Assembly: GCA_964495905.1 (NCBI GenBank)
Contig: CAZBWN010000078.1
Location: forward strand, 1,566-65,565
Direction of reading: 5' to 3'
DNA length: 64,000 nucleotides
Source: an uncultured Candidatus Peribacteria bacterium
GTDB lineage: Bacteria > Patescibacteriota > Gracilibacteria > Absconditabacterales > Absconditicoccaceae
In this document: positions 1 to 64,000 of the stretch, in pieces
Layout of the letters: every line of letters begins with the position of its first letter
How positions within the stretch are numbered: position 1 is the stretch's first letter
Made by a program: the position numbers and the translations under genes
Notes under the pieces: generated by a model
Databases searched by the model: none
Seen by the model: the letters and a program-made list of their open reading frames with translations, nothing else
Told to the model about the DNA's origin: nothing

Positions 1-577
1 AGCTATTTTCTTTGTCTTTTCCATAGCTTAAATTGCTATCATAAAATGCATGATCAATGGGTTTTTTCAATAAGAGATAAACGTGAAAACTCGCTCCTGT
101 TCGTAAAATTAGGGTTTTATAATCAATGAGTTTTGTGAATTGCTTGTCAGAAGAAATTATCCTTATAAGTTCTAAAGTCACTTTTCTCGCATCATCAGCG
201 GAGTTGTCCTGTCTATCGATATCTATGAAAATTCTGTCGATGGTGTTTCCGTATTCGTTGTTGCAAGCATAGAAAAAATTGATCAGTTTTCTAGGAACGA
301 AATATTTCCGTAAAAGTATCTGCTTGGAAGTCAGTTGATCTTTGACTTCATCCAGATGATGTGTTGCTCTGAGTTCTAGATATTTTTCGTCTATTTCATC
401 AAAATCATCGATAAAAAGAGGTGGATTTTTGGTCCCTCTTTTGAGCAATACAAAATCTTCTCCGACAATCTTGCTTGCAATCTCTTTTCCTTTAAGAAAT
501 TTCTTGAGGTAGGGAGCTACTTTACCATATCGTCAGAGAACGTCTAAATTTCCATAGGGATGAAGAAAATCTTTCAT
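1..577 (-). CDS. hypothetical protein, N-terminal part only (gene runs off the left edge); possible archaeo-eukaryotic primase / LigD-polymerase-like fold
   Basis: ATG at 577..575, then open to position 1 if TGA=Gly (in-frame TGA at 535..533). The translation MKDFLHPYGNLDVLG... contains DRIFIDIDR and TGASFHVYLLL, reminiscent of AEP/LigD-Pol catalytic motifs. Judged by eye only. Confidence 0.4.
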
Positions 578-670
578 TGGAGGAAAGGTGTTAAGATATA
601 AGATATAAGTAGTAAGTAGTAAGACATAAATTATCATTTTTTATACTTATTACTTGATACTCATTACTTC

Positions 671-898
671 CTACTTTTTTCCTTTCTTTTGAAAAAATGC
701 TAAGTAGATGATAGGTAAGATACCAGCAGTACTGAAGATGAAAAGACAGATAAATCGAACCAATTGTTTTTTAGTCCCTGCTTTCCAAAGTGCGATTCCT
801 TTCCAGATCATGTCTCGTACCATGAGTACCATGAAGAGCATCATTGCTCCTTGAGAGAAAACTGTTGTTGTCTGTGTACTAATTCGTGGATACATCAT
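671..898 (-). CDS. small two-TM membrane protein (resembles the small DUF5652-type proteins common in CPR genomes; tentative)
   Basis: Intact 75-aa ORF in the track with two hydrophobic segments and the motif WKGIALWKAGTKK. Confidence 0.55.
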   Translation of the reverse strand: MMYPRISTQTTTVFSQGAMMLFMVLMVRDMIWKGIALWKAGTKKQLVRFICLFIFSTAGILPIIYLAFFQKKGKK

Positions 899-932
899 TT
901 TTGGTTGATTAAGAGATTAAAATTCTACCTGC

Positions 933-1850
933 TCAAGATTTTTCTATCTTGCCTAATTTCAGTAGTAAGGGTTCAACATCTTCTTCAACTGCCTTTTCAT
1001 TGATGCCGAGTTGTACTGCGATGGCTTTTACTCCCATCGGTCTATCTGCTTTTTCTAATATCTCCAGATATTTTGCGTGAAGGGGAGTCATACCGCCTTC
1101 GTCGATCTGGCTGTGTTTGAGAAACTGCTCTCGAAGTGAATCCGTTAATGTCTTGTCTTGTGATTCTGTAATTACGAAGTCACGGATCTTGATACAGAGA
1201 TTATGTATTTCTCTCGGCACCGCATCCACTTTTTCACTGATTTTTCTGATGATTTCATTACTGGTTCTGATCTCGTATTTATCGAGATATTTTTTGATGA
1301 TGATCTCTTTTTCGCTTTGTGTGTATTCCATAAAATGAAAATGATAGACGAATCTATTTTTGATCGGCTGGCTTAAGGACTCGGATTTTGTTGTTGCTCC
1401 GATAAGTGTGAAAGGATTGATAGGAATCCTTACGTTGCCGCCTTCCGGCATCACCATATCGATTACAAAATCTTCCATCGCGATATACAATACTTCTTCT
1501 ATGTTGGGTTTCAATCTATGGATTTCATCAATGAAGAGGATATCTCAGTTTTCAAGTGTGTTTAATATACTTATGATCTCTGAGGGTTTGGTGATTGCAT
1601 ATCCTGTTACTGCTTTGATATTCACTTGTCCTTGCTTGGAGATGATATGCGCCATCGTTGTTTTTCCAAATCCGCTGGGACCGGAAAAAAGAATGTGACC
1701 CATATGTCACTTCCTTTTTTTTCAACTTTCTATTGCTGTTTTTACAACTCATTTGATATGCTCTTGTCCGATGAATTCATCGAATTTATCCGGTCTTCAT
1801 GTATGATTTATGTTCAATAATTTGTCCGTATTGATTTTCTTTATCTCCAT
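933..1850 (-). CDS. ruvB: Holliday junction branch migration helicase RuvB
   Basis: Track fragment 933..1514 joins in frame to an upstream part through TGA codons. Walker A GPSGFGKTT, LEN(TGA=G)DILFIDEIHRL, N-terminal RPDKFDEFIGQ. ATG at 1850..1848. Length 918 nt, divisible by 3. Confidence 0.95.
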
Positions 1851-1911
1851 TTTCTAATAACAATTAAAAATGAATAATTAAAAATGAATAATGATGGATT
1901 TTTTTTTATTA

Positions 1912-2337
1912 TTATTCACCTTTACTATTATAAAATCTCATAAATCTTGGATAATGAACAATCAACAAAATGAAGAATAATAATGTCCAGATTCCACCAC
2001 TGAGTAAGTCTTCTTTGTACAATGCATTTCTTGCAGCGATCAGTTGCGTTCTCTTGTCTTCTTTACATTTTGTTATCTCTGTCTCAGTCGGAGCTATCAT
2101 ATTATTCTGATTTGCTGGTGTAGGTTTAGATGTGGCATTGTTACACATATCCAATTCATAATATCTCTCTCCTACGATATATTCATCGTTGGTGATGATA
2201 GCTTTTTTACCTATCGCATAGAGTAGATATCACAATGAAACTAATGTCCCAATCACTCCTACAAGCGTAGTGAGAAGAAAATACACTTTAAGTACGCTTC
2301 GTCCATGAGATTTAGTAATTTGTGTTTGTGTTGCCAT
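1912..2337 (-). CDS. hypothetical membrane protein
   Basis: ATG at 2337..2335 (MATQTQITKSHGRSVLKVYFLLTTLVGVIGTLVSL-G-YLLY...) joins track ORF 1912..2154 in frame through one TGA. N- and C-terminal TM segments. Confidence 0.6.
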
Positions 2338-2386
2338 AATAAAATTGATTAAAAGATTAAAAGATTAATAAGATTACAATATTTTG

Positions 2387-4138
2387 TTATTTAGTTTTGG
2401 TGATTTTGTAATATGCGTTGGTATTGGCTATGGAATTGACCGTAAACGTAGAATCATTTATCCTGATCGTTCATTCTATGAGTGAATAATTGCTTATAGT
2501 GAAACTTGCTGCTCCTATCTTCTCTTCTTTATCGAGTGAGAATATGTCACCGTATCGTACGAACATATTTGGTCAGTATTCTTTTATATTGGATTTCACC
2601 AATTTGTATCTTTGTCCAAAGAGTTCTAGATATCCGACATCAAAATTTCTGTTTTGTAAGAGGTTCATATCTACATATACATTGGATTCAGGCATATTAT
2701 TGAGTCCTGTAGTGATAGATCCTGGTACGGTGCTGACTACTTGGTTTTGGATGCTATTGTTGTTGAGATTTTGTAAGATCTGATATTTTACTTTAAATCT
2801 GTAAAGAAATAATGCTACTTCATATCTTGTGATAGCGTTTTCAAACGTCACTGCATCAGCAGGTCAGATCATTCCTATCTCTTGTGCTTTCTCAAAATAG
2901 TTTTTCCATCGAGGTGATGTCGTCTCATCAAGTTTTTTCCCTTCAAATAATCTTATGACAGCTGCGATGAATTGTGATTTATTGATTGTTCCCTTAGGAT
3001 TGAAATAACCATTTGATCATTGCATGATACCCAGAGTACATGCTTCTTGTACATATGCTGTCAATGATGTGTCAGCATCAGCGATATCTTTGAACGTACA
3101 GTCACTTGATACAAAACCGCCTGTAGCTTGTCCAAAATTGTAGATGTTGGCAAATAAGCTTACTATTTTTGCTGCTTGTTCCCTATTGAGTATTTCAAAT
3201 GGTTTGTAATCTGGGATAGTCTTGAAATTAGTCAGTCCATTGTCGTTCATCCATCTGATCGCTTCGAGAAGTTCAGGATCATTATTTATGCTGAGAGAAT
3301 CTGCCAATGTTCCGAAGTTGTCTAACATTCAGCTATTGAAGCTTTGTCCTGTAGTTCCGAGTTCGTTTAATTTGTTGAGCATCATAAGTTTTATAGTCGC
3401 GTTACTTATGATATTCTTAAATCTATAGATGTAGATAGCAATTTCTCTTCTTGTGATTTCTGTATCAAATGCAGTCTGATTGTTGAGTGTAGTCAATCCA
3501 AGCGCTTGTCCTTTGATATAATAATCTCCCCATCGCGGTGTTCTTGTTTCATTGGATACTTTTCCTTCAAATATTCTTGTCAACAATGCCATCGCTTGCG
3601 GTCTGGTGAGTTTTTGCGCAGGGAGAAATTTATTGTCGGTCGTCCCTTTGAATATTCCCCATTTACAGGTGTTTATCACAAATCCTGAAAGGCTTGGGTC
3701 TCCTTGATTAGCATCTGTAAATGTACAATTAGTATTTTTGGTGTCTTGACTGTATCCAAGAGTGATAAATGCTTGACCGATGATCTTTGCTGCTTCTTCT
3801 CTTGTAAGTCCGTCATCCGCTCTAAATTCTGTTTCATCGCTATATTTCGTCAATCCGTTTGCATACATCCATGCGAGTGCTTGCTGGAATTCACTTCAAG
3901 TCAAAAGTCATCAGGTCTGTAAAGCCGAAAGTCATCAACTTCAATCATTCTGACCTGTACTTATTGTCCCTGTATTTGTTGCTCAAGTAGTTATTGATCA
4001 TGTATTCATAACGATAGTTATCTTTTTTGTTATCGGATCTATAACGATCTGAAAGTTTCCTGTCGTGTCTGCCTTGGTAGGGAAACTAAGAAGAAGAGCC
4101 GTCACTGCGAAGAAAATTCAGAGTAATTTTTTGTTCAT
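2387..4138 (-). CDS. secreted protein with repeated S-layer-homology (SLH)-like domains
   Basis: ATG at 4138..4136, signal peptide MNKKLLGIFFAVTALLLSF. Track fragments 3329..3868, 3017..3328 and 2573..2851 are all in one frame, joined by TGA. Repeats of the form CTF.D......L..yV..ac..GI..G....F.P...lTR.qa. Stop TAA at 2389..2387. Confidence 0.7.
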
Positions 4139-4452
4139 GATATTAAACAATGGATAAAATTCGTTGCACTCATGATAAATGTCCGCTATGGCGGACGATA
4201 AACACTCGCTTTTAGCTCGCGATAAATTTTATTACTATTTTTTTAAACGTTTTATCATTTTATCAATTTATCGTTTAATCGTTTAGCGAAGCTAAAAATA
4301 TATAACTAAATATATGAAGCTTTCAACATAAATTTAGATACAAGATGCAAGATACAAGACATAAGATACAAAATCAGAAAATAGCTTGAAAATTACTAGC
4401 AAAACAATAATGTTTCAAACAACGTTTTTACCTTTTTGCTATTATCATAAAA

Positions 4453-4956
4453 ATGACTCACGTACAAAGAACTTTAGTAGTGTTGAAGCCTGATACTGTA
4501 GGTCGTAGTGTTGTTGGAGAGATCATCTCCCGTTTTGAAAGAGCAGGACTTCATATCGTCGGTATGAAAATGGTCCGCCCAGATAGAGAATTCTTACATC
4601 ATCATTATGAGACTATTGGAAAGGTATTATCAAGACACGGACAAAAAATATTCGATATCACCATAAAAATGATGAATACATGACCTATGGTTGCTATCGT
4701 ACTTGAATGAGTGGAAGTAGTAGATTATGTCCGCAAAATAGTTGGTAGTACAGAGCCAAAATCTGCTGCTCCTGGTACTATCAGAGGTGATTATGCTCAT
4801 ATGTCTTATGGATATGCAGATAAGGTTGAAATAGGTATTCCAAATCTTGTACATGCATCAGGAAATGCTGAAGAAGCTGAAGTAGAAATCAAACATCGAT
4901 TCACTGCACAGGAATTATTTGATTATGATCCTTTGCATAAAATATTCACACGCTAA
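4453..4956 (+). CDS. ndk: nucleoside diphosphate kinase
   Basis: RTLVVLKPD, then MNT(TGA=G)PMVAIVLE(TGA=G)VEVV..GSTEP. Two track fragments (4453.., 4711..) are in the same frame. Confidence 0.95.
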
Positions 4957-5087
4957 ACTTAATTTAAAATTTAGAATTCAGAATTCAGAAATAAATAAAA
5001 ATTTAGAAATAAATAAGAATTTAGAATTTAGTCCCGCAAGGCGGGATAGAAACAATAAAAATCTTTTAATTTATTAAGTTATTATAA

Positions 5088-5336
5088 ATGAAAACTTGAA
5101 TACATGGAAATTATTTTAAAGACGTAGAAGTGAATTGCATCTGTGGTGCAAAATTTACTGTCAACGCAACTATCCCTGGTCCTATGAAAGTGGAAACATG
5201 TTACCAATGTCATCCCGCATTCAACAAAGATAAGGTAGTCAAGAAGGTCATCAAAGGAAGAATGGAGAAATTCTTGGAAAAACAGAAAAAAATGGATACT
5301 ATCAAACCTGCTAAACCCGCTAAAAAAGCTAAATAG
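5088..5336 (+). CDS. rpmE: 50S ribosomal protein L31
   Basis: MKT(TGA=G)IHGNYF...C.CG...CYQCHPAFNKDK...KGRMEKF, extending track ORF 5130..5336 upstream through one TGA. Confidence 0.9.
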
Positions 5337-5372
5337 TTTCGGTACGTTTTACACGCTTATGTTTTTTCTACC

Positions 5373-5993
5373 ATGAGAAAACAGATTATGAAAAAGTATG
5401 TGCACGTAGAAGATATTTTCCATGTCATCTGACATAATGCGAGTGTTTTCATCTTGTTGACGATGAGGACACTCCTTTTTTTGTTAGTCTTGTATGTGCT
5501 TTTCGTCGTATTGGATAAATATATCATCTGGAATTATATTCCTTGGATCTTTGGACTCCTTGGGATAGGTTTTTTCATAAAATACATCATTGATTTTCTC
5601 AATATCTATTTAGACTGACTGATTCTTTCCAAGGACGGTATTACCATGTTCATGCGGGAATGACTCTTTGAATACAAGACTGATTTCTTCGAATGGAACA
5701 AAATAGAGACGGTATCTCACAATCAAAACAGTTTTTGGGACAAGCTCTTTTCCAAAGGCGATCTGATTATCAAGTTAGAGCATGGAGTAGAATATCCGTT
5801 TGAAAACATCAATTCTCCTCAGAAACAGGCTGATAAGATATTAAAGCTTAAAAATCAAGCTGCTATCATCATCCCGGAAGAAAATCCTAATGGTATCAAT
5901 GACGATAAGATGGCTATTATCGCTGAGGCTTTGAGTGAGGTGGTGAAGGAATATATGGATAAGAAAGGTTCTGTAGGAGAGGAAGAATATTAA
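5373..5993 (+). CDS. membrane protein with C-terminal bacterial-PH-like domain (paralog of 16459..17037)
   Basis: ATG 5373, 621 nt. Two TM helices, then ...SKDGITMFMREGLFEYKTDFFEWNKIETVSHNQNSFWDKLFSKGDLIIKLEHG..., the same architecture and motifs as the 16459 gene. Confidence 0.6.
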
Positions 5994-6061
5994 AAAATTA
6001 AAAAATTAATAAGATTAAAAGATTGTCATCTCGGGGTGTTGGGGTGATTTTTTTTGTTTGT

Positions 6062-6105
6062 CATTGCGATCCGCCTAGGCGGAGAAGCAATCTAATTTTT
6101 TCTTT
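6062..6105 (+). terminator. hairpin containing the CCGCCTAGGCGG palindrome, followed by a T-rich run
   Basis: ATTGC-gat-CCGCCTAGGCGG-agaa-GCAAT then ctaattttttcttttt, downstream of the 5373..5993 gene. Confidence 0.5.
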
Positions 6106-6349
6106 TTAAAAATATACATTTTTTTTTGCTTCGCAGACTGACTTTTGGCATCGACCCAAAAGTCAGCAAAAGGTCTAGTTCTTTGCAAGACTCGCTACAT
6201 CGTTTAGTTCGTTTTTTAAGAATGTTTCCAGCTCAAACAATTTGCAAAGAACCAAAGAGCATTGACCGCTTCTTCATTTACGATTCCCTTTCATTTTTTA
6301 AATTATCGATATGTAGAAGAATTCCTACTACATTTTTTATTTTTATGTG

Positions 6350-6377
6350 TTGACTTACTTGTAATAATATATAATAT
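6350..6377 (+). promoter_or_regulatory. putative sigma70-like promoter
   Basis: TTGACT (6350..6355), 16-nt spacer, TAATAT (6372..6377), about 30 nt upstream of ATG 6406. Confidence 0.35.
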
Positions 6378-6405
6378 ATGTGTTATAAACAAAACTTGTA
6401 TAAAA

Positions 6406-6708
6406 ATGAAAACAATTAAAACAATTATTGCAAAACTTGATGAATATTCAAAAAAAGGTATCTGTACCCATTGTATATGTACCTGGAAATTCACACAAGG
6501 CAATTATTTTGAAAAAGATGATACTTCTGCTAAAATGCTTGAAAAATTTAAAAGTTTCAAACAATTAACAATAACAACAGTAGGTGAGGATCGTCTTTAT
6601 ATCGAAATGAATGGTCTCGGTAAACCTTTCGACTTTAATGAAAGTGATAAAAAGGATAATGAAAATTATGAAGTTATAATCGCCCTCATTTCCGAATTTA
6701 TTCAATAA
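6406..6708 (+). CDS. hypothetical protein (100 aa)
   Basis: ATG inside track ORF 6262..6708 (MKTIKTIIAKLDEYSKKG...), preceded by the promoter-like motif. No TGA codons. No recognisable family. Confidence 0.5.
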   Translation: MKTIKTIIAKLDEYSKKGICTHCICTWKFTQGNYFEKDDTSAKMLEKFKSFKQLTITTVGEDRLYIEMNGLGKPFDFNESDKKDNENYEVIIALISEFIQ

Positions 6709-6785
6709 TCATTGATTTTTTAAAATATTTGATGGTATAGTATTCTGTACCATTTTTTTTAAATCAATATTTATCCTTAATGAAG

Positions 6786-8033
6786 TTAAAGTAACTTCAA
6801 CTCTTTTAAAACTTTTTCATACTTAGGATAATCGTTACCAAATTTTTGCTGCATATAGGTCTGCAGGATGTTTTTTCGATCAGAGAAACCGCTGAGATCG
6901 TCTGAGGAGACTTTGAAGCTCTTGAGCAGGTTATCTACGTTTTCTATGTCTTTCTTGAGTCTGATATCTTTACATGATTTGCGGAGTTCTGGGTCTATCA
7001 TTTCGTCTATCTTGTCGTAATCGATATGCTCTACGTTGAGGGTCAGTGAAATATTTGTGAGGTTGGGTTTGAAATCTTCTTTGAAGGTGATGTCTCGTGC
7101 AGGGGAGCTGAAATAGTTTTTGTTCGCTTCGTTGATCGCTTGCAACTCTGTGAGGAGCGCTGTCTCTGTGAGCGCTTCTTGGCTTCTGATAGTCACTTGC
7201 GGGTTGATCATCAGCGGGATGGCGGTGATTTTTTTGTTCGCTGTAGTGTACTGGTAGACGTATTTATTTTGATTGGTCTCCAGCGAACTGGTAGATCGTA
7301 CGCTTCCCAGACAGAGATAATTGTTGTGGGTGAAAGGTTGATGTAAGTGTCCAGAAATAAGTTTGATGCTTGGTATCTCTAGAAATAATTCGTTGAGTGC
7401 GATGTCTTTGTAATTGAATTTTGATTTCTGTCCTGGAAAAGCTGTTCCGTTGATGTAGTAGTGGTGAAAAATCGTGAGATTCGGATTCTTGTCTATCTGT
7501 TCAGCGAGAAATTTATTGATATATCATGAGAATTGTTCGTGTTTATGGGTCGCTTTCTCTAGTAAGGTACTGAAATCGCTGATAGCTTTGAGTCTTTCGT
7601 TTTTTGGAGTATAATTATTTATTTCATGTTCTTCCGACAAGAAAAATGGCATGAATAAAATCTCTTCGCCTTCTATGGTTTCTAGTAATGGCTTGGTAAC
7701 GAATTTTATTTTCCCTCATTCTTTATTCTGCATTATAAATTCCGAATTCTGAATTATATTAAACGCTCTTTGCGCTTCTTCAAACACGAATGAACTGCCC
7801 AATCGATCATGGTTACCTGCGACGATATATACGTTTTTTCCTTGTTCAAAAAGTTCTAGAAAAAGGTTATAGAGGTGAAGCAATGCATTTCTATCGTAGG
7901 CGAAATGGTAGACGTAGTCTCCAAAAAACACGATAGTCTTTTCGTCCGGATATGCAGAAAAAATAGTCCTGAGCTCTCCCAGGATCTTTTCTTGGTAACG
8001 GGTGTTGATATGGATGTCTCAAATTAATAACAT
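6786..8033 (-). CDS. calcineurin-like metallophosphoesterase, SbcD/Mre11-like nuclease subunit
   Basis: MLLI(TGA=G)DIHIN..., GDYVYH, GNHDRLG, SGHLH. Track fragments 7716..7931 and 6786..7211 are in frame with ATG 8033..8031. 1248 nt. Confidence 0.75.
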
Positions 8034-8137
8034 TAATTTGGGTGGCAGGTAGCAGGTAAAAGGTAGCAGGTTGTCTTTATGTCCTATATAATAGTAATTT
8101 GATTTGAAAAAAAAAGCCGGAAATGTATATTCATGCT

Positions 8138-8704
8138 ATGAGAAAGCGTATATGGCTATTTTTGATTGTTGCTTGTATACTTACGCTTATAGGTATACGG
8201 TTTTTTGGTTCTTGATGAAAGCTTTTGACTCCGTCACTTTTATTCTCTCAAGATACTCAAATGAAAATCACTTCTGACTTTATCGACAATGGGCTTCTTC
8301 CTCCTGTGTATACCTGCGATGGGGACGGTCGTTTTCCTACCTTAAAAGTAAAAGATATCCCTGCGGGTGTCAAAACCTTGGCGCTTGTTGTTGATGATCC
8401 TGATGCACCATCCGGCGTGCGAGATCATTTGTTGCTTGCGAATATCCCATTGACGGAAGATCCGTATGTCGTCATTTCACAGGACAGTTTTAATCTCTGA
8501 GTCCTCGGTCAAAATGGTTGGTGAGAACAAGCATGGTGAGCTCCTTGTCCTCCAAGCGGTACGCATAGATATATTTTCAAATTATACGCATTATCACAGA
8601 AACTAGAAATCTCTTCAGGTTTTTCTAAAGAAAGATTGATAGAATTGATGTGAGGAAAGATAGTCGGGCAAACTCAGATTGTAAGTTTATATAAGAGGCA
8701 ATAA
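8138..8704 (+). CDS. YbhB/YbcL-family phosphatidylethanolamine-binding (PEBP) protein with signal/TM anchor
   Basis: TCDGDG...DDPDAPSGV(CGA)DH...NL-G-VLGQNGW-G-EQAW-G-APCPPSGTHRYIFKLYAL with TGA=G. 567 nt in frame with track ORF 8225..8500. Confidence 0.9.
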
Positions 8705-8741
8705 AATATTTTTCATAAAAAAAATAACCCTGAAAACAGGG

Positions 8742-9362
8742 TTAAGTAGGGATACTTTTTAAATATGTGATAACTTCATCGCTTAGACGTTTGAGTTTTG
8801 CTTTGAATGCGGTACTATTGTCAATAACTCGTATGTGACGATGAGGTTTCCATGCTTTTTTTGTTTTTTCATCTACGATTTGTGCTTTTGGAAGATCTTC
8901 ACTTCGTATTTTGTTGGTTTTTGACCCATAAGAAGCTTCTGCTCCAATAGCTGCACTTACAAGATGAAATATTGCATCATATCTTTTTCTGATAGATGTA
9001 ATAGTTAGCTTGTGCTTTTTGAGGATATCTATGAAATCCTTTCGAGAGAGATATGCCATTCCATCCATGATAGCACGATCATGTATGATCAGTATTTTTG
9101 GATACTTATGCTGTTTGGCAATATTGTAAATCATATCCTCTTTGTGTATTTGATCAAGAACGATTTGTTCTTGAAATGTTTTGACACAGATTCCTTTATC
9201 AGAAATTTCAAAACCTGCATTTAAGAGATCTGTTGCTGTTTCTCTACAGATGAATACTTTCCATCCTAATTTTTTTGCTTTTCTTTTTATAGGGTTTACT
9301 CCTAATGTTTTTCCTCCACCGGGACCTCCTGTGAATACAATTCTTTTGATGATCTGTTTCAT
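8742..9362 (-). CDS. P-loop ATPase (AAA_28/NadR-like ATPase family, tentative)
   Basis: Intact track ORF with Walker A FTGGPGGGKT. No in-frame TGA among about 12 Gly codons (hand count). Confidence 0.65.
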   Translation of the reverse strand: MKQIIKRIVFTGGPGGGKTLGVNPIKRKAKKLGWKVFICRETATDLLNAGFEISDKGICVKTFQEQIVLDQIHKEDMIYNIAKQHKYPKILIIHDRAIMDGMAYLSRKDFIDILKKHKLTITSIRKRYDAIFHLVSAAIGAEASYGSKTNKIRSEDLPKAQIVDEKTKKAWKPHRHIRVIDNSTAFKAKLKRLSDEVITYLKSIPT

Positions 9363-9478
9363 ATATTTTTTTTATTTGTTTGTTTTATATTTGGATTTTT
9401 TTTTGTGTATGATAGAGATATATCTAAAAAAGTCAAGAAATGTGTTTCTTGGATTTTTTTTTGATTTTTTTGGCTAAT

Positions 9479-9727
9479 TTATAATACCCAATAATTCACT
9501 ATGCCTCATATTAGGATAAGTGTTATAATTACTGTGTTGATGAACATTCCTATCTGACCTGCTTGTTTGTATCCTTTCCAAGATGAATATAGCCAAAAAG
9601 GTTGTGCTAACAAATTGAGGATTACTCATCGTTGCGGTAATTTCAAAGAAATCGCTGCAAAGCTTATTATCGTAAAAAATGGTAACGCAAATTGTGTTAT
9701 CGTATTTCGCATATTTTTCTGCTTCAT
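9479..9727 (-). CDS. hypothetical small membrane protein (82 aa)
   Basis: ATG 9727..9725, two in-frame TGA. MKQKNMRNTITQFALPFFTIISFAAISLKLPQR-G-VILNLLAQPFWLY...LILI-G-GIVNYWVL. Three hydrophobic segments. 249 nt. Confidence 0.35.
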
Positions 9728-9751
9728 TATATATCGCTGGATAAAATTCTT

Positions 9752-11149
9752 TTATTTCCCAAAAAACTTTCTTAACTTATAATCTATATCACCTGCACTG
9801 TAGATGACGATAACCGTGTCTTTTTCTGTCTGCTGGATAGTTTTGGTGATGACTGAAAAGTCTGTAGTGTATTTTCCTCCGCATGTACTAGCGAATTGAT
9901 TTCCTAGATCTTCAAGTGTCTTGATTTTCAAGTCTTTGATGAATGCGTGATTGTCGATGAAGTCTTTGATGTTCTCTCTTGCTGCGTAGATGTCATAAAT
10001 CATTATTTTATCGTATTTGTTTAATGTCTTTTCAAAATCTTTTCGTCCCGTGACAATCCTATTGATCTGATGCGGTTGAAAGATGACGAATAATTTTTTT
10101 CCGGGAAATTTGTGTTTGAGCGCCATATACCCGAACTCGATAGAGGAGGCCATATGCCCATAATCCGTAAATATCTTTGCTCCGTTTTCGTTGTTTGCCA
10201 GATATTCCAATCTTCTTCGCAATCCTCCAAAGGTCTTCATCGTGCTGAGTATTTTTGTCTTGGGTTCTTTGGTCAATCTTGTCATAAGCTCAAGGATGAG
10301 CGAACCATTTACGTCGTTATGTTTTCCTCGGATGTGGTTGAATGGGATCTCTTTGATAGGAACCTCCTTAATCATTCATGGAACGATGGAACGATGGAAA
10401 TATGGAACGATAGTTGTCAATCATTTGGGGATGAATACCTTATTTCTGACTTTGGAGATAAGTGTCTGAAATGCAGAAAGATAATCTTTCATATCTTTGT
10501 AATAGTCTGTATGATCCAGTTCTAAACTCGTAATTATCGCATAATCCAATTCTAGGTAGAGGAAGTGTCTTCTATATTCGCAGGCTTCTACGAAGAAGAG
10601 ATATTTTTTTACATTGCTATAATCGAGGTCTTTACCCGTAAATATATAATTGAAGATATTCTTGATTGCCGGTGCAGCTTTTTTGTTGACCACATAGCTT
10701 TGGGTGTTAAACCCTGGTACGAGTGCTCACAAGATCCCTAATCCAAATTCCGGCAATATCTTTTTTGCAGTATGGATAGCGAGTGCTGTAGATGAACTTT
10801 TGCCGTTGGTACCGGTAAATCCTATGCTCGTAAAATATTTGGATATCTCTCACAGAAACTGAAAATAATTTAGGATCACCATCACCCTTTTGCATGTTTT
10901 CATGACTTTTCTGGCTTCGATGACTTCCTCGCATTCTGCGACTGCTTCAGAGTAGATGACCACATCTCAAAATTCTATCTTGAATTTTCCGTGTCCTATG
11001 ATGACTTTGAGCCCTTTTGCTTTCAATTTGTCTGTAAGCTCGCTTTGTGTAGCGTCTATGCAGACAATGTTGGTATATCACAAATCATGGAGTATTCATG
11101 CTACTCATGACATTCCTGTTCATCACGCTCATACCAAGACTATTCTCAT
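9752..11149 (-). CDS. murC: UDP-N-acetylmuramate--L-alanine ligase
   Basis: N-terminus MRIVLV-G-A-G-G-TGMS-G-VA-G-IL (four TGA at the GxGGxGMSG motif), GFTGTNGKSS, EACEY..., C-terminal Mur ligase domain in track ORF 9752..10375. 1398 nt, all fragments in frame. Confidence 0.92.
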
Positions 11150-11318
11150 GTATGTATATTAGGTTTTAAATCTGTTTGTTATTGAAATATCGTAACGAAG
11201 CTGGGAAGGAAAACAAGAAAAAATAAAAAAGTGAATTTTTGGTTGAAAAAAAAGTTGAAAAATATACAAAAGCTTGTTCTATTCAAACATTTTTTTTAGC
11301 TTGTAAAAATTTTTTATT

Positions 11319-13412
11319 ATGTCGTTGTTGCGGATTATCTTGTGAATTTGTGTATTGGCATTGGTATATGTCGGTTTTATCTCCAAGTCTGTTGTTAAAC
11401 AAAGCGCTTGAGATGCAAAGATGAAAAAGATTGCTAGGCATATCTCAGAATGAGCGATGTCTTTTTTGAAGGCAGAGTATAAGGTATTGATATTTTTCGT
11501 TATCATCGTGGCTGTAATATTATGGTTCACTGCTGACAAACAAAGCTCAAGTCCTTTGATCGCTATCGCTTTCGTCATCGGATCCATATTATCTGCTTTG
11601 GCTTGATTCATAGGTATGAAGATAGCTACAAAAGCTAATGTAAGGACTACTCATGCTGCCAAAACAAGTCTATCAAAAGCCCTCAAGATATCTTTCAACT
11701 GATGAACCGTGATGGGTATCAGTGTGGTATCATTAGGACTTATCTGACTCACTACATTGTTCATCGTGTTCCAATTCTTGTTCAACAAAGAAGGAATGAA
11801 CGGAGACGCTTTGACAAGAGTGCTTGAAATCCTTACTTGATTCTCTCTTGGAGCTGAATCCATCGCATTGTTTGCGAGAGTGGGATGAGGGATATTCACT
11901 AAGGCAGCAGATGTAGGAGCTGACTTGGTAGGTAAACTTGAAGCATGAATCCCAGAAGACGATCCGAGAAATCCTGCTGTTATCGCTGATAACGTAGGAG
12001 ATAATGTAGGTGATGTTGCGGGAATGGGTGCTGATCTTTTCGGATCATATGTAAGTACTATCCTTGCTACTATGGTGCTTGGTGCAGTAGTGAGTACGAC
12101 AATGACTGATAGTGTAGGATGACTTTCATTAGTTCTTCTTCCTCTTATCATCTGTACTATCTGAACCATCTTCTCTATCATCTGATGAAGATTCGTAAAG
12201 ATAAAAGAAAAATGAAGTCCGCAAATGGCTCTTAATATAGGAAACTTTGGTGCTATTATCTTGACTGCTATCGCGACATTCTTTGCTATCAGATATCTAG
12301 TCCCTGCTACCTTCTCTATTTGAGATCTAGCATTAAATCAGATGAGTCTGTTCTATACTATACTTGTAGGACTTGCTGTCGGTACGTTGATGAGCTTGGT
12401 TACAGAATTCTACTGTTCTCAACATAAATCTCCCGTCAGATCTATCGCTAAAAATTCTATCACTTGAGCTTGAACAAACGTTATTTCTGGTTTGAGCGTA
12501 GGTATGATGTCAACCGCTCTTCCTGTTATCATCCTTGCTCTTGGTATCGCGCTTGCGTTCTCTATCGCATGAGTATACGGAGTTGCATTGGCTGCAACAT
12601 GAATGATGGCTACTACCGGTATCCAACTTGCTATAGATGCATTCGGACCTATAGCTGACAACGCTTGAGGTATCGCTGAGATGGCACACCTTCCAAAAGA
12701 AGTCAGAGAAAGAACAGATATATTAGATGCTACAGGAAATACGACTGCTGCTATCGGAAAATGATTTGCTATCGCTTCAGCTGCGTTGACCGCACTAGCT
12801 CTTTTCGCCGCATTCAAGAGATTGGCATGAATCGAGATTGTTGATGTTTCAAATGCAAATATCTTAGCATGAGTCATGATCTGAGGAATGATTCCTTTCT
12901 TATTCTCTTCATTAGCTATCAGAGCGGTAAGTAAAGCTGCGGGTGATATGGTCAAAGAAGTGAGAAGACAATTCAAAGAGATTCCTGGACTCCTTGCATG
13001 AAAGAAATGAGTAGAAGCGGATTATGACAAATGTATCCAGATATCTACAAAAGCTGCACTTTCACAAATGATTTTGCCTGGAGCGTTAGCGATCTTATCG
13101 CCTATTATCATGGGGTTTATCGGTGGAGCAGAAGTATTGGCTGGGTTCTTAGTAGGAGCTACAGTGACATGAGTGCTTATGGCTATCTTCCAATCCAACG
13201 CAGGTTGAGCTTGGGATAACGCAAAAAAACTTTTCGAAGGAGGAGTTACTATTGATGGGCAAATCCATTATAAATGATCTGATTCTCACAAGGCTGCGGT
13301 AGTGGGTGACACGGTGGGAGATCCTCTCAAAGATACGAGTGGACCATCTATCAATATCTTACTTAAGCTTATGGCTATCGTTTCTCTAGTTATAGCTACT
13401 ATGATAAAATAA
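11319..13412 (+). CDS. hppA: membrane-bound proton/sodium-translocating pyrophosphatase
   Basis: With TGA=G: ...[70 protein letters not shown]... and ...[26 protein letters not shown]. 2094 nt. The long minus-strand ORFs in the track here are antisense artefacts. Confidence 0.95.
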
Positions 13413-13439
13413 TTAACCAATATAAAAATACACTGAAAG

Positions 13440-13467
13440 CACTGTTCTCTGGGACAGTGTTTTTTTA
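13440..13467 (+). terminator. rho-independent terminator of hppA
   Basis: 8-bp stem CACTGTTC/GGACAGTG with a 4-nt loop, followed by TTTTTTT. Confidence 0.7.
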
Positions 13468-13485
13468 AAACAAAAAATGTCTGCA

Positions 13486-13513
13486 TTGACTTTTATTGGT
13501 AAATGTTTATATG
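13486..13513 (+). promoter_or_regulatory. putative promoter (copy 1 of the duplicated cassette)
   Basis: TTGACT-N16-TATATG. The same -35/-10 and spacing are conserved at 14278..14305. Confidence 0.45.
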
Positions 13514-13560
13514 TATATAAACAAAAAAACAAAAATTAATCTAAAAAAAATAAAAAAATT

Positions 13561-14208
13561 ATGAAAAAACTACTATTTATTTTATTACTTGTGAGCTCTT
13601 CGAGTCTTACATTTTCTGAGTCTACTGAGAGAATGGTTCGTGTCTATGGAGATTATCCTATAGAAAAATTGGATTTTTTTCAGTCAATATCGCGTGATAC
13701 TTTGATCTTTGATCATGTAGATACTATTTACAATACAGGTTGGGAATGGGGATGGTTTATCCCTGAGTCTAATAATCTTTGTATACAGAATTCGTATTAT
13801 AAGGTTAATGTTACTCCCAATACTATTAGTGGTGGGGATTTCATCTTCGTATCTAAGTGTCATCAAGGCAAAAAACAAGTAATCGCTTCTTATTTTTCTA
13901 ACTCACGTTGGATATATTGGATAGCTTTTTTCTTGGTGGTATACATCCATTACCTTGTCTATGATCGTTTGAAACGATTTTTGTTCAAGCTCAATAGGCG
14001 TGGTAGACATGTTCCCGTTCAACGTAAGATGAACGAAACAGCAGCTGCGGTGATTATCGTTGTGCTCTGTACCGGTATGTTTGGATGGTATATTCATTCC
14101 TACTTCTTCTTGTTTTGCCCGATAATCTACCTTCTCTTTATGCTTATGCCTTCCGGCAGATGGCATCACTATTTCACAAAGAGAAGTGAAAGGGCAATTG
14201 GAATCTAA
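13561..14208 (+). CDS. hypothetical membrane protein with signal peptide (tandem paralog 1)
   Basis: Intact track ORF: MKKLLFILLLVSSSSLTF..., C-terminal TM helices. Paralogous to 14351..14995. No TGA codons. Confidence 0.65.
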   Translation: MKKLLFILLLVSSSSLTFSESTERMVRVYGDYPIEKLDFFQSISRDTLIFDHVDTIYNTGWEWGWFIPESNNLCIQNSYYKVNVTPNTISGGDFIFVSKCHQGKKQVIASYFSNSRWIYWIAFFLVVYIHYLVYDRLKRFLFKLNRRGRHVPVQRKMNETAAAVIIVVLCTGMFGWYIHSYFFLFCPIIYLLFMLMPSGRWHHYFTKRSERAIGI

Positions 14209-14231
14209 TTCTTATTATTAAAATATTGTAG

Positions 14232-14260
14232 ACTGACAGGTATCTCTGTCAGTTTTTTTT
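14232..14260 (+). terminator. rho-independent terminator (copy 1)
   Basis: ACTGACAG-gtatct-CTGTCAGT plus a T8 run. Near-identical to 15022..15051. Confidence 0.7.
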
Positions 14261-14277
14261 AAAAAAAAAACCGTACA

Positions 14278-14305
14278 TTGACTTTTGTTTGTAAATAGCT
14301 ATATG
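14278..14305 (+). promoter_or_regulatory. putative promoter (copy 2 of the duplicated cassette)
   Basis: TTGACT-N16-TATATG, same layout as 13486..13513. Confidence 0.45.
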
Positions 14306-14350
14306 TATGTCTCAAAAAACAAAAAAACCAATCTAAAAAAAATTAAAACT

Positions 14351-14995
14351 ATGAAAAAACTATTATGTATTTTATTGCTTGTGAACTCTTGGAGTCTCAC
14401 ATTCGCTACCACGCAAAGAAAGGTTGTTGTCCATGGGGAATTTCCTATAGAAAAACTTTCTTTATTGTCTTCAATTCAACATGATACCGTTATTTTTGAC
14501 AGAACTGAAGTCGGTTCTCTTGAAAAATGGGAATCGGGATTTTTCTTCGCTCACCAATACAAAGCGTCTTATCTGCAGGATTATAATTATCGGGTTGAAT
14601 GTAAAAAAAATCTGATAACTGTATATGAAAGCACTTCTTCTGAGCCACGGAATGTAGGTCCTTATTTTTTGACTCCACTACTATCTCCTTGGTTTCTGGT
14701 CAGTGTACCTTTAATTCTGCATTTGATTCTGTTTTTGTACTTGCGAGGTCGTCTGTTTCGTATCTATCGAGATGATAGATCTGTTACATTACGACAACAA
14801 CGTAAAGAAAAAATGACAGTTGTACTGATAATTACATTGCTTGCTCTACTTTTGGGTTTCTTTTGTAGGTCTCAGTTCTTTATCCTTTTTTCATTGGTGT
14901 ATCTGGGATTTATGTTCCAAACTGCTAAATCGTATTCCCGTTCGGGGAAGATCGATGGTGATCTCTTTATCGGACATAGATGGCTCGGAGTATAA
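14351..14995 (+). CDS. hypothetical membrane protein with signal peptide (tandem paralog 2)
   Basis: ATG at 14351 inside track ORF 14285..14995: MKKLLCILLLVNSWSLTF...GEFPIEKLSLL..DTVIFD, matching paralog 1 (GDYPIEKLDFF..DTLIFD). Confidence 0.65.
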   Translation: MKKLLCILLLVNSWSLTFATTQRKVVVHGEFPIEKLSLLSSIQHDTVIFDRTEVGSLEKWESGFFFAHQYKASYLQDYNYRVECKKNLITVYESTSSEPRNVGPYFLTPLLSPWFLVSVPLILHLILFLYLRGRLFRIYRDDRSVTLRQQRKEKMTVVLIITLLALLLGFFCRSQFFILFSLVYLGFMFQTAKSYSRSGKIDGDLFIGHRWLGV

Positions 14996-15021
14996 GATTG
15001 ATGTAGTATTATGTATTAATG

Positions 15022-15051
15022 ACTGACAGGTATTTCTGTCAGTTTTTTTTT
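15022..15051 (+). terminator. rho-independent terminator (copy 2)
   Basis: ACTGACAG-gtattt-CTGTCAGT plus a T-run. Confidence 0.7.
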
Positions 15052-15089
15052 AAAAAAAATCCTCCTTTGTTGGAGAACTTATTTATATT

Positions 15090-15173
15090 TACCTGGAGAG
15101 GGACTCGAACCCTCACGTCCTTACGAACACCAGATTTTGAGTCTAGCATGTCTACCAATTCCATCATCCAGGC
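15090..15173 (-). tRNA. tRNA-Leu (anticodon CAA)
   Basis: Reverse complement GCCTGGATGATGGAATTGGTAGACATGCTAGACTCAAAATCTGG...GGGTTCGAGTCCCTCTCCAGGTA. Cloverleaf with long variable arm, loop CU-CAA-AA, GTTCGAGTC T-loop. Confidence 0.9.
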
Positions 15174-15311
15174 ATAACGGTCTTTTATGTATTTGGTTGT
15201 GAATATTTACGAAAATCTTATCAAAAATCAATTGATTTTACCTGTTGATTATTTACATATCATGTATTGATTGTTTTTTGTTAATTTTTTACATGATAAT
15301 TTGATCGAATC

Positions 15312-15719
15312 ATGGACTTGAATAAGGTAATGATTATCTGAAGAGCTACTAACAATTTGCAGGTAAAGACTATCGAAAGCAGTTGAACTTCTGTAGTTAA
15401 TTTCACTGTTGCAACCAACAGAAAATTTAAGAACAAAGAAGGAAATGTACTTGAAGATGCAGAATACCACAGATGTGTAGCCTATGGAAAAGGAGCTGAA
15501 GTTTTGGCAAAGTATTTGAATAAAGGAAAAAGAATCTATATCGAAGGAAGGCTGAGAACAAGAAAACGACAAGACAGCGAATGAAAAGATAAATTCTCTA
15601 CTGAGATCATTGTTGATAATTTTATCTTCTTGGATCCAAAAGGACAAGGAGGTGATGATAATCATGTAGCAGAAATTGCTGAACCTGTAGTTGCAGATGA
15701 TGAAGATGTACCATTCTAA
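15312..15719 (+). CDS. ssb: single-stranded DNA-binding protein
   Basis: MDLNKVMII-G-RATNN..., GRLRTRK(CGA)QDSE-G-KDKFSTEIIV, acidic tail DDEDVPF. 408 nt. The 138-aa minus ORF in the track is antisense. Confidence 0.92.
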
Positions 15720-15845
15720 ATCATTAAATCTTTTTTCTTACTACATATAAAAAAACAATTAAATCATACGTCGATACTTATGTATGCATGTGAAAAGCGT
15801 CACTATTTTACCGTCAAATATTTTATACATTAGATTTTGTGCATA

Positions 15846-16430
15846 ATGACTTTTAAAATGAAATTAAGATATTTTCTGTTGGATCTCTTTGATATGATCT
15901 CGTTTTTGGTATTTGTAGGAGGAATCGTTTTGTTTGTAAGATTTTTTGTTGCTAATCCTTATACGGTTGTGGGAGCAAGTATGTCTCCTACTTTTGAAGA
16001 AAACGATTTTATCATCGTAGATAAGATCACCCCAAGATTCAATGATCTCAAGAGAGGTGATGTAATCGTATTCGTACCTCCTGGTAAGACTATTCCTTAT
16101 ATCAAAAGAATTGTCGGGATTCCTTGAGAAACCGTAAAACTTCTTCATGATGGTGTAGAAATCTGTAAAACAGAAAATAAGATAGAACAATGTAATACCT
16201 TACCAGAATGATATCTGACTTGAGTGCTTACTGAAGCGAGATGTGGTGTCTCTGAATTTAAAGTCGATGATTGATGATTCTTCGTTATGGGAGATAATAG
16301 GCCGTTTTCTACTGATTCTCGTTGTTGTTTCGGTTTGGACTGTTATGAATGATCAAGTTATGAAGTTCCTTTTGACCACATCATTGGTAAAGTATACCTT
16401 AGATTCTTTCCTCATTTTCAAACGTTCTAA
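15846..16430 (+). CDS. lepB: signal peptidase I
   Basis: VVGASMSPTF, RGDVIVF, YIKRIVGIP-G-ETV, FFVMGDNRPFSTDSR. 585 nt with TGA=G. Confidence 0.9.
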
Positions 16431-16458
16431 ACGTATTTTTTATTCTTAGTGTATCTGT

Positions 16459-17037
16459 ATGAGGATTTTTTCAAATTTTGACACTAAGTTAAGACAAAAG
16501 ACATTTCAGGAATATCAACAAAAATATGGTCATGAAAATGTCATCTGTTTCTGAAGAAGCAAACTCTATCGGATGTATAAGGTTATTTCACCTTTATTAG
16601 GCGTTATTTTGTTCACTATTTTGGGTCTTATGTTTTTTTATAGATGGTTGCATGGGGATTATTTTAATTATATCATAGCTATAATTCTTATAGCAGACAT
16701 CATGTTCCTTTTCCCTGTTATTGATAAATTCATAGATTATAAGATGGATTTTATCGTTGTGATACCCAATGCTATCATGATGTATGATCAAGGTGCTTTA
16801 TTCAGAAGAAATATAAAAACAATCAGCACGCAAAGCATCAAGGCTATCGCTATCCAAAAATCGTCATTGCTTTATAGTATCTTTGATAATGGTGATCTCA
16901 TCATTTTGTCGGAAGGAGACTCAGAACATGAAGGTGAAATGATTTTGCGTTGGATTCCTAGACCAGAAAAAAGAAGAAATCAGATAGTAAAAATTATTGG
17001 TTTGGATCTTAAAGCTAATCAAAACCCTAAAATCTAA
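16459..17037 (+). CDS. membrane protein with bacterial-PH-like domain (paralog of 5373..5993)
   Basis: ATG 16459 joins track ORF 16573..17037 through one TGA. Two TM helices, then ...IMMYDQGALFRRNIKTISTQSIKAIAIQKSSLLYSIFDNGDLIILSEG. Confidence 0.6.
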
Positions 17038-17162
17038 CTAACAACTAACAGTGAACAACGAACAACGATGGAAAGTATTTATTAATAAAAAAAATACATT
17101 TACTGTTAACTGTTAATTATTAGTTGTTAGTTAAAAAAAATTTATATCCTAATTTTTTTTCC

Positions 17163-17516
17163 ATGAAAACTGTTCAAGAAATACCAGCTATCCCTTATGA
17201 TATTTATGAATCTCCCCAAGAGATTGTGATTTTGTTGCCGTTGTGAGGCGTCAAGAAAGATACATTAGAACTCAATATCAAGGAGTATAGACTTGTGATC
17301 ACGGGAGAAAGAATCAAACCAAAGATCAAAGATCATCTTATCCCTCTCAAAGAGGAATGTTATCGATGACCTATCAATCAAGTGATTGATCTTCCCGCTC
17401 AAGTATATTTTGATAAGATCCATAGTAAACTCACCCCAGACAATACTTTGCAAATCATTGTACCCAAAGCTTTGATACCAGAAAAAATTTCACTCGAAGT
17501 TGAATATGATAAGTAG
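17163..17516 (+). CDS. Hsp20/alpha-crystallin family small heat-shock protein
   Basis: DIYESPQEIVILLPL-G-GVKKDTLELNI...ITGER...ECYR-G-PINQVIDLPAQVYFDKIHSKLTPDNTLQIIVPK. 354 nt. Confidence 0.8.
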
Positions 17517-17603
17517 ACTAATGGTCCGATAAATCGGACCGACAAAATATAGGCTAAAAGTTGACTAAAATGGCTGTATCTACAGCTATTTTTCGTCCAT
17601 TGT

Positions 17604-18944
17604 TTATCTACTGTTCGGCAATTTTTTGTCGATTATTGTTGATAAATATCCGGTGAGTATCCCTCGTGAGATGAAGAAGAGGTAATTGATCATGCTGTCT
17701 TCAAAGACATGGAGGAATATTCACATGATAAGGAGTGATACTCGTCAGATGTTGAGTCATATTCGAATAAGATATATTGTTTGCTCATGTATATTTGTAT
17801 TCATTGTTTTGAATGCTTCTTGTATTTTTCTTGCTAGTCGGATGATCTGTAAAATGAGAAGTGTTCGTAAAATAAATCCTATAGTACCGATATCAAGCAT
17901 CAACTGGATATAATAATTTTCCGGTAAGATAGTCCCATTGTAGTTGACTGCTGGTCATGACGTTCATAACCCATATCCGCTTGGTTGTGCGATAACGTAT
18001 TGGATGCTGCCAAACTTTGCTTTGATATGTCCCAATGTCGATGCTCATTTGAGTATACTGAGTCAAATCAATCCCATCAATAATGCTATTCATATTCCTC
18101 ATGAGATCTTTTTGTGCTTTCTGATCCGCTGGATATTTATGGCAGCTAATGCTACTATTCATCCGATAAATGCTGTCCTGGAAAGTGTTAATGCTATCGC
18201 CAAGATCCAAAGTCAGATTATAGAGATATTGATGATTGTTTTTTTGTTGATAATCGCTAATTTTTTTATATCTTCAAATTTTTGCTTGAAAAAATATATC
18301 ACTGCGGGCAGAAATGCTATCAAAAAATATCCATAATTGTTGGGTCAGGAAAAAATCCCTTGTCGTCTTGATGTCCCTTGATATCAGGTCAAATAGTATA
18401 TCGGCGGTTTAGCTCCGAATTTGAAATCATCAAATGGTCCATATCCGATATGAAGGAAAAGATCCGGCCATATGAATTTTAATCCTTGTCGAAGGAATCC
18501 AGCGATGAGTGTGGTCACCAATAAATATTTTATGAAATTCAAAAAATTTCAGATTCATGATTCATGATTCATGATGGATGATGATTTAGTATTCCAAATG
18601 TAACCGATGAAAGTTGCAGAGAGGAAAATATAGAGGTAGAGGAGTCCGTATTTGATTCCTACGAAGATATCATACATTCATTTTCATTTGAGAAGCGATA
18701 TCCCTACACCAAAGATGATGATGATGATGAAGGTGATCCATGGTCGTTTCCATGTAGTGAGGTATGATTTGATGCTTTTGAAATTGATTATCGCTATGAT
18801 AGCAAAAAAAAGCAACCAGATGGCGTCTCTTCCAAGTGCTGGGAGTTGCGGGTATGCTCATCCAAGTATTCCATATCAAACCACAGTAACCAAGATATGA
18901 TAGAGTACTACGAATATCAAAAAAGCCTTCAAAAATCTTATCAT
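17604..18944 (-). CDS. O-antigen ligase / Wzy_C-domain polytopic membrane protein
   Basis: A frame not represented in the track. With TGA=G it gives a continuous 446-aa polytopic protein containing ...LALTLSRTAFIGGIVALAA... and ...GYGLGTSGPAVNYNGTILPENYYIQLMLDIGTIGF..., typical Wzy_C motifs. ATG 18944..18942, TAA 17606..17604. Confidence 0.75.
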
Positions 18945-19054
18945 CCGGAGTGCTAATGATAAATATGTACTATATATATGTGTTCGTAAAATAAAAACAA
19001 TGGAAAAATTATTCTAAATGCTTACACTCTTCTTGTTTACTTCTTTTCTATGGT

Positions 19055-19942
19055 ATGAAACTCAGTGTAGTCATCCCAACGAGGTGAGATCAGAATATGA
19101 AAAATATCATTGAATGTCTACAGAAACAGACTTTCAAAGATTTTGAAGTTATTTTTGTCGTAGATAAAATATTTGATCTATGATTCAAGATTCAAGATAC
19201 ATGAAATGTTCATTATATTACTAATTTAACCCACATTATTCCTCATAACAACGCGAGTGCTTTGAGAAATCTCGGTATCAAAGAAGCCAAGGGCAAGTTT
19301 ATCCAGCTCATGGATGATGATGAACGATTTGAAGATGATTATCTTGAAAAATCGTTAGCTCTTTGGGATCAGTATCATAAAAAAATATCTACAGATTTTG
19401 TGCTTACGTCTACCTTGATGTATAGAAAGACGTGAGCAATCCAAAACCAAGGATTTTCTTATTTCAATTATCTGTTATCAAGACCTATCCCTCAAAGATT
19501 GTGAGCAAAAAAATGGGAGTATATCCAGATGTATTCATGAAATTCTCTTTTGGCTCCTGCATATATATTCAAGACAAACCTTTTTGATGAACAGTTAGAT
19601 TTCGTCTATGAAGACTTGGATTTTTCATATAGGATCCATCGTGCCGGATATCCGATCATTGTTTTGCGTGATTTGAAAATATATCATATGGAGAGAGATA
19701 AGACTAAACTCGAAGAAGCACGAGTCGGTAATGTCTATTCCGCTTATAGGAAAGCAAAACATAGGATGCTTTTTGTCCAAAAATATTGAACTGTCATCCA
19801 AAAAATACAATTTTACTTGCTGGGATTTCGAGGCCAGCCCTTATGGCTTATGTTGAAGGTTTTGATCTATGCTAAATGAAAAGAAAAATGGAATCTTTTA
19901 AAAGCGATTTGTAAATGAACATTCTATCGATGTTTCAAATAA
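19055..19942 (+). CDS. family 2 glycosyltransferase
   Basis: MKLSVVIPTR-G-D..., FEVIFVVD, NASALRNLGIKEAKGKFIQLMDDDE (DxD). In frame with track ORF 19550..19789. 888 nt. Confidence 0.85.
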
Positions 19943-19975
19943 AAAAAAAGGGATAGGTGATACCTATCCTTTTTA
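19941..19975. terminator. bidirectional terminator between convergent genes
   Basis: A9 run, GGATAGGT-ga-TACCTATCC, T-run. Confidence 0.65.
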
Positions 19976-19977
19976 CA

Positions 19978-20727
19978 TTATACTACTTGATTTTTTTTGA
20001 CCATCATATCTCGAATTTCTGTTGAACGATCCCAATCTTCTGCTTCATTTGATATTTCAAGCTCTTTTTGGAGTTCTTCTACCGACATGTCTTCAAGTTT
20101 TCTGTTTTTTAGTTTATCCAGGATGAACTTTAAGATGTTTTCATCTGCAAGAAAGTTTACTATTGTTCCCCCTTCGCTTTCTTCTTCATTTAATTCTGAG
20201 AAATCTTGTTCGTATGTCTTGAGTACCTCAAAACTCATTTCTTCTAATTTTGCTTTGATATATTTTCTTAATGCTTTTCTATCCTCAAGACAATCTTTTT
20301 CCTCAGGTGAAGTACCTAAGCTTTGATTTATCCTTACTAAAGATTCAAATAATTCATTCAAATCCATTCTTGGATAGAGTTGTTTTCGATAATCGGATTG
20401 TTTGTAAACTTCAATTTTTACAGGGTAGGGACCTATGATATCTTCATTTTCTTTGATAGCTTTCTCTTTTTTTTGATCTATCTTTTCATGATAGAAATAA
20501 AAAGCTATGTTGAAGTCTATCTCAAAGTCGTCTTTCCCTGCCCCAATTCTTTTGATAGGGATGATGTGTGATTTTTCTGTGTTTTTAGTTGCTGAGATAC
20601 TCCCATTACTATCTATAAATAGATTGTTATCTATAAGAGTCACAGCTCCTGCAGATAGGTATCCCTCTTGTCCAACTTCCATTTGAAACATCAGGGTGTT
20701 TACCATAATAATTCCGTTGATTTTCAT
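19978..20727 (-). CDS. hypothetical acidic protein with C-terminal UVR-like motif
   Basis: Intact 249-aa track ORF, no TGA codons. C-terminus ...VEELQKELEISNEAEDWDRSTEI(CGA)DMM resembles the UVR (UvrB/UvrC) helical motif. Confidence 0.6.
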   Translation of the reverse strand: MKINGIIMVNTLMFQMEVGQEGYLSAGAVTLIDNNLFIDSNGSISATKNTEKSHIIPIKRIGAGKDDFEIDFNIAFYFYHEKIDQKKEKAIKENEDIIGPYPVKIEVYKQSDYRKQLYPRMDLNELFESLVRINQSLGTSPEEKDCLEDRKALRKYIKAKLEEMSFEVLKTYEQDFSELNEEESEGGTIVNFLADENILKFILDKLKNRKLEDMSVEELQKELEISNEAEDWDRSTEIRDMMVKKNQVV

Positions 20728-20813
20728 ATCTTTATGTTTTTTTAGTGAGTTTTTTATTTTTTGTTTGAAACAATACTATACTAATATACTAGCATTTGTC
20801 AATCTATTTGTTT

Positions 20814-21329
20814 TTATTGTATTATTTGTTTTTTTGTGTGTTTTGATCTTTTTTTGTAGAAATATATACTGAAGAGTACTACTAATACTATTATGTTCGG
20901 AATGAAGATTATCTTATTGCTTCGAGGGATCCCATTGAAGACATACTTGGAAATCGGCCAGAGAAATGGTGTAGGAAAAAATGCTATTCAGTGTGTAGGG
21001 ATATCTATGAGAATATGCAGTAATCGTGCATAGCTCGCTTTGACGGGTTTTTTATATATCAGCCAAAGCACTCCAAAGACAACTGTCCGCGTGACAAGGC
21101 TATGGGTAACATTATATATGTCATGTACATAATTTGGTACGATATGTCATGGTCAGAAAAAACTGCCCCCATTGCCTCATGATAGTAAAGCGATGATAAC
21201 TGTAGCAAATGGTAATCCAAACGCTAAAAAATCTGGTAATATGCCAAATGCCGCTGCAAGCCAGAATTCTTTCTTGTTTTTGTTGCCAAATATGACTCAT
21301 CCGTAGAGACCGTGAGAAATGATATCCAT
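20814..21329 (-). CDS. membrane-bound metal-dependent hydrolase (YdjM/DUF457-like)
   Basis: MDIISHGLYG-G-VIFGNK..., several TM segments, His-rich motifs (THSL, IDIPTH). 516 nt with TGA=G. Confidence 0.6.
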
Positions 21330-21385
21330 TTTAAAATAATTAATAATTAAAAATGAATAATGAATAATTTCGGATTTTTCAATAT

Positions 21386-22387
21386 TTAAATTTTAAGTTC
21401 TTCAAGGGTGTGTTGCATTTTGAGGATTTTCTTTTGGTAGGGATAGACTTTTGTCGGAACACCTAGGAAACTTGCTACCAAAAATAAGTGTAATCTGCTT
21501 GTGATGACCATATGCGCTTGAGCGAGTGTTTTTATGAAAGATCCAAAATCTTCTTCTCGATCCATCATATTAAATTGCTGATCTTTTATTCCCGTTCCTG
21601 TTTGTATCTTACGTGCATATCTCATATCATCGTAATGTTCTCCTTTTCCTTTGGCAACTGGGATATATATGATTTCATATCATTGATTATAGAGTTTTTT
21701 TACATCTTGGATGATTTCTGCAAGAAATTGCTCTGCATTCTTATTTAAATTTACTATAATATACTTTTTTCAATTATTCATCATTCATTCTTCATTTTTC
21801 ATTTTTTTTCGCGGATACGCGAAAAAAGAGGTATCCATGAAGAATTCTACGTTATGATATCCATATGTTTTAAGTGCATGAACCGTTTCGTGATCTCTTG
21901 CGAAGATGTGTTTCGTCCTTTTGAGGATACGTGTGAAGAGGAATCTATTGAATATTTTTTTGGGTACTTGTATCCCTCACATCAGATAACGAGGTTTTCT
22001 GAGGCAGGGGAGGAGTGATGCTAACCGATATCGATAGGAATTTTTGTTTTCTTCTGTGATGATTTCTCCTCCTCCGACAATCACTGCATCAACTTTTCTA
22101 TAGAGTTTTCGTTCTTTCAACTTTTCTTCGCGAAGGTATCTGATCCATGAGCGAAAACCTTTTGGTATCTCGGTTACAAAGGTGATTTTTGAGACATCTA
22201 CAAATTGGCTAAAGAAGTTTTTGAGCCGTTCTGGATCATAAGCAGCGATAGTTATATTTTTTTCTTCTTGTAGCAATAATTTGACCGTTCATAATAAAAT
22301 CAACTCGTCTCCTAGATTTTTGTAGGATCGATTGCCGATGATGAGAATATTTTTTTCTGAAATATCTAGTTTGTCATTAACTTTCAT
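21386..22387 (-). CDS. polysaccharide pyruvyl transferase family protein
   Basis: NILIIGNRSYKNLGDELIL..., VIVGGGEII, C-terminal ITSRLHLFLVASFLGVP. Track fragments 21977..22276 and 21386..21625 are in frame. 1002 nt. Confidence 0.75.
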
Positions 22388-22401
22388 AGGTATCTATTAC
22401 A

Positions 22402-22430
22402 TAAAAAAAGACTGCTATTTTATAGCAGTC
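22402..22430 (-). terminator. rho-independent terminator of the 22460..26032 gene
   Basis: On the minus strand, GACTGCTATAAAATAGCAGTC followed by T7. Confidence 0.7.
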
Positions 22431-22459
22431 CTTCAAATTTATGCAAGTGAAATTTTTTA

Positions 22460-25400
22460 TTAAGGATTTATCCAGAATTTAGGAGTGATATTATTTAGAT
22501 AAGCGACATATTCTGTTTTTTTGTCTTCTAATGTCGGTGATACATCTTTGAGATTTCCGAATCGTCCAGCGGTTAATGCTTCTATATCGAAAATTTTCCA
22601 TGTCTTTGCGAATTCTATATCTCCTCCTGGTCGAGAAATATTGAAAGGATTATCTCCTGCTCTATAGTTTTTGAAGATATCTTTGATCTTATTAGTAAGG
22701 CTTGCTGCTTTTAATAGCTCTAGATAGTTGGTATCAACATCATCTGGGAATACAATTCCTGAATTTTTGATAGCTCTTGTATTAAGGTCTATTTTTGTTG
22801 TTTGTCCGTATGTTTCAAAAACTGCATCTGATACAGATCAACTTATCTTGATGGAATCTTTTCTGTCGCTTGGCATCTTTTCATAAAAAAGATTCATAGC
22901 ATTTAATATCTTCAATTCTGCCTCTTGTTGGTCTTTTCCTACCATTGCTTTGATGTTTACGCTATTGCCTGTACGATCTCGGGTTGTATTGAGATAGTCT
23001 ATATATTTCTGTTTGTTGCTAGATAGTACTTCTGATACGTTGTCTAATTTACCAAACAATCCTCCTGATATCACATCTAGGTTTCCATCTTTGGCATCAA
23101 AAGCTATATCTCCTGTGCTCATATTATACGGAAGCCCTTTTTCTGTTTCCTTCGATTTACAGACTTTTTTGATGTAATTGGTGAGGCTCGCTGCTTTGAA
23201 GAGTTCGAAATAATCAGGGAATGAACGTGGTGTAAATCCTGTCATATTCTTGTTTGTTAGATTGATTGTTGTTGTCTCTCCATACGTTGTAAACTTTAAT
23301 ACGGATAGTGTTCAATCAATATCAACGTTTTTGTCTGCGTTCGGCATGTATTCATAAAATTCATTTATACCTTTATGAATCTCTTTTCTTATTGCCGCAT
23401 CTGTAGTAAGAGCATCTATTTTGCTATTTAATCCGTTATATTCCGGGGCTGCTGGTTTCTCCTTTCATTTAAATGGATTTGGTATGACTATAGGATTTGG
23501 CGGTGCGATTCTCCAATCTCTTAGTCCATTGAGATATGTTATATATTGTTCTTGATATTTTTCTAGAATTGGAGATGTCTCATTGAGAGATCCTTTCTCT
23601 ATCACTCTTGTATCAGTATCTGTAGAAACTACTGCAGAGTCATTGAAGAAGATACCCATTCATGGAACACTATAGAACGGATCTTTCTTCATAGCTAGTT
23701 TATCTTTGCATATATCTTGTATTCTGTTAGTAAGATTTGCTGCTTTAAATGCTTCATAATAGCTATCAAATCTTGATGGAGTGAAGCCTACTAGCTCTTT
23801 TTTGCTAAGATTGATAGTAGATGTCTGATCATATGTTTTGAAAGTCATTGCGTCTCGTGTACCATCGATTTCTATGTGTTTTGGACCACTTGGCATTGTT
23901 TCCCAGAATGTATTGATAGCGAGAAGCAAGTCTTTTTCTTTTTTTGCATCTCCCTTTGCCAATTCTTTGACTTTATCAGCTAATCCTGTTTGATCTACCA
24001 CTTCTATTTTTTTGTAGAATATATCTCCTCTTTTTTCTAAATCTTCGAGACTGGTAGTGTTTTCTCCTGAAATATATTTGTCTATCAGATATTGTGTTTC
24101 AGGATTCATTTTATCATATTGTTTTGTTTCCATAAGATTTGTCACCTCACCGAGTCTTACAATCGCTTCTGCTGCCTTAGTATTGAAATCTCCATCAGGA
24201 TTGTTTTCTAATTTATCTCGAACATTTTCTCATAGCATAGCTTTTAATGTAAGATCTATTACATGTCTTTCATCATTTTTTCCTACGGAATTTTGAAGGA
24301 ATGCTGCTGCAGTTGGGTTCTTTTTCGGTCCGCTTTTGAATATATCCAGCAATGCTTGATATTGATTTGGATCGACTTTTATCCTATCTCCATCTTTGAT
24401 CAAAAAGCTTTTCATCTCTCCATATTTCAGTCCATTGAAGAGAGCAGTTGATCATGGAAATCATTCAATAAATTTGATATGGTTTTCTTTGTCTTGTGCT
24501 TCTTCTTTTTCTGTCTTATTTTTTTCTGTTCTTGCTCCTGTTTCTGTTTCTTTTGAGCTTGATCCAGCACCTGCTATTGTTTTTGTAATCTCTCCTCAAG
24601 TAAATAATTTTGTCAGTCCTTCTCCTTTTCGTGCGTTCAATCAGAAGGTAAGACCTAGAGGAATCCCTACTCGAGCTAGATTTGATCAGTCATATATCCC
24701 TGTTTTTTCTTTTTTATCACTTTTAAATACTATATTATATGCACTAGAAAGCATTTTCCATCCTAAGAAAATTCCTCCGGCTGCAACAGCTATATTACCT
24801 GCTCCTGACCAGAATTGCTTCTGTTCTGAAGTCATATGAGTCTGATCTAATAGATATTTGCTTAATCCATTTATTCCTCATTTTTCAAATGCTTCTTTGT
24901 AATCATTATATTGCGTTGTAAATTGCTCATCACTTTTTTTCCCTGTTCATCTCATATCTTTTTCAAGATTTCCTGTTGTTCCTGTTGATGTTTTGCCAGA
25001 AATTTTATTGAGCTCTTTGAGTTGTTCAGGTGTCGGTTTTATTTTCATCAACTCAAAAAATTCTTTTGTGTGTACAGGTATAAATGGATGTTCTGATGGT
25101 TTGAATGTGTTAGGTTCATTGATCACTTTGCTGAGATATTTTTCCATATCTTGAAGATCCTGGCTAAGTTCTTGTCTTTTTGCTCCTGTGAGTTTTAGTT
25201 CATCCAAAATTGCATATTCATTATTTATTTTTTTGAGTGATTTGGTTAATTTTTTAGCATCTGACTTGCCATATCCTATAATTTCAAAATAAGGCGTTGT
25301 ATCTCATGTTTCTTCAATGATGCTATTTCTTGTAAGGATAAAATCAGGGACTTCTTTACCAAGATCTTCTATCCTATCGCTGAATTGTTTGAGTGTCATC

Positions 25401-26032
25401 TTCATATCCATAGCGTTGGTGTCATCCATCTTCACTTCTTTGATTGTATTGATCTCTTTTTTGTCTTGAGCATCTATATCCCGATCAATCGTGTATTTTT
25501 TGTCTTTGTTATTCGCTAATCGTTCTATCTGTTTCTTCATTTTGTTGAGCTCTTTGATACGTCTCTTTATCTCTATTTTATTTACCTTTCGAAGTTCTTT
25601 GTCTTTTCTGTCATATTTTGTATTGAAAATCGATCCAGAATCTCAGGCCAAATCTTTTTCCTGTTCGAAAAAAGCGATCAATCTCTCAATCTTATATTTT
25701 ACGTTTTCTATGTCAGTCGCTTTTTTCAAAAGCTTTTCGTTTTTTTTGATTTGATCTGCTAAATCAGCAAGATCTTCTTTTGTCTCTGTGAAAACTATAT
25801 CAACTTTAGTCTTTTTTTCAAATTCTGAAACTTCTATTACCGCTTTTTTCTCGGTATCTCGCTTTTCTGTCTTAGCAAGATCTTTATAAAAATCCTGAAT
25901 GAATGTAGTGAAATCCACTTTTCCATTTACTGCAAATTTGTTTACGTTATCGATAGCAAATATATATTTTTCCTTGTCTTGTTTGATTGTTAATTTTTCA
26001 TCAAAAAGATCGTTCACCTCGTTTTGGTGCAA
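22460..26032 (-). CDS. giant (about 1190 aa) hypothetical protein: coiled-coil N-terminal half, central TM segments, three C-terminal repeat modules
   Basis: Seven minus-strand track fragments (25643..26032 down to 22838..23245) share one frame and are separated only by TGA. Repeat motif F(T/V)P..F..Y.E.FKAA.LTN.I...(C) occurs three times. Start uncertain: TTG 26032 is the first start-like codon after an in-frame TAG at 26116..26114. Confidence 0.7.
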
Positions 26033-26159
26033 CTTAGTTTGGAAATCTTTGCTTGTAGAAATTACCTGATCGCCATATGGTTCTCAGATTTCTGCTCTTT
26101 GTATAGGAAGTTCTCTAGTTGTTAACATCCGTATAGGGTAAATAAAACTTTATACACTC

Positions 26160-26188
26160 AAGTATATCCACAAAAGAGAGAATTGCCA
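26160..26188 (-). promoter_or_regulatory. putative sigma70-like promoter of the giant gene
   Basis: Minus strand: TTGGCA (26188..26183), 17-nt spacer, TATACT (26165..26160). Confidence 0.45.
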
Positions 26189-26202
26189 AAAAACTTGCTT
26201 TA

Positions 26203-26231
26203 AATAAAAAAATAGGGTTGACAAAAACCCT
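26203..26231 (-). terminator. rho-independent terminator of the 26261..26860 gene
   Basis: Minus strand: TAGGGTT-tttgtc-AACCCTA followed by T7. Confidence 0.65.
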
Positions 26232-26260
26232 AAAAATGATTGAAATCGCTATTTTGCGCA

Positions 26261-26860
26261 CTATTCGTTAAGGGAAAGTTCTTTTTTGATGGTATCTTCA
26301 AATTCTATGGCTTTTTCTGTGGAAAGTTTCTCTGTCAGATGGTAATATTCTGCTATGTGTGTCAGTAGCTTGGTAAATTCTTTCTTATCTATCACGATAT
26401 TGTCATGATATTTAGGGAGTAGCTTTTTGATATATTCAATGTATTTAGTCAAATGAATATCACCATCAAAATAAAAAATATCCTGATAGAATGATTGTAG
26501 TTCTAACTCTTTGATTTCCTCTTGATAAAAAGGCATAAATATACCCACAACTACTACAGTATTCATACTTTTCCTTAAATGTACAAGTTCTGTCTCTTCG
26601 TTTCTTGTTTTGAAAAATACGGTATATATCTGTTTTATTACATGATCGTTTTTGATATCTTTCAATAAAAATGCAAGAAATTTAGCGAACTTAGCGTTGG
26701 TTGCTTTATCATTTTTGATATCTTGACTTACTTGTTGGGCTTTTTTCTGGTCATCTTGTATCCTTCTTATTGCAGCTTCGGTGATTTTGTTGCTATCTTC
26801 CCTGACTTCTCATCAGACATTAATGCCGTCTAACCCGGTTCATCCTACTTCGTCTGCCAT
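26261..26860 (-). CDS. hypothetical protein (199 aa)
   Basis: ATG 26860..26858 (MADEVG-G-TGLDGINV-GG-EVREDSNKITEAAIRRIQDDQKK...) joins track ORF 26261..26665 in frame. 600 nt. Confidence 0.6.
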
Positions 26861-26990
26861 AGTTTTTTACTAAATGAGTAAAAAATTGCTTATTTACGCT
26901 TGAAAATGTATGCTTTTGTTCTTGAAATTCAACAGTAATTATATATACAAGCACCACACGATTTTTTTGTTGTCCCAAAAACCTTGAAAA

Positions 26991-27077
26991 GGTGAGGTGG
27001 ATGAGTGGTCGAAGTCAGCTCACTGCTAACGAGTCGGACGAGAAATCGTCTCGGGGGTTCGAATCCCCCCCTCACCG
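26991..27077 (+). tRNA. tRNA-Ser (anticodon GCT)
   Basis: GGTGAGGTGGATGAGTGG...CTCACTGCTAACGAG...long variable arm...GGGGGTTCGAATCCCCCCTCACCG. Acceptor GGTGAGG/CCTCACC. Confidence 0.9.
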
Positions 27078-27087
27078 AAGGCAACAT

Positions 27088-27161
27088 GGCTCTGTAGCTC
27101 AGCAGGTTAGAGCGCGTCTCTCATAAGGACGAGGTCGGGAGTTCGAGTCTCCCTGGAGCCA
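27088..27161 (+). tRNA. tRNA with CAT anticodon (elongator Met, or Ile2 if lysidine-modified)
   Basis: GGCTCTGTAGCTCAGCAGGTTAGAGCGCGTCTCTCATAAGGACGAGGTCGGGAGTTCGAGTCTCCCTGGAGCCA. G1-C72 pair and no GGG/CCC anticodon stem, so not an initiator. Confidence 0.85.
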
Positions 27162-27218
27162 ATTCAAAAAGAAAACCGTCATTCAAAAATATCTTTATTT
27201 ATTATTTATCTTAATCTT

Positions 27219-27392
27219 ATGGCTAAAAAGAAGTGATGAAGAATTATTGTTGCAATGCAATGTAAGGACTGTGGAAAGACCAATTATCACACGACTATAA
27301 ACAAGACCAACACTCAAAAATTGGAATTGACTAAGTACTGTAAACAAGACAAGAAAAAAACATCTCATGTATCGAGAGAAAAATTGAAATAA
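27219..27392 (+). CDS. rpmG: 50S ribosomal protein L33
   Basis: MAKKK-GG-RIIVAMQCKDCGKTNYHTTINKTNTQKLELTKYCKQDKKKTSHVSREKLK. 174 nt. Confidence 0.88.
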
Positions 27393-27453
27393 TCCTATTG
27401 TTTCACACCGATAAAATTATCGGCATATCTTTTAATTTATTTATACATTTACT

Positions 27454-27753
27454 ATGTTAGTAATTAGACTTTCCAGACATTGAAGAAAAAATTTAGCTAT
27501 TTATAGAGTTGTTCTTTCAGAACATACTAAACCCGTCAAATTCTGATACAAAGAAGTATTATGATCATATGATCCTCAAAAACATGAATTCAAAGCTGAT
27601 GTAGAATCTATCATTTCTTGGATCGGAAAATGAGCTCAACCTTCAGAAAGAGTGGCAAAACTTTTGTTGAAAGAGACAAAAGATGAACTCTTCAATAAAT
27701 TTATAGAACACAGAGAAAGAAAGGGAACAACTAAAAAGGAAGAAAAGAAATAA
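27454..27753 (+). CDS. rpsP: 30S ribosomal protein S16
   Basis: MLVIRLSRH-G-RKNLAIYRVVLSEHTKPVKF-G-YKEVL-G-SYDP...WIGK-G-AQPSERV. 300 nt. Confidence 0.9.
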
Positions 27754-27784
27754 TCAATTCCTTTAAATCTTTTTTCTTTTTACC

Positions 27785-28228
27785 ATGAATACTATCTATT
27801 CTAATGCTGATTTTCAAAATGTCATCTTGACTGTTTTGGCCTTGGTAGTACTTTTGGTGATTGTCTGATGCATATATACTTTTATTCGTGCAATCATTCT
27901 TTTCGTTTTTTCTCATAGCAAAGAAGAAAATAAGAAAAAAGGGCGAAATAGCATCAGATTTATGATTATTTGAGTTGTTTTGACTATTTTTCTTTTGGCT
28001 ATCGTTCCTGTTGTTTTAAAACTCATGAAAGTACCAGAATATAGTAGCTATACTGCACCAAGAATTTTTAGTAGGGCAGGTGAGCTTGTAAATTGACTTT
28101 TTAACCTTGGTAATGTAATCACACAAAGTCAACAAAACAGTCAGTATAATGGTCAACTCTATCAAAATATTGATTCTTCCAATCCACAGCTTCCTCAGCC
28201 TATTACAAATGATACGTATAATCTCTAA
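27785..28228 (+). CDS. hypothetical membrane protein, TrbC/VirB2-pilin-like topology
   Basis: Two TM helices separated by a short basic loop (..FVFSHSKEENKKKGRNSIRFMII-G-VVLTIFLL..), Q/N-rich tail. 444 nt with TGA=G. Confidence 0.5.
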
Positions 28229-28322
28229 TACTTTGCATATCGAACAATTAAAATATATTTGAAAAAGTGTAATAAATCATTACCACTTTCACTATCCATC
28301 CTTTTAATTCTTCCATTTTGAG

Positions 28323-28964
28323 ATGCATAAAAAATTTAATCTTCCTGAAAAAATCTCGAAATTCGCTCAAAAATTCTGAAGATTCACTAAACATCAAAAA
28401 ATATTTGTTCTCTATCTTTGGGCACTTTCTTTTTTTCTTTTAGTGTTACCATTGATTAAAATTTCTCCTGTGAGTGCTACATCTCACTCAGTACGATTAT
28501 TTAGTAAGGGTCTATTTACAAGTTTATTGATTATTCTTGTAAGTATGACTGTACTTTTGAGTTGGAATATGAGCTTTAAATTTAAAAATTTCATCATCGG
28601 ATATTTCGGATTCAAAGAAAATGATTCACTTTTCAATTTTGGATTCTTATGGATCATTGCAACAGCTTTTCTAGTTATGGGTGATGCAATCAGAGTTGTA
28701 GGAAACACTACAGATACTATCAAACTTAGCTGATCATATTATTTCATCCAACTCTTTTTACTTTTGGGATTAGTATTGACTCTAATGTCTGTGCTTAAGC
28801 ATGCTAAAGAAAATTCTAATAAGACTAAGATTGTTAACGTTGTAGATGAAGATGCTATGAAAGATATCCAACATAAAAAATCATTCAAAGGGCTCTTTGA
28901 TGAAGAAGAGGAGGAAGAACAACCAAAACAACATCATACTATCCATGAACATCATTTTGAATAA
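28323..28964 (+). CDS. hypothetical polytopic membrane protein with acidic/His-rich tail
   Basis: ATG 28323 joins track ORFs 28443..28733 and 28764..28964 in one frame via TGA. Tail DEEEEEEQPKQHHTIHEHHFE. Confidence 0.6.
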
Positions 28965-28995
28965 TTTTTATTTGATTGTTTCCAATTAATAGATC

Positions 28996-29196
28996 ATGAT
29001 AAGCATCAACAATCAATGTATAGGATGTGGCATGTGCCAAAGCATAATTGATACTGTTTTTAAGGTTGAGGGTATACCAGCAAAAGTCATCAGACAACCA
29101 AAAACACCTGAAGAAGAAAAATTATGTGAACAAGCAATAGAAAGTTGTCCTACACATGCTATACTTAATGATGCAAATATGAAAATGGCAGCATAA
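28996..29196 (+). CDS. small ferredoxin (single 4Fe-4S cluster type)
   Basis: CIGCGMCQ ... C..AIESCP, 66 aa, intact in the track. Confidence 0.75.
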   Translation: MISINNQCIGCGMCQSIIDTVFKVEGIPAKVIRQPKTPEEEKLCEQAIESCPTHAILNDANMKMAA

Positions 29197-29214
29197 TCGT
29201 GCTACAAAAAAATA

Positions 29215-32200
29215 TTATTGCTGAAAATCGACAATCCATGGTAAGGAAAACTTATACGGGGTTGTTTTTTTCTTATCTCGCAAAATCGCTCTTACTTGAT
29301 CATTATTAGTGAGGTCGCTTGTAAAATCAGAAAACTGGCAAGGACATTGATTACATGTTCCTACATTGGGAATATTAATACATAACTTAACATCTTGAGG
29401 GCAGCTAGTACAGGTTTCTCATTGATCTATGATTCCATTTCCACACATTTCTGGCATATCAATACATAGTCTGACATCTTGCGAACAATTATTACAGGTT
29501 TCTCATTGGTCTATGATCCCGTTGCCACATAAAATACTGCCTGATACAACGATGCCTGTTCATTTTCATTCACATGTTCAATAATCTTGAGGACATATTT
29601 TACAATCTTCATTTGGTTCTTTTATGCCATTGCCGCATGTTCAGCAATTAGGGATATCTTGCGGACAATTTTTGCAGTTTTCTCAATCCGCTTGGATACC
29701 ATCTCCACAAAATGATGTACAGGTTCCTACATCTTTAGGACAATTTTTACAGTTTTCACCTGGATTTATACTACCATCCCCACAAAAACCACCACCAGGT
29801 ATAGTACCTGTTATACCGATTATTCATTCACATATTCAGTAATCTTGAGGACAAATTTTACAGCTTTCGTCTGGTTCTTTTACTCCATTGCCGCATATTC
29901 AACAACTAGGGATATCTGCTGGGCAGTTTTTACAGGTTTCTCATGGCGTTTGGATACCATCGCCACAAACGGAATTACAGACTCATATATCTTGAGGACA
30001 ATTATTGCAATTTTCATCTGCATCAATACCCCCATTTCCACATGAAGGCAGGGGTATCGTAGTATCAGTAGGTTTTACGATAATGACATCATTGGTGATA
30101 CCAACTAATCCGGCTATACCTTGTTGGGTACATCAAAGTTCCAATCCTATTTCTGGACAACCGTCTTCATCATTCATTCCATTCCATGTCTCTTGGATAG
30201 TAGGACAGAGATCTTTGTTGTCTGGTATTCCATCTCCATCAGTATCTATTCAATTTCCATTTCCGCTTCCTACAACTAATGCTGTGTCTTGTATATCACC
30301 GATACCATCTTGATTGAGATCGAGTTGGTCAGCATTATTCTTAAAAGGTGCATTATCAAGTGAACATATATTCTGATATTGTTTTGCTAATATCTCTTGG
30401 TTGAGGTTTGCGTTTGATTTATTTGGATCGCTTTCATAGGTACAATCTTTGTTTTCAAAATTTATCAGTCAAAGTAAATTTTTTATATCATCACCATCGA
30501 TATCTGTATCACAGATATCAGGTATTTTATCACCATCTAGATCACATTTGTAGGTACTTGTCATATTTCATTGTAGTTTCGCATCTAGACAGATATCTGT
30601 TCCGTTGATAGCTATGGTTGCTTGATTTTTTAGATACGTACATTGATTTATATATATACTATCTTGTGGTGTCAGTGAACCGTTTTTTTGATAGATATGT
30701 GTAAAGATACTCGGCATTTTTTCTGTTCATGGTTTTTGTTGTGTTGTTCCATCTGAAAATTCTGCTATTTGAGTAAGCGGTGTTTTGAGAAATGTTCCTA
30801 TGATACTTGTGGTGAAATTTATTTTTTCTCATATATTTGCAATCAATGAAGAAGGTATCATAAGCAAAGCATATGATGCTAACAATGATTTATCCAATAC
30901 ATTGATAGTGATCATATTCGTCATCTTCTTTTCATTGATAAGGTGTATTGTCTGTGTAATCACTCTTTTTCCTGATTTGGCATATATATATTCCATGGTG
31001 AGTGCGGTATTATTTTTTTTGATTTCATCTCAAAAATCCCGATCTATGCTTACAATATCATCTTGATTGATATTATAGGTATCGGTATCAAAAAGAACTT
31101 TTTGATTAATCTCGGGGTTTGCCATATTGCTCTTGAGTATTGCTCATTTTCACTGATCTATTCCTATAGTGAAATAGCTTATCCCGGCTATTTTTCCGTT
31201 TCTATATCCTTTTACTAGTACGGGATTTTCTCCTGATTGTTTGAATATTTTTTTGAAGCTTTGATTGACTGGTTTTTTGGAAGTGATATTCTCTTTTTGG
31301 AATATCCATTCGAGTTCATCAAATTTACCTAATAATGAGGCAGATAGTGTACTTTCGGTGTTAGTTTTTCCTCAAATACTACTTGCTCTTGTTTGAAGTG
31401 CTTTATCATCTCCTACTTGTCCTCATATGATTATAATAACTTGTGCCTTAGCATTTATACTATCTCCTTTTGCTACTGCCTGTATATTATACATCCCCGG
31501 TAAGAGAAAGGTATGTGTGACTGGTGTTCCTTTTCCTTGTGTTCCGTCTCCAAAATCTCGAATGATATCATTTACTTTCCCTTTGCTTACTGCCGTAAAT
31601 TTTGTCGTTACAGGTGCACTTCCTTCGAGCTTATCCATATTGATGTAGAGTCCTATTTGATTGCTTGAATTTTCACAGGCATCTCAAATGCTATTTTTAT
31701 CGGTGTCTTCCTGTCCTGTATTTGTTACAAATAAACAGTTGTCCATATTTTTTGTTTGTTTGGATATATCTATCTTTCATTCTTCATCTACAATTCCTAA
31801 TGGATTTTTTATGGCATCACCATCGATATCTTGCGAACAGACGTCTCCTATGTTATTACTATCTGTATCTTTTTGTGATGGATTATAATCGTTTGGGCAG
31901 TTATCCTGTATGTTAGTAGGTCCATCACAGTCATAATCGTTATTGAACGCACAATTAACTTTTCCATTGAGTTTAAATAATGTATCCAGTACTGTTTTTC
32001 CATCAATATCTTTATCCGTGTTGGCTCGTTGGCTCTGGTTGATATCTATGATATTCTGGCTATAGAGAAGATTGAGTTCGGCAACTGGCCAATATCATTG
32101 CTTTATTTTCCCCACTTCTTTCATGTTACATTTTGTGACATTGAACATACAATATTTCAAGTAGAGATTCACTTCAGTATTGTTTTGAAGAGCACAGATA

Positions 32201-32796
32201 TTGTCGCATGATTTACTCTTTTCGGTAATGCTTTTTATTTCATTGCTATTGAAATTTTTTGCTTCATAGCTATCAGCTTTGAGATTAGTCACTCGCGTAT
32301 TCACTTCTTTTCGGTTGAGGCTCATATCCTTGTAGATATATTTTGCAATGATATTGATCACTACTTGGATAAATTCTGCAGTCGTAGTATTTTTAGTTCC
32401 ACAAAATTGTCCCCCACATACCGGGCTTGTCGCTTTTGGGTATCCTCTCATATACGTGTTGTCTCACACGTAAGCGACACAATAGTAGTAAGAAGAGGCA
32501 TTATATAGTCATCATCAGAAACTGATGTCTGCAAAATCTTTGCCTGATCCAAATGCAGACCAAAAGTTTTGCACATATTTGTTGAGCATATCTTGGTTGG
32601 GCTTGATACAATCCTTACATTCTACGATATTGAGTAATCTTGCAAGATCATAACGTGAAATGCTACTTTGTGCTTCTACATTTTTTACATCCAATCCCAT
32701 GGTTTGTAACTGATTGGAAAAATCTTCGTAGGTAGCAAATACCGACGTTCAAAGCAGTCAAATCAGTGATAAAAGTATTCAGAAATATTTCTTCAT
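29215..32796 (-). CDS. giant (about 1193 aa) secreted protein: TSP3-like Ca-binding Asp repeats, PKD-like domain, C-terminal array of Cys-rich CGNG/CGDG repeats
   Basis: ATG 32796 with signal peptide MKKYF-G-ILLSLI-G-LL-G-TSVFA. Track fragments 32515..32700, 32095..32451 and 31423..31638 are in frame. DTDSNNIGDVCSQDIDGD and DTDKNSIGDAC repeats. PKD-like ...RDFGDGTQGKGTPVTHTF..PGMYN. At least six repeats such as CGNGIKEPNEDCKICPQDY and CGDGIQADGENCKNCPQDI. TAA 29217..29215. 3582 nt. Confidence 0.8.
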
Positions 32797-32943
32797 CTAT
32801 TTGTTTTTATTTTAAAAGAGGATTTCTGTATATATAGTATACGTAAAATCATTTTTTTTGCAATTAATTTGTCTCTGTATAGCTCTTGTTTCTTTTTGCT
32901 TTTTTTATACATATAGAGCATATATTTATTGTTTTGTACTGTT

Positions 32944-33717
32944 ATGTTTGATAAGTACGCCAACCTCAAAGATTTTATGCAAGGAAATGATTTTGCTGGT
33001 ACTAAGCCGGCTTTTTTGGAGCATCTGTTAAATAAACTCAATGAACATATCGCCAAAAAAGGGAAAGTCCTTCTCCTTACATTGACCAAAAAGTCTTCTG
33101 AAGAAGTGACGAATTTTCTTATTTCCAAAGGATATAAAGCGTTCTATTTACATAGCGAGATCGCTACTATGGATCGTCGAGAGATCATCAATAAATTGAA
33201 AAAGGGCGTGATCGATATCATCGTTTGAGTGAATCTGTTGAGAGAGGGGATTGATCTTCCTGAAGTCAGTTTCTTGGCTATCCTAGATGCTGATAAGGAG
33301 GGATTCCTTCGTTCTACGACATCACTTATCCAGATTATCTGACGTGCTTCCAGAAATCCGCATAGTGAAGTGGTCTTGTATTCAGATAATTTTACTGAAT
33401 CGATGGTCAAGGCATTGCGAGAGACGTATCGTCGTCGTGGTATCCAAGATAGATATAATAAGAAACATCATATCACTCCAGAAAAAGCTGAATCCAATGT
33501 CAAAGAATTACATGTCGTCAAAACAGATGAGGTGCTTGCACAATCTTTTGATAAGCTTACGAGAGGAAAAACTAAAAGACTCAAAAGAATGACGAAAGTA
33601 GAAAAAGAGATCATCCTCAAAGATCTAAAAAAACAGCTGGATGAATCCATAGCTGCTTGGAAATTTGAAGATGCTGCAGTTATTCGTGATCAAATAAAAG
33701 AGATATCAGGAGAATAA
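32944..33717 (+). CDS. uvrB: UvrB C-terminal fragment only (helicase domain 2 plus UVR domain); N-terminal ~60% of uvrB absent
   Basis: [103 protein letters not shown] motif [11 protein letters not shown]. In-frame TAG at 32914..32916 closes the frame upstream, and the neighbouring upstream DNA is a divergent gene. Confidence 0.8.
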
Positions 33718-33742
33718 AATATTTAACATAATAAATAAAATC

Positions 33743-34201
33743 ATGAAAAGGATGTTTATTCTGTCTATATTAAATATTTTAACGCTTTGTATTATAATTA
33801 TTGCGGTAAGTATTTTTTTTCTTGATAATGCTCGACGGATGGGTTTTCTTTTGATCGTTTTGTCTTTCCTTTGTATTGTTTCTCTCATACCTTTTAAAAT
33901 ACCTCTAAAATCCGTTCAGCCAGATATCATATTTGGTTTGATAGATAATGGAATTTTAGCTGTTTTAGCTATCTTTGGAGGTCATATCGCTTGAGTAACT
34001 TGAGCGATTTTGGGTGGTGTTGTCGGTAATGCAATAACAGATGGTATAGCTGGAATTTTTGAAGGACATTATGCTGAAAAATTAAGATCAAGACTAATTT
34101 CAGAAGAAAGAACAATGCTTAAATCAGCTGTTGGAAAAATGGCTGGTTGTCTTTTAGGTGCAGGTGTTGTTTTAGTTATTGCTAATTTTATTGGGTTTTA
34201 A
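33743..34201 (+). CDS. hypothetical membrane protein
   Basis: Track ORFs 33743..33994 and 34010..34201 joined by two TGA. Gly-rich TM helices (GNAITDGIAGIFEG). 459 nt. Confidence 0.6.
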
Positions 34202-35043
34202 TCTTCCACGGTTATTGTCATGTGATTATATGGTATCTTAATACCATATTTTTTGAATTCCACTAATGCTTTATTCAAAAATTCTTTTTTGATAACTACC
34301 TTATTTCTCTTGCTTTGTGGATTTACAAAAAAGAATCATTGCATTATAATCCCTCAAGTATCAAATCATGTAACTACTATATTAGTATATTCCTTATGCA
34401 ACACTCCATCTATACTATTAAGAATCTGTATTAAAAGCGATTTTACCTGATTGACGTCTATATGGCGCGGAAACCTTAATTTCACATTACCTCTGATCAG
34501 TATCTCTGATTTGAGTGTTTTGATGGGTGTTGCAGCAACCATACTATTTGGAATGATTGTTCTTCTTTTGTCGAAACTTCTAATGACAGTATATCTGATA
34601 TTGATTTCTTCTATGGTTCCCATTAGATTAAGACTACCCATAAACTCCACAAAATCACCTAATTTCACTTTTTCGTTAGTCATGATCATCACTCCGGCTA
34701 TCATATTTCCTATCGTCGTGTCCATAGCAAAACCGATACTGATTGAAACTGCTCACATGATCAGAGCAACATCAAATCCTATCACTTGAAATACCGCTAA
34801 GATATTGAAAATCATAAGCAAAACAAAAAGCATGCTTCATGCCAAATTCGCTATTTTTTTGCTGTATATATCTTCTTGGAGCGAATTTTCTTGGATCCTT
34901 TGTTTGACTCTATTCACTACGTTTTTTATGATGATAAGAAAAACAACAAATATCCCTACGGCTAGTGCTGTGGATTTTAAAAGATCAAGACCATGGTCTC
35001 TGAATCGTATTAGGATATAATTTATAATGTTTGCTGTTGTCAT
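34198..35043 (-). CDS. small-conductance mechanosensitive channel (MscS family), copy 1
   Basis: ...IGFAMDTTIGNMIAGVMIMTNEKVKLGDFVEF....GTIEEINIRYTVIRSFDKRRTIIPNS. Fragments in frame, 846 nt. Stop overlaps the stop of the convergent 33743 gene. Confidence 0.85.
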
Positions 35044-35068
35044 AAATCATAAGTGATGCTAAATGATA

Positions 35069-35962
35069 TTATTGCAGAGGAATGTTTTTTATAAGACTTT
35101 GTTTATCTGCTTCTTTTTCAAAGTTGATTGTAAGCATATTATATGGTACATTGATATTGTTTATTGCAAATTCATTATTTACTTTTTCATTGATATATCC
35201 TATGGCAAAATCTGTAAGTAATCCGCAATTCGGATCAAATGAAAAGAGTGATTTGATCTCGATATAACTATCTGCAAAATTAGAAACAAATACTTTGGTA
35301 GTGGTTTTTTCTTTAACGAAATCAAAGCTATTCACTGCATTTAAAATAACTTCTAGAACTTTTGCTACATCTGAATCATAATGAACTCCAAATAAGGCTG
35401 TAAGTTTGATGATCGGTTCTGCACTGAATGTTTTGATAGGTACTGAAATCAAAGTCATGTTTGGCAAAACCACTTGTCTGAGATCTAGCGTTCTGATGAC
35501 GGTATATCTGATTGTGATTTCTTCGATTCTTCCGAGATATGCTTGGTCTGCTTGTATTTCTACGATATCTCCTAATTTAAACTCTTTGGTGTAAAGGATC
35601 ATGATACCTGCAATCATATTTCCAAGAATCTCTTTGAATGCCAATCCTACTCCGAATGAGATACCTCAGACGATAAGCCCGACATTGAATCCTACCATTT
35701 CAAATCCTATAAAGAAAGAGAAAATAACCAGGATATAAAAAGTGATATCATGAATTAATTTTCATATTTTATCTATATGTTTGTTTGATGGATCTCCGTT
35801 CTTCACTATATTTCTTCTGACCATCCCTGCGATAAATTTTGAAATCAGCAAAAGAAATAGGATGACTATTATGGCTCCGATTATCTTGAGTCCATAGGTA
35901 ACGATAGCGCTATCCATGAAGTTCTGAAGAGCTGTAGGTTCTACTACTGTTTGTGTATTCAT
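35069..35962 (-). CDS. small-conductance mechanosensitive channel (MscS family), copy 2
   Basis: ...GLAFKEILGNMIAGIMILYTKEFKLGDIVEI....GRIEEITIRYTVIRTLDLRQVVLPNM. 894 nt. Confidence 0.85.
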
Positions 35963-36128
35963 TTATCGAATGTATGAGGGTATAAAACATATCTAAAGTA
36001 TACTCGTGCATGCTTGTTTTTTCAAATAGAGGGGTCAAAATCGTCCAAAATCATTGCCAAAATATGATTATTGTTATGTAATATGGGTTATTGCATTGAA
36101 AAGCTGTTTAAATTTCGTACCATTGTAG

Positions 36129-37673
36129 ATGCATACGATATATTTTTATTTTTTTATGCACTCAATGAATTTCAAAAAAAATGTTGTTCCTGCTCCTAAG
36201 AAACCTTCATTTACTGGATATACAAATGATTATATGGTCCAGCAACCAAAAAAATCCATTTCTTTGCTTACTTTATTTGTTGTGATTATCTGTACTTTTT
36301 TTGTAGCATTTCTGCTTTTCAAAAACTTTGATCGTATGACTAATCGGTTATCTTCTTCCATAGAAGCTGATACAGGATTTCAAATAGGACAGTCAGTTTC
36401 TTTGTCTGGTATACTTCAGGCAAATGGTGATCTCATTTCCTATACCCATACTTTAACTTTAAGTGATACTACTGTCATAGGTCTTAAGAGTAGAACATTG
36501 GATCTTAGTATATATACAGGACAAATAAATATTCAATGAACTATAGAAAAAGAACTTAATACTCTGTATATCTTGGAAGTAAATATTGTTTCTTGAACGT
36601 TGGCAAGTACATGAGTATCTGGAAATACGTGAACTGAAGCATTGTTATGATCAGGTAGCGGTATCTATATCGCACAAGCAGGTATCTACTTGCCTGCAGA
36701 ATTCGGTACTAAGTATATTGTTCTCAATCAATGAGAAAATGGGGTTTTGAAGGTGAAAAATATTGTTACCGATCAAGTCATCTCTATCTCTTATTTTGCA
36801 TGTAAAAAATCAGATCCTAATAAAAACTGTTCACAACTTCTACAAAATATCTGACCTAGCGCAGAAAAAACTGTTTCTACGTCATATGCTAATAAGTTAT
36901 ATAAGTTGGAATGAGTGACTTCATGGTTCTTTACAAATGGTGATTTCTATGGATATTTTATCAATGATATCCCTGAACAAGAAGTCATAGATGTCGCTAA
37001 TGCATTTGTATTACCTAATGAAACGTATGTTAATGATAATTTATTGTCAAAAATACAAACTCTTTGTACTGATGGAAATACTTCACTTCTCCAGGTAACG
37101 ACCCATGCACTTGGTATGGATCTCAATGGATTGATCATCAATCTTCAAGGTCCTACTGCTGATGGTACTGCTACCTGTAAAGTGTTTATTGATCCTTCAC
37201 AAGCTGCAGGAGGTACTAAACTCAGTTATATATCCAATACTCCTACCGTATCAGGTGAAACAGGTACAATAACAACAAGTCCTACACCAACGACACCATC
37301 AACGTCAAATATCGATACTTCCGTAAAACAATTCCCTATCAATTTAGAAAAAACTATGACTTTCACTTCTAATAGAGGGTATTCAGTCATATTCCCATCG
37401 ATGAATATCGCATATGAATCACTCAGTGCTGATGAAGATCTCGGTTTGCCTGGGGTTCGTTGTTCTACACAGATGAATGTCACTAAATTCTCAGATAAAG
37501 CTACCCTTAGTGATGATCCTAAAGTAAGAATCTTTAGCTGTACTATCAAAGGAACTCTAAGTGATATATGAAATAGTATCCTTTCAAAAACATCAGCTAA
37601 TGGTATTCAATTCCTTATCCAGATCCTTGATCCTTCGTGGGCTGAATTCGCGGCTAATATACAGATTAATTAA
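36129..37673 (+). CDS. hypothetical membrane-anchored extracytoplasmic protein (about 514 aa)
   Basis: Track ORFs 36129..36539 and 36915..37571 share a frame and are bridged by TGA-only interruptions. One N-terminal TM helix, T/S/P-rich linker TSPTPTTPSTS. A later ATG (about 36165) is also possible. Confidence 0.6.
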
Positions 37674-37770
37674 TAATGAATAATTAATAATTAATAATGA
37701 TGGATTTTTTTTTCATATATAACAATACAAATAATCTGATTACTATTTTTTTAAATTATTTTAAAATCCA

Positions 37771-39186
37771 ATGCTTACAAAAATCATAGCGACTATCACA
37801 GAACATTATGATGAACAAAAACTTATAGATATCTATCAGGCTTGAGTTAATGTCGTCAGAATCAATTTCACACATTCCACTCCGGCAGCGGCAAAACCGA
37901 TCATCGAGAAGGTCCATAAATTAAATGGAACTAAAGAAATAAATCTGAGCATATTATTGGATACCAAATGACCTGAGATAAGAAGCGGTGTGAGAGATGA
38001 AAAACTGATAGTCAAAAAGAATCAGAAAATAAAGATTTTTATAGATGAATCTAAAGTTGATTCTGTTTCTGACCTTTTTTGTGATTATCAAGATATCCTG
38101 TCTGATGTACAAGTAGGACAAGAAATCATCATCGATTCATGACTTTTGATAGTGGTCGTAGAAGAGATATGTGATGATCATCTTGTCGTAAATGCATTGA
38201 GTGATGCTGAAATAGGTTCCAAAAGACATATCAATCTGCCAGGAGTCATCCTTAGTCTGCCTGCGCTTATAGATAAAGATAAAGAAGATATCTTATTTGG
38301 AATCTGAGCTTGAATATCTTTTGTTGCAGCATCATTTGTCAGGACTGCTGAAAATGTAGAAGAAATCAGAAAATTTTTGGATGATAATTGATGAACGCAT
38401 ATAAAAATCATCTCCAAAATAGAAAGCAAACAAGCAATGGATAATCTAGAATGAATAGTAAAGCTCTCTGATTGAGTGATGGTTGCGAGATGAGATTTGG
38501 GGATAGAATTGCCGATACATCAATTACCTACGTATCAGAAAGCGATATTGGATATGTGTTTCGTCTATGGTAAACCGGTTATCATAGCGACAGAACTCTT
38601 AAAAAGCATGGTAAACAATCCTTTTCCTACGAGAGCTGAAGTGAGTGATGTCTATAATTCTGTCATCCAAAGAGCCGATGCTGTCATGCTTTCAGATGAA
38701 ACGACTATCTGAAAATATCCTATCAAAACTATAGAATATATGAAAAAAGTTGTTCAGGAAGCAGAAAAAGTCACTAATAATAAGCATAAGGATTTCCAAT
38801 TACAAGCAACAGATGAATTCAATTTTTTGAAAAAAGCTATAGCTAGGCATGCGTTGATGCTGGCTGATGAAATCAAAGCTAAGATGGTCGTAGTGTTTTC
38901 TTACACATGAAATCTCGCTAGATATATGTCTGCATTTAAACCAAATCAACCGATCATATCGTTTACTACAGACGAAAACGTATATCGTTCTTTGGAATTG
39001 AATTATGGGATATTATCAGAAAAAATCGATCAACGATGAAAACAAAGTACGGATAATCAAGAGATAGCAATCAAGATATTGAAATCTAAATGAATGATAA
39101 AAAAATGAGATTATATTGTCGTGATATGAGAAAGGATATACAATGATGTTCATCAACAACAGATAAGGATTGTTCCTGTGGATTAA
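37771..39186 (+). CDS. pyk: pyruvate kinase
   Basis: [62 protein letters not shown]......[13 protein letters not shown]. 1416 nt. Confidence 0.93.
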
Positions 39187-39200
39187 AAATTTAAATAAAA

Positions 39201-39230
39201 ATCTGTCCGCCTAGGCGGACAGATTTTTTT
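39201..39230. terminator. bidirectional terminator (pyk / trxA convergent) built on the CCGCCTAGGCGG palindrome
   Basis: ATCTGTCCGCCTAGGCGGACAGAT plus T7, with an A/T-rich run on the other side. Confidence 0.75.
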
Positions 39231-39245
39231 ATATGCAATTAAATT

Positions 39246-39575
39246 TTATGCTTTTGCTGAGTATTGTGCGATTCTTTCTTGGTAGACGGTTGCAGGATTT
39301 GCTCCTATAATCTTATCTACTACTTTTCCGTCTTTTATAAAGAAAACCACAGGGATGGAAGTCACTTGAAACGTTCAAGCTAGTTCTTGATTCTCATCTA
39401 CATTCACTTTTGCTATCACTACATCTTTGTTCTTTTCTGCTAATTGTTCGATGATAGGTCCAAGCATCTTACAAGGTCCGCATCGTTCTGCTCGAAAATC
39501 GACAACTGCTAATTTTCAGCTTTCTAAAATCTCTTTTTTGAATTGTTCTGTTCCTACAATGTGGAGTACTGACAT
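39246..39575 (-). CDS. trxA: thioredoxin
   Basis: ...LAVVDF(CGA)AE(CGA)[11 protein letters not shown]...VNVDEN..LA..F.V.SIPVV.F.KDGK. Both tryptophans of the canonical WAEWCGPC motif are written as CGA. 330 nt. Confidence 0.9.
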
Positions 39576-39628
39576 GATAAATTAATTAATAATTAAAAAT
39601 GAATAATGAATAATGTTGGTATTCTTTT

Positions 39629-39769
39629 TTATTTTTTTGTTGATAGCAGTTCTTTTTTTATTTCTTCTGAAAGTTGTTTTATTAATTGTATCTGTTTTTC
39701 TGAGAGTTTTGGTTTAATGAATTTCTCATATCTTATGTCGATTCCTTTGGATAATAGTACTGATTCCAT
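39629..39769 (-). CDS. hypothetical small protein (46 aa) between trxB and trxA
   Basis: ATG 39769, MESVLLSKGIDIRYEKFIKPKLSEKQIQLIKQLSEEIKKELLSTKK, TAA 39631..39629. No homology recognised. Confidence 0.3.
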   Translation of the reverse strand: MESVLLSKGIDIRYEKFIKPKLSEKQIQLIKQLSEEIKKELLSTKK

Positions 39770-39780
39770 TTTCTGATTTT

Positions 39781-39850
39781 AAAGAGTAAAAGGAGGAAGG
39801 AAGAAGGGGAGGAAAAAGAGAGGAATGTTGAGGAAAGAGAGGAATAAAAG
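39781..39850. repeat. polypurine/polypyrimidine tract
   Basis: Plus strand is about 93% purine, including 38 uninterrupted purines at 39788..39825 (aaaaggaggaaggaagaaggggaggaaaaagagaggaa). Confidence 0.8.
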
Positions 39851-39853
39851 TTG

Positions 39854-40804
<951 letters not shown>

Positions 40805-41060
40805 TTAATTTAGAATTTAGAATTTAAAATTCAGAATTTAGAAACAAAATAAAATTTAGAATTTAGACTTTGAAAACATTGTGAAATAGTTCTTACTTAT
40901 TTTTTGTTCTTTTTCAATACTACCGCCTCAAAAATACCACCTATATCCTAAAAATATCTCAAAATCAATATTATATCATAAAACCTTCTCTTGTAAAGGT
41001 TATCTGAATCCGTATAATATACCCACAAAACAAAAAAAAACCTAAAAAATTGAAAAATTT

Positions 41061-41444
41061 ATGAAAAATGAAAATCCAAAAAATATCTTGGTAGTCGATG
41101 ATTGTCCAAATGATCAAAAATTAGTTACTTTGCTTTTACAAAGAAGTTTTGACTGTATCATCCATATTGTGGATTCACTTACTGCAGCAAAAACAAAACT
41201 TCAATCTGAAGAATTTGATATCATCACTTTGGATGGTATGCTTCCCTGTCTTATTAATGGAGGCTTTGGATATACTCTTATTCCTTTCATCAAAAATTTT
41301 CAGAGTTCGGAGTGTAAGATCATCATGATCTCTGGAGAACGTACACATGTTGAAAGAGGTATGAAATTAGGTGCCGATTATGGTTTGAATAAGTATGATC
41401 TTAAAAAAGAAAGCAAGTTCAATCAAAATTTTGAACTTGTGTAA
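41061..41444 (+). CDS. orphan response-regulator receiver (CheY-like) domain protein
   Basis: NILVVDDCPNDQ..., FDIITLDGMLP, KIIMISG. 127 aa with no output domain. No TGA. Confidence 0.75.
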   Translation: MKNENPKNILVVDDCPNDQKLVTLLLQRSFDCIIHIVDSLTAAKTKLQSEEFDIITLDGMLPCLINGGFGYTLIPFIKNFQSSECKIIMISGERTHVERGMKLGADYGLNKYDLKKESKFNQNFELV

Positions 41445-41468
41445 ATAATATAATTGTCATCTCTCTAT

Positions 41469-41497
41469 TATCTGTGGGTTTTCCACAGATTTTTTTT
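41469..41497 (+). terminator. rho-independent terminator
   Basis: ATCTGTGG-gtttt-CCACAGAT plus T8. Confidence 0.75.
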
Positions 41498-41638
41498 TGA
41501 CAATGAGAATTATTTTCGTATAATGATATTAATTAAAATATTAAAAGATTAAAAGATTGGAATATTGTATTACTGGCTAATCATATTACATAAATCTTTT
41601 AATCTTATAAATCTTCCAAATCTTTTAATTGTCTTTTT

Positions 41639-42088
41639 ATGTCTATGAAAGTTGTATATCCAAAAAATATCAAAAGAGGATTGCTTGCGGGGATGACTTT
41701 TACTATCTGACCCTTAAGTATTTCTATCGTCCAGATGTTTGTCCTTGCTTTGTGAGTTGCTCTTGCATTATCATCTTTTAATGGATTGACAAAATCAGGA
41801 TCTAAACTATTATGAGCATTGGTCGCTATAATAATTCTTATCATTTTTATCGTTATAGCATTTTTTAAAGTTTCAGAATTGTGACTTCTTGCTTATGTCG
41901 CTAAGCTTATCAGAAATGGTTTTTTTGATGCTAAGAAAAAATTCCAAGTAAATTATGAAAAGAAGAATCCTCTCGATATTATGATCCAGGAATCAAAAAC
42001 TAAAGAAGAGAAACAAGTTATCGAATACAAAGCAAGTGTATTCGATAAACAACATGTGACAGATATAGAAAAAAAATGATTGATTTAG
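41639..42088 (+). CDS. hypothetical membrane protein (possibly pilus/T4SS-associated, PrgI-like topology; tentative)
   Basis: ATG 41639, 450 nt with four TGA. MSMKVVYPKNIKRGLLAGMTFTI-G-PLSISIVQMFVLAL-G-VALALSS...LVAIIILIIFIVIAFF. Preferred over the antisense 79-aa track ORF 41605..41844. Confidence 0.45.
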
Positions 42089-42106
42089 TCTTTCTATGAT
42101 AATTCT

Positions 42107-43060
42107 ATGTTATTTTCTGTACATTGAATACGAATAAGTCTATTTTTTATCACGCTTGTTAGCGTGCTTTTCTTTTTTAATCAAAAACCGAATTTCATTG
42201 TTCCTATGAAACATATGAAGCAGAGGAGTCGGTTTGCCTATAATATTCTTCTTTGATTGCTTGTAGTTTCTGTCGTACTTCTTCCTTTACGTATCTCCTT
42301 GATAAGTGATAAACAAGTCGTTGTAGAAAAAAATCTTCCTATCCAAATCATTCTTGATGTATCCTTGTCCATGGCTGCTAATGATTTACAGCCAAGCAGA
42401 TTTGTCGCTGCCAAGACTTCTTTGATTTCACTTATCAAACAACTCGATGGATATCAAATATCATTGATAACCTTTTCATGAAAGCCTTTTGTCTATATCC
42501 CATTTTCTTCGTCATCATGGGCTATTGCAGCTAAATTACAATCTATGAATCTAGGTGATTTCCCTCCCGTAAAAGATTTTTTGTGAACAGCTATCGGTGA
42601 TGCCATTCTTCTTGGTGTAGGAAATCTTCAACAATTCTCCCATCAAGAAACATACAAGCCATGAATCGTCATTTTGATCACTGATGGTGATTCAAATATC
42701 TGATTTGATCCTATGCAATTAGTCTCTTATTATCAAAGAATGCAAGTTCCTATTTTTGTCCTCGGTGTGGGACAAGAAAATTATCTTATCGGTCGTGATG
42801 CCTGGAATGATCCTATAACTACCGATATTAACATTACTTTACTTCAACAACTTGCAGATAAGACGTGATGAAAATTTTATAGGATATTAGGCGAAAAAAC
42901 TTTTGATGAATTTTTTACTGAACTTTCACAGAACATTGTCACTCATCAACAACAAAATATCAAAAATATATTCTGGGAACTTAATGATTATCTGATATAT
43001 ATTCTTGTTTTCTCTCTTTTTTGACTTTTGATCTTTAGACGGTGTATAGGTAGAAGGTAG
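42107..43060 (+). CDS. von Willebrand factor A domain protein (BatA-like, N-terminal TM anchors)
   Basis: ILDVSLSMAANDLQPSRFVAAK (MIDAS DxSxS), ITFS-G-KPF, -G-TAIGDAI, ILITDGDSNI-G-. In frame with track ORF 42257..42481. 954 nt. Confidence 0.8.
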
Positions 43061-43090
43061 AAGGTAGAAGGTGGAAGGTAGAAGGTAGAA
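43049..43090 (+). repeat. six tandem 7-mers (GGTAGAA x3, GGTGGAA, GGTAGAA x2)
   Basis: Read directly from the sequence. Overlaps the last four codons and the stop of the VWA gene. Confidence 0.95.
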
Positions 43091-43219
43091 AAATTTGAAA
43101 AATAAAGATATTTCAGTATACTTAGATAATATGATAATTGAAAGGTGGAAAGATGGAAAAATTGAAAGATGAAAAAGTGGGACAATAAATGATATATTTT
43201 ACTTCTAAATCTTGTATAC

Positions 43220-43711
43220 ATGAAAAAGATTATATTAGTTTTAATAGCTTCGTGGTATTTACTTCCACTTTTAAGCTTTGCACAAAGCGATAGCCGAGGA
43301 CAATATTGAACCGATCCTATCCAAATTTTGGACAATGTCGTCAAGGAAGCTAATGTTGATGTTAGGATACAACAGACAGCTTTAGATCAAGCAACGGACA
43401 CACAGTGAGCTTATGCCAGTTCTTATAAACTAGCGAATACTTTGGATCGGTTTAGGAACAATATCAATCCTTATCTTCAATGGGCTGTCTATATATGACT
43501 TTCACTAGCGGTGATTCTGCTTATCTATAATTGATTCCTTATGGTTACCAATGCAGCGCATGGAGAAGGTGAAATCGCTAAAGTCAAAAAAAATATCATG
43601 AATATCGTAATAGGGGTCATTATCTTAACTGGGTTTTACTTTATCATTAAGTTGACTGTCTCTATCATCAATTCAATCTTTTGATGATATGGAGGAAGCA
43701 CATGATTTTAA
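43220..43711 (+). CDS. putative TrbC/VirB2-like pilin
   Basis: Signal peptide MKKIILVLIASWYLLPLLSFA, then two C-terminal TM helices separated by a short loop (LMVTNAAHGEGEIAKVKKNIMNIVIGVIIL). 492 nt. Confidence 0.45.
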
Positions 43712-43771
43712 TTCAGAATTTAGAATTCAGAATTCAGAAATAAAAAAAATTTAGAATTTAAAATTTAGAAC

Positions 43772-44731
43772 ATGAACATATTCAAGAAGGCGATATTAAT
43801 AATTACTCTGGCTATAACCGGAGGTATTTTGGGTGGGGGATTTACTTATGCTGTGGCACCTTCCTTCAATGCTAATTTTGCCAATTATCTTACTGATACC
43901 ACGCCTGATAAATATGGTAGGGTAGAGACGGTTTTTAATATCGGTATTGATAGAAATCTTAGTTTGATGGATAATGTAAAGAGATTATTTTATCCAAGCA
44001 GTGCTGCTATTACTGATGCAAATTGAAATACTATTCCTGCTTGAGGTAATTTATGGACACTTATAAGAAGTCTATGATTTATCATCCTTTTTATCTTCTT
44101 GGTCATGACAGGGGTTAATTTCATTATGCAGGCCAAGGAGGCAGATGGTCCAAAGAAAGCTTTTTCGAGCCTTATTTATATCCTTTATGGCGCTTTTTTG
44201 GTTTTTGGAGTGACGTGGATCCTTTGAACCGTCTTGGATATCGGTAATCTTCAGGGAAGCGGACAACTCGTAGATAGGGTCCAAAATGTATTGTTTCTTC
44301 AAATATTATCATTTTTTAAAGTACTTGCATTTTTTGTCGCTATCATCATGTTGGTGGTATCTGGATTTAGGATGATGGCAGCAATGGATAAGTCTGATAA
44401 AGTTGCTATAGCGAGAAAATGAGCGATCAATGTTGTGATTGCCTTAGTATTTATCAAGGTGGTTGATTATGTCTTTTATATCGCTCAAACACCAGCATTT
44501 GGTACAAAAGCTGCTGATATGATTGTCAATGTCGCCGTTGTTCTTTGATGGGTTCTTGGTTCTCTCTTCGTACTTGCAATCTTTTATGCATGATACCTTC
44601 TGATTGCTTCTTCAGGTAAAGAAGATGCTTTCAAAAAAGCTAAATGAATCATCGTAAATATTTTTGTCATTTCTTTGGTGATATTCTTATTTCTTTTGAT
44701 TGTCTACCAGGTGTTTAATGAATTTGGGTAA
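43772..44731 (+). CDS. polytopic membrane protein with repeated VirB2-pilin-like modules
   Basis: Track ORFs 43772..44026 and 44234..44422 are in frame. Repeated pattern TM-(M.A...DG/DKSD.)-K-TM. 960 nt. Confidence 0.45.
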
Positions 44732-44897
44732 AAGAAGATTGAAAGATTGAGAAATGGAAAGATTGAAAGGTGAAACGTCTAAATATCTATTTTTCCTTGA
44801 TTTCTGTGTCTAAAATACTATAAAATACCACAAGCCCGAATGAGGACTATTTTTTCCTGCCCAAATTGCGGAAAAAGTATTTAACCTATTTGTGATT

Positions 44898-44970
44898 TGC
44901 TCTCGTAGTTCAGTTGGATAGAACGACTCTCTCCTAAGGAGTAAACACAGGTTCGACTCCTGTCGGGGGT
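44898..44970 (+). tRNA. tRNA-Arg (anticodon CCT)
   Basis: GCTCTCGTAGTTCAGTTGGATAGAACGACTCTCTCCTAAGGAGTAAACACAGGTTCGACTCCTGTCGGGGGTA. Loop CU-CCU-AA. Acceptor stem has several G-U pairs. Confidence 0.8.
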
Positions 44971-45153
44971 AGTAAACAATTATCAATTCAAAATTACGAA
45001 TTACGAATAAAAAAATAAAATATTACTATCTTTAAATTCGTAATTAATAATTCGTAATTTGTAATTGTCTTTCAAGGCATTGTCAAATACGGTTTTATTA
45101 CTGTTGACTTTGTTTTGCATCATCTTTTTATTTTTTTAATATCCTTTTCACTT

Positions 45154-45420
45154 ATGGTAAAGAAAACAACAAAAGAAACTGGGCCAGAATCATTCAAACT
45201 TCATGGCACTGACACAGGATCTGTAGAAGTCCAAATCTGACTTTTGACAGAAGAAATCGCAGAATTACAATGACATCTTGCTTTGCACAAAAAAGATTTT
45301 GATGCTAAAAGATCATTGCTCAAAAAAGTTGCTAGAAGAAGATCATTCCTCAAGTATCTTAAAACTAAAAAGTTGTCTACGTACAACGCTATATCAAAAT
45401 CAGTAAGTGTAAAAGTATAG
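45154..45420 (+). CDS. rpsO: 30S ribosomal protein S15
   Basis: [49 protein letters not shown]. 267 nt. Confidence 0.9.
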
Positions 45421-45527
45421 ATCTTTAGAATATTACATGTTTAGAGGATTGGGTTTCCCTAAATATCTATAATAATCTAAATATCGCTTAATTTATTTTT
45501 TTATTTTTTTTAACATTTTATATTCTA

Positions 45528-46934
45528 ATGGCTACTGTAAGTATAATAGAACAATTACGTTCTGGAAAAATAGTCATGCCTATCATCAAGGAATGACACA
45601 AAGTAAAAGGAATCGTACTTAAAAAAATCGAAAATGGTATTTTAGTAGATTGTGATAATTACGCATTTACTGGAGTTATCTTATCAAAGGAAGTTAAAGA
45701 ACTTGAAAGATCTGGATATGAATTAGATCCAGGAAGAGAAATCGAACTTGAAATCGTAAATACTAATATCAGGCATGAAGATGGACATTATATCGTATCT
45801 ATCACCAAATTACTTCAATACGATATCTGGAAATCCATCATGAAGAAATTTGAAGCTGATGATGTGATCACTGTGATCCCTACTGAAGCAAATCTTGGAG
45901 GTCTACTTGTAGATATGCATGGAATCAAAGGATTCGTTCCATTGTCTCAATTGGCTCCTATCCATTATCCAAGAGTAGAAGATGGTGATCAAGAAATCAT
46001 TTTTGAAAAACTATTGGATTTGATCGGAAAAGAACTCAAAGTAAGAATCATCAATATCGATGAAGATGAAAAGAGAATCGTGTTATCAGAAAGAGAAGCA
46101 CTCAAGGAAGAGAGAGAAAATATCCTCAAAGATCTTGAAGTCGGAAAAATATACGATGGAGTTGTGAGCGGACTTTCTTCATATGGATTATTCGTGACTA
46201 TCGGATGAACTGTTGAAGGTTTGGTACATATCTCAGAAATTACCTATGGACACGTTAACAATATCGAGAAGCTTGGAAAAATAGGTGACAAAATCAGTGT
46301 AAAAGTCATTGGATTAGAAAATGGTAAGATATCACTTTCTAGTAAAAAATTGAAGGATGATCCACGGACAGCGTTACCAAAAGAATACAAAATCGGTGAT
46401 TACATCGAAGGAGAAGTCATCAGATTCGTTCCTTATGGAGTATTCGTGAGAGTGTTTCAAGATATCAATGGATTGGTGCATTTGAGTGAACTTTCACAAA
46501 AATCTATCCAAAACCCAAATGAAGTCGTTAAGCTCGGACAGATCATCAAGACAAAAATCATCTTGCTTGATCCAAAAAATAGAAAGATTTGATTGAGTAT
46601 GAAGGGTGTAGATGATGATAAAGCTGCTTTAGAAAAAAAGGTTGCTGCTCCATCAACTCCTACAGCTCCAAAAGCTGTAGCTTCTAAGACAGAGACTCCT
46701 GCACAAGCAGTTCTCCAAGAAGAACTTATCCCTGCACAAGCTCCAAAGAAATTTGAAGGTAAAGGATTGGCTGGAATAGTCAAAAAACTTTCTGAAGAAA
46801 AGCTTGAAGATAAAGCAAAAAGAATCACTGATAAGCTTGAAAAAAATCCTGACAAAAAGGATAAGGTAGTAGAGAAAGACAAAAAACCTGCTGCTAAAAA
46901 AGTTGTTACAGAAAAGAAAGTAGCTAAAAAGTAA
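45528..46934 (+). CDS. rpsA: 30S ribosomal protein S1-like protein (four S1 domains plus Lys/Ala/Pro-rich tail)
   Basis: Track ORFs 45840.., 46221.. and 46593.. are in one frame, joined by TGA. Repeated GxVxxxxxxGxFVxxxxxxxGLVHxSE modules. KKLKDDP(CGG) corresponds to the conserved DPW. Confidence 0.85.
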
Positions 46935-46954
46935 TCATATACTAAACTATAAAG

Positions 46955-47008
46955 ATACCGTATGTCCCTCCGCCACGGCGGACAAGTGTGACTGCGGTAT
47001 TTTTTTTG
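46955..47008 (+). terminator. compound hairpin terminator
   Basis: Outer stem ATACCG/CGGTAT enclosing TCCGCC-acg-GCGGA, followed by T8. Confidence 0.6.
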
Positions 47009-47093
47009 TTTCATTATAATTCATTGATTTTCTGTATTATATTCTTAAAATGTCAACTAAACAAACAAAAAAATAACTAAAAAAAATAAAAAT

Positions 47094-48038
47094 ATGAAAA
47101 AACAAATGGAAAAAATAATCGATCCTGTTGAAGTAAAATTACTTGAACAAGAACTTAATACAGATACCTTTTTACGCCCTGTAAATAGAGGTGCTAATGA
47201 GTTGTATATTATTCATAAAGAAGATTGTCCTCATGTGATGCAGGAAATTGGTCGTCTTCGTGAAATCACTTTTCGTGGTGCAGGTGGAGGAACAGGTAAA
47301 TCATCGGATATCGATGAATATGATGATTATTTTCATCAGTTGGTACTATGGAATCCGGATCGTAAGGAAATTGTCGGCGGGTATCGATTTGCTTGCATGT
47401 CTAAACTTGTTGATAACAATACAATCAACAGTCCTACTCATGAAATCTTTCAATTCTCCGATACTTTTATCAAGGATTATCTTCCTCGTACTATTGAACT
47501 CGGACGTTCTTTTGTACAGCCAGAGTATCAACCGATCAGAAATCCTAAAGCAGGATTATTCTCTCTAGATAATCTGTGGGATGGACTTGGTGCTTTGGTA
47601 GTTGATTATCCTAACATCACTCATTTTTTCGGTAAGGTCACTATGTATCCTAGTTTCAATTCTCAGGCTCGCAACTATATTCTTTTTTTCTTACAAAAGT
47701 ATTGTCCGGATACTGAACATTTGATGTTGCCTGTCTATCCTATACAGGGGTTGGATAAAGAAATCGATCTTCTCGCAAAATTTCTTGATTATGGAAGTTA
47801 TGATGATGATTTGAAGCATCTTATGGATGCTGTTGCTGCTCTGGGAACAACTATTCCTCCTTTGGTGAAACAGTATATGAATCTTTCTCCGACATTAAAA
47901 ACATTTGGAACTTCTATTAGTCCTTCGTTTGGAGATGTTGAGGAAACTGGTATGTTGATTACGATTGCTGATATTCATTCTAGAAAAAAAGATCAGCACG
48001 TTGAAACGTACCGAAAATATAAATTACATAAAAAATAA
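47094..48038 (+). CDS. GNAT-family N-acyltransferase (hemolysin-like/OlsB-like Acetyltransf_5 type, tentative)
   Basis: Intact 314-aa track ORF: LRPVNRGANELYI, LREITFRGAGGGTGKS.DIDEYD, VGGYRF, ELGRSFV.PEYQ. 0 of about 20 Gly codons are TGA (hand count). Confidence 0.65.
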   Translation: MKKQMEKIIDPVEVKLLEQELNTDTFLRPVNRGANELYIIHKEDCPHVMQEIGRLREITFRGAGGGTGKSSDIDEYDDYFHQLVLWNPDRKEIVGGYRFACMSKLVDNNTINSPTHEIFQFSDTFIKDYLPRTIELGRSFVQPEYQPIRNPKAGLFSLDNLWDGLGALVVDYPNITHFFGKVTMYPSFNSQARNYILFFLQKYCPDTEHLMLPVYPIQGLDKEIDLLAKFLDYGSYDDDLKHLMDAVAALGTTIPPLVKQYMNLSPTLKTFGTSISPSFGDVEETGMLITIADIHSRKKDQHVETYRKYKLHKK

Positions 48039-48089
48039 TTCTATTCTGAAAATTATCTACGATCTCCCTGTTTTTCTGGGAGATTTTTT

Positions 48090-49001
48090 TTATATTTCTA
48101 TAGTCACTAATTCATTTTCTGGGTCTCTAAAAACTAGTTTATATGCGGTCAATTGCATCGGTGTTGTCTCTTTAGGGTCACCGTATAAGTAATCTCCTAC
48201 GATAGGTAATCCATGATGAGAAAGGTGGTATCTGATCTGATGTGTTCTTCCTGTAAGGATTTCAAGATTGAACGTGATGGTTGTATCAGTTTGTTTAACT
48301 ATTTCCATGATTTTTGTGATTCATATCTTGCTTATGGTATGGGGTAATTTTGCGATGACGGGCTCTTCGATGATATACGGAAATTCTGTTATATTTTCTA
48401 TAAAATCTTTACCTTCAGGTGTAAGATATGATGTTGCCCTATAAAATTTTTTGAGTTCTGTCTGTTCTTTATCATCTATGCTTTTGCTTTCTGATTTGGC
48501 TTGGAACAGTTTCTTGAAATGTTCTAGTCATTTTTCTGTCTTTGCGATGATCATAAGTCCATCCGTGTTTTTATCGAGCCTATGAATGAGTCCTGCTCTG
48601 ATGAAGTTTCAAATAGTCGGTAAATTTTTGTAGGTATGATACAGAAATCCTACTACTGATGCTTCATCTACCTCTCGAACGGTTTTGGGGTGAGAAAGCA
48701 CGCCTTTGGGTTTGTTGATGATAAGATAATCATCTTTTTCAAGCAGTACAGGGATATCTATATTTGGAGCTTCATTGAGTACGACAGGGGAGAGATATCT
48801 TGTTATATTATCAATATCTATCTGGTCGTTATTTTTGAGCTGATAAGACTTTTTTATGACTTTATTGTTCACTTTCACTCCTCCTCTTGAGATAATATGG
48901 TGAAAAAAGCTTCTGGAATAAGAAAATTCTTTACTCAATCGAGTATCTATCCTTCCCTCCTTAGGGGCGGACAAGTCTCCTGCTCCTTCATATATAGTCA
49001 T
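48090..49001 (-). CDS. RluA-family 23S rRNA pseudouridine synthase (RluD-like, with S4 domain)
   Basis: S4-like N-terminus ([29 protein letters not shown]), [25 protein letters not shown]. Two track fragments in frame. 912 nt. Confidence 0.88.
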
Positions 49002-49159
49002 TTATGGGGCTATTTCTGGCTAAATATCATTACTGTATAATTTTTTTTGAAAAAAACAAGGGTATTTCTCGTTTTTGCTGGTAAAAACAGGTGGTAAAAT
49101 TTGCAAAATTCAAAAAAAAGGATACAATTAAGTATAGTTTTATATTGTAATCTATTTCG

Positions 49160-49663
49160 ATGGAACCTAATCAAATAAATCCATCTGCGGAAACTTCATG
49201 AATTCCTCAAGGTATCCCAACAGGAGTATTTGTTCCAAACAATCAAATACCAGCACAAACACCAGCACAAACACCTGTAGTACAACCTACACCTGTGGTT
49301 TCTCCTGTAGTCACTAAAGAAGGTCCTTTGGATAAAGTCTTAAAATGAATCATAAAGTTTTTTGCTAAGATCATGGGGCAACCTGATCCTATTACGGGAG
49401 CACCAAATGCTGCTTCACAGGCTCTTCAAAAATCAGAAAATATCGTTGGAAAAATACGAAATACTGCCAATCAAGCAGTAGGAAAGGTTACTGATGTTGC
49501 AGGTCAAGCTGTTGCAAAGGTTAATGATGTAGCAAATCAAGCTGCTCAGCAAGTACAAAAAATGGTTCCGCCACCACAAGCATCACAGGCACCCGTTACT
49601 CCTCCTGTACAACCAACTGAACCCGTTCAACCACCACAACCACCGGTTCAACCTGTAGCTTAA
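49160..49663 (+). CDS. hypothetical Pro/Gln-rich low-complexity protein
   Basis: ATG 49160 joins track ORF 49373..49663 via two TGA. Repeats ANQAVGKVTDVAGQAVAKVNDVANQAAQQV. Pro-rich ends. Confidence 0.55.
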
Positions 49664-49680
49664 TGTCTTATATATATAAA

Positions 49681-49710
49681 ACTGTCCGCCTAGGCGGACA
49701 GTTTTTGTTT
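49681..49710. terminator. bidirectional terminator built on the CCGCCTAGGCGG palindrome
   Basis: ACTGTCCGCCTAGGCGGACAGT plus TTTTTGTTT, between convergent genes. Confidence 0.75.
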
Positions 49711-49717
49711 AAAAAAA

Positions 49718-49900
49718 TTATTTTTCTTTTATCAGTGCATCTATCAGATCTTCCATCTCTTCCATAAATTTTTCATCTTTGTCGAGTCCGTTTTCCTTGA
49801 TTACGTCCATCACTCGATCGAGTCTTTCCTTTTTTGCTTGGATTTTTTTGATGTCTTTATCGTCTATGATACTCAAATCTATAGGTTGTGCTTTTGTCAT
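49718..49900 (-). CDS. hypothetical small acidic protein (60 aa)
   Basis: Intact track ORF whose ATG directly abuts the stop of the upstream gene (49901..49903). Confidence 0.5.
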   Translation of the reverse strand: MTKAQPIDLSIIDDKDIKKIQAKKERLDRVMDVIKENGLDKDEKFMEEMEDLIDALIKEK

Positions 49901-50434
49901 CTATCTAGCATTATTATCTAAAATATATTGTTTGAGTATGTTGATCTCTTTATATGAGTGGTCATCACCTGGGATCTCCTTGCAGGTAAATGCAGGGGAG
50001 AGCGCTCAAAGCTGTTTTGTTATTGCAGCATAGCTTCCTGCTGGATCATCAGTTTTTTGGATCCGCAATACGGGACACGTAAGTTCTTTAAGATATTTTT
50101 CTATAGGCAGGTCATTATGCAGTTTTGTATATCCAAGAGGAAATCATACGAAAATGCATTGTTTGATGAATATCTCTTGTTCTACCATCGCTTTGAGTCC
50201 AAGGATACATCAAATCGATTTGCAAAATAATATGATGCTTCCTCAGAGTGTTTTTAGATAGTTGCAAAGTTGTTCGCATTCATAGTCTAGGTTCATATCT
50301 CATCATTCTGTATTCCAATGACGATAATTATGAATATGTGTACTCGCATAAAACGGTAGAAGCTCTTTATTCACTTCCTGTATCCGCGATTTGTTGTGTA
50401 CGTTATTTCCTCATAAGAGTACGAGTGTAGCCAT
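49901..50434 (-). CDS. hypothetical protein, alpha/beta-hydrolase-like (YdeN/serine-hydrolase type, tentative)
   Basis: MATLVLL-GG-NNVHNKS(CGG)IQEV...ILFCKSI-G-CIL-G-LKAM...CPVLRIQKTDDPAG. 534 nt with TGA=G. Confidence 0.45.
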
Positions 50435-50456
50435 CAGAAAGATGCGAATTAAAATG

Positions 50457-50873
50457 TTATATTTTTGTTGCATTCATATACTCTAGGAAAATCTCCTTTG
50501 TCATATTTGCACATTCTAAACCCATGATTTCATCATAATCAAAGTACTGCACTCTTTGTCATTCATGAAGCCTTATCTCTTCTACAGGTATATTTATCTT
50601 CCCATAATAGATATGCTTTATATTTTCATATGCATCTTTTGTCGATGGGCAAAAATATTCGCGGAAGAATGTATATTCTTGTTGCTTGAGATCTATTTCA
50701 ATCTCCTCTTGTACTTCTCTCACTAGCGCTTCTTCGAACGTTTCATCATCTTCTACGTGTCATCCTATCATATCCCAAGTATTTGGAAAGGGGATATTCG
50801 GTTTATTATCTCTCAAAAGCAGAAGTATCTGTTTTTTATCATTTTCAAATATCATCCCTGCTACTTTTTTCAT
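50457..50873 (-). CDS. NUDIX hydrolase
   Basis: Nudix box -GG-HVEDDETFEEALVREVQEEIEI. 417 nt. Confidence 0.85.
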
Positions 50874-50897
50874 ACTCAGGTATAGGAATAAAGCCAA

Positions 50898-51362
50898 TTA
50901 ATTAAGAAGCCAGATATGATAGGCGAACCAACTTGCTATAGCTACCCGAATAGGGTAGAGGATAAGCAATAATGATGCTCGTTTGGATCTTGGATAGAGT
51001 AGTACTATCTTTATGACTGTGAGTATCAACAATACTATCATCACTATAAATGAAAAGAGCAATCGATGCTGTACAAAAAAGAATCGATTCCAAAATGCAT
51101 TGAGAAGTCCATTGATGATAAACAATCGAAGGATTAGTGTGAAATTTTTATCATGTTTCGTTTTCCAAAAAAACAGTAATGATGCTATACAACATGCATA
51201 AATAATAGTCCAAACCATTCCTATCAATGCTCCTGGAGGCGTCCCTTGAGGGAGGATAAGTGTTCCATACCATCACATCCCTGCGTTGGTGAACATACTG
51301 CCTAGGGTACCTACTGCGATTACTAACAATGGAATGATGATGTAGCTAAGTCTGTTCTTCAT
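50898..51362 (-). CDS. TspO/MBR (tryptophan-rich sensory protein) family membrane protein
   Basis: MKNRLSYIIIPLLV...NAGM-G-WYGTLILPQGTPPG...VWTIIY. Extends track ORF 50898..51227 upstream. Several CGA/CGG codons fall where TspO homologs have Trp. Confidence 0.8.
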
Positions 51363-51373
51363 AGATATATCTA

Positions 51374-52351
51374 TTATAGGCTAAAACCTACTTTTTTATA
51401 TATATCCTCTATTTTTTTCTTTGCCATTTCATTTACTTTCTGTGTGTTTTTGTTGACGAGATCTATGATCTCTTGATCGGATATTTCCGCATATTTTTTC
51501 TGGATAGGGAGTACAAAGGCAAGTAACTTTTCGTAGAGATAGTCTTTTGCATCTTTATAACTCAATCCTCATGCCAGATATCTTTTTCTTAATGTTTCAT
51601 TTTCTTCTGGTGTCAAAAATAATTTACAGATATTATATACGTTACATTCATCCGGATTTTTTGGTTCCTCGATAGTCAAGGCGCTTGTCGGGATCTGTTT
51701 AACCCTTTTGAGGATAGTCTTTTCGTCGTCGAGAAGTCAGATGAAATTATTATATGATTTACTCATTTTACGTCCATCTATTCCCATAATCAATCCTACT
51801 TCCTCCTTGATATACGGTTCAGGGATCTTAAATGTCTCTCCAAATGCGTTGTTGAACTTCATAGCTATATCTCTCGCGTATTCCACATGCTGTTTCTGGT
51901 CTTTTCCTACGGGGACAAGGTCAGTGTCGTATAATAGGATATCAGCCGCCATCAAGATAGGATAACAGAATACTCAGACATTGATCTCTTTGGCTTTCCC
52001 TTTATCCAAAGCATCTTTGTACGTATGCATCCTCTCCATAAATCACATATTTGTGATACAGGTAAGTATCCAATTGAGCTGTGCATGTCCTGGAATCTCT
52101 GCAGGATTGTAGATCAAAAATCTTTCTAGATCCACTCCGCATGCTGCATACAACTTGATGATATTGATACCATTTCTTCTTAGTCTTATAGGGTCTTGCA
52201 CGCTATTGAATGAATGCATGACTGCCAAAAACATGAAAATCTCTGCATCTTTGAATTTGTCTGCAAGGTCTAGCATCGGTTTTACCGCTCAGAAATAATT
52301 TCCGATATGGATTTGGTCACTTGTTGCTTGAAGTCAGGTTAGAATCCTCAT
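51374..52351 (-). CDS. trpS: tryptophan--tRNA ligase
   Basis: [22 protein letters not shown] (HIGH), [13 protein letters not shown] (KMSKS). Three track fragments in frame. 978 nt. Confidence 0.92.
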
Positions 52352-52457
52352 GTATTGGTGTGTAGAAGTTAAAGTATTTATCATTGATATCATAGCGTTT
52401 GGGTGAATTATTTCAATAGATAGAGAAAAACTGTGTCTTTAGTGTAATATCATAAAC

Positions 52458-52607
52458 TTATTCATTCAAAAGCGCATAAAATATTCTTTCTATAACTTCA
52501 GAAACCTCTTTTACTGAGGGTAAATGCACTTTTTCTTGTGGGGTATGTGCAAATTTGATGTCAGCTCAGATAGATACTGCTTGAAAATTCGGTTTGAATT
52601 TTCCTGC
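52458..52607 (-). pseudogene. 3' remnant of an aminoacyl-histidine dipeptidase (PepD/M20C) gene
   Basis: A 49-codon open frame with no start: AGKFKPNFQAVSI-G-ADIKFAHTPQEKVHLPSVKEVSEVIERIFYALLNE*, matching the extreme C-terminus of PepD (..G....HSP.E.v.i.sv). Preceded by an in-frame TAA. Confidence 0.5.
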
Positions 52608-52645
52608 TTAAAGTACAAGCCAATGTTATAATAATATCGGAAAAC

Positions 52646-53317
52646 TTAGATTCTTGATCATATCGGTAATTCTTTTTTTTCTAATGAGATATCAATCATA
52701 TAAGCTGATTTTTCTCATTGTACAGTACAGATGTTATTATCATAAATAAGTCCTGTTCCTTCTGGTAGACAGATGACGGGAATTTGATAGTATTTTGCAT
52801 AATCTTTTATTTCATTTTCAGATTCTTCGTTATAATGACAAACTATAGAATAATCTTTACAAACATTATATCATAATGTTTCTTCAAAAGATAATTTTAC
52901 TGCATTCATATCTGCTGCTGTATGAATTTCCTTTCCCATGATAATCGCTCCTGCGCTTCATCCGTATATAGGTTTATTATTGTCGATAAATCTTTGAATG
53001 ATGTCTGAAAATCATGTATCTCTGATTAATTTCAAGAGTCTGTAGGTATTTCCTCATCCTATATACATACCATCATAATCATCCAGATGATTTTTATTAT
53101 TTTCTGTAAATTCTTTTTCTGATAATACATCTACTGAATATCATTCACTTATAGGAAATATATTTTGTATCCATTCTAAACATGAAGGATATTCTTCTGG
53201 ACGCATTGCTCGGGGGATATAGAGTATTTTTTTGTTTACTAATAATCATTTATAGAGGGCATCTATTTTTTTGGTGTCAGTGTGGTCTCCTCATCATGAT
53301 ACTACTAGTTTTGTCAT
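52646..53317 (-). CDS. peptidase S51 (dipeptidase E-like) family protein
   Basis: MTKLVVS-GGG-D..., YI-GGG-NTYRLL, IY-GG-SAGAII. 672 nt. Confidence 0.75.
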
Positions 53318-53503
53318 GGGTATAGTATAGCGGATAAATGTTTCTTTTTTAGAATAATGAATATGTCTAATATTTCAATAATAGATTGTTTTATAAAAAA
53401 ATATGTTTACTTGATATATGACTATTATATCTGATTTGTTTAAAATTTTTGCTATTGTGTTCTAATCTTATAAATATATATTTTTTAGGCTATATTTTAT
53501 TAA

Positions 53504-53578
53504 GCCAGGGTAGCTCAGTGGTAGAGCAGAGGCCTGAAAAGCCTTGTGTCGACAGTTCAATTCTGTCTCCTGGCACCA
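53504..53578 (+). tRNA. tRNA-Phe (anticodon GAA), CCA encoded
   Basis: GCCAGGGTAGCTCAGTGGTAGAGCAGAGGCCTGAAAAGCCTTGTGTCGACAGTTCAATTCTGTCTCCTGGCACCA. Confidence 0.92.
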
Positions 53579-53670
53579 TCTTATTAAAATAAATTTATTT
53601 ATTTGACTTTTATTATTAAATATGTATACTTTTGATTGATAAAAATTTATTTTTTTAAATGCTATTACAT

Positions 53671-55023
53671 ATGAATAAAGAGAATTTTACTTCTTCAGAA
53701 TGATATAATATGAAAGATGCTATTTCATTGGGTTCGGATGATCAGGCCACTCAAAAAATTTCTGATATTTTATCTGATAGTTCTAAACTTATAAATATTA
53801 ATTGAAATGATAATAAATGGATTGAATATATAAAACAGAAAATGAATGATAAATCTCTTTCTCCAAGAGAAATTTCATATTATAATCGTATCTTGAGGGT
53901 ATTATCAATGCCTGATTTATCTAAACAACCATGACATCCTATAAATTTAGTCATTAATAAAATTCTTTCTGCTCATTTTTTTGAATGATTTGATCATATA
54001 GACGTACCTCAATTTGTTTCTGAATGGGAAACTTTTGATTTATTTAATTTTCCTGAAAATCATGTAGCTAGAAGACCGAGCGATAGTTATTTTGTCAATA
54101 AATCTGAAATCAAAAAAGAAAGCATTCTTCTTAGACCACATACTTCAGTAATGTGGTACCACTATTTGATAGAATGAAAAGCAAAAGAAATCTTGGAAAA
54201 AACTTGAGAAGTAAAAGCATTATCTTTTTGAAAAGTGTATCGTGTAGATGAGCTAGATAAAACTCATCATGAATGTTTTCATCAAATTGATGGATTAAGA
54301 ATAACATCAAAAGAGAAAGAAATCATTAATCAAGATACATTGAAAGAGGTATTATCAAATACGATCAAAGCACTTTTCTGAGAAAATGTAAAGTTTAGAT
54401 TTAACCAAGATCAATTTCCTTATACAACAGATAGTTTGGAGGTTGAGGTTGAATTTGAATGAAAATGGTTGGAGGTTTTATGAGCATGAGTAGTACATCC
54501 TACTGTTTTAGAAAAATTATGATTAGATTCTACCAAATATAATTGATGGGCTTTTGGTTTTGGTATAGATAGATTAGTAATGGCATTGAAAAAAGTACCA
54601 GATATAAGAATTCTTCGGAGTGAAGATAAGAGAATCACTTCTCAATGGTGAAATCTTAATCCATATAAGGAAGTAAGTAATTTTCCTCCTGTTTATAAGG
54701 ATATATCTTTTGTTACTTCTAAGGATAAATTTGTAAAAAATACAGTAGAAATGGAAAAATCATGAAAGATTGAATTGATAAATGAAGCTGATTCATTTGA
54801 TTTGGCTGGTATAGCAAGAGATGTTTCATGATGACTTATAGAAGAAGTTAGGGTAATAGATATTTTTGAAAATGATAAAAAATTTGGTAATGATAAAAAA
54901 TCTGTGTGTGTGAGAATTACCTTTAGATCCTTAGAAAGAACGCTTACTAATGAGGAAATAAATATAGCTTATTTCAAAATAAGAGAAAAATTAGAAAAAG
55001 AACTTAATTATGAATTAAGATAA
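53671..55023 (+). CDS. monomeric, mitochondrial-type phenylalanine--tRNA ligase (class II core fused to FDX-ACB anticodon-binding domain)
   Basis: No ORF in the standard-code track. With TGA=G, a continuous 450 aa: HPINLV, FPENHVARRPSDSYF, LLRPHTSV, F-G-KVYRVDELDKTHHECFHQIDGL, -G-A-G-VVHPTVL, -G-WAFGFGIDRLVM, PDIRIL(CGG)SED. C-terminus FPPVYKDISFV...CVRITFRSLERTLTNEEI = FDX-ACB fold. Confidence 0.85.
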
Positions 55024-55033
55024 TTTAATTCCC

Positions 55034-55062
55034 TTGACATTAATCTCTATTTTAATATAAAT
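55034..55062 (+). promoter_or_regulatory. sigma70-like promoter of the peptide/radical-SAM operon
   Basis: TTGACA (55034..55039), 16-17 nt spacer, TATAAA/ATAAAT (55056..55062), about 50 nt upstream of ATG 55111. Confidence 0.55.
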
Positions 55063-55110
55063 ACTTTGATAGATTAAATCTTTTGTATGTTTTATATTAT
55101 AATATATAAT

Positions 55111-55227
55111 ATGGAAAACAAAGAAATTCAAGTTAAAAATGTTTGTGAAGAAAAGGATGCTAAAGAAAACGTGGTAGAAGATTATTATGAAGCAGAATCT
55201 TGGCAGTTTAGTGGTTGTTGAGATTAA
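55111..55227 (+). CDS. 38-aa candidate precursor peptide (RiPP-like): MENKEIQVKNVCEEKDAKENVVEDYYEAESWQFSGC-G-D
   Basis: Small ORF directly after the promoter and directly upstream of the enzyme genes. Acidic leader-like N-terminus, C-terminal SWQFSGCGD. The penultimate codon is TGA (Gly in code 25), with true stop TAA at 55225..55227. Confidence 0.6.
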
Positions 55228-55231
55228 TAGA

Positions 55232-55260
55232 AATGGGAGGAAAACTCCCATTTTTATTTA
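55232..55260 (+). terminator. hairpin plus T-run after the peptide gene (partial terminator/attenuator)
   Basis: AATGGGAG-gaaaa-CTCCCATT followed by TTTATTT, 14 nt before the next gene. Confidence 0.55.
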
Positions 55261-55273
55261 TTTAAAAATATAA

Positions 55274-55906
55274 ATGATTACATTATCATTTTGAGTAAAT
55301 TTATTATGAATAGAATATTTTAGGTCAAAATTTAATAAGACTTTTGATCTTGATGTATGTTCTGCTGACGCAAAGATAGCATGTAATGAACTCATTTTTT
55401 TATGGGATAGTGTTTCATCTGATATAAATTTTATTATAGAACAATTCTTTTGAGAGATTCATTATGATTTGAAAGTTGAAGTTTATCCAAAATATTTTCT
55501 TTTGTGAGCCATAAATATTGAAAAATGACTTATTGTCCTATGACAACCCAAAAGATCTGATTTTTTTTATTGATGATTGTTGTTACATGAATTAATTCAT
55601 TTTGTCTTGAAAGATAGATGATTAAATAGATTTATTGAGGAAACTATTTGTTTTCTATTTGAAAGAATGTTTATATTGAAATATGATTGAGCAACTATTG
55701 ATGATTTTCAATATGATAAATGAACTGATGATTTTCATACATATGCAATTATGTATTCAAAAGTTTTTTTTGATGATTTTATGCTATTTTATGCGAAATC
55801 TGATATTAATTGATTAATAAATTTTTTGAATAAAAAAATCGATAACTCTAAAAAGGAAATCACTATCGAAAATAATTTAATAGCTTATCTATCAAAAAAT
55901 GCATAA
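55274..55906 (+). CDS. HExxH-motif protein (putative zinc metallopeptidase)
   Basis: 633 nt open with TGA=G. ...DFFY-GG-LLLHELIHFVLKDR-G-LNRFIEE.... No further family recognised. Confidence 0.55.
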
Positions 55907-57206
55907 ATTCTATTTTAAGAAAGATACGTTGATTAGGATAGAACATTTTTGAATTCTATTATTGACTTTGGATTGAAGAAGATTTTCTATTTGAAATGAG
56001 TTTAAACCTATTCTAACTCATATCCATTGATGAAATATTGATTTATTATTAAAGTTTGGTAAAAAAATCTGAGAAACTAAAATTGTAAGGCTTATTGAAG
56101 CATTGGTAGAAAAATGAATATTGATATATTCATTAAAAAAGATTAATTCAAAATTAAGAATTATTGAAAATGATTTTATTTCAAATGATTGTTTAAGTTT
56201 TCCAAGAACTGTTTATTGGGAATTGACACAATCCTGTAATCTTGAATGTATCCATTGTTATTCAAACTCTATGGTAAAATGATTCAAATGATTAGATTTT
56301 GATACAATTAAAAAGACTATTGATGAATTGATAGATAAATGAGTTGAATTCTTAAATATTTGATGATGAGAACCATTGATGTATAAGGATCTCTATAAGA
56401 CATTGGATTATGCAATATCAGGATGACTTGTGATTGAGATGACAACAAATTGAACTTTAATAGGGGAAGAATCGATAAAAAAATTAAAACAAGTCTGAAT
56501 GAAATTCATTCAGATAAGTCTTGATTGATCATGTAAAGAAATTTATGAAAAAATCAGAAAAAAGTCAGATTTTGACAAAGTGATTAATTCAATAAAGTTA
56601 TTGATTGCTTCTTGATTTGTTGTTTCTATCAATACTGTATTGATGAAACATAATAAGGATGATATCATAAATATAATTAAATTATGCAATAGTTTATGAG
56701 TTAGTTATTTCAAGGTTTCTCCATTGATGGAGACATGAAGATGATTTACAAATATGGATAATATCCAATTGAGTTTGATTGAATATAAGAAAATATATAA
56801 AACGTTACTTAAATATAAAAAAGATCATTGATCTGATGCCATCAAAATCATAATATATCAAAATATATTAAAACCTGATGTCAAAAATATAAATTGGATG
56901 CCAAAAGAACATTTTTGATGCCCCGCATGAAGGACTACATGTTGAATAGATCCTTATTGAAATGTATATCCTTGTTCATATATGAATCAAAAAGAATTGT
57001 CTTGTGGTAATATTAAAGAGCAATCATTGTCTGATATATGGTCAAAATCAGAAATAATGGCTAATATCAGAAATATTGATAAAATCTCATGAAAGTGTTC
57101 ACATTGTAAATTCTTGGACTTGTGTAGATGATGATGTAGAGCAATGGCATATTTAAGATATAAAAAAATAGATGCAACTGATCCTTTATGTGTTGTAAAT
57201 TTATAA
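55899..57206 (+). CDS. radical SAM/SPASM enzyme with N-terminal PqqD/RRE-like domain (rSAM-1)
   Basis: ATG overlaps the previous stop (ATGCATAA). TQSCNLECIHCY (CxxxCxxC), NI-GGG-EPLMY, SPASM -G-CPA-G-RTTC-G-IDPY-G-NVYPC ... CGNI ... CSHCKFLDLCR-GG-CRA ... DPLC. By hand count, 29 of 33 Gly codons are TGA. 1308 nt. Confidence 0.85.
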
Positions 57207-57210
57207 AAAT

Positions 57211-58227
57211 ATGAAAATATCTATAGCTACTAATTGGGATGATGATCTAGTTGATTATATATCAAAATCAAACAATGATTGTTTATCAAATAGCATATGT
57301 GAATTTTTTGCGTCAAAAGCGTTTAGTATCTTATGAAGTGCTAATACTGATGTTCCAGATCTATCGCTTCAAGATATAAAGCAAAAAATATCCTATATAA
57401 AAGATAAAAATATCCAATTTAATTACTTGATTAATTCAAGTAAAATGCCTGATTTAAATGATGAGATAATCAGAAAAAAAGTCTTAGATTATTTGTCATG
57501 GATCAATACATTAGGTATTGATATTCTAACAGTGGCTAGTGAGGATCTTTTAGATCTAATCTATAAGAATTTTCCCAATATCCCCATTAATATTTCTGTC
57601 GTATTATGACTAAAAACTATAGAGAAAGCTAATTATTTAAGAGAAAAATATCCAAATATCGTAAGACTAACTTTACATCAAGATATCAATAGGGATAAAA
57701 AATTATTGGAAGAGCATATTAAAAATGCACATAATCATCAGACACTAAAGCCAGTTGAGATAGAATTATTGGCAAATGAGGTATGCTTTATTGGGTGTTG
57801 ATTAATGAAAGATCATTATGATGCATTAACTTCCTTGTCTCAAAAAAAAACATGAAAAGATTTTATGTTTTGATGGTGCTGCGCCAAAAGAAAAGAAAAT
57901 ATTATTGATTTTATCAATTCTAGTTTTATTAGGCCTGAAGATATGATATTATATGAAGATTTATGAGTTGATATCATTAAATTAGCTTGAAGAAAGGAAC
58001 AAACCAATGAATTGAAACTTAGGGCAAAGGCATATTTAGAAGGTTATTATGATTGAAATATTATGGACTTATTTTTAGCAGAATTTTGGCCTATGAAAAA
58101 ACCTCCATATATTTCTAATTCTTCTTTTAACTGATTTGTAAAGTTTTTATGGGGACAAAAATTAATAAAAATTGATAATAAAGAAATATTTCCATGATTC
58201 AAAAATTTAGATTATAATCGGAATTAA
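57211..58227 (+). CDS. hypothetical protein, peptidase-U32-like (tentative)
   Basis: 1017 nt open with TGA=G, containing track fragment 57427..57609. MKISIATNWDDDLVDYI..., IELLANEVCFIGC-G-LMKDHY resembles the U32 Cys-containing motif. Weak, by eye. Confidence 0.4.
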
Positions 58228-58229
58228 TT

Positions 58230-60176
58230 ATGTATTATAAAATTAAAGACAATGTTTTGTGGAGAAATGAGAAAAATAGTTTTATGATACTCCATCCAGT
58301 ATCAAAAAAATTGATGATATTCTGAAAAGATATCTCAGATTTTGTTAGTAAATGATGAATAATTGATGGATTTAAATTAAAAGATAATGTATCTATTAAA
58401 TATTTGATTAAAGAATCAATTGTTGCTGATTATCTGATTGATTTTGATATAAATAATCACATATTTTGATCTGATAATTTTGTTTCGGCTCCTTTAAATG
58501 TGACGATACAGATAACCAACAGGTGTAATCTACAATGCGGACATTGTCATAAGGTTGATAAGTGATGTGTGAATATTGATAAAGATAGACTCATAACCTT
58601 GATTGATGAACTTCATGAAATGAAAGTGTTTAATATAAATATATCATGATGAGAACCATTGATGTATGAGTGATTATCTGATGTTATAAAATATATAGTA
58701 TCCAAATGAATGAAAATTACTATGTCGACAAATCTCGTACTCTGGGATGAAAATATGGCAAATACAATGCATCAATTATGAGTAAGACAATTACATGTTT
58801 CATTAGATTCAAGTGATGAAACATACCATGATCATATGAGATGACATAAAGGCGCTTATTTGACTACTATTAAAAATCTGGCAATCATAAAAAAAGCTGG
58901 TTTAACTTTTACTTTGGTCACTACTTTGGTTAATCAAAGCATTGATGATTATTCAAAGATCATAGATTTATCATATAAATTATGAGCTAGTTGACATAAA
59001 ACTAATATATTAGTCCCACAATGACAATGAAAGTCTATAGAAACTTGATATTATAAAGATTTAAATTTATTTAAATCATATATTCGTGTTTTTCTTCAAA
59101 AAAAGAAAAAATATGATAAAAAAATGTCTGTGATATGAGAAAGCATGTTCATGATAAGTATCTGAGAAAATATGGATAACAAACCCGATATTTTGAAGTT
59201 ATGGTGTCCAGCAGGAGTGTTGACCTGTGCAATAACTGAAAAATGAAATTTGTTGGCATGCCCCTTTTATACCGAGCTTAGTATGTGAAATATATATGAT
59301 GATTCATTTAAAGATTTATGGACAAAAAGCGTATTGCTTTGAAAAATAAGAGTGTGTAAAGAAAATGATGGTAGTTGATGTCAAGCAAGAGCATATTGAA
59401 TATCCAAATCAATTGAAAATAATGATCCATATATTCATAAAAATGTATATGATGCAAACAATCATGATTTCTATAATAATTCAGCAGAAAATAGAAATGA
59501 TTTTATATCGGTAGTCTGACATTGAATAAAGATTGAATGAGAAAAATGAAATAAAGAGTTCTATTGATTGATACATAATTATTTGATGAGTTCAGACCTA
59601 ACATTGGAGATTTGAACCTGAACTTGAATCGTACCGAAGACTTTGGGTTGTCTGTGAAAAAAGATAATTTCCATCGATTTTTCAGATAATATGTTGAAAT
59701 TGGCAAAAGAAAATTGTAGTATGTATGATAACGTCTTATTTATGAAAGAAGATATACATGCATTGACTTTTAGGGATGGTAATTTTGATCTTATCATTAA
59801 AAGGCTTGCTCCGGATGATCTATGAGAAATATTCAGAGTTTTGAAATTCGGTTGAAATTTCATTAATTTTACAAATTGAGAAAGAGATTGAATGGAATTA
59901 AAAGAACTTTTTTGATTTCCTTTCCATCAAAGCGTTTCTGATTATAAATCTCAATTGGTTAAACAATGATTTGAGATGATATATGAAGATGAATTTGAAT
60001 TTAAGGAAATCTATAATGATTTTGATATACTAATTAAAATGTTACATATAGCGCCTATCATACCTGACTTTTTGGATAGAGAGGCATATTATATTGATAA
60101 AATAAAAACTGAATTTGATGACACTAATTGCTTTGTTTTAACTCGTCATAAATATTTGGTAAATGCAAAAAAATAA
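58230..60176 (+). CDS. radical SAM/SPASM-like enzyme with RRE-like N-terminus, fused to a C-terminal class I SAM-dependent methyltransferase (rSAM-2/MT)
   Basis: TNRCNLQCGHCH, IS-GG-EPLMY, CPAGVLTCAITEK-G-NLLACP. Then LTLEI-G-T-G-T-G-IVPKTL (motif I), ISIDFSDNML, GNFDLII, LKF-GG-NFI. Frame continuity between the halves was checked codon by codon across 59331..59642. Same frame as track ORF 59976..60176. 1947 nt. Confidence 0.8.
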
Positions 60177-61200
60177 ACCATTTGATATATTTACATTGCA
60201 ATGGCATATTACAAATAATTGCCAATTAAGATGCACACATTGTTATGTAGATTTTTCAAAATCTTTTTCAATCAGTATGTCTGATTTTCATAAAGCTATG
60301 AATAATTATAAAAGATTCCTTGCATATTATTGAATAACGTGAAAGGTATATTATACTTGATGAGATCCACTTCTTCACCCAAATTTTTGGAATATTATGG
60401 ATGAAACAAAAAAACATTGATTAGAATCGGCTATATTTTGAAATTTCCATTTGTTGAATGATGAAAATATTCAAAAATTATGTGACAATGATATCAAATT
60501 TTATCAATTGAGTATGGAATGACTTAGAGAGACACACGATAACATAAGATGAGAATGAACATTTATCTGAGTAATTGATTCTATTGCTAAATTAGAACAG
60601 AAATGAATATATACTCTAGTTAATATGACATTATCAAAAATGAATATCGATCAGCTTATACCTTTAATTGAATTTTTAGCATATCATACCAATCTTTCAA
60701 GATTTGATTTTGTAAGAATAGTTCCTATTTGAAAAGCATCAAAAAACATTATGCTTTCTGATGCTGAATTGAAATCTATCTTTTTAAAGATATTGGAATT
60801 GGAGAAAAAAATAAAAAAAGATTGAAAAAAAATGGTTATATGAAAAAAAGATCATTTATGGAAATTATTATATTACCAATCAGATAAACTGAATATTAAT
60901 TTGAAAGACCAAACAGCTGGTTGCTGAATGGGATATAGGCACCTTACAGTAATTGAAAATTGAGATATCTATCTCTGTAGGAAACTACCAATTAAAATAT
61001 GAAATATCATTACCGATGATTTAATAGAAATATATGAAAATAATACAATTATTTCAGATGTATTGAATCTAAATTATGTCGTGTGATGCCACTGATGTAA
61101 ATTGGAATATGTGTGTAGATGATGTCCAGCTGTAACCTATTGATTAAATAATAATTTAACAAAAAAAGATCCTCAATGTCGGCAGAATTATTTATATTAA
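60163..61200 (+). CDS. radical SAM/SPASM enzyme (rSAM-3)
   Basis: ATG overlaps the previous gene by 14 nt. TNNCQLRCTHCY, YT-GG-DPLLH, SPASM A-G-C-G-MGYRHLTVIEN-G-DIYLC ... -G-NI ... -G-CH-G-CKLEYVCR-G-CPA ... DPQC. 1038 nt. Confidence 0.85.
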
Positions 61201-61212
61201 TAATGCATAAAT

Positions 61213-62259
61213 ATGTATATGGCAAATATCGTTATATGAGAAACCTATTGTGTCCTTAATTGTGATTATTGTATGTATACAAAAGATATTAGAAAGATTT
61301 TTTCAGAAAAAGAATTATCTACAGTTTCTGGAAATGTATCAAAAATAAAGAAATTTATAGATAATTATGCAAAGAAAATACAGGTCATATCTCTTACATG
61401 ATGAGAACCTACATTGTTCCCTGATATAATAAAGACTTTTTATGATAAATTTGATAATAAGATAATTAGAGTTTGTACCAATGGACTTTTATTAAATAAT
61501 GAATTATTAGATTCATTTTCTCCTGAAAGATTATATTTTGCCGTAACTTTGGATTGAATTGATTTAGAGGATAATTTATTCAGATTTAAATCTCAAGTTA
61601 TGTTGGATAAAATAATCTCTAACATAGATCTTTTGTTGAATAGATGATTCAGTGTTGAAATATTGACGGTTCTGAGTCCTCAAAATATGTTAAAATATAC
61701 TAAATTGATTGAATATTTTGAAAATAAATATCACAAATATATTGAAAACTGAAAAATATGGTTTATACCTATCGAACTAGTGAATTATATGAATTTAGAT
61801 AAATTTAAGATCAGTGATAAAATGAAATCTGATCTTGTGCTTGATCTCATGTCCTGTAAGAAAAAATCAATTATACTGTCAAGACAGAAAGAATATTTTG
61901 ATGAACTAATATCGTATTATTCATGAAATAGCGTCAATACTTGTGGTATGTATAAACGAGCGCTCCATTTAAAATATTTGGGGGATTCTATTCGAACAAA
62001 ATGATCATTTAATCTTTATTGATGCTGAAGCAGATGACATCTGATGATGTGAACAATGAATTTTAATAATTCATTTGATGCTTCTTTTATATTAGAAAGA
62101 AGAGAAACAAAATCAGTAAAATTATATTTTAAAGAATCGGATAGTGCATGTAAAAAATGTTTTGATAATCGACATTATTATTGATTAATATTAAAAAATA
62201 AATTACATAATGTCCCACATATATTAAAAAAAACAATTGATTTATATCATAATAATTAA
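61213..62259 (+). CDS. radical SAM enzyme with Cys-containing C-terminal domain (rSAM-4)
   Basis: YCVLNCDYCMY (CxxxCxxC at residues 12-19), SLT-GG-EPTLF, C-terminal NTCGMYK, Y-G-C-G-SR-G-, CKKC. 1047 nt. Confidence 0.75.
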
Positions 62260-62261
62260 AA

Positions 62262-63041
62262 ATGGAAGAAAAATTCTTGTTGAATAAAATTTGATCAAAC
62301 CCTAATAGACTTTGAGTCTTAATATGTACTCATGGAGATGAAACATTATGATTTAATGTTATGAAGATGATAGAAAATGTTGTAGATGATCTTACTTTTG
62401 TCTTGATGAATAAAAGGGCTTTTGATATATGAAAAAGATATGTTGAATATGATTTGAATAGGTGTTTCTTGTGAAATATATTGGAAAAATGACTTGATTC
62501 TTATGAATACAAATTATCACAAGAACTTCATGAAATACTAACTTGATTTGATAATATCATTGATATACATTCGACAAATTTTGATATAGATCCATATTTT
62601 ATTATAGATACACTCGAAAAAAAGGAATCAATATTGATTAAATCCGCATCTAATGAATTAATCAAAAATTCCTATCTAATACCTCTTTCAAAATGAACCG
62701 TAATCTGACCTTATTTGAATGCGATAGCAATAGAGTCTTGACCTAATAATGATAAGAAGAAAATACATCAAGTTGCAAACATAGTCAAAAATATATCAAA
62801 TAATATTTGATTTAATCATAACAATGAAAAGGAATTGAATGTTTTTTGATGAGAGTTGACAAAGAAAGATGTCTTTAGATTAAGAGAAGATATTAAAGAT
62901 TTTGATCTAATAGCTAAATGAGCAATTTTATGATATAATGAGGAATGAAAAATTGTGATAGCTAATGAAGATATGAAATTGTTTTGGATAAATAATAAAT
63001 TTGAAGATCCGAATGTTCTTGCAATAAAATTAAAAATTTAA
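62262..63041 (+). CDS. succinylglutamate desuccinylase/aspartoacylase (AstE/AspA, M14-like zinc carboxypeptidase) family protein
   Basis: VLICTHGDETL-G-, EYDLNRCFL-G-, IIDIHSTN. 780 nt with TGA=G. Confidence 0.65.
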
Positions 63042-63047
63042 TAAAAA

Positions 63048-63067
63048 ATCACGACCAAAATCGTGAT
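63048..63067. terminator. hairpin between the operon end and a convergent small ORF
   Basis: ATCACGA-ccaaaa-TCGTGAT. A T-run follows on the minus strand (A-run 63042..63047 on plus). Confidence 0.5.
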
Positions 63068-63093
63068 AAATATTACTTATTAACTTAGTTATC

Positions 63094-63255
63094 TTAATTT
63101 TTTGGACCAAACATCCATTTTCGTCTATTCATTGGAGGTATTCTTTTGTCATGTACTAAGATATTAGTAAGATAAATACTGTTTCCTTTATATCTAATTA
63201 TATTGTATTTATGATTTTTTGCAAATTTTGTCTTAGATATTAATCTTTTTGTCAT
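63094..63255 (-). CDS. hypothetical small basic protein (53 aa)
   Basis: ATG 63255, MTKRLISKTKFAKNHKYNIIRYKGNSIYLTNILVHDKRIPPMNRRKWMFGPKN, TAA 63096..63094. Below the track length cut-off. No family recognised. Confidence 0.3.
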   Translation of the reverse strand: MTKRLISKTKFAKNHKYNIIRYKGNSIYLTNILVHDKRIPPMNRRKWMFGPKN

Positions 63256-63377
63256 ACCCCTTAATTAGTGTACGAAAATGTCTGAATTTCGGCTTGAATT
63301 CTATATATAAATGTATATATACAACACACCCCTGTTTATACAGGTTATTTTTTTGTCTTTATACTGTTGAAATATAT

Positions 63378-63448
63378 TGGGGAATCGTCTAACGGTAGGA
63401 CAGCGGACTTTGACTCCGTCAGTCTAGGTTCGAATCCTAGTTCCCCAA
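63378..63448 (+). tRNA. tRNA-Gln (anticodon TTG)
   Basis: TGGGGAATCGTCTAACGGTAGGACAGCGGACTTTGACTCCGTCAGTCTAGGTTCGAATCCTAGTTCCCCAA. U1-A72, loop CU-UUG-AC. Confidence 0.85.
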
Positions 63449-63487
63449 GACTGATTAACTTCATGGCCCAATATAATGAAAGGACAT

Positions 63488-63562
63488 TGCGGGATAGAGA
63501 AACGGTATCTCGTTGGGCTCATAACCCGAAGACAGGTGGTTCGACTCCATCTCCCGCAACCA
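63488..63562 (+). tRNA. initiator tRNA-fMet (anticodon CAT), CCA encoded
   Basis: TGCGGGATAGAGAAACGGTATCTCGTTGGGCTCATAACCCGAAGACAGGTGGTTCGACTCCATCTCCCGCAACCA. GGG/CCC at the base of the anticodon stem and the ...CCCGCAACCA 3' end are typical of initiators. Confidence 0.8.
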
Positions 63563-63595
63563 AAAGAATATGTAAATTTGATATACTAGTACTGA

Positions 63596-63668
63596 TCGGG
63601 AGTAGCTTAGCTGGTAGAGCGTCTGACTCTGAATCAGGAGGTCCTAGGTTCGAATCCTAGCTCCCGAG
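63596..63668 (+). tRNA. tRNA-Gln (anticodon CTG)
   Basis: TCGGGAGTAGCTTAGCTGGTAGAGCGTCTGACTCTGAATCAGGAGGTCCTAGGTTCGAATCCTAGCTCCCGAG. U1-A72, G73, loop CU-CUG-AA. Confidence 0.8.
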
Positions 63669-63679
63669 AATGCATCCGT

Positions 63680-63735
63680 GCCGGGGTGATAAATTGAAGA
63701 ATAGACATGTCCGCCTAGGCGGATGCCATAAACAG
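63680..63735 (+). pseudogene. tRNA-Leu-derived 5' fragment whose anticodon arm is replaced by the GTCCGCCTAGGCGGAT palindrome
   Basis: GCCGGGGTGAT (identical to the first 11 nt of the tRNA-Leu at 63768), D-arm-like ...AATAGACAT, palindrome, then GCCATAAACAG. No T-arm or 3' acceptor. Confidence 0.6.
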
Positions 63736-63767
63736 TTAGTGAAAAAATTTAATAAAATTGTGTTCAT

Positions 63768-63848
63768 GCCGGGGTGATGGAATGGTAGACATGCTTGGCT
63801 TAGAACCAAGTGCCATACGGTGTGCAGGTTCGAGTCCTGTCCCCGGTA
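63768..63848 (+). tRNA. tRNA-Leu (anticodon TAG)
   Basis: GCCGGGGTGATGGAATGGTAGACATGCTTGGCTTAGAACCAAGTGCCATACGGTGTGCAGGTTCGAGTCCTGTCCCCGGTA. Long variable arm. Confidence 0.88.
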
Positions 63849-63928
63849 GTTGATTGTAGATTGAATGATAGACATGTCCGCCTAGGCGGATGCCACACGG
63901 TGTTCAGAATAACTCCCTGTCCCCGGTA
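63849..63928 (+). pseudogene. tRNA-Leu-derived 3' fragment with the same palindrome in place of the anticodon arm and a degenerate T-arm
   Basis: ...GATTGAATGATAGACAT-GTCCGCCTAGGCGGAT-GCCACACGGTGTT-CAGAATAACTCCCTG-TCCCCGGTA. Variable arm and 3' acceptor match the tRNA-Leu at 63768. The 5' acceptor is missing. Confidence 0.6.
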
Positions 63929-64000
63929 AATACATTCTTTGTACTAAAGTATCATTTTATGTTGAAAATGATATCTAGATTCTTATAGGTTAGTACATTG

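Follow-up and report, generated by a model that had tools for sequence, protein, structure and literature searches.

Gene content of the window and glycine coding by TGA

The window, the whole 64,000-nt stretch of DNA analysed here, has a GC content of 0.33 overall and of 0.27-0.36 along its length, and contains 464 in-frame TGA codons, with a coding density that reaches 88% only when TGA is read as sense. Of 326 pairs between window TGA codons and distant loci, 225 had GGN as the partner, and in close relatives TGA swapped freely with GGA and GGT; TGA is a glycine codon in the window. The public record of the sequence is translated with table 4 ('gcode 4'), in which TGA is tryptophan. Relatives were found with the tryptophanyl-tRNA synthetase (TrpRS) gene as the anchor, and the window TrpRS is 82-87% identical to those of MAGs titled Absconditabacterales or SR1, which bears out the membership proposed in the initial annotation. 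The closest TrpRS loci, including MAGs titled Absconditabacterales or candidate division SR1, reached up to 87% identity, and the TrpRS of Ca. Vampirococcus lugosii 56-58% (both by local tblastn). The following features are needed first, with x or z in a motif standing for the CGA or CGG codon in question:

4453..4956, plus strand: nucleoside diphosphate kinase (NDK) gene, with CGA at 4897-4899
8099..8704, plus strand: PEBP-family gene, with CGA at 8420-8422, a weak case
15312..15719, plus strand: SSB gene, with CGA at 15567-15569 within RTRK-x-QD
39246..39575, minus strand: thioredoxin gene, with two in-frame TGA
39854..40801, minus strand: thioredoxin reductase (TrxB) gene, with CGA at 40415-40417 in ESKY[13 protein letters not shown]
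44899..44971, plus strand: tRNA-Arg(CCU), with A20 and discriminator A73 (Arg-type features), reading AGG
45528..46934, plus strand: ribosomal protein S1 gene, with CGG at 46365-46367 within KDDP-z
50898..51362, minus strand: TspO gene, with four CGA and one CGG
51374..52393, minus strand: TrpRS gene, whose product would have to charge tRNA(UCG/CCG)
52646..63041: inserted island of low GC (0.23-0.30), in which CGA and CGG are rare
53659..55023, plus strand: mitochondrial-type PheRS gene within the low-GC island, with CGG at 54616-54618

In the island, TGA accounts for 53-100% of the glycine codons of each gene (80% pooled), and the island is not present at the same locus of close relatives.

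CGA and CGG at conserved tryptophan positions

The initial annotation had proposed that CGA and CGG encode tryptophan in place of arginine, quoting seven codon positions, all of which carry the named codon in the named frame (7/7). We placed X at each CGA or CGG codon and aligned the protein to solved structures. Codons 28 and 31 of the thioredoxin gene, both CGA (39492-39494 and 39483-39485, minus strand), occupy both tryptophans of the active-site motif WAEWCGPC, here VVDF-x-AE-x-CGPC; either site is W in 5/5 solved structures, and both are TGG in four distant loci. The SSB codon likewise falls on W in 5/5 solved SSBs, as does the TrxB codon, a site absent from the earlier list, in 5/5 solved thioredoxin reductases. 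For the S1 codon, the proposed tryptophan is upheld by the same site in relatives (TGG 5, CGG 4, CGA 2) and in distant loci (TGG 3/3), and one relative, L161, reads DDPW with TGG.

The remaining examples were less decisive. The NDK codon falls on W in two and on F in three of five solved NDKs, and the PheRS codon does align with the W of human mitochondrial PheRS (DIRLFW-CED), a match from a single species. Of the several TspO positions that had been listed, one of five is clearly tryptophan, namely the CGG at 50946-50948 (W in both structures), the sole site on a conserved Trp, and the other four are variable. The PEBP assignment depends on gap placement: the HMMER alignment sets its CGA against R (3n08) or a gap-adjacent G, and W is reached only when E. 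coli YbcL/YbhB are aligned without gaps. In MurC, the structures show neither W nor R at any of three CGA/CGG sites. The window TrpRS gene itself is without any CGA or CGG codon.

CGA and CGG exchange with TGG in related loci

Across a comparison set of 30 related SR1 loci, CGA and CGG swapped with TGG and not with other arginine codons. In close and mid-distance relatives, TGG occurred in at least one relative at 10 of 18 window CGA/CGG sites versus 0 of 109 AGA/AGG/CGT/CGC sites (Fisher p = 2e-10); conversely, CGA or CGG occurred in at least one relative at 12 of 20 window TGG sites versus 5 of 109 arginine sites. Among close relatives, the partners of window CGG were TGG (18), CGA (14) and CGG (10) with no arginine codon, those of window TGG were TGG (70), CGG (20) and CGA (13), and those of window AGA were AGA (370), AGG (44) and AAA (30). 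In distant, mostly standard-code loci, CGA/CGG was paired with TGG in 11/13 cases versus 1/592 for arginine codons, in pairs that are not independent of one another; window CGA was paired with TGG in 8/10 and window TGG in 52/53. Partner counts by family, taken over the related loci with window genes included where present, gave TGG or CGA/CGG as the partners of CGA/CGG in TrpRS, RluD, S1 and six more TGA-containing families. TGG partners were seen in every family containing TGA that had CGA/CGG pairs in sufficient number for a judgement; two small families were mixed.

Codon usage in the window ORFs comprises 90 CGA and 29 CGG (119 together) versus 118 TGG, or 48, 15 and 62 per 10,000 codons of all ORFs, respectively, so that the tryptophan share is 0.62% by TGG alone and 1.25% by TGG, CGA and CGG together. 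Arginine codons number 338 AGA, 78 AGG, 68 CGT and 14 CGC, with AGA making up 68% of these four. The hydropathy and charge of residues flanking CGA/CGG, TGG and arginine codons did not discriminate among them, even the difference between TGG and arginine codons being non-significant.

If CGA and CGG kept their standard meaning throughout, the tryptophan matches would be due to chance or to favourable examples; the examples first listed were indeed favourable ones, the PEBP, MurC and most TspO sites being uninformative. By contrast, the exchange statistics (10/18 versus 0/109; 12/20 versus 5/109) are unselected and independent of those examples, and they refute arginine throughout, to which we give practically no credence. 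The match of codon to residue and the exchange pattern are both present in the window and its relatives, and tryptophan behaviour of CGA and CGG is supported for the great majority of window genes. We therefore consider it very probable that CGA and CGG have been reassigned from arginine to tryptophan, atop TGA as glycine, in the SR1/Absconditabacterales lineage of the window (ACD80, Rifle aquifer).

Trp-type tRNAs with UCG and CCG anticodons in more distant relatives

Searches of the window with ARAGORN and Rfam returned tRNA-Arg(CCU) as the sole Arg-box tRNA and no tRNA with anticodon UCG, CCG, GCG, ACG or CCA; the Rfam scan gave nine tRNAs and nothing else. Within 10 kb of TrpRS, no recoding tRNA was found in close relatives whose contigs extend so far, and among the relatives searched near TrpRS, L024 alone has one. 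Because the window and its closest relatives yielded none, the tRNA evidence is drawn from lineages whose TrpRS is ~57-62% identical to that of the window, together with metagenome contigs that are unplaced; the tRNA with a UCG or CCG anticodon and Trp features, named earlier as a check on the recoding, is thus absent from the window but present in more distant relatives. Such Trp-type tRNAs occur in L024 and L140, whose TrpRS are within this identity range, and in ~60 metagenome contigs of SR1-like character. The L024 tRNA(UCG) has A1:U72, G73 and U20 (TrpRS 57-59% identical), and the Trp-type features of the tRNA(UCG) and tRNA(CCG) of distant relatives are A1:U72, G73 and the lack of A20. 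When metagenomes were scanned for the combination of a Trp-type acceptor stem and a YCG anticodon, 75 matches came up; ~70 of them are tRNAs by ARAGORN, and 61 matches are on contigs of low GC in which the long ORFs need TGA as sense. In L119, tRNA-Trp(CCA) stands in tandem with tRNA(CCG), and their anticodon loops differ by A36G. A tRNA-Arg(GCG) lies beside tRNA(UCG) in L150, and another example occurs in L031.

From these tRNA features, we propose that a dedicated tRNA(UCG), joined in some lineages by tRNA(CCG), would have lost the arginine determinant A20 and carry Trp-type A1:U72 and G73, and would owing to these changes be charged by TrpRS. CGU and CGC would remain arginine through tRNA-Arg(GCG), and AGA and AGG through tRNA-Arg(UCU/CCU), so that TGG, CGG and CGA could drift as mutual synonyms in native genes, while a minority of genes, those of foreign (standard-code) origin, keep CGA and CGG at arginine positions. 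In this scheme the Trp-type tRNAs are those of the more distant relatives, and their charging by TrpRS is a prediction from sequence.

An apparent CGG = Trp assignment in plant mitochondria was later explained by C-to-U RNA editing, and CGG stands at conserved tryptophans there as in the window. Were CGG edited to UGG here too, tryptophan would be regained at the RNA level, and individual genes or sites could differ in behaviour. Editing is nevertheless highly improbable, as the codon affected is mostly CGA (90 versus 29 CGG), which editing would turn into UGA, a glycine codon here, and cannot make tryptophan, and as dedicated Trp-type UCG/CCG tRNAs exist in these lineages. We know of no bacterial C-to-U editing system of the CGG-to-UGG kind.

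Two TGA-free genes carry CGA at invariant arginine positions

A second set of genes departs from this pattern:

8742..9362, minus strand: AAA_28 (NadR/Ttd14-like) ATPase gene, with TGA at 0/12 glycine codons
13561-14208 and 14285-14995, plus strand: two paralogous TGA-free membrane-protein genes, with six CGA/CGG, several in a basic stretch
47094..48038, plus strand: PF13444 N-acyltransferase ('hemolysin') gene, which looks standard-code and adjoins rpsA; protein EKD25586.1

The N-acyltransferase gene uses TGA at none of its 20 glycine codons and carries a CGA at 47385-47387 on an invariant arginine (GGY-R-F; Arg98) that is R in 142/142 homologues, with a second CGA at 48012-48014. In the AAA_28 gene, the CGA at 8904-8906 lies on an arginine conserved in 5/5 homologues (N-x-x-R-x-E), with further CGA codons at 9042-9044 and 8829-8831. 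CGA thus stands at an invariant arginine in both testable TGA-free genes, and the statement in the initial annotation that clear arginine positions use AGA, AGG, CGT or CGC fails at these two sites. Nor is the implied uniformity of the recoding, a change to every protein prediction, supported, with 14 of 112 CGA/CGG codons lying in ORFs without TGA; the pattern of a clean reassignment, with all genes alike in their exchanges and no CGA or CGG at conserved arginines, does not hold in the window. The split between TGA-containing genes with TGG partners and TGA-free genes with arginine partners repeats in independent metagenome loci.

The acyltransferase family made the contrast quantitative. The partners of its CGA/CGG codons were arginine codons (125) and lysine codons (74) with no TGG, and in orthologues from 14 relatives CGA and CGG swapped only with arginine or lysine codons. 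CGA/CGG was as frequent at invariant arginine columns (15 versus 72 other arginine codons) as at variable ones (16 versus 83; p = 0.85), and the invariant arginine column holds arginine codons or CGA/CGG alone, with no other residue. At tryptophan columns, 0 of 29 codons were CGA or CGG and 17 were TGG. The dN/dS of 0.10-0.14, with saturated dS, indicates purifying selection. TGA accounted for one of 304 glycine codons, that one in a spurious 5' extension, and for none at 171 conserved glycine positions; in 4270 codons TGA occurred 0 times in frame versus 105 and 239 times out of frame. CGT usage was 39% in this family versus 9% in native genes. A PDB search for a solved homologue in which to place Arg98 gave no match.

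The nearest acyltransferase homologues outside SR1 are from Bacteroidota (53-57% identity). Recent independent transfers were considered and rejected: the SR1 copies match one another best and share one locus, with a conserved promoter of the gene's own upstream. The correlation of acyltransferase distances with those of S1, RluD and TrpRS, a check on vertical descent, carries no information owing to the star-like radiation; only L015 and L022 are closest in both acyltransferase and RluD. For the AAA_28 protein, the nearest homologue (42% identity) is encoded in a contig whose long genes are free of TGA, which marks it as that of a standard-code organism.

Readings of the two gene classes

A pure, unambiguous tryptophan reading would have purged CGA and CGG from the acyltransferase, in which they are instead retained. 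The sequence comparisons suggest that decoding may be ambiguous, or that foreign TGA-free genes may be mistranslated. In the second case, standard-code imports would receive tryptophan at CGA and CGG, with products impaired or tolerated, and TGA would stay out as a poor codon shunned by well-expressed genes. The Bacteroidota affinity of the acyltransferase and the standard-code contig of the AAA_28 homologue are consistent with such imports, and highly expressed native genes are also low in TGA (S1 17%, FtsZ 2/42, DnaN 0/19). CGT-rich usage can likewise freeze under the new code, since synonymous changes from CGY to AGR have to pass through CGA/CGG, and that route is now interrupted. Against this, the acyltransferase state persists across at least 14 species under the purifying selection described above with dS saturated, SR1 copies match SR1 copies best, in-frame TGA is absent from the 4270 codons while common out of frame, and tolerance of tryptophan does not predict an invariant column restricted to arginine codons and CGA/CGG. 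We regard mistranslation as a serious possibility whose prospects are less than even.

Under ambiguous decoding, CGA and CGG would be read as both tryptophan and arginine, with ArgRS also charging tRNA(UCG) or with an Arg-type tRNA in competition; native genes would have adapted to tryptophan, while the fraction read as arginine would sustain the foreign ones. CGA at invariant arginines in two TGA-free genes fits this, as does the lack of CGA/CGG depletion at conserved acyltransferase arginine columns despite the low dN/dS. C35 and G36, anticodon determinants for arginine, are also kept in the UCG tRNAs, whose anticodon loop (with G37) is Arg-like, and Shulgina and Eddy, in their discussion of this code, state that ambiguity is not excludable without experiment (PMC8629427). 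However, the pattern is specific to genes and not to sites: TGA-containing families almost never swap CGA/CGG with arginine or lysine codons, and the acyltransferase family never swaps them with TGG. Ambiguity would moreover lead to avoidance of CGA/CGG at critical positions, yet both active-site tryptophans of thioredoxin are CGA, and neither the -1 and +4 bases nor the codon that follows differed between the two CGA/CGG classes. These points make ambiguous decoding rather unlikely.

Translation of the TGA-free genes could also rely on tRNAs of the standard code, supplied by the host of this epibiotic predator or by the SR1 cell in another life stage. The acyltransferase family has been selected exactly as in the standard code, with tryptophan as TGG only, foreign codon usage and a conserved promoter of its own, and a precedent for code-neutral genetic elements is offered by TGA-avoiding phages predicted for both code-25 CPR and standard-code hosts (PMC10746230). 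We hold this to be very unlikely: the TGA-free genes are scattered among ordinary SR1 genes, and the argument is an evolutionary one, with no sign of a second tRNA set. To our knowledge, no mechanism exists by which scattered chromosomal genes are expressed in another bacterium.

Taking the two classes together, we tentatively raise the doubtful proposition that two gene sets in one SR1 genome evolve under different codon meanings, native genes being recoded and a small set of foreign genes having stayed standard-code across the clade's radiation under purifying selection, with the N-acyltransferase beside rpsA as the clearest case. If this were true, either CGA and CGG would still be decoded in the cell as arginine often enough to matter, by way of a tRNA of dual identity, of an additional tRNA or of decoding that varies with conditions, or the foreign genes would be expressed by a standard-code translation system.

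Discussion

The combination of CGA and CGG as tryptophan with TGA as glycine is a known code and not a new one, because Shulgina and Eddy (2021; eLife 10:e71402, PMC8629427) reported the exact same reassignment for Absconditabacteria, as the initial annotation had stated. Their account infers CGA and CGG as tryptophan and UGA as glycine, classes the tRNAs by G73 and the lack of A20, and describes low GC and AGA-dominated arginine usage; in its passages on this code, it leaves open whether tryptophan is inserted in vivo and whether decoding is unambiguous. The window agrees in clade, in all three codons, in low GC (0.26-0.38 for the Absconditabacteria code) and in AGA-led arginine usage, and its more distant relatives have the same tRNA type, with CGU and CGC presumably left to tRNA-Arg(GCG). 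Window usage looks more advanced (CGA 48, CGG 15) than the published counts (under 37 for CGA throughout, and under 7 for CGG with one species excepted), which are taken over Pfam-aligned columns and are not strictly comparable. By term search, a TGA-free gene class with CGA/CGG on arginine goes unmentioned in that paper (PMC8629427).

NCBI translation table 25 (SR1/Gracilibacteria) shares TGA as glycine with the window but keeps CGA and CGG as arginine, and a 2026 study of Absconditicoccaceae still used table 25, with CGA unmentioned. Anaerococcus and RFN20 Bacilli, with CGG as tryptophan, likewise have low GC and a Trp-type tRNA one anticodon mutation from CCA, but are described as recoding CGG only, with no tRNA(UCG), whereas the window recodes CGA too, as the commoner codon (PMC8629427). 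Liu et al. (2023, mBio, PMC10746230) described TGA-avoiding phages whose predicted hosts include both code-25 CPR bacteria and standard-code bacteria. These resemble the TGA-free genes of the window in having no in-frame TGA and the same product under either code; the phage genomes are linked by CRISPR spacers, whereas the window genes are chromosomal, one apparently inherited vertically across many species, and the abstract of that study does not mention the CGA/CGG issue.

For annotation, tables 4 and 25 would each misread about half of the tryptophan codons of the window (119 CGA/CGG versus 118 TGG). The TGA-free exceptions bear on the unambiguous decoding that the 2021 paper left open, and also on the idea of a changed code as a barrier to incoming genes: CGA and CGG long kept at essential arginines of imported genes may be the visible cost of such a barrier, or a sign that it leaks. 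Peptides from the two gene classes are natural targets for proteomics.

CGA and CGG exchange with TGG in most genes

When stops were limited to TAA and TAG, 64 ORFs covered 88% of the window and contained 464 in-frame TGA codons, together with 118 TGG, 90 CGA, 29 CGG, 68 CGT, 14 CGC, 338 AGA and 78 AGG codons, and adding CGA and CGG to TGG raised the Trp content from 0.62% to 1.25%. The initial annotation had proposed that CGA and CGG encode Trp on top of UGA encoding Gly, and quoted seven codon examples whose positions all proved exact, namely six others and the following gene:

39246-39575, minus strand, thioredoxin gene of 109 codons, reading VVDF-CGA-AE-CGA-CGPC, with two in-frame TGA codons

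For comparison with solved structures, each CGA/CGG codon was written as X in the aligned protein. Both thioredoxin sites and the SSB CGA site corresponded to W in five of five structures, as did a CGA site in thioredoxin reductase that had not been listed. Four of the seven examples are thus strong: thioredoxin, SSB, S1 (a CGG site with TGG in relatives) and PheRS (W aligned in human mitochondrial PheRS only). The NDK site (W in two structures, F in three) is compatible with Trp, while PEBP is a weak example, its aligned residue changing with gap placement, and TspO is mostly weak, one of its five sites being W in both structures and the other four variable. Three CGA/CGG sites in MurC faced P, G/N and L/F/Y.

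For an unselected test, one genome per species was scanned with the window TrpRS (51374-52393, minus strand), yielding 80 loci, which were grouped by TrpRS identity into 21 close relatives at 68% or above, 9 mid-distance ones at 50-68%, among them Ca. Vampirococcus lugosii, and 50 distant bacteria, mostly standard-code. All window proteins were aligned to these loci, and the codon facing each window codon was tallied.

Table. Codons facing window codons in the close relatives
Window CGA: CGA 54, TGG 11, CGG 8, CGT 3, AGA 2, CGC 2
Window CGG: TGG 18, CGA 14, CGG 10; Arg codons 0
Window TGG: TGG 70, CGG 20, CGA 13
Window AGA: AGA 370, AGG 44, AAA 30

Counted as distinct sites, TGG occurred in some relative at 10 of 18 CGA/CGG sites versus 0 of 109 sites with other Arg codons (p = 2e-10), and CGA or CGG occurred in a relative at 12 of 20 window TGG sites. 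In the distant loci, TGG faced window CGA in 8/10 pairs, CGG in 3/3 and TGG in 52/53, and TGA swapped freely with GGN between the window and its relatives. In these genes CGA, CGG and TGG thus make up a single group of synonyms, apart from AGA, AGG, CGT and CGC, and the presence of CGA/CGG at Trp positions is confirmed far beyond chance.

The recoding is a published code variant

This recoding is already known, and its attribution to Shulgina and Eddy (2021) was right: that paper (PMC8629427) reports both CGA and CGG reassigned to Trp in Absconditabacteria on top of UGA as Gly, in low-GC genomes with AGA-dominated Arg usage. It describes tRNAs that agree with the reassignment, the Trp-type being classed by G73 and the absence of A20, with CGU/CGC served by tRNA-Arg(GCG) and no tRNA-Arg(ACG). 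The product of the PF13444 N-acyltransferase gene (47094-48038, plus strand, next to the S1 gene rpsA) is EKD25586.1, from 'uncultured bacterium (gcode 4)', contig ACD_80C00012, which belongs to the Rifle-aquifer SR1 genome ACD80. This genome is publicly annotated in table 4, and the deposited annotation of the contig takes TGA as Trp; in the public proteins the 464 TGA codons are therefore read as Trp, not Gly, and CGA/CGG all as Arg.

Candidate recoding tRNAs

None of the nine tRNAs of the window reads CGN, and its tRNA-Arg(CCU) carries the Arg-type features A20 and A73. A relative with a TrpRS 57-59% identical to the window's (L024) encodes a tRNA(UCG) with A1:U72, G73 and U20. Scanning metagenomes for the architecture of this tRNA (Trp-type acceptor end, T-loop and YCG anticodon) gave 75 matches, about 70 of them tRNAs by ARAGORN (45 UCG, L024 counted in, and 25 CCG), and 61 of the 75 sit in low-GC contigs whose long ORFs need TGA as sense. 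Neither the window's own genome nor its closest relatives yielded a Trp-type tRNA(UCG/CCG), so for this organism we infer the recoding tRNA. Two SR1-like metagenome contigs carry informative pairs:

L119, 964-1172, tRNA-Trp(CCA) and Trp-type tRNA(CCG) in tandem
L150, 6141-6359, tRNA-Arg(GCG) adjoining Trp-type tRNA(UCG)

The tRNA(CCG) anticodon loop, CUCCGAA, is one base apart from that of the tandem tRNA-Trp(CCA), CUCCAAA; this arrangement fits an origin by duplication. The UCG tRNAs have the loop CUUCGGA and a D-arm unlike that of the CCG tRNAs. Given their different bodies, and G37 in the UCG family versus A37 in the CCG family, the two may be of separate origin.

A low-GC island and unusual tRNA-like genes

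Positions 52646-63041 form a low-GC island (genes at GC 0.23-0.30 versus about 0.34 elsewhere) containing PepE, tRNA-Phe, the mitochondrial-type PheRS and a radical-SAM/SPASM-like gene cluster. Here the share of TGA among Gly codons is 53-100% in individual genes (12/12, 29/33 and 38/47 are examples) and 80% when the genes are pooled, and CGA/CGG are rare (6 versus 25 TGG). In six close relatives TrpRS directly adjoins the tRNA cluster Gln-Met-Gln-Leu, and the island, TspO and a Nudix gene (50.4-51.4 kb) are therefore an insertion; the probable source of the island is another lineage that has recoded UGA and differs in codon usage.

Two degenerate tRNA-Leu copies (63670-63730 and 63850-63930) flank tRNA-Leu(UAG) (63767-63849), with the palindrome TCCGCCTAGGCGGA in place of the anticodon arm. 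The same palindrome forms a terminator-like hairpin after the thioredoxin gene (39203-39226), and the copies could have been left behind by integration at the tRNA gene or could represent a palindromic mobile element. Three close relatives have tRNA-like genes downstream of rpsT, within their tRNA cluster (L002, 8856-8931; L013, 8777-8848; L009, interrupted by an assembly gap). The D and T arms of these genes are normal, but the acceptor stems pair poorly and the anticodon arms are abnormal, with either a CUAAG loop of 3-5 nt on a 6-bp stem or the 8-nt loop GCUUCAGC; ARAGORN labelled one 'tRNA-???' and another a 72-nt 'tRNA-Leu(taa)'.

Some TGA-free genes use CGA and CGG at Arg positions

One of the 18 CGA/CGG sites, acyltransferase codon 98 (CGA, 47385-47387, in GGY-x-F), behaves in the opposite way: AGA, CGT, CGC, CGA and CGG stand opposite it in relatives, and all 142 of a diverse set of homologues have Arg in this column. 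The window gene uses TGA for 0 of 20 Gly codons (P = 1e-4), and its orthologues in 14 relatives contain no genuine in-frame TGA in 4270 aligned codons (105 and 239 in the other two frames). Among the orthologues, CGA/CGG are partnered by Arg codons (125), Lys codons (74) and each other (66), and by TGG in no case. With conservation judged against 117 homologues, mostly Bacteroidota, columns of at least 90% Arg held 15 CGA/CGG versus 72 other Arg codons, and variable columns 16 versus 83 (p = 0.85); conserved Trp columns held 17 TGG and no CGA/CGG, and conserved Gly columns 171 GGN and no TGA. For the acyltransferase, dN/dS is 0.10-0.14 with saturated dS, the neighbouring rluD being alike, and the gene is not decaying.

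Each SR1 copy best matches other SR1 copies, and every copy follows rpsA and is preceded by a promoter-like motif that is conserved. In the window, the segment after the S1 terminator hairpin (46935-47093) holds this strongly conserved motif, TTGATTTT-N14-TAAAATGTCAAYT, then an A-rich leader; compared in 12 relatives with a readable upstream region, the motif precedes all three acyltransferase sequence types, whose proteins are down to 25-30% identity. In two loci (L018 and L029) an unrelated gene, likewise TGA-free, holds this slot. The nearest relatives of the acyltransferase outside SR1 are from Bacteroidota (53-57% identity), which points to acquisition by an old transfer, and its Arg usage is still foreign (CGT 39%, where native genes have 9% and S1 has 1%).

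TGA-free ORFs hold 14 of the 112 CGA/CGG codons of the window. In the AAA_28 ATPase gene (8742-9362), CGA lies on an Arg conserved in five of five homologues, the nearest of which is in a standard-code contig. Other TGA-free ORFs are:

13561-14995, two paralogous membrane proteins, no TGA
19978-20727, acidic protein, no TGA
41061-41444, CheY-like receiver, no TGA

The membrane and acidic proteins, which have no homologues to compare, contain eight CGA/CGG. The Arg28 codon of the CheY-like receiver is CGA in two relatives. In the relatives' loci, every nearly TGA-free family shows Arg-type CGA/CGG; unrelated SR1-like metagenome contigs contain one such family, a PlsC-like acyltransferase (TGA 1/86 Gly codons), with mainly Lys/Arg partners. 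In both sets the larger TGA-containing families are Trp-type and a few small ones mixed.

How the exceptions might be read

These genes could tentatively be regarded as foreign genes that are mistranslated, which is the simplest account of the AAA_28 gene but a poor fit with the long vertical persistence of the acyltransferase under purifying selection and with its invariant Arg, which shows no purge of CGA/CGG. Ambiguous decoding is mechanistically plausible because C35 and G36, anticodon determinants for arginine, persist in tRNA(UCG). We consider it rather unlikely; it leaves unexplained both the pattern by gene rather than by site and the CGA codons at both active-site Trp of thioredoxin. 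The authors of PMC8629427 caution that ambiguity of translation is decidable by experiment only. Translation of the TGA-free genes by a standard-code tRNA set, from a host or in a different life stage, would best match the evolutionary signal, but has no known mechanism and seems very improbable to us. Codon context did not differ between the two gene classes. TGA use is low in well-expressed genes (S1 17%, FtsZ 2/42, DnaN 0/19); such avoidance, together with the break that the new code makes in the synonymous path between CGY and AGR, can partly account for the frozen codon usage but not for CGA/CGG at Arg.

The proposed Trp assignment thus holds for the bulk of genes, but not uniformly, given the Arg-site CGA in the acyltransferase and AAA_28 genes, and the small class of genes behaving as standard-code is the part worth pursuing.

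Follow-up and report, generated by a model that had tools for sequence, protein, structure and literature searches.

The genetic code is taken to be a trait of the cell, and alien genes with atypical codon usage adapt after horizontal transfer (the amelioration model). Campbell et al. are said to have found in 2013 that UGA is read as Gly in Absconditabacteria. In the same group CGA and CGG are assigned to Trp (Shulgina and Eddy, 2021, PMC8629427), and the Absconditabacteria passages of that paper give no account of a subset of standard-coded genes. Stop-codon-recoded phages carry early genes compatible with the standard code and recoded late genes (bioRxiv 10.1101/2021.08.26.457843). Phages that avoid TGA have been described with SR1/Gracilibacteria as predicted hosts (Liu et al., 2023, PMC10746230). 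The genome studied here resembles the recoded phages in having two dialects, in that the dialect is thought to be matched to the decoding regime, and in the avoidance of TGA. Unlike those of the phages, the genes are chromosomal, scattered amid housekeeping genes and conserved through speciation, and a sense-codon pair is involved (CGA/CGG, Arg versus Trp). A switch mechanism has been proposed for the phages (suppressor tRNAs, two host types), whereas none was found here. The published Absconditabacteria code is described as genome-wide, whereas 3 to 4% of the resident genes here appear to evolve as if read in the standard code.

The window is a stretch of 64,000 nt from the metagenome-assembled genome (MAG) of an SR1 bacterium (90 contigs, 89% completeness, 4.8% estimated contamination). 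The bacterium lives in groundwater. Genes were called with a home-made caller, and the start codons of several genes are uncertain. For the bulk genes the published code was confirmed: TGA is read as Gly and CGA/CGG as Trp. TGA pairs with G at 59% in ortholog alignments, a tRNA-Gly(UCA) is present, and no prfB (RF2) was found above the cut-off in this 89% complete genome. TGA makes up 29.3% of the Gly codons on the genome-wide mean, and the genes flanking glsB (Table 1) fall short of the use of TGA for most glycines that the first-pass annotation had ascribed to the neighbours. RpoB and RpoC proved uninformative for CGA (0 CGA and 1 CGG), and this check was replaced by a tally of 87 ortholog pairs against 400 kb of a same-class genome. 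The partners of CGA were W (35%), Y, L and F, as for TGG, with R outside the six commonest; in native genes CGA/CGG occurs at conserved Trp as often as TGG. Both tRNA(UCG) and tRNA(CCG) have U20, G73 and N1:U72, as in tRNA-Trp, while the Arg tRNAs have A20 and A73; by these features tRNA(UCG) looks like a Trp-type tRNA. An Arg-type tRNA for CGA/CGG was not found in the 89% complete genome, nor did the search reveal a standard-dialect RF2 or a second ArgRS. The spelling of the Absconditabacteria code does not extend to every gene: a TGA-free class carries CGA/CGG at conserved Arg and encodes Trp only by TGG.

One member of this class is glsB. Its product matches the GlsB family NF053696 over the full length (397.2 bits against a curated equivalog cut-off of 300; residues 7-305 on profile positions 1-303) and contains an Acetyltransf_5 domain (PF13444, E = 3.6e-16, residues 55-147). 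Most likely, as predicted from sequence, it N-acylates glycine in the first step of glycine-lipid synthesis, as in Bacteroidota. The likeness to Bacteroidota GlsB (related to the OlsB/OlsF N-acyltransferases) extends to the invariant Gly, Trp and Arg columns, which are kept in the standard reading. Unlike its Bacteroidota counterparts, the SR1 gene stands alone in its slot with no adjoining glsA-type O-acyltransferase gene (it is flanked by rpsA and an RluA-family synthase gene), falls outside the Bacteroidota clan and has very divergent, exchangeable alleles. In Bacteroides the GlsA O-acyltransferase presumably adjoins GlsB. A TGA-poor ORF of 268 aa, found nearby in some relatives, was considered as glsA and rejected for want of a family match.

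The first-pass annotation had counted about 20 Gly codons in glsB and no TGA; there are exactly 20, none of them TGA. Arg is encoded by CGT (6), CGC (2), AGA (3) and CGA (codons 98 and 307), and Trp only by TGG. The annotation had also expected an Arg at the CGA in ..VGGY-CGA-F.., and the alignment of homologs agrees: codon 98 corresponds to Arg, not Trp, in 116 of 116 database homologs and in 75 of 75 Bacteroidota-type genes, and to AGA in the syntenic ortholog of SR1 MAG L059. Reading CGA as Trp would turn the invariant Arg98 into Trp. The chance of a glsB without TGA is 0.001 under a binomial model and 0.039 under the overdispersed beta-binomial of the genome, and in that distribution glsB alone is no outlier. 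None of the RNA runs searched for the glsB locus contains it.

Table 1. Features of the glsB locus and other window ORFs of the proposed standard-coded class (positions in the window).
Feature	Position	Strand	Remarks
AAA_28 ATPase, class member	8742..9362	-	12 Gly, 0 TGA, 3 CGA; leader 15 A/20
Tandem paralog 1, class member	13561..14208	+	11 Gly, 0 TGA, 7 TGG; leader 15 A/20
Tandem paralog 2, class member	14351..14995	+	11 Gly, 0 TGA; leader 13 A/20
Orphan protein, SR1-specific, class member	19978..20727	-	11 Gly, 0 TGA, 2 CGA
Single-domain response regulator, probable class member	41061..41444	+	8 Gly, 0 TGA
rpsA (ribosomal protein S1), native code, conserved left flank of slot	45528..46934	+	3 TGA / 36 Gly
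Hairpin + T-run 3' of rpsA	46956..47008	+	by eye; same ..gcggtattttttt.. in relatives
Promoter-like TTGATT-16-TAAAAT 5' of glsB	47024..47051	+	similar sequence 5' of standard-coded alleles of several classes
Leader, A/C-rich, poor in G and T	47052..47093	+	15 A in last 20 bases; class mark
glsB, glycine N(alpha)-acyltransferase, 314 aa	47094..48038	+	NF053696, PF13444, codon counts
CGA codon 98, family-invariant Arg	47385..47387	+	column alignment
CGA codon 307, variable column, mostly Lys	48012..48014	+	K52 I14 L10 N8; L059 = AAA
Hairpin ATCTCCC..GGGAGAT + T-run between convergent glsB and rluD	48062..48091	.	by eye
RluA/RluD-family pseudouridine synthase, native code, conserved right flank of slot	48090..49001	-	3 TGA / 17 Gly

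The hairpin and T-run after rpsA, which were missing from the scanner's listing, make glsB its own transcription unit. A GlsB-like gene fills the rpsA-[glsB]-rluD slot in 20 of 20 same-genus genomes examined and in L059. The assembly at the locus is real: identical junction contigs were obtained in independent runs, and a relative with 91% identity carries rpsA-glsB-rluD in one piece. Of the 20 genus copies, 17 lack TGA and have CGA/CGG where Arg is invariant; the other three are rich in TGA, which they use where Gly is invariant, and have CGA at the invariant Trp. The 19 standard-coded SR1 glsB genes contain 364 GGN codons and a single TGA, which lies 5' of where the G009 gene probably starts; their invariant-Gly columns hold 160 GGN and 0 TGA. 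CGA/CGG occupies 24 of 98 positions in their invariant-Arg columns and 127 of 524 in Bacteroidota (24.5% versus 24%). TGA serves as stop codon in 0 of these 19 genes versus 12 of 75 in Bacteroidota, a result in keeping with the SR1 cell's own release factor ending their translation.

SR1 GlsB pairs show dN/dS of 0.07-0.20 at dS from 0.5 to more than 2. The window and L059 genes are syntenic, 69-70% identical at dS of about 1, and still without TGA; at conserved Gly the flanks have switched between TGA and GGN at 29 of 132 positions (22%), glsB at 0 of 18. In the GlsB tree every SR1 copy falls outside the Bacteroidota clan (support 95), and the window clade is the sister of that clan. GlsB has 53-57% identity with hundreds of Bacteroidota proteins, and its subfamily B has SR1-type relatives only in a search of 5.8 billion proteins. 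The alleles are discordant with the flank tree: the flanks of G012 (native glsB) and G022 (standard) are sisters with support 99, and G008, G009 and G011 have their flanks in common and carry three glsB allele classes. Part of the apparent persistence is therefore due to allele exchange, not to strict vertical descent. Standard-coded alleles of several classes have a similar TTGATT..TAAAATGTCAA promoter and an A-rich leader on the 5' side and the same rluD on the 3' side.

Together with at least five further window ORFs, glsB probably forms part of a class of about 40 resident genes (3 to 4% of the genome); we found no published account of standard-coded resident genes in Absconditabacteria. 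Class genes have no TGA, encode all Trp by TGG, and carry CGA/CGG at conserved Arg as often as standard-code bacteria do. The TGA-free genes contain 10.4 TGG per 1000 codons versus 4.5-5.7, with a CGY share of 0.33 versus 0.11-0.20. Outside Gly and Arg the codon choice of the class is native-like (r = 0.97), down to SR1 quirks such as ATC > ATT. Twelve TGA-free genes have at least 20 Gly codons, where 0.08 (binomial) or 8.0 (fitted beta-binomial) would be expected. The proposed outlier test of TGA usage thus fails for glsB on its own and holds for the class, which differs also in TGG, CGY and leader. The class includes guaB, purA and hsdM and, in relatives, a canonical xenolog of thyA. In PurA, CGA32, CGA147 and CGG341 stand at Arg positions in common with solved PurA, and purA orthologs with 48-69% identity are all without TGA. 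One class-like gene still has TGA-TGA at its natural end. Within one SR1 clade thyA occurs in one form without TGA/CGR and with a more A-rich leader, and in another that bears TGA/CGR behind a T-rich leader; at least two dialect changes have taken place. Every contig of more than three genes contains at least one TGA-bearing gene, the class genes are embedded in long contigs between TGA-bearing neighbours, and the only two nearly TGA-free contigs are tiny.

In the window, five of the TGA-free ORFs listed by the first-pass annotation stood up as class members, the response regulator as a probable one (Table 1); the three at 6406-6708, 28996-29196 and 49718-49900 have 5, 3 and 1 Gly codons, so that the absence of TGA is meaningless there. 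The three CGA codons reported for the ATPase were found, and they align with CGT/AGA/CGC in two genus homologs. The 13 genus homologs of the orphan protein have 147 Gly codons with one TGA, and CGA/CGG falls in columns of AGA/AGG/CGT/CGC; the UVR-like motif suggested for this protein has no family support. Every genus homolog of the paralog at 13561..14208 is without TGA, as are 16 of 16 genus matches of the response regulator in other genomes. The orphan, paralog and response-regulator families thus keep the standard dialect genus-wide.

The class members stand alone as units, behind a canonical -35/-10 promoter and a leader that is rich in A and C and poor in T. At least 14 A in 20 leader bases were found in 16 of 63 TGA-free genes versus 3 of 782 others (p = 1e-16), and in 11 of 40 versus 1 of 435 where the upstream spacer is at least 80 nt. 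Upstream of class genes AAACAAA occurs in 25 of 33 (43 of 720 in the comparison) and TTGACTT in 19 of 33 (11 of 720). TTGACTT was rejected as a class-exclusive -35 box because native-coded glsB alleles carry it too. Fifteen standard-coded glsB alleles have the A-rich leader and the three native-coded ones lack it; dialect is tracked by this leader alone, not by TTGACTT. A bias due to expression level was also rejected: TGA-free ribosomal-protein genes lack the A-rich leader and, unlike the class, use AGA and T-rich leaders. Context-dependent decoding found no support, as the bases 5' of CGA/CGG do not differ between the gene classes and the next-codon differences are those expected from amino-acid neighbourhoods. 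An anti-phage defence regulon was dismissed after PADLOC gave marginal matches only.

A 90-contig MAG with some estimated contamination might mix standard-code genes among SR1 genes through chimeric contigs or foreign bins. The chance of this is negligible, given class genes between TGA-bearing genes in long contigs, the same junctions in independent runs, the relative that spans the slot, and the same arrangement in 20 other genomes. The first-pass annotation had offered recent import from standard-code donors, with the genes now mistranslated. On this view the genes came, for instance from Bacteroidota, too lately to have gained TGA or lost CGA. Neither GlsB nor the families of ORF 19978..20727, the tandem paralogs and the response regulator give it support. 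This would suit a Bacteroidota-type family with so many Bacteroidota relatives, a window clade sister to their clan, the typically transferable guaB, purA, hsdM and thyA xenolog (the last in relatives), and the TGA-TGA end of one class-like gene. It is nevertheless very improbable and largely refuted by the filled slot throughout the genus, a TGA-free L059 ortholog between flanks that have switched, low dN/dS, ameliorated codon usage and orphan SR1 families in the same dialect. The phylogeny check proposed for import went against it for GlsB as well: no SR1 copy lies inside Bacteroidota, and the SR1 copies group with Absconditabacteria. The annotation's other option, counter-selection of UGA for another reason, is supported and extends to Trp kept on TGG and to CGA/CGG used as Arg. 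Many class members do have typical transferable functions (guaB, purA, thyA, hsdM), as the amelioration model would have it; unlike in that model, ordinary synonymous codons are fully ameliorated and the three code-defining ones not at all, a pattern that drift does not predict.

Alleles could instead be recombined repeatedly into the slot from an unsampled standard-code reservoir, the residents being young and poorly functional. The scatter of glsB allele classes on the flank tree and the dialect changes of thyA speak for such a supply, but we consider it unlikely. Promoter, A-rich leader and rluD are alike across the standard-coded allele classes, so the donors must have the same SR1 flanks; subfamily B has only SR1-type relatives, the class shares SR1 codon preferences, and purifying selection has long acted on pairs of the same allele class. 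Ambiguous decoding is another improbable explanation, in which ArgRS, whose identity elements include C35 and G36, charges part of the tRNA(UCG/CCG) with Arg, or Trp is tolerated, and TGA is avoided for speed or accuracy. It is left open in the Absconditabacteria passages of Shulgina and Eddy (PMC8629427). It would agree with TGA-poor, highly expressed genes, namely rpsA and a gene of 390 aa with 33 Gly codons ahead of its first TGA (probably EF-Tu, by length and codon use), and with the lack of TGA stops in SR1 glsB. Against it, CGA/CGG is undepleted at invariant Arg and as frequent as TGG at conserved Trp in native genes, the two states are bimodal and switch with the leader, TGG is doubled in the class, and TGA-free ribosomal-protein genes lack the A-rich leader.

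In the explanation that we prefer, purifying selection would hold about 40 resident genes in the standard spelling despite TGA = Gly and CGA/CGG = Trp elsewhere. Dialect and leader outlast speciation and, for glsB, also the exchange of very divergent alleles in a fixed slot. Selection presumably acts on the product, with working proteins made where CGA/CGG means Arg and TGA is unwanted, which implies a decoding context apart from bulk translation. This context might be a life-stage in which other tRNAs are present, decoding components taken from the host, or the host cell itself as the site of translation. The common promoter and leader suggest that the class mRNAs are regulated together or handled apart from the others. 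It is possible, though doubtful, that class genes are written for the standard-code machinery of another cell, either a host or prey cell or an SR1 cell flooded with host tRNAs. Class mRNAs (or DNA) would then be read in the cell that bears the SR1 epibiont, and purA, guaB, thyA, the lipid acyltransferase, a kinase/phosphatase pair and peptidases might reprogram host supply, functions that fit a parasite unable to make nucleotides or lipids. The consensus promoter and the unstructured, A-rich leader without SD would serve as a signal for handling or for broad-host-range expression. The nearest analogies to such host translation are T-DNA genes and the auxiliary metabolic genes of phages.

Under the preferred explanation, one chromosome holds two incompatible spellings, selection keeps both, and the minority spelling has a promoter and leader signature of its own. 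If the products are truly decoded in the standard way, this would mean a regulon-wide code switch or translation outside the cell's own cytoplasm. To our knowledge, neither regulon code switching nor the translation of bacterial genes outside their own cytoplasm has been described. Annotation by table 25 would give wrong residues in bulk genes (Arg for the intended Trp), a uniform CGA/CGG = Trp would give wrong residues in class genes, and code-inference tools average across both. The class also offers a direct test of codon reassignment as a barrier to gene flow. At the other extreme of TGA usage, a low-GC block at 53659-63041, the only one of its kind, uses TGA for 71-100% of its Gly codons.

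The genome that holds the window (G000, with the window at C78:1566-65565) carries a resident class of about 40 genes that are written in the standard code, have their own type of leader and are maintained by selection. The G000 assembly (1.27 Mb, 90 contigs, 35% G+C, 89% complete) represents an organism present in groundwater metagenomes, and its bulk code is the Absconditabacteria code as described in PMC8629427. Alignment of G000 proteins, with CGA/CGG masked, to 400 kb of a genome of the same taxonomic class gave 87 ortholog pairs, in which TGA is opposite Gly at 59%. The partners of CGA are W (35%), Y (11%) and L (11%), with R outside the top six; those of TGG are similar (W 34%), and CGG is opposite W at 21%. 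CGT, CGC, AGA and AGG are opposite R at 39–56%. G000 encodes a tRNA-Gly(UCA). Both of its CGA/CGG-reading tRNAs have U20, G73 and an N1:U72 pair, as in tRNA-Trp(CCA), and tRNA-Arg(UCU) and tRNA-Arg(CCU) have A20 and A73. Genes that follow this code are termed native-coded here; standard-coded genes are TGA-free with CGA/CGG at Arg positions.

The lead example of the class is, by its profile match, GlsB, the predicted glycine N-acyltransferase of glycine-lipid synthesis (NF053696, 397 bits, cut-off 300; PF13444 also matches). The first-pass annotation had counted about 20 Gly codons without TGA and a CGA at the Arg position of VGGY-CGA-F. Both observations held: there are 20 Gly codons and no TGA, and CGA98 is the R of VGGY-R-F, a column with Arg in 116 of 116 aligned homologs. 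A second CGA is found at codon 307, next to six CGT, two CGC and three AGA codons; both Trp codons are TGG, each at an invariant Trp column. The neighboring genes had been said to use TGA for most glycines, which is incorrect: rpsA has 3/36 and rluD 3/17, the genome mean is 29.3%, and only a low-GC block of the window reaches 71–100%. GlsB taken alone stands out in a binomial test (P = 0.001) and less so under a fitted beta-binomial (P = 0.039), so the single gene is not decisive.

Of the 24 same-genus genomes in a search of 41 genomes, 21 have a GlsB relative; the 16 other families of the taxonomic class have none. In all 20 genus loci fetched, the gene lies in one slot between rpsA and rluD, with flanks 59–88% identical to those of the window and a slot gene only 23–49% identical. 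Seventeen slot genes are TGA-free, the single exception being a TGA in genome G009 that lies ahead of the likely start; they carry CGA/CGG at invariant Arg columns and always use TGG for Trp. The other three are TGA-rich (G012, 11/29; G019, 18/30; G015, 14/30 Gly codons), with TGA at invariant Gly columns and CGA at an invariant Trp column. At seven invariant-Arg columns CGA/CGG supply 24/98 Arg codons in 19 standard-coded SR1 genes vs 127/524 in 75 Bacteroidota-type genes, and 12 invariant-Gly columns of the same 19 genes hold 160 GGN and no TGA. The nearest relative, another SR1 MAG (locus L059, genome G043), is fully syntenic; its glsB is 69–70% identical and has 25 Gly codons, none TGA, and its flanks are 74–94% identical except for one, x49160 (50–59%). 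Between the two loci TGA/GGN switches occur at 29 of 132 conserved Gly positions in the flanks and at 0 of 18 in glsB. Codon 98 is CGA in the window and AGA in L059, a change that leaves the amino acid unaltered only under the standard code. Two further runs, one of them from another study, yielded contigs with identical rpsA-glsB-rluD junctions, and a 91%-identical relative covers the three genes in one piece. In run X5 the contig word depth rises to 365–716 over the glsB leader; this is likely due to poly-A matches with short A-rich contigs from other organisms and not a copy-number signal.

The first-pass annotation had offered recent import from standard-code donors as one of two readings, and a phylogeny as a check. 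In the GlsB tree, 38 Bacteroidota sequences form one clan (support 95) with all SR1 sequences outside and the window clade as its sister; for one SR1 subfamily, a set of 5.8 billion proteins contains relatives of SR1 type only. This tree, the conserved slot and a dN/dS of 0.07–0.20 in SR1 GlsB pairs (dS 0.5 to >2) argue against recent import of GlsB. A flank tree (rpsA, rluD and a 339-aa gene) disagrees with the allele classes: in it native-coded G012 and standard-coded G022 are sisters (support 99), and G008, G009 and G011, which carry three allele classes, group in a single clade (98). Standard-coded alleles of several classes share a similar upstream module, consisting of the rpsA terminator, a TTGATT -35, a TAAAAT -10 about 17 bases on, GTCAA and an A-rich leader; in the three native-coded alleles the promoter is a different one and the leader is T-rich. 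The tree conflict and the similar module indicate that alleles move between genomes with these SR1 flanks and not from unrelated donors. With its hypervariable gene and conserved flanks the slot is like surface-antigen loci. Nearby, four relatives have a further ORF of about 268 aa that is poor in TGA, rich in CGY and without a family match; in the window this interval contains a tRNA-Arg(CCU).

Features and their coordinates
Feature	Location	Remark
glsB	window 47094-48038	
Depth rise, run X5	window 46952-47193	
339-aa gene	window 51374-52393	
Low-GC block	window 53659-63041	26% vs 35% GC; TGA/Gly e.g. 29/33, 38/47, 12/12; opposite extreme of TGA use
Slot loci of the genus	L013-L032	at least five very divergent allele classes (23–49% identity), scattered over flank tree
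ORF of about 268 aa	L013:6227-7033; L014:12996-13805; L017:5932-6807; L022:12824-13627	between homologs of window genes 43772-44731 and 45115-45420
Extremely TGA-rich PurA-like genes	G002:C15:7922-8788; G044:C81:23509-24357	native counterparts of standard-dialect purA
Four consecutive TGA-free genes	G000:C74:31222-35916 (L136)	41–44% GC; PP2C phosphatase, protein kinase, two unknowns; largest standard-dialect block of G000
Lipoprotein-like gene	G000:C74:1844-2839 (L172:245-1240, minus strand)	HxH motif; 31 Gly, 9 TGG
M10 (matrixin-type) peptidase genes	G000:C75:43-858; C76:43-858	near-identical, TGA-free, at starts of short contigs
thyA of G000	G000:C22:8048-8959	
thyA loci of the genus	L180-L199	

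Among 1095 G000 genes (simple codon-model caller, table 25), 12 TGA-free genes with at least 20 Gly codons were observed vs 0.08 (binomial) or 8.0 (beta-binomial) expected. The 47 TGA-free genes with at least 10 Gly codons differ in codon content from every other TGA bin: TGG is at 10.4 per 1000 codons vs 4.5–5.7, the CGY share of CGY+AGR is 0.33 vs 0.11–0.20, and CGA+CGG (5.6 per 1000) is similar in all bins. Native genes reach 11.2 Trp codons per 1000 from TGG (5.1) plus CGA/CGG (6.1), and the class reaches 10.9 from TGG alone; its CGA/CGG are therefore not Trp. Outside Gly and Arg, codon use of the class follows that of native genes (r = 0.97), including the unusual ATC over ATT. Members include guaB, purA, thyA, hsdM, a TldD-like protease, a deoxyhypusine-synthase-like protein, a HAD phosphatase, GT2, an M10 peptidase and a PP2C-kinase cluster; no TGA-free contig with more than three genes was found in G000. 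In PurA, CGA32, CGA147 and CGG341 are opposite Arg in a solved PurA, and the aligned positions include the RYQGG and TGRxRRxGW stretches. Genus purA orthologs are 48–69% identical and all TGA-free; two genus genomes hold instead a 30%-identical homolog with 25–29 in-frame TGA.

Over the 20 bases that precede the start codon, TGA-free genes have on average 10.5 A and 5.3 T vs 7.2 A and 8.3 T in others. At least 14 A were found in 16/63 TGA-free genes vs 3/782 others (Fisher p = 1e-16), and in 11/40 vs 1/435 with an upstream spacer of at least 80 nt. Upstream AAACAAA (25/33 class genes vs 43/720 others) and TTGACTT (19/33 vs 11/720) are also enriched; an SD core is rare in TGA-free and other genes alike (5% vs 2%). 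Leaders of the five larger window members have 13–15 A, and that of the response regulator 11.

Import had also been proposed for other TGA-free ORFs of the window. The three CGA of the ATPase are opposite CGT/AGA/CGC in two TGA-free relatives, and the 19978-20727 family (13 members, 147 Gly, one TGA) has CGA/CGG in AGA/AGG/CGT/CGC columns. The two tandem paralogs and all their genus homologs are TGA-free, as are 16 of 16 genus matches of the response regulator in other genomes. These five ORF families are 27–55% identical within the genus, and the 19978 and paralog families match no family whatever, so they are not recognizable imports. The three short ORFs, with 5, 3 and 1 Gly codons, have too few for judgement.

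The SR1 thyA genes form a single clade (support 99), with closest outside relatives at most 58% identical. Seven are bilingual (no TGA, no CGA/CGG, nine TGG; 7–11 A of 20 in six leaders, that of G000 not being recovered). Eleven are native (2–6 TGA; 0–7 CGA/CGG, replacing TGG; 2–10 TGG; leaders with 1–5 A). Bilingual genes fall into two separate clades, thus dialect is not set by time since arrival. All seven genomes with it show no second thyA. A TGA-free canonical thyA xenolog (453 bits on NF002497) adjoins the native gene in 9 of 11 genomes, the other two loci stopping at a contig edge; as the genomes are related, this count is no more than suggestive.

We infer that the proteins of the class are made in a setting that reads CGA/CGG as Arg. 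Two observations speak against an exotic decoding context for these genes: neither an Arg-type tRNA(NCG) nor RF2 (no match above cut-off in the 89% complete assembly) was found in G000, and no SR1 glsB ends in TGA vs 12/75 in Bacteroidota. A literature search found no paper describing a standard-dialect class in a recoded genome; the present tests add leader statistics, the thyA dimorphism and the exchange of alleles within one fixed slot. In the class-like lipoprotein-like gene the first TGA codons are a TGA-TGA pair at the natural end, 12 codons ahead of TAA, which looks like a standard-code tandem stop read through by the SR1 code. The M10 peptidase pair on C75 and C76 may reflect either a repeat or duplication during assembly.

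Follow-up and report, generated by a model that had tools for sequence, protein, structure and literature searches.

Whether the single-chain PheRS gene found in this TGA-recoded bacterium replaces the usual two-subunit enzyme, or serves some other purpose beside it, is the question that the locus raises. The gene lies within the 64,000-nucleotide stretch of DNA that we analysed (the window), and the original prediction held that it encodes a mitochondrial-type enzyme used instead of the bacterial alpha2-beta2 form. The answer bears on how such genes are read in general, as a recoded CPR genome that encodes a FARS2-like PheRS need not have lost the two-subunit enzyme.

A single-chain PheRS read with TGA as glycine

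The reading frame at 53671-55023 on the plus strand is intact only if TGA is translated as Gly, giving, as had been predicted, a protein of 450 aa under table 25, with 17 in-frame TGA codons; an ATG at 53659 is a possible alternative start that would add four residues. Under table 11, no ORF of at least 60 aa overlaps these positions on the plus strand. All of the motifs quoted earlier are present in the protein, and Pfam finds two domains in the same chain. The first is the class II PheRS catalytic core (tRNA-synt_2d, PF01409), which covers residues 84-325 (53920-54645, plus strand) with 200 bits and an E value of 7e-59. The second, the predicted C-terminal ferredoxin-fold anticodon-binding domain (FDX-ACB, PF03147), spans residues ~337-450 (54679-55020, plus strand), and it was recognised in the HMM check with 79 bits and an E value of 5e-22, the best stretch being 378-450. 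The protein thus has the single-chain (FARS2-type) PheRS architecture, with core and FDX-ACB in one 450-aa chain.

Structural comparisons lead to the same view, and the proposed mitochondrial FARS2-type architecture stands. In the sequence comparison with the PDB, chains of human mitochondrial PheRS ranked best (E ~4e-41), and bacterial PheS alpha chains matched in the core only. For the AlphaFold (AF2) model, which was built on 43 homologues and has a pLDDT of 90.1 and a pTM of 0.86, Foldseek placed the human mtPheRS structures 3CMQ and 5MGH at the top rank (TM 0.67/0.74 over ~437 columns), and bacterial alpha subunits covered the core alone (TMq ~0.46). On the basis of the model and the domain matches, the window protein is a class II PheRS core joined to an FDX-ACB domain, with a predicted fold like that of human mitochondrial PheRS.

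The residues expected to bind Phe and ATP are in place in the alignment. The catalytic set comprises H157-T158-S159, R191 of motif 2, Q205/D207, F249-P250-Y251, G271-A272-G273, A294 at the specificity position and R301 of motif 3. There are two departures from textbook PheS, namely Asp for Glu after the Gln and Tyr for the second Phe. Given that both variants, D207 and Y251, also occur in CPR enzymes serving as the only PheRS of their genome, we see in them no sign of an altered substrate. In human mtPheRS, G34 of tRNA-Phe is read by Asp364, Phe366, Ser375 and Arg414 (PMC7540514). D397, F399, S411 and R450 of the window protein align with these four residues, and the Asp/Phe/Ser/Arg set is kept across the clade to which the protein belongs. 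We infer from these conserved positions that the window protein charges tRNA-Phe. A smaller point concerns the CGG codon at 54616-54618 (plus strand), which specifies residue 316 in the motif DIR-x-F-W-S. This position is nearly invariant, with Trp in ~90% or more of the 43 aligned homologues, and residue 316 is therefore probably W, not R.

The canonical enzyme in the same genome

The claim that the single chain is used instead of the alpha2-beta2 enzyme did not survive a search of the genome, in which intact copies of both canonical genes were found, a result that the original prediction had itself named as grounds for refutation. Canonical PheS (339 aa, C58:1547-2566) scores 244 bits against the TIGR00468 cut-off of 237, and canonical PheT (853 aa, C50:22754-25315) scores 529 bits against the TIGR00472 cut-off of 403. 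Each contains in-frame TGA and is intact only under TGA=Gly; TGA accounts for 3/23 Gly codons in pheS and 13/66 in pheT, which, together with a GC content of 0.37-0.38, is typical of the genome. The observation that no pheT-like gene follows the single-chain gene was accurate for the window, in which there is none and in which no beta-like gene adjoins the single-chain gene, but the sole full pheT match is simply on another contig. The window gene is thus not a replacement, and the housekeeping PheRS of this cell is canonical PheS/PheT.

One could still argue that the window gene is the organism's only PheRS and that the contigs with canonical pheS and pheT are contamination, since the completeness of the MAG is 89%, its estimated contamination is 4.8% and both genes are on contigs other than that of the window. 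We regard this as extremely improbable. Contamination as the origin of pheS and pheT is rejected by their in-frame TGA, by their genome-typical GC and TGA usage, and by the presence of the same pheT in the same-genus genome G173, which lacks the single-chain gene. Moreover, contig C78 has almost no counterparts elsewhere in the bin, and the compositional outlier is the single-chain gene itself.

The distribution of the two enzymes was surveyed in a sample of 121 genomes from the class. Ten further members of this organism's family in the sample (one of the same genus; 95-99% complete) have canonical PheS only, with no full-length single-chain homologue, and in the whole sample such homologues occur in just two other families. 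Among carriers of the accessory gene in TGA-recoded genomes, a full pheT was above the cut-off in all eight that were tested (G000, G260, G264-G267, G548, G549). A contig search with the single protein as the query returned four loci only.

A different situation exists in CPR lineages that use the standard code. In eight genomes that are 94-100% complete (G092, G015, G114, G068, G006, G135, G143 and G154), a genome search found a single-chain gene whose product is 43-50% identical to the window protein and which is the only strong PheS-type match in each. What is left of pheT in these eight genomes is an OB-fold gene of ~130-170 aa, which is the immediate neighbour of the single-chain gene in five. 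A B3_4 editing domain was found in none of the five standard-code single-chain genomes tested for it. The single-chain PheRS is thus the sole enzyme in some standard-code CPR lineages. The suggestion that this lineage uses a streamlined single-chain PheRS is therefore wrong for the present genome and right for other CPR families with the standard code. The standard-code enzymes (e.g., L010-L016 and L022) resemble the window protein closely, with 41-47% identity over residues ~72-450, the same active-site pattern (FHQxDG, FPY, WAFGFG) and a place in the same 37-row clade of our tree. In contrast to the window gene, they occur in genomes without pheS, pheT or B3_4 and have a tRNA-binding OB-fold neighbour of ~130 aa, whereas the window gene is accessory and island-borne, has no OB-fold partner and heads a peptide-maturation operon. 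Single-chain PheRS thus plays two parts in Patescibacteria. Some standard-code lineages have it as their one PheRS, free of proofreading, and the TGA-recoded Gracilibacteria/Absconditabacteria carry it as a mobile accessory gene heading operons of a biosynthetic type.

Phylogenetic placement and curated families

To place the protein, we inferred a tree from 92 sequences with IQ-TREE, using canonical PheS as the root. The core + FDX-ACB forms constitute one group (support of 99 in the quick tree), within which the window protein belongs to a 20-row clade of TGA-recoded sequences with a support of 100/100. This clade is nested in a 37-row clade (96/95) that also includes the standard-code CPR single-chain enzymes and SrmL, and the other major clade comprises the eukaryotic sequences and several prokaryotic forms of ~350 aa. 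As judged from this tree, the sampled sequences closest to eukaryotic FARS2 are not those of the bacterial branch of the window protein. This placement limits the use of the protein in arguments on the origin of the mitochondrial enzyme, which the original prediction had considered a reason for interest. Human FARS2 (PDB 3CMQ, 3TUP; TIGR00469) and the window protein share the one-chain arrangement of a class II core with a C-terminal FDX-ACB domain, the catalytic residues and the four G34-recognition residues. They differ in that the window protein falls below the TIGR00469 cut-off and outside the clade of eukaryotic sequences, has an extra N-terminal extension of ~80 residues, and is a bacterial, TGA-recoded second copy beside PheS/PheT.

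The window protein is below every curated NCBIfam cut-off. Its score for TIGR00469 (pheS_mito) is 199 bits against a cut-off of 258, although some relatives that lie outside the recoded clade, several in number, score above it. Its score for TIGR00468 (canonical PheS alpha) is 170 bits against 237, and both its fused FDX-ACB domain and its position outside the canonical PheS clade set it apart from that family. The best NCBIfam match is SrmL (NF051887, “PheS-related mystery ligase”), with 239 bits against a cut-off of 300. This match, and the well-supported clade that the two share, could mean that the window protein is not a tRNA synthetase at all, being instead a PheS-derived ligase that acylates a peptide or small molecule as an SrmL-like enzyme. 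The likenesses are real, in that both have a core + FDX-ACB-like architecture and neighbourhoods with radical-SAM (rSAM), AsnB-like and NUDIX genes. Nevertheless, we consider this reading very unlikely, as the score is short of 300 and the pocket changes of SrmL are absent. Genuine SrmL is represented in the tree by seven long-branch sequences scoring 376-447 bits in a separate clade, with altered pocket residues (HPY, LECG, LAMG) and loss of the G34-reading Asp/Phe/Ser/Arg, all of which the window protein keeps in the PheRS form. Score, residues and tree are all against membership in SrmL.

A horizontally acquired island and an extra tRNA-Phe

The single-chain gene is part of a low-GC, TGA-rich island of ~9.5 kb, delimited by GC and Gly-codon usage at 53579-63376, with a tRNA-Phe gene at its left boundary and a tRNA array at its right one. 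The genes at 53659-63041 have a mean GC of 0.256 and a GC3 of 0.18, and TGA makes up 156/186 (84%) of their Gly codons, compared with a GC of 0.355 and 27% TGA in the rest of the contig and 0.358 and 29.5% in the other contigs. The single-chain PheRS gene itself, with a GC of 0.276 and TGA at 17/23 Gly codons, shares this composition. The DNA on both sides is host-like, and the right side, from 63.4 kb, has an array of 11 tRNA genes. With depth data from a public run that is probably the source of the assembly, an independent contig was obtained that extends from 53550 to beyond 64000 at a depth of 23.9, against 21.9-22.9 in the left flank, and the sole break in this independent assembly is inside the repeated tRNA-Phe. 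Because the spanning contig has a flank-like depth, the island belongs to the same organism, and a chimeric assembly is rejected on these grounds. The possibility that C78 is a duplicate or contaminant contig was likewise rejected, as paralogues elsewhere in the bin were found for only 4/66 ORFs. We conclude that the single-chain PheRS gene was horizontally acquired with the island, and that TGA must have meant Gly in the donor too.

ARAGORN places tRNA-Phe(GAA) at 53504-53578 on the plus strand, leaving a gap of 92 nt to the ATG of the PheRS gene, exactly as predicted. It is one of two tRNA-Phe(GAA) genes in the genome, the other being in an Ile-Phe-Pro cluster on contig C16, and the two are identical at 75/75 positions, which excludes a divergent, dedicated tRNA-Phe. 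Given that G173, of the same genus, has one tRNA-Phe, located in an Ile-Phe-Pro cluster syntenic with that of C16, the window tRNA-Phe is the extra copy, and it carries ~20 nt of the native 3′ flank of the Ile-Phe-Pro cluster. Among the other loci, L042 has a tRNA-Phe directly upstream of its PheRS-type gene, which is the only tRNA-Phe match in that genome, and there is none upstream of the PheRS-type gene in L046 or L048. Classical tRNA-targeted integration was rejected, as the window has no second tRNA-Phe 3′ half and no integrase was seen. A promoter-like site (TTGACT, 16-nt spacer, TATACT) is found between the tRNA and the PheRS gene, at 53603-53630 on the plus strand; it is a weak candidate, with 10/12 matches in the consensus scan, and such sites are no commoner in the region than in shuffles. 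In public runs searched for RNA evidence, the stretch was present in groundwater DNA runs only.

The peptide and radical-SAM operon downstream

About 90 nt past the stop of the PheRS gene, a precursor-peptide gene of 38 codons begins (55111-55227, plus strand), ending YYEAESWQFSGCGD with its penultimate Gly encoded by TGA. It is followed at 55235-55259 (plus strand) by a short hairpin with a 5-bp stem, a 5-nt loop and a T-run, which we read from the sequence and for which the terminator scan made no call. Gene and domain calls then give a co-directional operon of seven genes at 55274-63041 (plus strand). In order, these encode an HExxH protein of 210 aa, an rSAM/SPASM protein of 435 aa, a U32-like protein of 338 aa, an rSAM/SPASM-methyltransferase fusion of 648 aa, an rSAM/SPASM protein of 345 aa, an rSAM protein of 348 aa and an AstE/AspA-like protein of 259 aa. 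L048 has a syntenic gene order and L042 a similar one, and in L046 the HExxH protein is fused to the first maturase. Neither an exporter on the island nor a recognisable aminoacyl-tRNA transferase in the operon (LanB/PEARL-, Fem-, CDPS- or L/F-transferase-like) was found.

The peptide and the PheRS-type gene go together. In five independent loci, the gene immediately downstream of the PheRS-type gene encodes a peptide with the invariant tail; the tail, (D/E)YYEAES(W/R)QFSGCGD, follows the gene in L042/L043, L046, L048 and G260, and the core peptide contains an invariant Phe. Searching 401 genomes of the class with a degenerate DNA pattern for the tail gave matches in three, each directly 3′ of a PheRS-type gene, and the reversed-pattern control gave no matches; the motif is absent from 11 genomes of the same genus. 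At every peptide locus with enough flanking DNA, the PheRS-type gene is directly upstream, with a spacing of 47-90 nt.

PheRS-type orthologues are found in other contexts as well. In L040/L047, L049 and L064, they head a second conserved operon (type B), with genes for an unknown protein of 634-644 aa and for S66 peptidase-like, AsnB-like, MurA-like and MurB-like/NUDIX proteins; the 644-aa protein, which comes after the orthologues in these operons, has only a sub-threshold B5 match and no PDB sequence match, which makes it a doubtful candidate for a remnant of the beta subunit. The orthologue in L062 belongs to an aromatic amino-acid operon, where its neighbours are chorismate synthase on one side and chorismate mutase/prephenate dehydratase on the other, and that in L063 has no obvious cluster nearby.

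This variety of contexts, the standard active site and the reliance of other CPR lineages on the single-chain type alone would all be compatible with plain redundancy, in which a second housekeeping-type PheRS spread horizontally as a hitch-hiker, its position before the operon means nothing, and its presence perhaps marks the beginning of a replacement of pheST that other CPR lineages have carried to completion. We think this unlikely, given the constant upstream position at the peptide loci and the extreme composition that the gene shares with the island. Furthermore, pheT was lost in 0/8 genomes, and the patchy distribution within the family speaks against a stable housekeeping role.

Possible roles of the accessory enzyme

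Our preferred reading, which we hold tentatively, is that the gene encodes a working second PheRS that was transferred with the radical-SAM peptide operon that it heads and whose role is tied to that operon; it more likely serves the operon than general translation. The single-chain PheRS and the peptide-maturation operon would have been transferred together from another TGA=Gly bacterium, and the PheS/PheT encoded elsewhere would keep the housekeeping charging of Phe-tRNA. The Phe-containing modified peptide of the operon, or a processed fragment of it, might inhibit the alpha2-beta2 PheRS, be it that of competitors, of hosts or of the producer itself, in which case the structurally different single-chain enzyme could sustain the synthesis of Phe-tRNA(Phe) in the producer.

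Such a product-insensitive immunity copy is the mechanism that we favour, with considerable reserve. In tiarin RiPP clusters, each cluster aaRS has a housekeeping duplicate elsewhere, the authors proposed the cluster copies as resistant immunity variants, and a resistant target enzyme was reported to be protective (preprint, 10.64898/2025.12.02.691738). The window gene is likewise a duplicate of a housekeeping aaRS with the same specificity associated with a biosynthetic cluster. Immunity requires no missing component, and it would fit the invariant Phe of the core peptide and the deacylase/carboxypeptidase-type genes alongside (AstE/AspA here, S66 in relatives). However, the lack of an island exporter points less to an antibiotic than to an intracellular, cofactor-like product, and the extra tRNA-Phe copy is not required by this mechanism. 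Since orthologues occur in the type-B operon, in the aromatic amino-acid operon or without an obvious cluster, immunity to this one peptide cannot be all that the gene does, and the sister clade SrmL, found in biosynthetic-looking neighbourhoods, hints at a biosynthetic role rather than a protective one.

As in other cases of cluster-encoded duplicate aaRSs (tiarin/trifolitoxin, indolmycin, and VlmL in valanimycin), there is a copy in the cluster and a housekeeping copy elsewhere, but here the extra and the housekeeping enzymes differ in quaternary type. [quoted passage not shown] The present operon has no TfxB/TfxC-type dehydrogenases, its maturases being radical-SAM enzymes, and its peptides have W or R, not Phe, in front of the conserved Gln. 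A tiarin-type cluster was thus rejected, as the defining enzymes are absent and the motif rule does not hold. What is already known, then, is the architecture, from mitochondria, and the existence of cluster-borne duplicate aaRS genes; what is new is a TGA-recoded clade of accessory, island-borne FARS2-like PheRSs that falls below all of the curated cut-offs and is the constant partner of an undescribed radical-SAM peptide operon. Our literature search on bacterial single-chain PheRS, SrmL and FDX-ACB with radical SAM found nothing relevant among the papers covered.

A role in biosynthetic supply, in which the accessory PheRS and the extra tRNA-Phe make Phe-tRNA(Phe) or Phe-AMP for the pathway, is also possible, if doubtful, and we consider it nearly as likely as immunity. 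For example, Phe could be added to the C-terminal tail of the peptide, which would then undergo radical-SAM tailoring and be released by a peptidase. Analogies can be found in the SerRS VlmL of the valanimycin pathway and in tRNA-dependent PEARL/scaffold-peptide pathways. The supply role would make sense of the host-identical extra tRNA-Phe immediately upstream, with tRNA-Phe also adjacent in L042, and an island with several peptidase-like genes, an invariant tail and no exporter is what one sees in scaffold/cofactor pathways. SrmL and the type-B operons are accompanied by AsnB-like, NUDIX and rSAM genes, and the position of the L062 orthologue in an aromatic operon ties the enzyme to Phe flux. 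Nevertheless, no aminoacyl-tRNA transferase can be recognised in the operon, L048 and L046 have no tRNA-Phe next to the gene, and the housekeeping PheRS could provide Phe-tRNA anyway.

Whether PheRS turns out to be the target of the product or Phe-tRNA a substrate of the pathway, the strict pairing of a complete, apparently functional PheRS with a radical-SAM peptide cluster provides a handle on the chemistry or the target of that cluster. A bolder version of the second option, which we think rather improbable, is that the locus is a self-contained island for tRNA-dependent tailoring, in which the PheRS and tRNA-Phe would deliver Phe to the peptide tail through a transferase that is not of the PEARL/LanB type, and the radical-SAM enzymes and peptidases would turn the Phe-bearing tail into a Phe-derived small molecule. 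If true, this would be a new way of using aminoacyl-tRNA to make natural products, and one found in a CPR bacterium with a reduced genome.

Codon usage and island borders

The PheRS-type gene contains a lone CGG codon (window 54616-54618), which falls at a nearly invariant Trp column (DIR-x-F-W-S), and relatives translated with Arg likewise carry R at a conserved Trp, with KRLEV rather than KWLEV. Similarly, the Arg translation of the protein from L048, one of the homologous loci, reads NGRAFG where NGWAFG is conserved. Taken together, these codon positions support the reading that CGA and CGG are decoded as Trp in these genomes.

Just to the left of tRNA-Phe lies a gene for an S51 (PepE-like) peptidase (window 52646-53317, minus strand), the composition of which is intermediate (GC 0.297, with TGA accounting for 10 of 19 Gly codons), and this gene may be part of the acquired DNA. 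A tRNA array of 11 genes (Gln, Met, Gln, Leu, Asn, Thr, Asp, Glu, Val, Met, and Gly; window 63377-64000 and contig C78 64942-66723) forms the right border of the island, and the extra tRNA-Phe may once have belonged to this array.

Gene contexts of accessory and related proteins

Several accessory PheRS orthologues are followed by a second conserved operon (L047 11303-17626, L049 11224-19976, and L064 10468-16715), encoding an unknown protein of 634-644 aa with a sub-threshold B5 match, three proteins of the S66 peptidase-like, AsnB-like PP-loop, and MurA-like types, and a MurB-like/NUDIX fusion. In the L048 genome, the canonical pheS (8668-9693, minus strand) is the immediate upstream neighbour of the accessory single-chain PheRS gene and is divergently oriented. 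In another Gracilibacteria MAG, the accessory gene is flanked by chorismate synthase and chorismate mutase/prephenate dehydratase within a complete-looking operon for shikimate and Phe/Tyr biosynthesis (L062 1-13526). Such an operon is unusual in a CPR genome.

Genuine genes of the sister group SrmL were observed on phage-like contigs (L054 4759-8403 and L055) that carry T5orf172 and many small unknown ORFs, and there they lie beside other aaRS-like genes, namely tRNA-synt_2 and a faint ArgRS-like match. The SrmL gene of L053 is oriented divergently to a rSAM-NUDIX-AsnB-like set.

Other PheRS architectures

Standard-code CPR genomes with a sole single-chain PheRS (G092, G015, G114, G068, and G135) yielded no pheT and no B3_4 editing domain. 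Next to the single-chain gene in these genomes lies one for an OB-fold protein of 130-170 aa that matches PheT positions about 38-156; in G092 (L010 1034-2571), the OB-fold gene lies 5 nt upstream of the PheRS gene. Several genomes from the class and the phylum have PheS-type matches (G082:C1:61799-62608; G058:C15; G055:C2; G090:C5; G234:C7) that lie inside open frames of 1150-1195 aa, which suggests that these frames encode PheS-PheT fusion proteins.

What the first reader, a model, noticed from the sequence alone, without database searches (positions are those of the whole stretch)
55111..55260. Candidate precursor peptide MENKEIQVKNVCEEKDAKENVVEDYYEAESWQFSGCGD with a code-dependent C-terminus and a downstream attenuator-like hairpin
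SEEN: this is the first ORF after the promoter. It has an acidic, Lys/Glu-rich leader-like part and an aromatic/Cys-containing tail (W31, F33, C36). The third-from-last triplet is TGA, so the tail is ...GCGD under code 25 but ...SGC under the standard code. Five nt after the TAA stop lies an 8-bp hairpin plus T-run (55232..55260), immediately before the enzyme genes. ESTABLISHED: RiPP operons commonly place a leaky terminator after the precursor gene to over-produce peptide mRNA relative to enzymes. Trp/Phe/Cys are the usual targets of rSAM cross-linking (thioether, C-C cyclophane, ether). INFERENCE: SWQFSGCGD is the modified core. W-Q-F / F-S-G three-residue windows and the single core Cys are plausible cross-link sites. 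The C-terminal Gly-Asp could be trimmed by the M14-like enzyme or methylated by the fused methyltransferase.
Basis: partly seen in the sequence, partly recalled or inferred. Interest (0 to 1): 0.8.

Follow-up and report, generated by a model that had tools for sequence, protein, structure and literature searches.

The report
Conserved radical-SAM peptide precursor beside PheRS
A 38-codon gene, read with the TGA=glycine code, encodes a peptide whose last 14 residues are the same (bar two substitutions) in about 20 distant uncultured bacteria. It always sits next to radical-SAM enzymes, a small zinc peptidase and, wherever enough flanking DNA is available, a phenylalanyl-tRNA synthetase, so it is very probably the substrate of an undescribed peptide-modification pathway.

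Summary
ORF 55111-55227 (+) encodes MENKEIQVKNVCEEKDAKENVVEDYYEAESWQFSGCGD under code 25, and a hairpin plus U-run follows at 55232-55263.

The organism reads TGA as Gly: the GGEP motifs of its radical-SAM genes are written with TGA.

Degenerate-pattern scans and synteny look-ups recovered 20 distinct versions of the peptide, in genomes of 19-63% GC that use code 25 or code 11. The C-terminal YYEAES(W/R)QFS(G/S)CGD-stop is invariant apart from those two positions, and every core codon varies synonymously. The penultimate Gly is TGA, GGA, GGT, GGC or GGG. The leaders differ in length (9-39 residues before the motif) and in sequence.

The peptide gene is next to an HExxH protein in all 16 lineages where that flank is held. 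Two RRE-type radical-SAM/SPASM maturases (SuiB-like fold) and a monomeric, mitochondrial-type PheRS are nearby wherever enough flank is available.

No Pfam or NCBIfam model and no paper describes this family, so it is a real precursor of a new radical-SAM RiPP family. The chemistry and the role of the PheRS are inferred, not shown.

- The invariant block is longer than proposed.
- W31 is replaced by R in 3 lineages.
- The fused methyltransferase is not universal.

The parts
53504..53578 (+). tRNA-Phe (GAA), directly upstream of the PheRS gene
   Evidence: ARAGORN and Rfam. A tRNA-Phe also lies next to the monomeric PheRS in L012 and L038.
53659..55023 (+). Monomeric, mitochondrial-type PheRS (class II core plus FDX-ACB anticodon-binding domain). 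It accompanies the peptide gene in every locus with enough context.
   Evidence: Best PDB matches are human mitochondrial PheRS, E 4e-41 over both domains. Pfam gives tRNA-synt_2d plus FDX-ACB for the orthologues and the Pace-type members; the window protein itself was not scanned against Pfam. Synteny.
55035..55062 (+). Promoter-like TTGACA, 16 nt, TATAAA
   Evidence: Direct reading. TTGAC-type -35 motifs also lie upstream of the peptide gene in L001, L006 and L014. Not statistically distinguishable in this AT-rich DNA.
55111..55227 (+). Precursor peptide gene, 38 aa under code 25: MENKEIQVKNVCEEKDAKENVVEDYYEAESWQFSGCGD
55111..55176 (+). Variable Lys/Glu-rich leader (residues 1-22)
   Evidence: Leaders are 9-39 residues before the 16-residue block shown. 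There is no conserved motif except a weak V/I preference at -3 from YY.
55183..55224 (+). Invariant block YYEAES(W/R)QFS(G/S)CGD (residues 25-38), serving as recognition sequence plus core
   Evidence: 20 distinct peptides. All 14 codons vary synonymously and only 2 positions change residue.
55219..55221 (+). TGA codon read as Gly37
   Evidence: Orthologues carry TGA, GGA, GGT, GGC or GGG here. Standard-code lineages stop with TGA one codon later.
55232..55263 (+). Intrinsic-terminator-like hairpin (8-bp core stem, GAAAA loop) plus U-run
   Evidence: dG -18.4, z -5.1. An equivalent hairpin with different sequence occurs in L001, L003, L004, L006, L011 and L012.
55274..55906 (+). HExxH...E protein (210 aa), a minimal gluzincin-like peptidase. 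It is next to the peptide gene in all 16 lineages where that flank is held, and is the candidate leader peptidase.
   Evidence: H105-E106-x-x-H109 and E122/E123 are invariant among five close homologues. Model pLDDT is 82.7; the Foldseek hits are weak (E 0.2-1), but 32 of the first 33 are zinc metallopeptidases: M61, M1/LTA4H, M48 and the M60-like ZmpA. It is fused to rSAM_A in L017. No Pfam or NCBIfam hit. Only 26 representatives in 1.84e9 proteins.
55899..57206 (+). rSAM_A: radical SAM/SPASM maturase with a ~100-aa N-terminal extension
   Evidence: Pfam Radical_SAM 3.8e-31 and SPASM 6e-13. The best NCBIfam match is the mycofactocin maturase, 211.5 bits against a cut-off of 265. Present in every locus that holds enough flanking sequence.
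57211..58227 (+). Peptidase-U32-like protein, an accessory present only in this version of the cluster
   Evidence: Pfam PF01136, 25 bits. Absent from all other loci.
58230..60176 (+). rSAM_B: RRE-like N-terminus plus radical SAM/SPASM, fused here to a class I methyltransferase
   Evidence: Pfam. Orthologues without the methyltransferase domain occur in most other lineages. The model of orthologue P0016 matches SuiB over its full length (E 5e-20, TM 0.69-0.71), then SkfB and CteB.
60163..61200 (+). rSAM_C: radical SAM/SPASM, closest to the ACGX-system and SbtM (thio(seleno)oxazole) maturases
   Evidence: TIGR04340 240.5 bits (cut-off 400) and TIGR04082 224 bits (cut-off 350).
61213..62259 (+). 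rSAM_D: radical SAM protein with no SPASM hit
   Evidence: Pfam Radical_SAM 2.3e-14. Orthologues in L001, L003, L004 and L038.
62262..63041 (+). AstE/AspA-family (aspartoacylase-like) zinc hydrolase, a candidate for removing the C-terminal Asp
   Evidence: PF24827 1.7e-9 and NF002601 aspartoacylase 5e-13, below cut-off. Also present in L001, L003, L004, L006, L008 and L037.

Best explanation
**What it is.** ORF 55111-55227 is a genuine, translated gene for the precursor of a ribosomally made, radical-SAM-modified peptide (RiPP). It belongs to a previously undescribed family found mainly in candidate-phyla-radiation bacteria.

**Shown.**
- Under code 25 the product ends ...YYEAESWQFSGCGD.
- This 14-residue block is under strong purifying selection in about 20 lineages.
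- The N-terminal part is a variable, charged leader.
- The gene is followed by a terminator-type hairpin, and then by an HExxH protein and radical-SAM/SPASM enzymes with the architecture of peptide maturases.

**Inferred mechanism.**
1. The gene's own promoter and the terminator give an abundant short peptide mRNA. Read-through expresses the enzymes.
2. rSAM_A and rSAM_B bind the invariant block through their N-terminal RRE-like domains. They install cross-links or an oxidative rearrangement involving the invariant Cys36 and/or the invariant aromatic residues Y25, Y26 and F33.
3. rSAM_C (SbtM/ACGX-like) may act on the xCGx motif.
4. The AstE/AspA-like hydrolase may remove the C-terminal Asp.
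5. The HExxH gluzincin may remove the leader.
6. Lineage-specific enzymes then tailor the same scaffold. Here these are the methyltransferase, rSAM_D and the U32-like protein. Elsewhere they are a glycosyltransferase, a carbamoyltransferase, a kinase, a PP-loop ATPase, an ATP-grasp enzyme and an M24 peptidase.

**The PheRS.** The monomeric PheRS that always accompanies the peptide is most simply read as a functional part of the locus. It could be a product-insensitive PheRS (self-resistance) or a dedicated supplier of Phe-tRNA.
For: **Code 25.**

**Conservation.**
- Syntenic loci fetched through the rSAM_B homologues all carry the peptide.
- Degenerate DNA scans for YYEAES.QF found 5 true hits among 12 in species-representative genomes. 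They found 14 true hits among 25 in metagenomes.
- This gives 20 distinct peptides. Synonymous changes occur at all 14 core codons, including TCN/AGY serine switches, and only W/R and G/S replacements occur.

**Terminator.** Hairpin dG -18.4, z -5.1. Six of the eight other lineages tested have a hairpin plus U-run with an unrelated stem sequence, making 7 of 9 with the window.

**Enzymes.**
- Three radical SAM/SPASM proteins (rSAM_A, rSAM_B, rSAM_C) and a fourth radical SAM protein without a SPASM hit (rSAM_D).
- The rSAM_B orthologue model matches the RRE-containing RiPP maturases SuiB, SkfB and CteB over its full length.
- The HExxH protein adjoins the peptide gene in 16 lineages and is fused to rSAM_A in L017. 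Its model resembles MA-clan peptidases.

**PheRS link.**
- A monomeric PheRS lies close to the peptide gene, between directly adjacent and a few genes away, in the window, L001, L003, L004, L011, L012/L040, L017, L022, L028/L045, L032, L035, L038, L041 and L044. In L006 it lies at the cluster end.
- L006, L008+L044 and L022 also carry canonical pheS-pheT. These genomes therefore have two PheRS systems.
- The PheRS shares the extreme codon usage of the cluster: 84% TGA-Gly against 28% elsewhere in the window.
Against: - No mass-spectrometric or transcript data exist. Every chemical step is inferred.
- The RRE of rSAM_A could not be shown by sequence: PqqD matched at E 0.18 in 1 of 8 members.
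- The Foldseek matches of the HExxH protein are weak, E 0.2-1.
- The near-total invariance of 14 residues is atypical for secreted antimicrobial RiPPs. No exporter belongs to the conserved gene set. This fits an intracellular cofactor-like or scaffold role at least as well.
- In Gracilibacteria the monomeric PheRS is widespread. In 3 of 3 sampled loci it occurs without the cluster. In this window it may therefore simply be the housekeeping enzyme next to which the island sits.
- No known aminoacyl-tRNA-dependent transferase is in the cluster.
Confidence: 0.85

Rival explanations
1. The peptide is a reusable scaffold, or the source of a small molecule or cofactor, as with mycofactocin, PQQ or the pearlins, rather than a peptide end product. 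The enzymes would build a small, heavily tailored metabolite on or from its invariant C-terminus. Phe-tRNA made by the co-located PheRS might be used as a building block. The peptidases would then release the metabolite.
For: - Fourteen residues are invariant across phyla, with a free-drifting N-terminus of 9-39 residues.
- rSAM_A and rSAM_B score best against mycofactocin, heme d1 and PQQ-type maturases.
- Other lineages add small-molecule-type tailoring enzymes to the same peptide: a GT1 glycosyltransferase, a carbamoyltransferase, an APH-like kinase, a PP-loop ATPase, an ATP-grasp enzyme and an M24 peptidase.
- No exporter belongs to the conserved set.
- The PheRS is always present, and a tRNA-Phe gene is adjacent in 3 lineages.
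Against: - No PEARL/LanB-like, Fem-like or other known aminoacyl-tRNA-using enzyme was found.
- Scores are below every equivalog cut-off, for example MftC 211.5 against 265.
- The C-terminus is not GVY or ExxxY.
- This is a refinement of the main explanation rather than a contradiction of it.
Confidence: 0.3
2. The ORF is a translated regulatory leader of the pheM type, or an untranslated 5' region. Its hairpin would attenuate transcription of the downstream genes, or of pheST, in response to Phe-tRNA supply. The peptide itself would have no function.
For: - The gene lies beside PheRS genes in all lineages. In L006 it lies upstream of pheS-pheT.
- A terminator-type hairpin follows the stop codon.
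Against: - The amino-acid sequence, not the RNA, is conserved. All 14 core codons vary synonymously, including TCN/AGY switches, while the residues stay fixed.
- There is a single Phe codon and no Phe run.
- The hairpin sequences are unrelated between lineages.
- The position of the gene relative to the PheRS genes varies: downstream, upstream, or on the opposite strand.
Confidence: 0.03
3. The peptide is a small unmodified protein, for example a regulator or binding partner of the monomeric PheRS. The radical-SAM enzymes would act on another substrate such as tRNA-Phe or a small molecule.
For: - The tightest gene association is peptide, HExxH protein and PheRS.
- The accessory enzyme sets differ while the peptide stays identical.
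Against: - rSAM_A and rSAM_B are present wherever enough sequence is held.
- rSAM_B has the full RRE-rSAM-SPASM fold of peptide maturases.
- The HExxH protein is fused to rSAM_A in L017.
- A short gene followed by a terminator and then SPASM enzymes is the standard RiPP layout.
Confidence: 0.08
4. It is a chance ORF in AT-rich intergenic DNA.
For: Short ORFs are common at 26% GC. An antisense 79-codon ORF overlaps it at 55015-55251.
Against: Twenty orthologues exist, in genomes of 19-63% GC and in two genetic codes.
Confidence: 0.01

Closest known systems
Mycofactocin (MftA/MftC) and PQQ (PqqA/PqqE) systems
   Same: - A short peptide with a strongly conserved C-terminal motif and a drifting N-terminus.
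- Radical SAM/SPASM maturases; rSAM_A's best NCBIfam match is the MftC model.
- A peptidase in the cluster, and a glycosyltransferase in some lineages.
- No exporter.
   Different: - Scores are below the equivalog cut-offs (211.5 against 265 for MftC; 130 against 381 for PqqE).
- The C-terminus is CGD, not GVY or ExxxY.
- No MftB, MftD, MftE or MftF, and no PqqB, PqqC or PqqD homologues.
- Two to five radical SAM enzymes instead of one.
- A PheRS is always attached.
RRE-containing radical SAM/SPASM RiPP maturases: SuiB (streptide), SkfB and CteB (sacti-/ranthipeptides)
   Same: - The rSAM_B orthologue model superposes on SuiB over its full length (E 5e-20, TM about 0.7), then on SkfB and CteB.
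- A single invariant Cys and invariant aromatic residues in the core.
- The precursor gene is next to the enzymes.
   Different: - Sequence identity is 17-18%.
- No NCBIfam family reaches its cut-off.
- The core motif is unlike the streptide KGDGW motif or Cys-rich SCIFF-type cores.
- The leader is not conserved, whereas the region next to the core is.
SbtA/SbtM thio(seleno)oxazole and ACGX-repeat systems
   Same: - rSAM_C scores best against TIGR04340 (ACGX) and TIGR04082 (SbtM).
- The target-like motif is x-C-G-x.
- SbtA precursors also carry an in-frame TGA near the modified site (PMC11002830).
   Different: - Here the TGA is Gly, not Sec: orthologues have GGN.
- The modified candidate is the Cys before it.
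- Scores are far below cut-off.
- There is one CG motif, not repeats.
- rSAM_C is absent from many lineages of the family.
Biosynthetic clusters that carry a second aminoacyl-tRNA synthetase
   Same: The known examples, from my own knowledge, are mupirocin (IleRS), albomycin (SerRS), borrelidin (ThrRS), indolmycin (TrpRS) and agrocin 84 (LeuRS), plus the valanimycin VlmL SerRS as a supplier. As in those clusters, a structurally different second PheRS sits inside the cluster in genomes that also have canonical pheS-pheT (L006, L008+L044, L022).
   Different: - No product or target is known.
- In Gracilibacteria the monomeric enzyme is widespread without the cluster.
- The canonical pheST genes are themselves often adjacent.

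Membership tests
Radical-SAM RiPP (generic) | A short, separately encoded precursor gene next to the modifying enzymes, conserved with them | tested here: met
   20 distinct peptides, all beside homologous enzymes wherever context is held.
Radical-SAM RiPP (generic) | Maturase with a CxxxCxxC radical SAM core plus a SPASM auxiliary-cluster domain | tested here: met
   Pfam Radical_SAM plus SPASM in rSAM_A, rSAM_B and rSAM_C.
Radical-SAM RiPP (generic) | Peptide-recognition (RRE/PqqD-like) domain | tested here: inconclusive
   The rSAM_B orthologue aligns with SuiB over about 450 columns, which must include its N-terminal domain. Its predicted N-terminus is beta-rich with two helices. Pfam PqqD matched only 1 of 8 rSAM_A N-termini, at E 0.18.
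Radical-SAM RiPP (generic) | Post-translationally modified product | not testable with these tools
   Needs expression and mass spectrometry.
Mycofactocin system | MftC equivalog (TIGR03962, at least 265 bits) and a precursor ending in GVY | tested here: not met
   211.5 bits for rSAM_A and 121.6 for rSAM_B. The peptide ends in CGD.
SbtA/SbtM thio(seleno)oxazole system | SbtM equivalog (TIGR04082, at least 350 bits) and a Sec-encoding TGA in the precursor | tested here: not met
   224 bits. The TGA is replaced by GGA, GGT, GGC or GGG in orthologues, so it encodes Gly.
ACGX-repeat system | TIGR04340 at 400 bits or more, and a peptide with repeated ACGX | tested here: not met
   240.5 bits. There is a single (G/S)CGD.
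Genetic code 25 (TGA = Gly) | TGA at positions that are conserved Gly in homologues | tested here: met
   GGEP motifs are encoded by TGA. The peptide's Gly35 and Gly37 alternate between TGA and GGN among orthologues. ORF statistics agree.
Rho-independent terminator | A G+C-containing stem-loop directly followed by a U-run, downstream of a stop codon | tested here: met
   The tool's stricter pattern scan returned none, probably because the A-tract/U-run extension of the stem leaves too few unpaired T.
Rho-independent terminator | Partial termination in vivo (leakiness) | not testable with these tools
   Needs term-seq or RNA-seq.
pheM-type leader-peptide attenuator | A run of Phe codons in a leader ORF upstream of pheST | tested here: not met
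   One Phe codon. In the window the ORF is downstream of the PheRS gene.
aaRS self-resistance gene in a biosynthetic cluster | A second, divergent copy of the synthetase inside the cluster in genomes that keep the canonical enzyme | tested here: met
   L006, L008+L044 and L022 carry pheS-pheT and a monomeric PheRS in one cluster. This could not be tested for the window's own genome; no canonical pheS or pheT lies in the 64 kb.
aaRS self-resistance gene in a biosynthetic cluster | The product inhibits the canonical enzyme but not the cluster copy | not testable with these tools
   Needs the product and enzyme assays.

The most novel reading that the evidence does not exclude
The cluster makes a peptide-derived metabolite directed at phenylalanyl-tRNA synthetase, or one built with Phe-tRNA. 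The monomeric, mitochondrial-type PheRS is its dedicated resistance or supply enzyme and travels with the cluster as one island. In Gracilibacteria this cluster-borne enzyme went on to become the general PheRS, so a biosynthetic cluster's own synthetase came to serve as a core translation enzyme. It would also show that the PheRS architecture known from mitochondria exists in bacteria.
Probability: 0.25. Interest if true: 0.9.

Novelty: new variant of a known kind. Interest (0 to 1): 0.72.

Why it matters
**A new RiPP family from poorly studied bacteria.** It defines a RiPP family, with its precursor, from candidate-phyla-radiation bacteria, a group with reduced genomes. The family has no Pfam or NCBIfam model and no literature trace in the library searched.

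**An unusual conservation pattern.** Fourteen residues are fixed across genomes of 19-63% GC and two genetic codes. This points to a product with a very conserved partner or chemistry.

**A concrete hypothesis from the PheRS link.** The constant presence of a second, monomeric PheRS suggests a PheRS-directed or Phe-tRNA-dependent product. That can be tested by expressing two or three recoded genes in E. coli.

**An example of code dependence.** Under the standard code the true C-terminus (Gly-Asp) is lost and most of the enzymes fragment.

Tried and rejected
- **Exact look-up of the peptide.** The code-11 36-aa form is not on record.
- **Pfam scan of rSAM_A N-termini for PqqD/RRE.** Inconclusive.
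- **Structure prediction of my code-25 translations.** Database proteins were used instead (A2, A3).
- **Simple terminator and promoter scan.** It returned no terminator, and promoter-like sites at the chance level. The hairpin was therefore judged by folding and by its recurrence in orthologous loci.
- **Search for att-like direct repeats bracketing the low-GC island.** None were found. The repeats detected were only GGEP-coding TGATGAGAACC and tRNA-flank repeats.
- **Literature searches.** I searched for the motif, for CPR/Patescibacteria or Gracilibacteria with radical SAM or RiPP, for PheRS with self-resistance, and for monomeric bacterial PheRS. Nothing relevant turned up. One search served only to locate the SbtM review read.
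- **The idea that the monomeric PheRS is specific to the cluster.** Rejected for Gracilibacteria: 3 of 3 sampled homologous PheRS loci lack the cluster.
- **Selenocysteine reading of the TGA (by analogy with SbtA).** Rejected because orthologues have GGN at that position.
- **Upstream in-frame ATG at 55087 (MFYIIIYN...).** Rejected as the start because orthologues begin ME(E/N)K at the position of 55111.
- **Chance hits in the scans.** Seven of 12 genome hits and 11 of 25 metagenome hits to the DNA pattern were chance matches inside unrelated ORFs and were discarded.
Full report
**1. The observation**

The sequence shows an ATG at 55111 followed by 38 sense codons. They spell MENKEIQVKNVCEEKDAKENVVEDYYEAESWQFSGC-TGA-D, and the stop TAA is at 55225-55227 with an in-frame TAG right behind it.

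The window is not read with the standard code.
- Counting TGA as sense raises the total length of ORFs of 100 codons or more from 32 kb to 101 kb.
- TGA supplies the glycines of the GGEP motifs of the radical-SAM genes. That fits code 25 (TGA = Gly) and not code 4.
- The nearest database copy of the neighbouring enzyme is the same sequence annotated as "uncultured bacterium (gcode 4)". It is 94% identical to my translation, presumably differing at the TGA positions. The HExxH copy P0227 shows directly that the difference is W for G.

A hairpin follows the stop. Its core stem is AAUGGGAG/CUCCCAUU (55232-55239 / 55245-55252), its loop is GAAAA, and a U-run extends to about 55263. Folding gives -18.4 kcal/mol with z = -5.1. 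The next gene starts at 55274.

The simple pattern scanner did not flag the hairpin. It also found promoter-like hexamers at the chance rate in this AT-rich DNA. The promoter (TTGACA 55035-55040, 16 nt, TATAAA) therefore rests on direct reading only. No gene in the window has a Shine-Dalgarno-like motif (0 of 58), so its absence before this ORF carries no weight.

**2. The neighbourhood**

Downstream on the same strand lie the following genes:

| Coordinates | Gene | Notes |
|---|---|---|
| 55274-55906 | 210-aa HExxH protein | No family match |
| 55899-57206 | rSAM_A | Radical SAM/SPASM with a ~100-aa N-terminal extension |
| 57211-58227 | U32-like protein | Only in this version of the cluster |
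| 58230-60176 | rSAM_B | Radical SAM/SPASM fused to a methyltransferase |
| 60163-61200 | rSAM_C | Closest to the ACGX-system and SbtM maturases |
| 61213-62259 | rSAM_D | Radical SAM, no SPASM hit |
| 62262-63041 | AstE/AspA-type zinc hydrolase | Aspartoacylase-like |

No protein reaches the curated cut-off of any NCBIfam family, and the peptide matches none.

Upstream lie tRNA-Phe (53504-53578) and a 454-aa phenylalanyl-tRNA synthetase (53659-55023). This enzyme has the single-chain architecture known from mitochondria: a class II core plus an FDX-ACB domain. Its best solved relatives are human mitochondrial PheRS, E 4e-41.

**3. Conservation of the small ORF**

- *Syntenic loci.* Homologues of rSAM_B led to syntenic loci. 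L001 (= L002), L003 and L004 (= L005) have the same gene order, and each has a small ORF ending in ...DYYEAES(W/R)QFSGCGD at the same place.
- *The Gly codon.* In L003 the penultimate Gly is GGA instead of TGA.
- *A standard-code Pacebacteria genome (L006).* It carries MTTEKTQKAVEVKSEKKVENEEVQEYYEAESWQFSSCGD upstream of an HExxH homologue.
- *Degenerate DNA scans.* The pattern for YYEAES.QF found 5 true loci among 12 hits in species-representative genomes. It found 14 true loci among 25 hits in metagenomes.
- *Total.* After removing duplicates there are 20 distinct peptides, from DNA of 19% to 63% GC.
- *What is fixed.* The block YYEAES(W/R)QFS(G/S)CGD followed by a stop is fixed. All 14 codons vary synonymously; Ser34, for example, uses TCA, TCT, TCC, TCG, AGT and AGC. 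Only two positions change residue: W to R in 3 lineages and G to S in 3 lineages.
- *Gly37.* It is TGA, GGA, GGT, GGG or GGC. In two standard-code lineages TGA is the stop codon immediately after Asp.
- *Leaders.* They are Lys/Glu-rich, 9 to 39 residues long before the 16-residue block shown, and not alignable.

This is the signature of a translated peptide whose C-terminal 14 residues are functional. It settles the code-dependent C-terminus in favour of ...CGD.

**4. The hairpin**

Of nine lineages folded, seven (the window, L001, L003, L004, L006, L011, L012) have a stable stem-loop plus U-run starting within a few bases of the stop. The stem sequences are unrelated. L014 has a weaker hairpin and L017 has none. 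A terminator at this position is therefore a conserved feature of the locus. Whether it is leaky cannot be tested here.

**5. The conserved gene set**

BLAST of all ORFs in the loci against the window's proteins gives these results.
- The peptide gene is next to the HExxH gene in all 16 lineages where that flank is held. The exceptions are L036, where the contig ends, L037, where the neighbour is the AstE-like gene, L017 and L030.
- In L017 the HExxH protein is fused to rSAM_A.
- rSAM_A and rSAM_B are present wherever enough DNA is held.
- The remaining genes fall into two sets.
  - Window type: rSAM_C, rSAM_D, the AstE-like enzyme, sometimes the methyltransferase fusion. The U32-like protein occurs only here.
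  - "Pace" type: a PP-loop ATPase-like protein, a GT1 glycosyltransferase, an AstE-like enzyme, an M24 peptidase, a carbamoyltransferase, an APH-like kinase, further radical-SAM proteins and an ATP-grasp enzyme.
- L044 continues L008 (their APH genes are identical). It shows that the peptide, first thought absent there, lies at the far end of that cluster.

The HExxH family is very small. Only 26 representatives at E ≤ 1e-3 were found among 1.84 billion cluster representatives.

**6. What the enzymes look like**

- *rSAM_B.* An AlphaFold model of the orthologue P0016 (23-sequence alignment, pLDDT 82) superposes over its full length on SuiB, at E 5e-20, TM 0.69-0.71 and about 450 aligned columns. 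SkfB, CteB, TigE, PqqE and anSME follow. This is the architecture of RRE-containing peptide maturases.
- *rSAM_A.* Sequence-only detection of a PqqD/RRE domain in its N-terminus failed.
- *HExxH protein.* The model (pLDDT 83) gives only weak Foldseek hits (E 0.2-1), but 32 of the first 33 are zinc metallopeptidases: M61, M1/LTA4H, M48 and the M60-like ZmpA. Among the five close homologues aligned, H105-E106-x-x-H109 and E122/E123 are invariant, and the HExxH motif is visible in the more distant orthologues. I read it as a minimal gluzincin and the likely leader peptidase.
- *AstE/AspA family.* By established enzymology this family hydrolyses N-acyl-Asp or N-acyl-Glu amide bonds. That fits removal of the invariant C-terminal Asp. 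This step is inference.

**7. The PheRS link**

In the 15 lineages where enough flanking sequence is held, a monomeric PheRS gene lies close to the peptide gene, between directly adjacent and a few genes away. In L006 it lies at the cluster end.
- L006, L008+L044 and L022 additionally carry canonical pheS-pheT in or beside the cluster. These small genomes therefore encode two PheRS systems at one locus.
- L026 has pheS-pheT beside the enzymes, and L001 has a canonical pheS next door.
- A tRNA-Phe gene adjoins the monomeric PheRS in the window, L012 and L038.
- In the window, the PheRS and the cluster share a codon usage unlike the rest of the contig: 84% of Gly codons are TGA against 28%, and GC3 is 0.19 against 0.31. 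This suggests they arrived together from another code-25 organism.

The link runs one way only. The monomeric PheRS is widespread in Gracilibacteria: all 120 hits listed are at least 55% identical to the window's enzyme. Three of three sampled loci lack both the peptide and the cluster. One of them, L048, places the PheRS inside a shikimate/phenylalanine biosynthesis operon.

The cluster therefore always has a PheRS, but the PheRS does not always have the cluster. Three readings are possible:
- a product-insensitive synthetase (self-resistance);
- a dedicated Phe-tRNA supply;
- a preferred insertion site next to PheRS genes.

I favour a functional link because standard-code lineages keep a second, structurally different PheRS inside the cluster. 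This is inference. No aminoacyl-tRNA-using enzyme and no exporter was recognised.

**8. Comparison with known systems**

- *What it works like.* The closest analogues are the RRE-dependent radical-SAM/SPASM RiPP pathways (streptide, sacti- and ranthipeptides). In conservation pattern it resembles the cofactor-type systems mycofactocin and PQQ.
- *Membership.* It is a member of none. The scores are MftC 211.5 against 265, PqqE 130 against 381, SbtM 224 against 350 and ACGX 240.5 against 400. The peptide motif is different.
- *The SbtA analogy.* SbtA precursors carry an in-frame TGA for selenocysteine (PMC11002830). That does not hold here, because orthologues have GGN at the position.
- *A pheM-type attenuator.* This is excluded by the protein-level conservation and the single Phe codon.
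- *Literature.* Full-text searches for the motif and for CPR, Gracilibacteria or Patescibacteria with radical SAM or RiPP found nothing.

**9. Verdict**

Four amendments apply:
- the conserved block is YYEAES(W/R)QFS(G/S)CGD, not just SWQFSGCGD;
- Trp31 is dispensable;
- the methyltransferase is lineage-specific;
- the PheRS belongs in the picture.

It is a new variant of a known kind: a radical-SAM RiPP family with an unusually invariant core and an attached aminoacyl-tRNA synthetase. The chemistry, the mature product and the role of the PheRS are unknown and directly testable.

Noticed in passing
window 53504-55023: A single-chain PheRS with the mitochondrial architecture (class II core plus FDX-ACB; best PDB hits are human mitochondrial PheRS), preceded by tRNA-Phe. 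The type is widespread in Gracilibacteria: all 120 listed hits are at least 55% identical. No canonical pheS or pheT lies in the 64 kb. I found no paper describing bacterial monomeric PheRS in the library searched.
   Followed up: partly
L048 1-13526 (GCA_017973835.1): In another Gracilibacteria genome the monomeric PheRS sits inside a shikimate/phenylalanine biosynthesis operon. The order is chorismate synthase, PheRS, chorismate mutase, prephenate dehydratase, prephenate dehydrogenase, aminotransferase. The peptide cluster is absent.
   Followed up: no
window 52000-63100: A compositional island. GC falls from about 0.34 to about 0.26. The genes from the PheRS to the AstE-like gene use TGA for 84% of Gly codons, against 28% elsewhere, and GC3 is 0.19 against 0.31. 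The island is bounded by tRNA-Phe and a tRNA block (Gln, Met, Gln, Leu at 63377-63849). No att-like direct repeats were found.
   Followed up: partly
window 63690-63928: A 39-nt repeat (92% identical) follows tRNA-Gln(CTG) and tRNA-Leu(TAG), at 63690-63728 and 63857-63895. A degenerate copy of the tRNA-Leu 3' end lies at 63891-63928.
   Followed up: no
window 57211-58227: A peptidase-U32-like protein is inserted between rSAM_A and rSAM_B only in this version of the cluster. From my own knowledge, U32 relatives include O2-independent, prephenate-dependent hydroxylases.
   Followed up: no
L017 563-2509: The HExxH protein and rSAM_A are fused into one 648-aa protein. This locus lacks the terminator hairpin after the peptide gene.
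   Followed up: partly
window, all genes: None of 58 genes has an SD-like 4-mer in the -20 to -4 region, so the organism appears not to use Shine-Dalgarno initiation.
   Followed up: no
window 52646-53317 (-): A peptidase S51 (peptidase E-like, Asp-X dipeptidase family) gene lies next to tRNA-Phe at the edge of the low-GC island. Its TGA-Gly usage is intermediate (10 of 19).
   Followed up: no
L037 (1050 nt, GC 0.63) and L036 (GC 0.52): The same peptide core occurs on high-GC contigs. In L037 the order is rSAM_B, peptide, AstE-like gene. The family is therefore not confined to low-GC CPR genomes. The source organisms are unknown.
   Followed up: no
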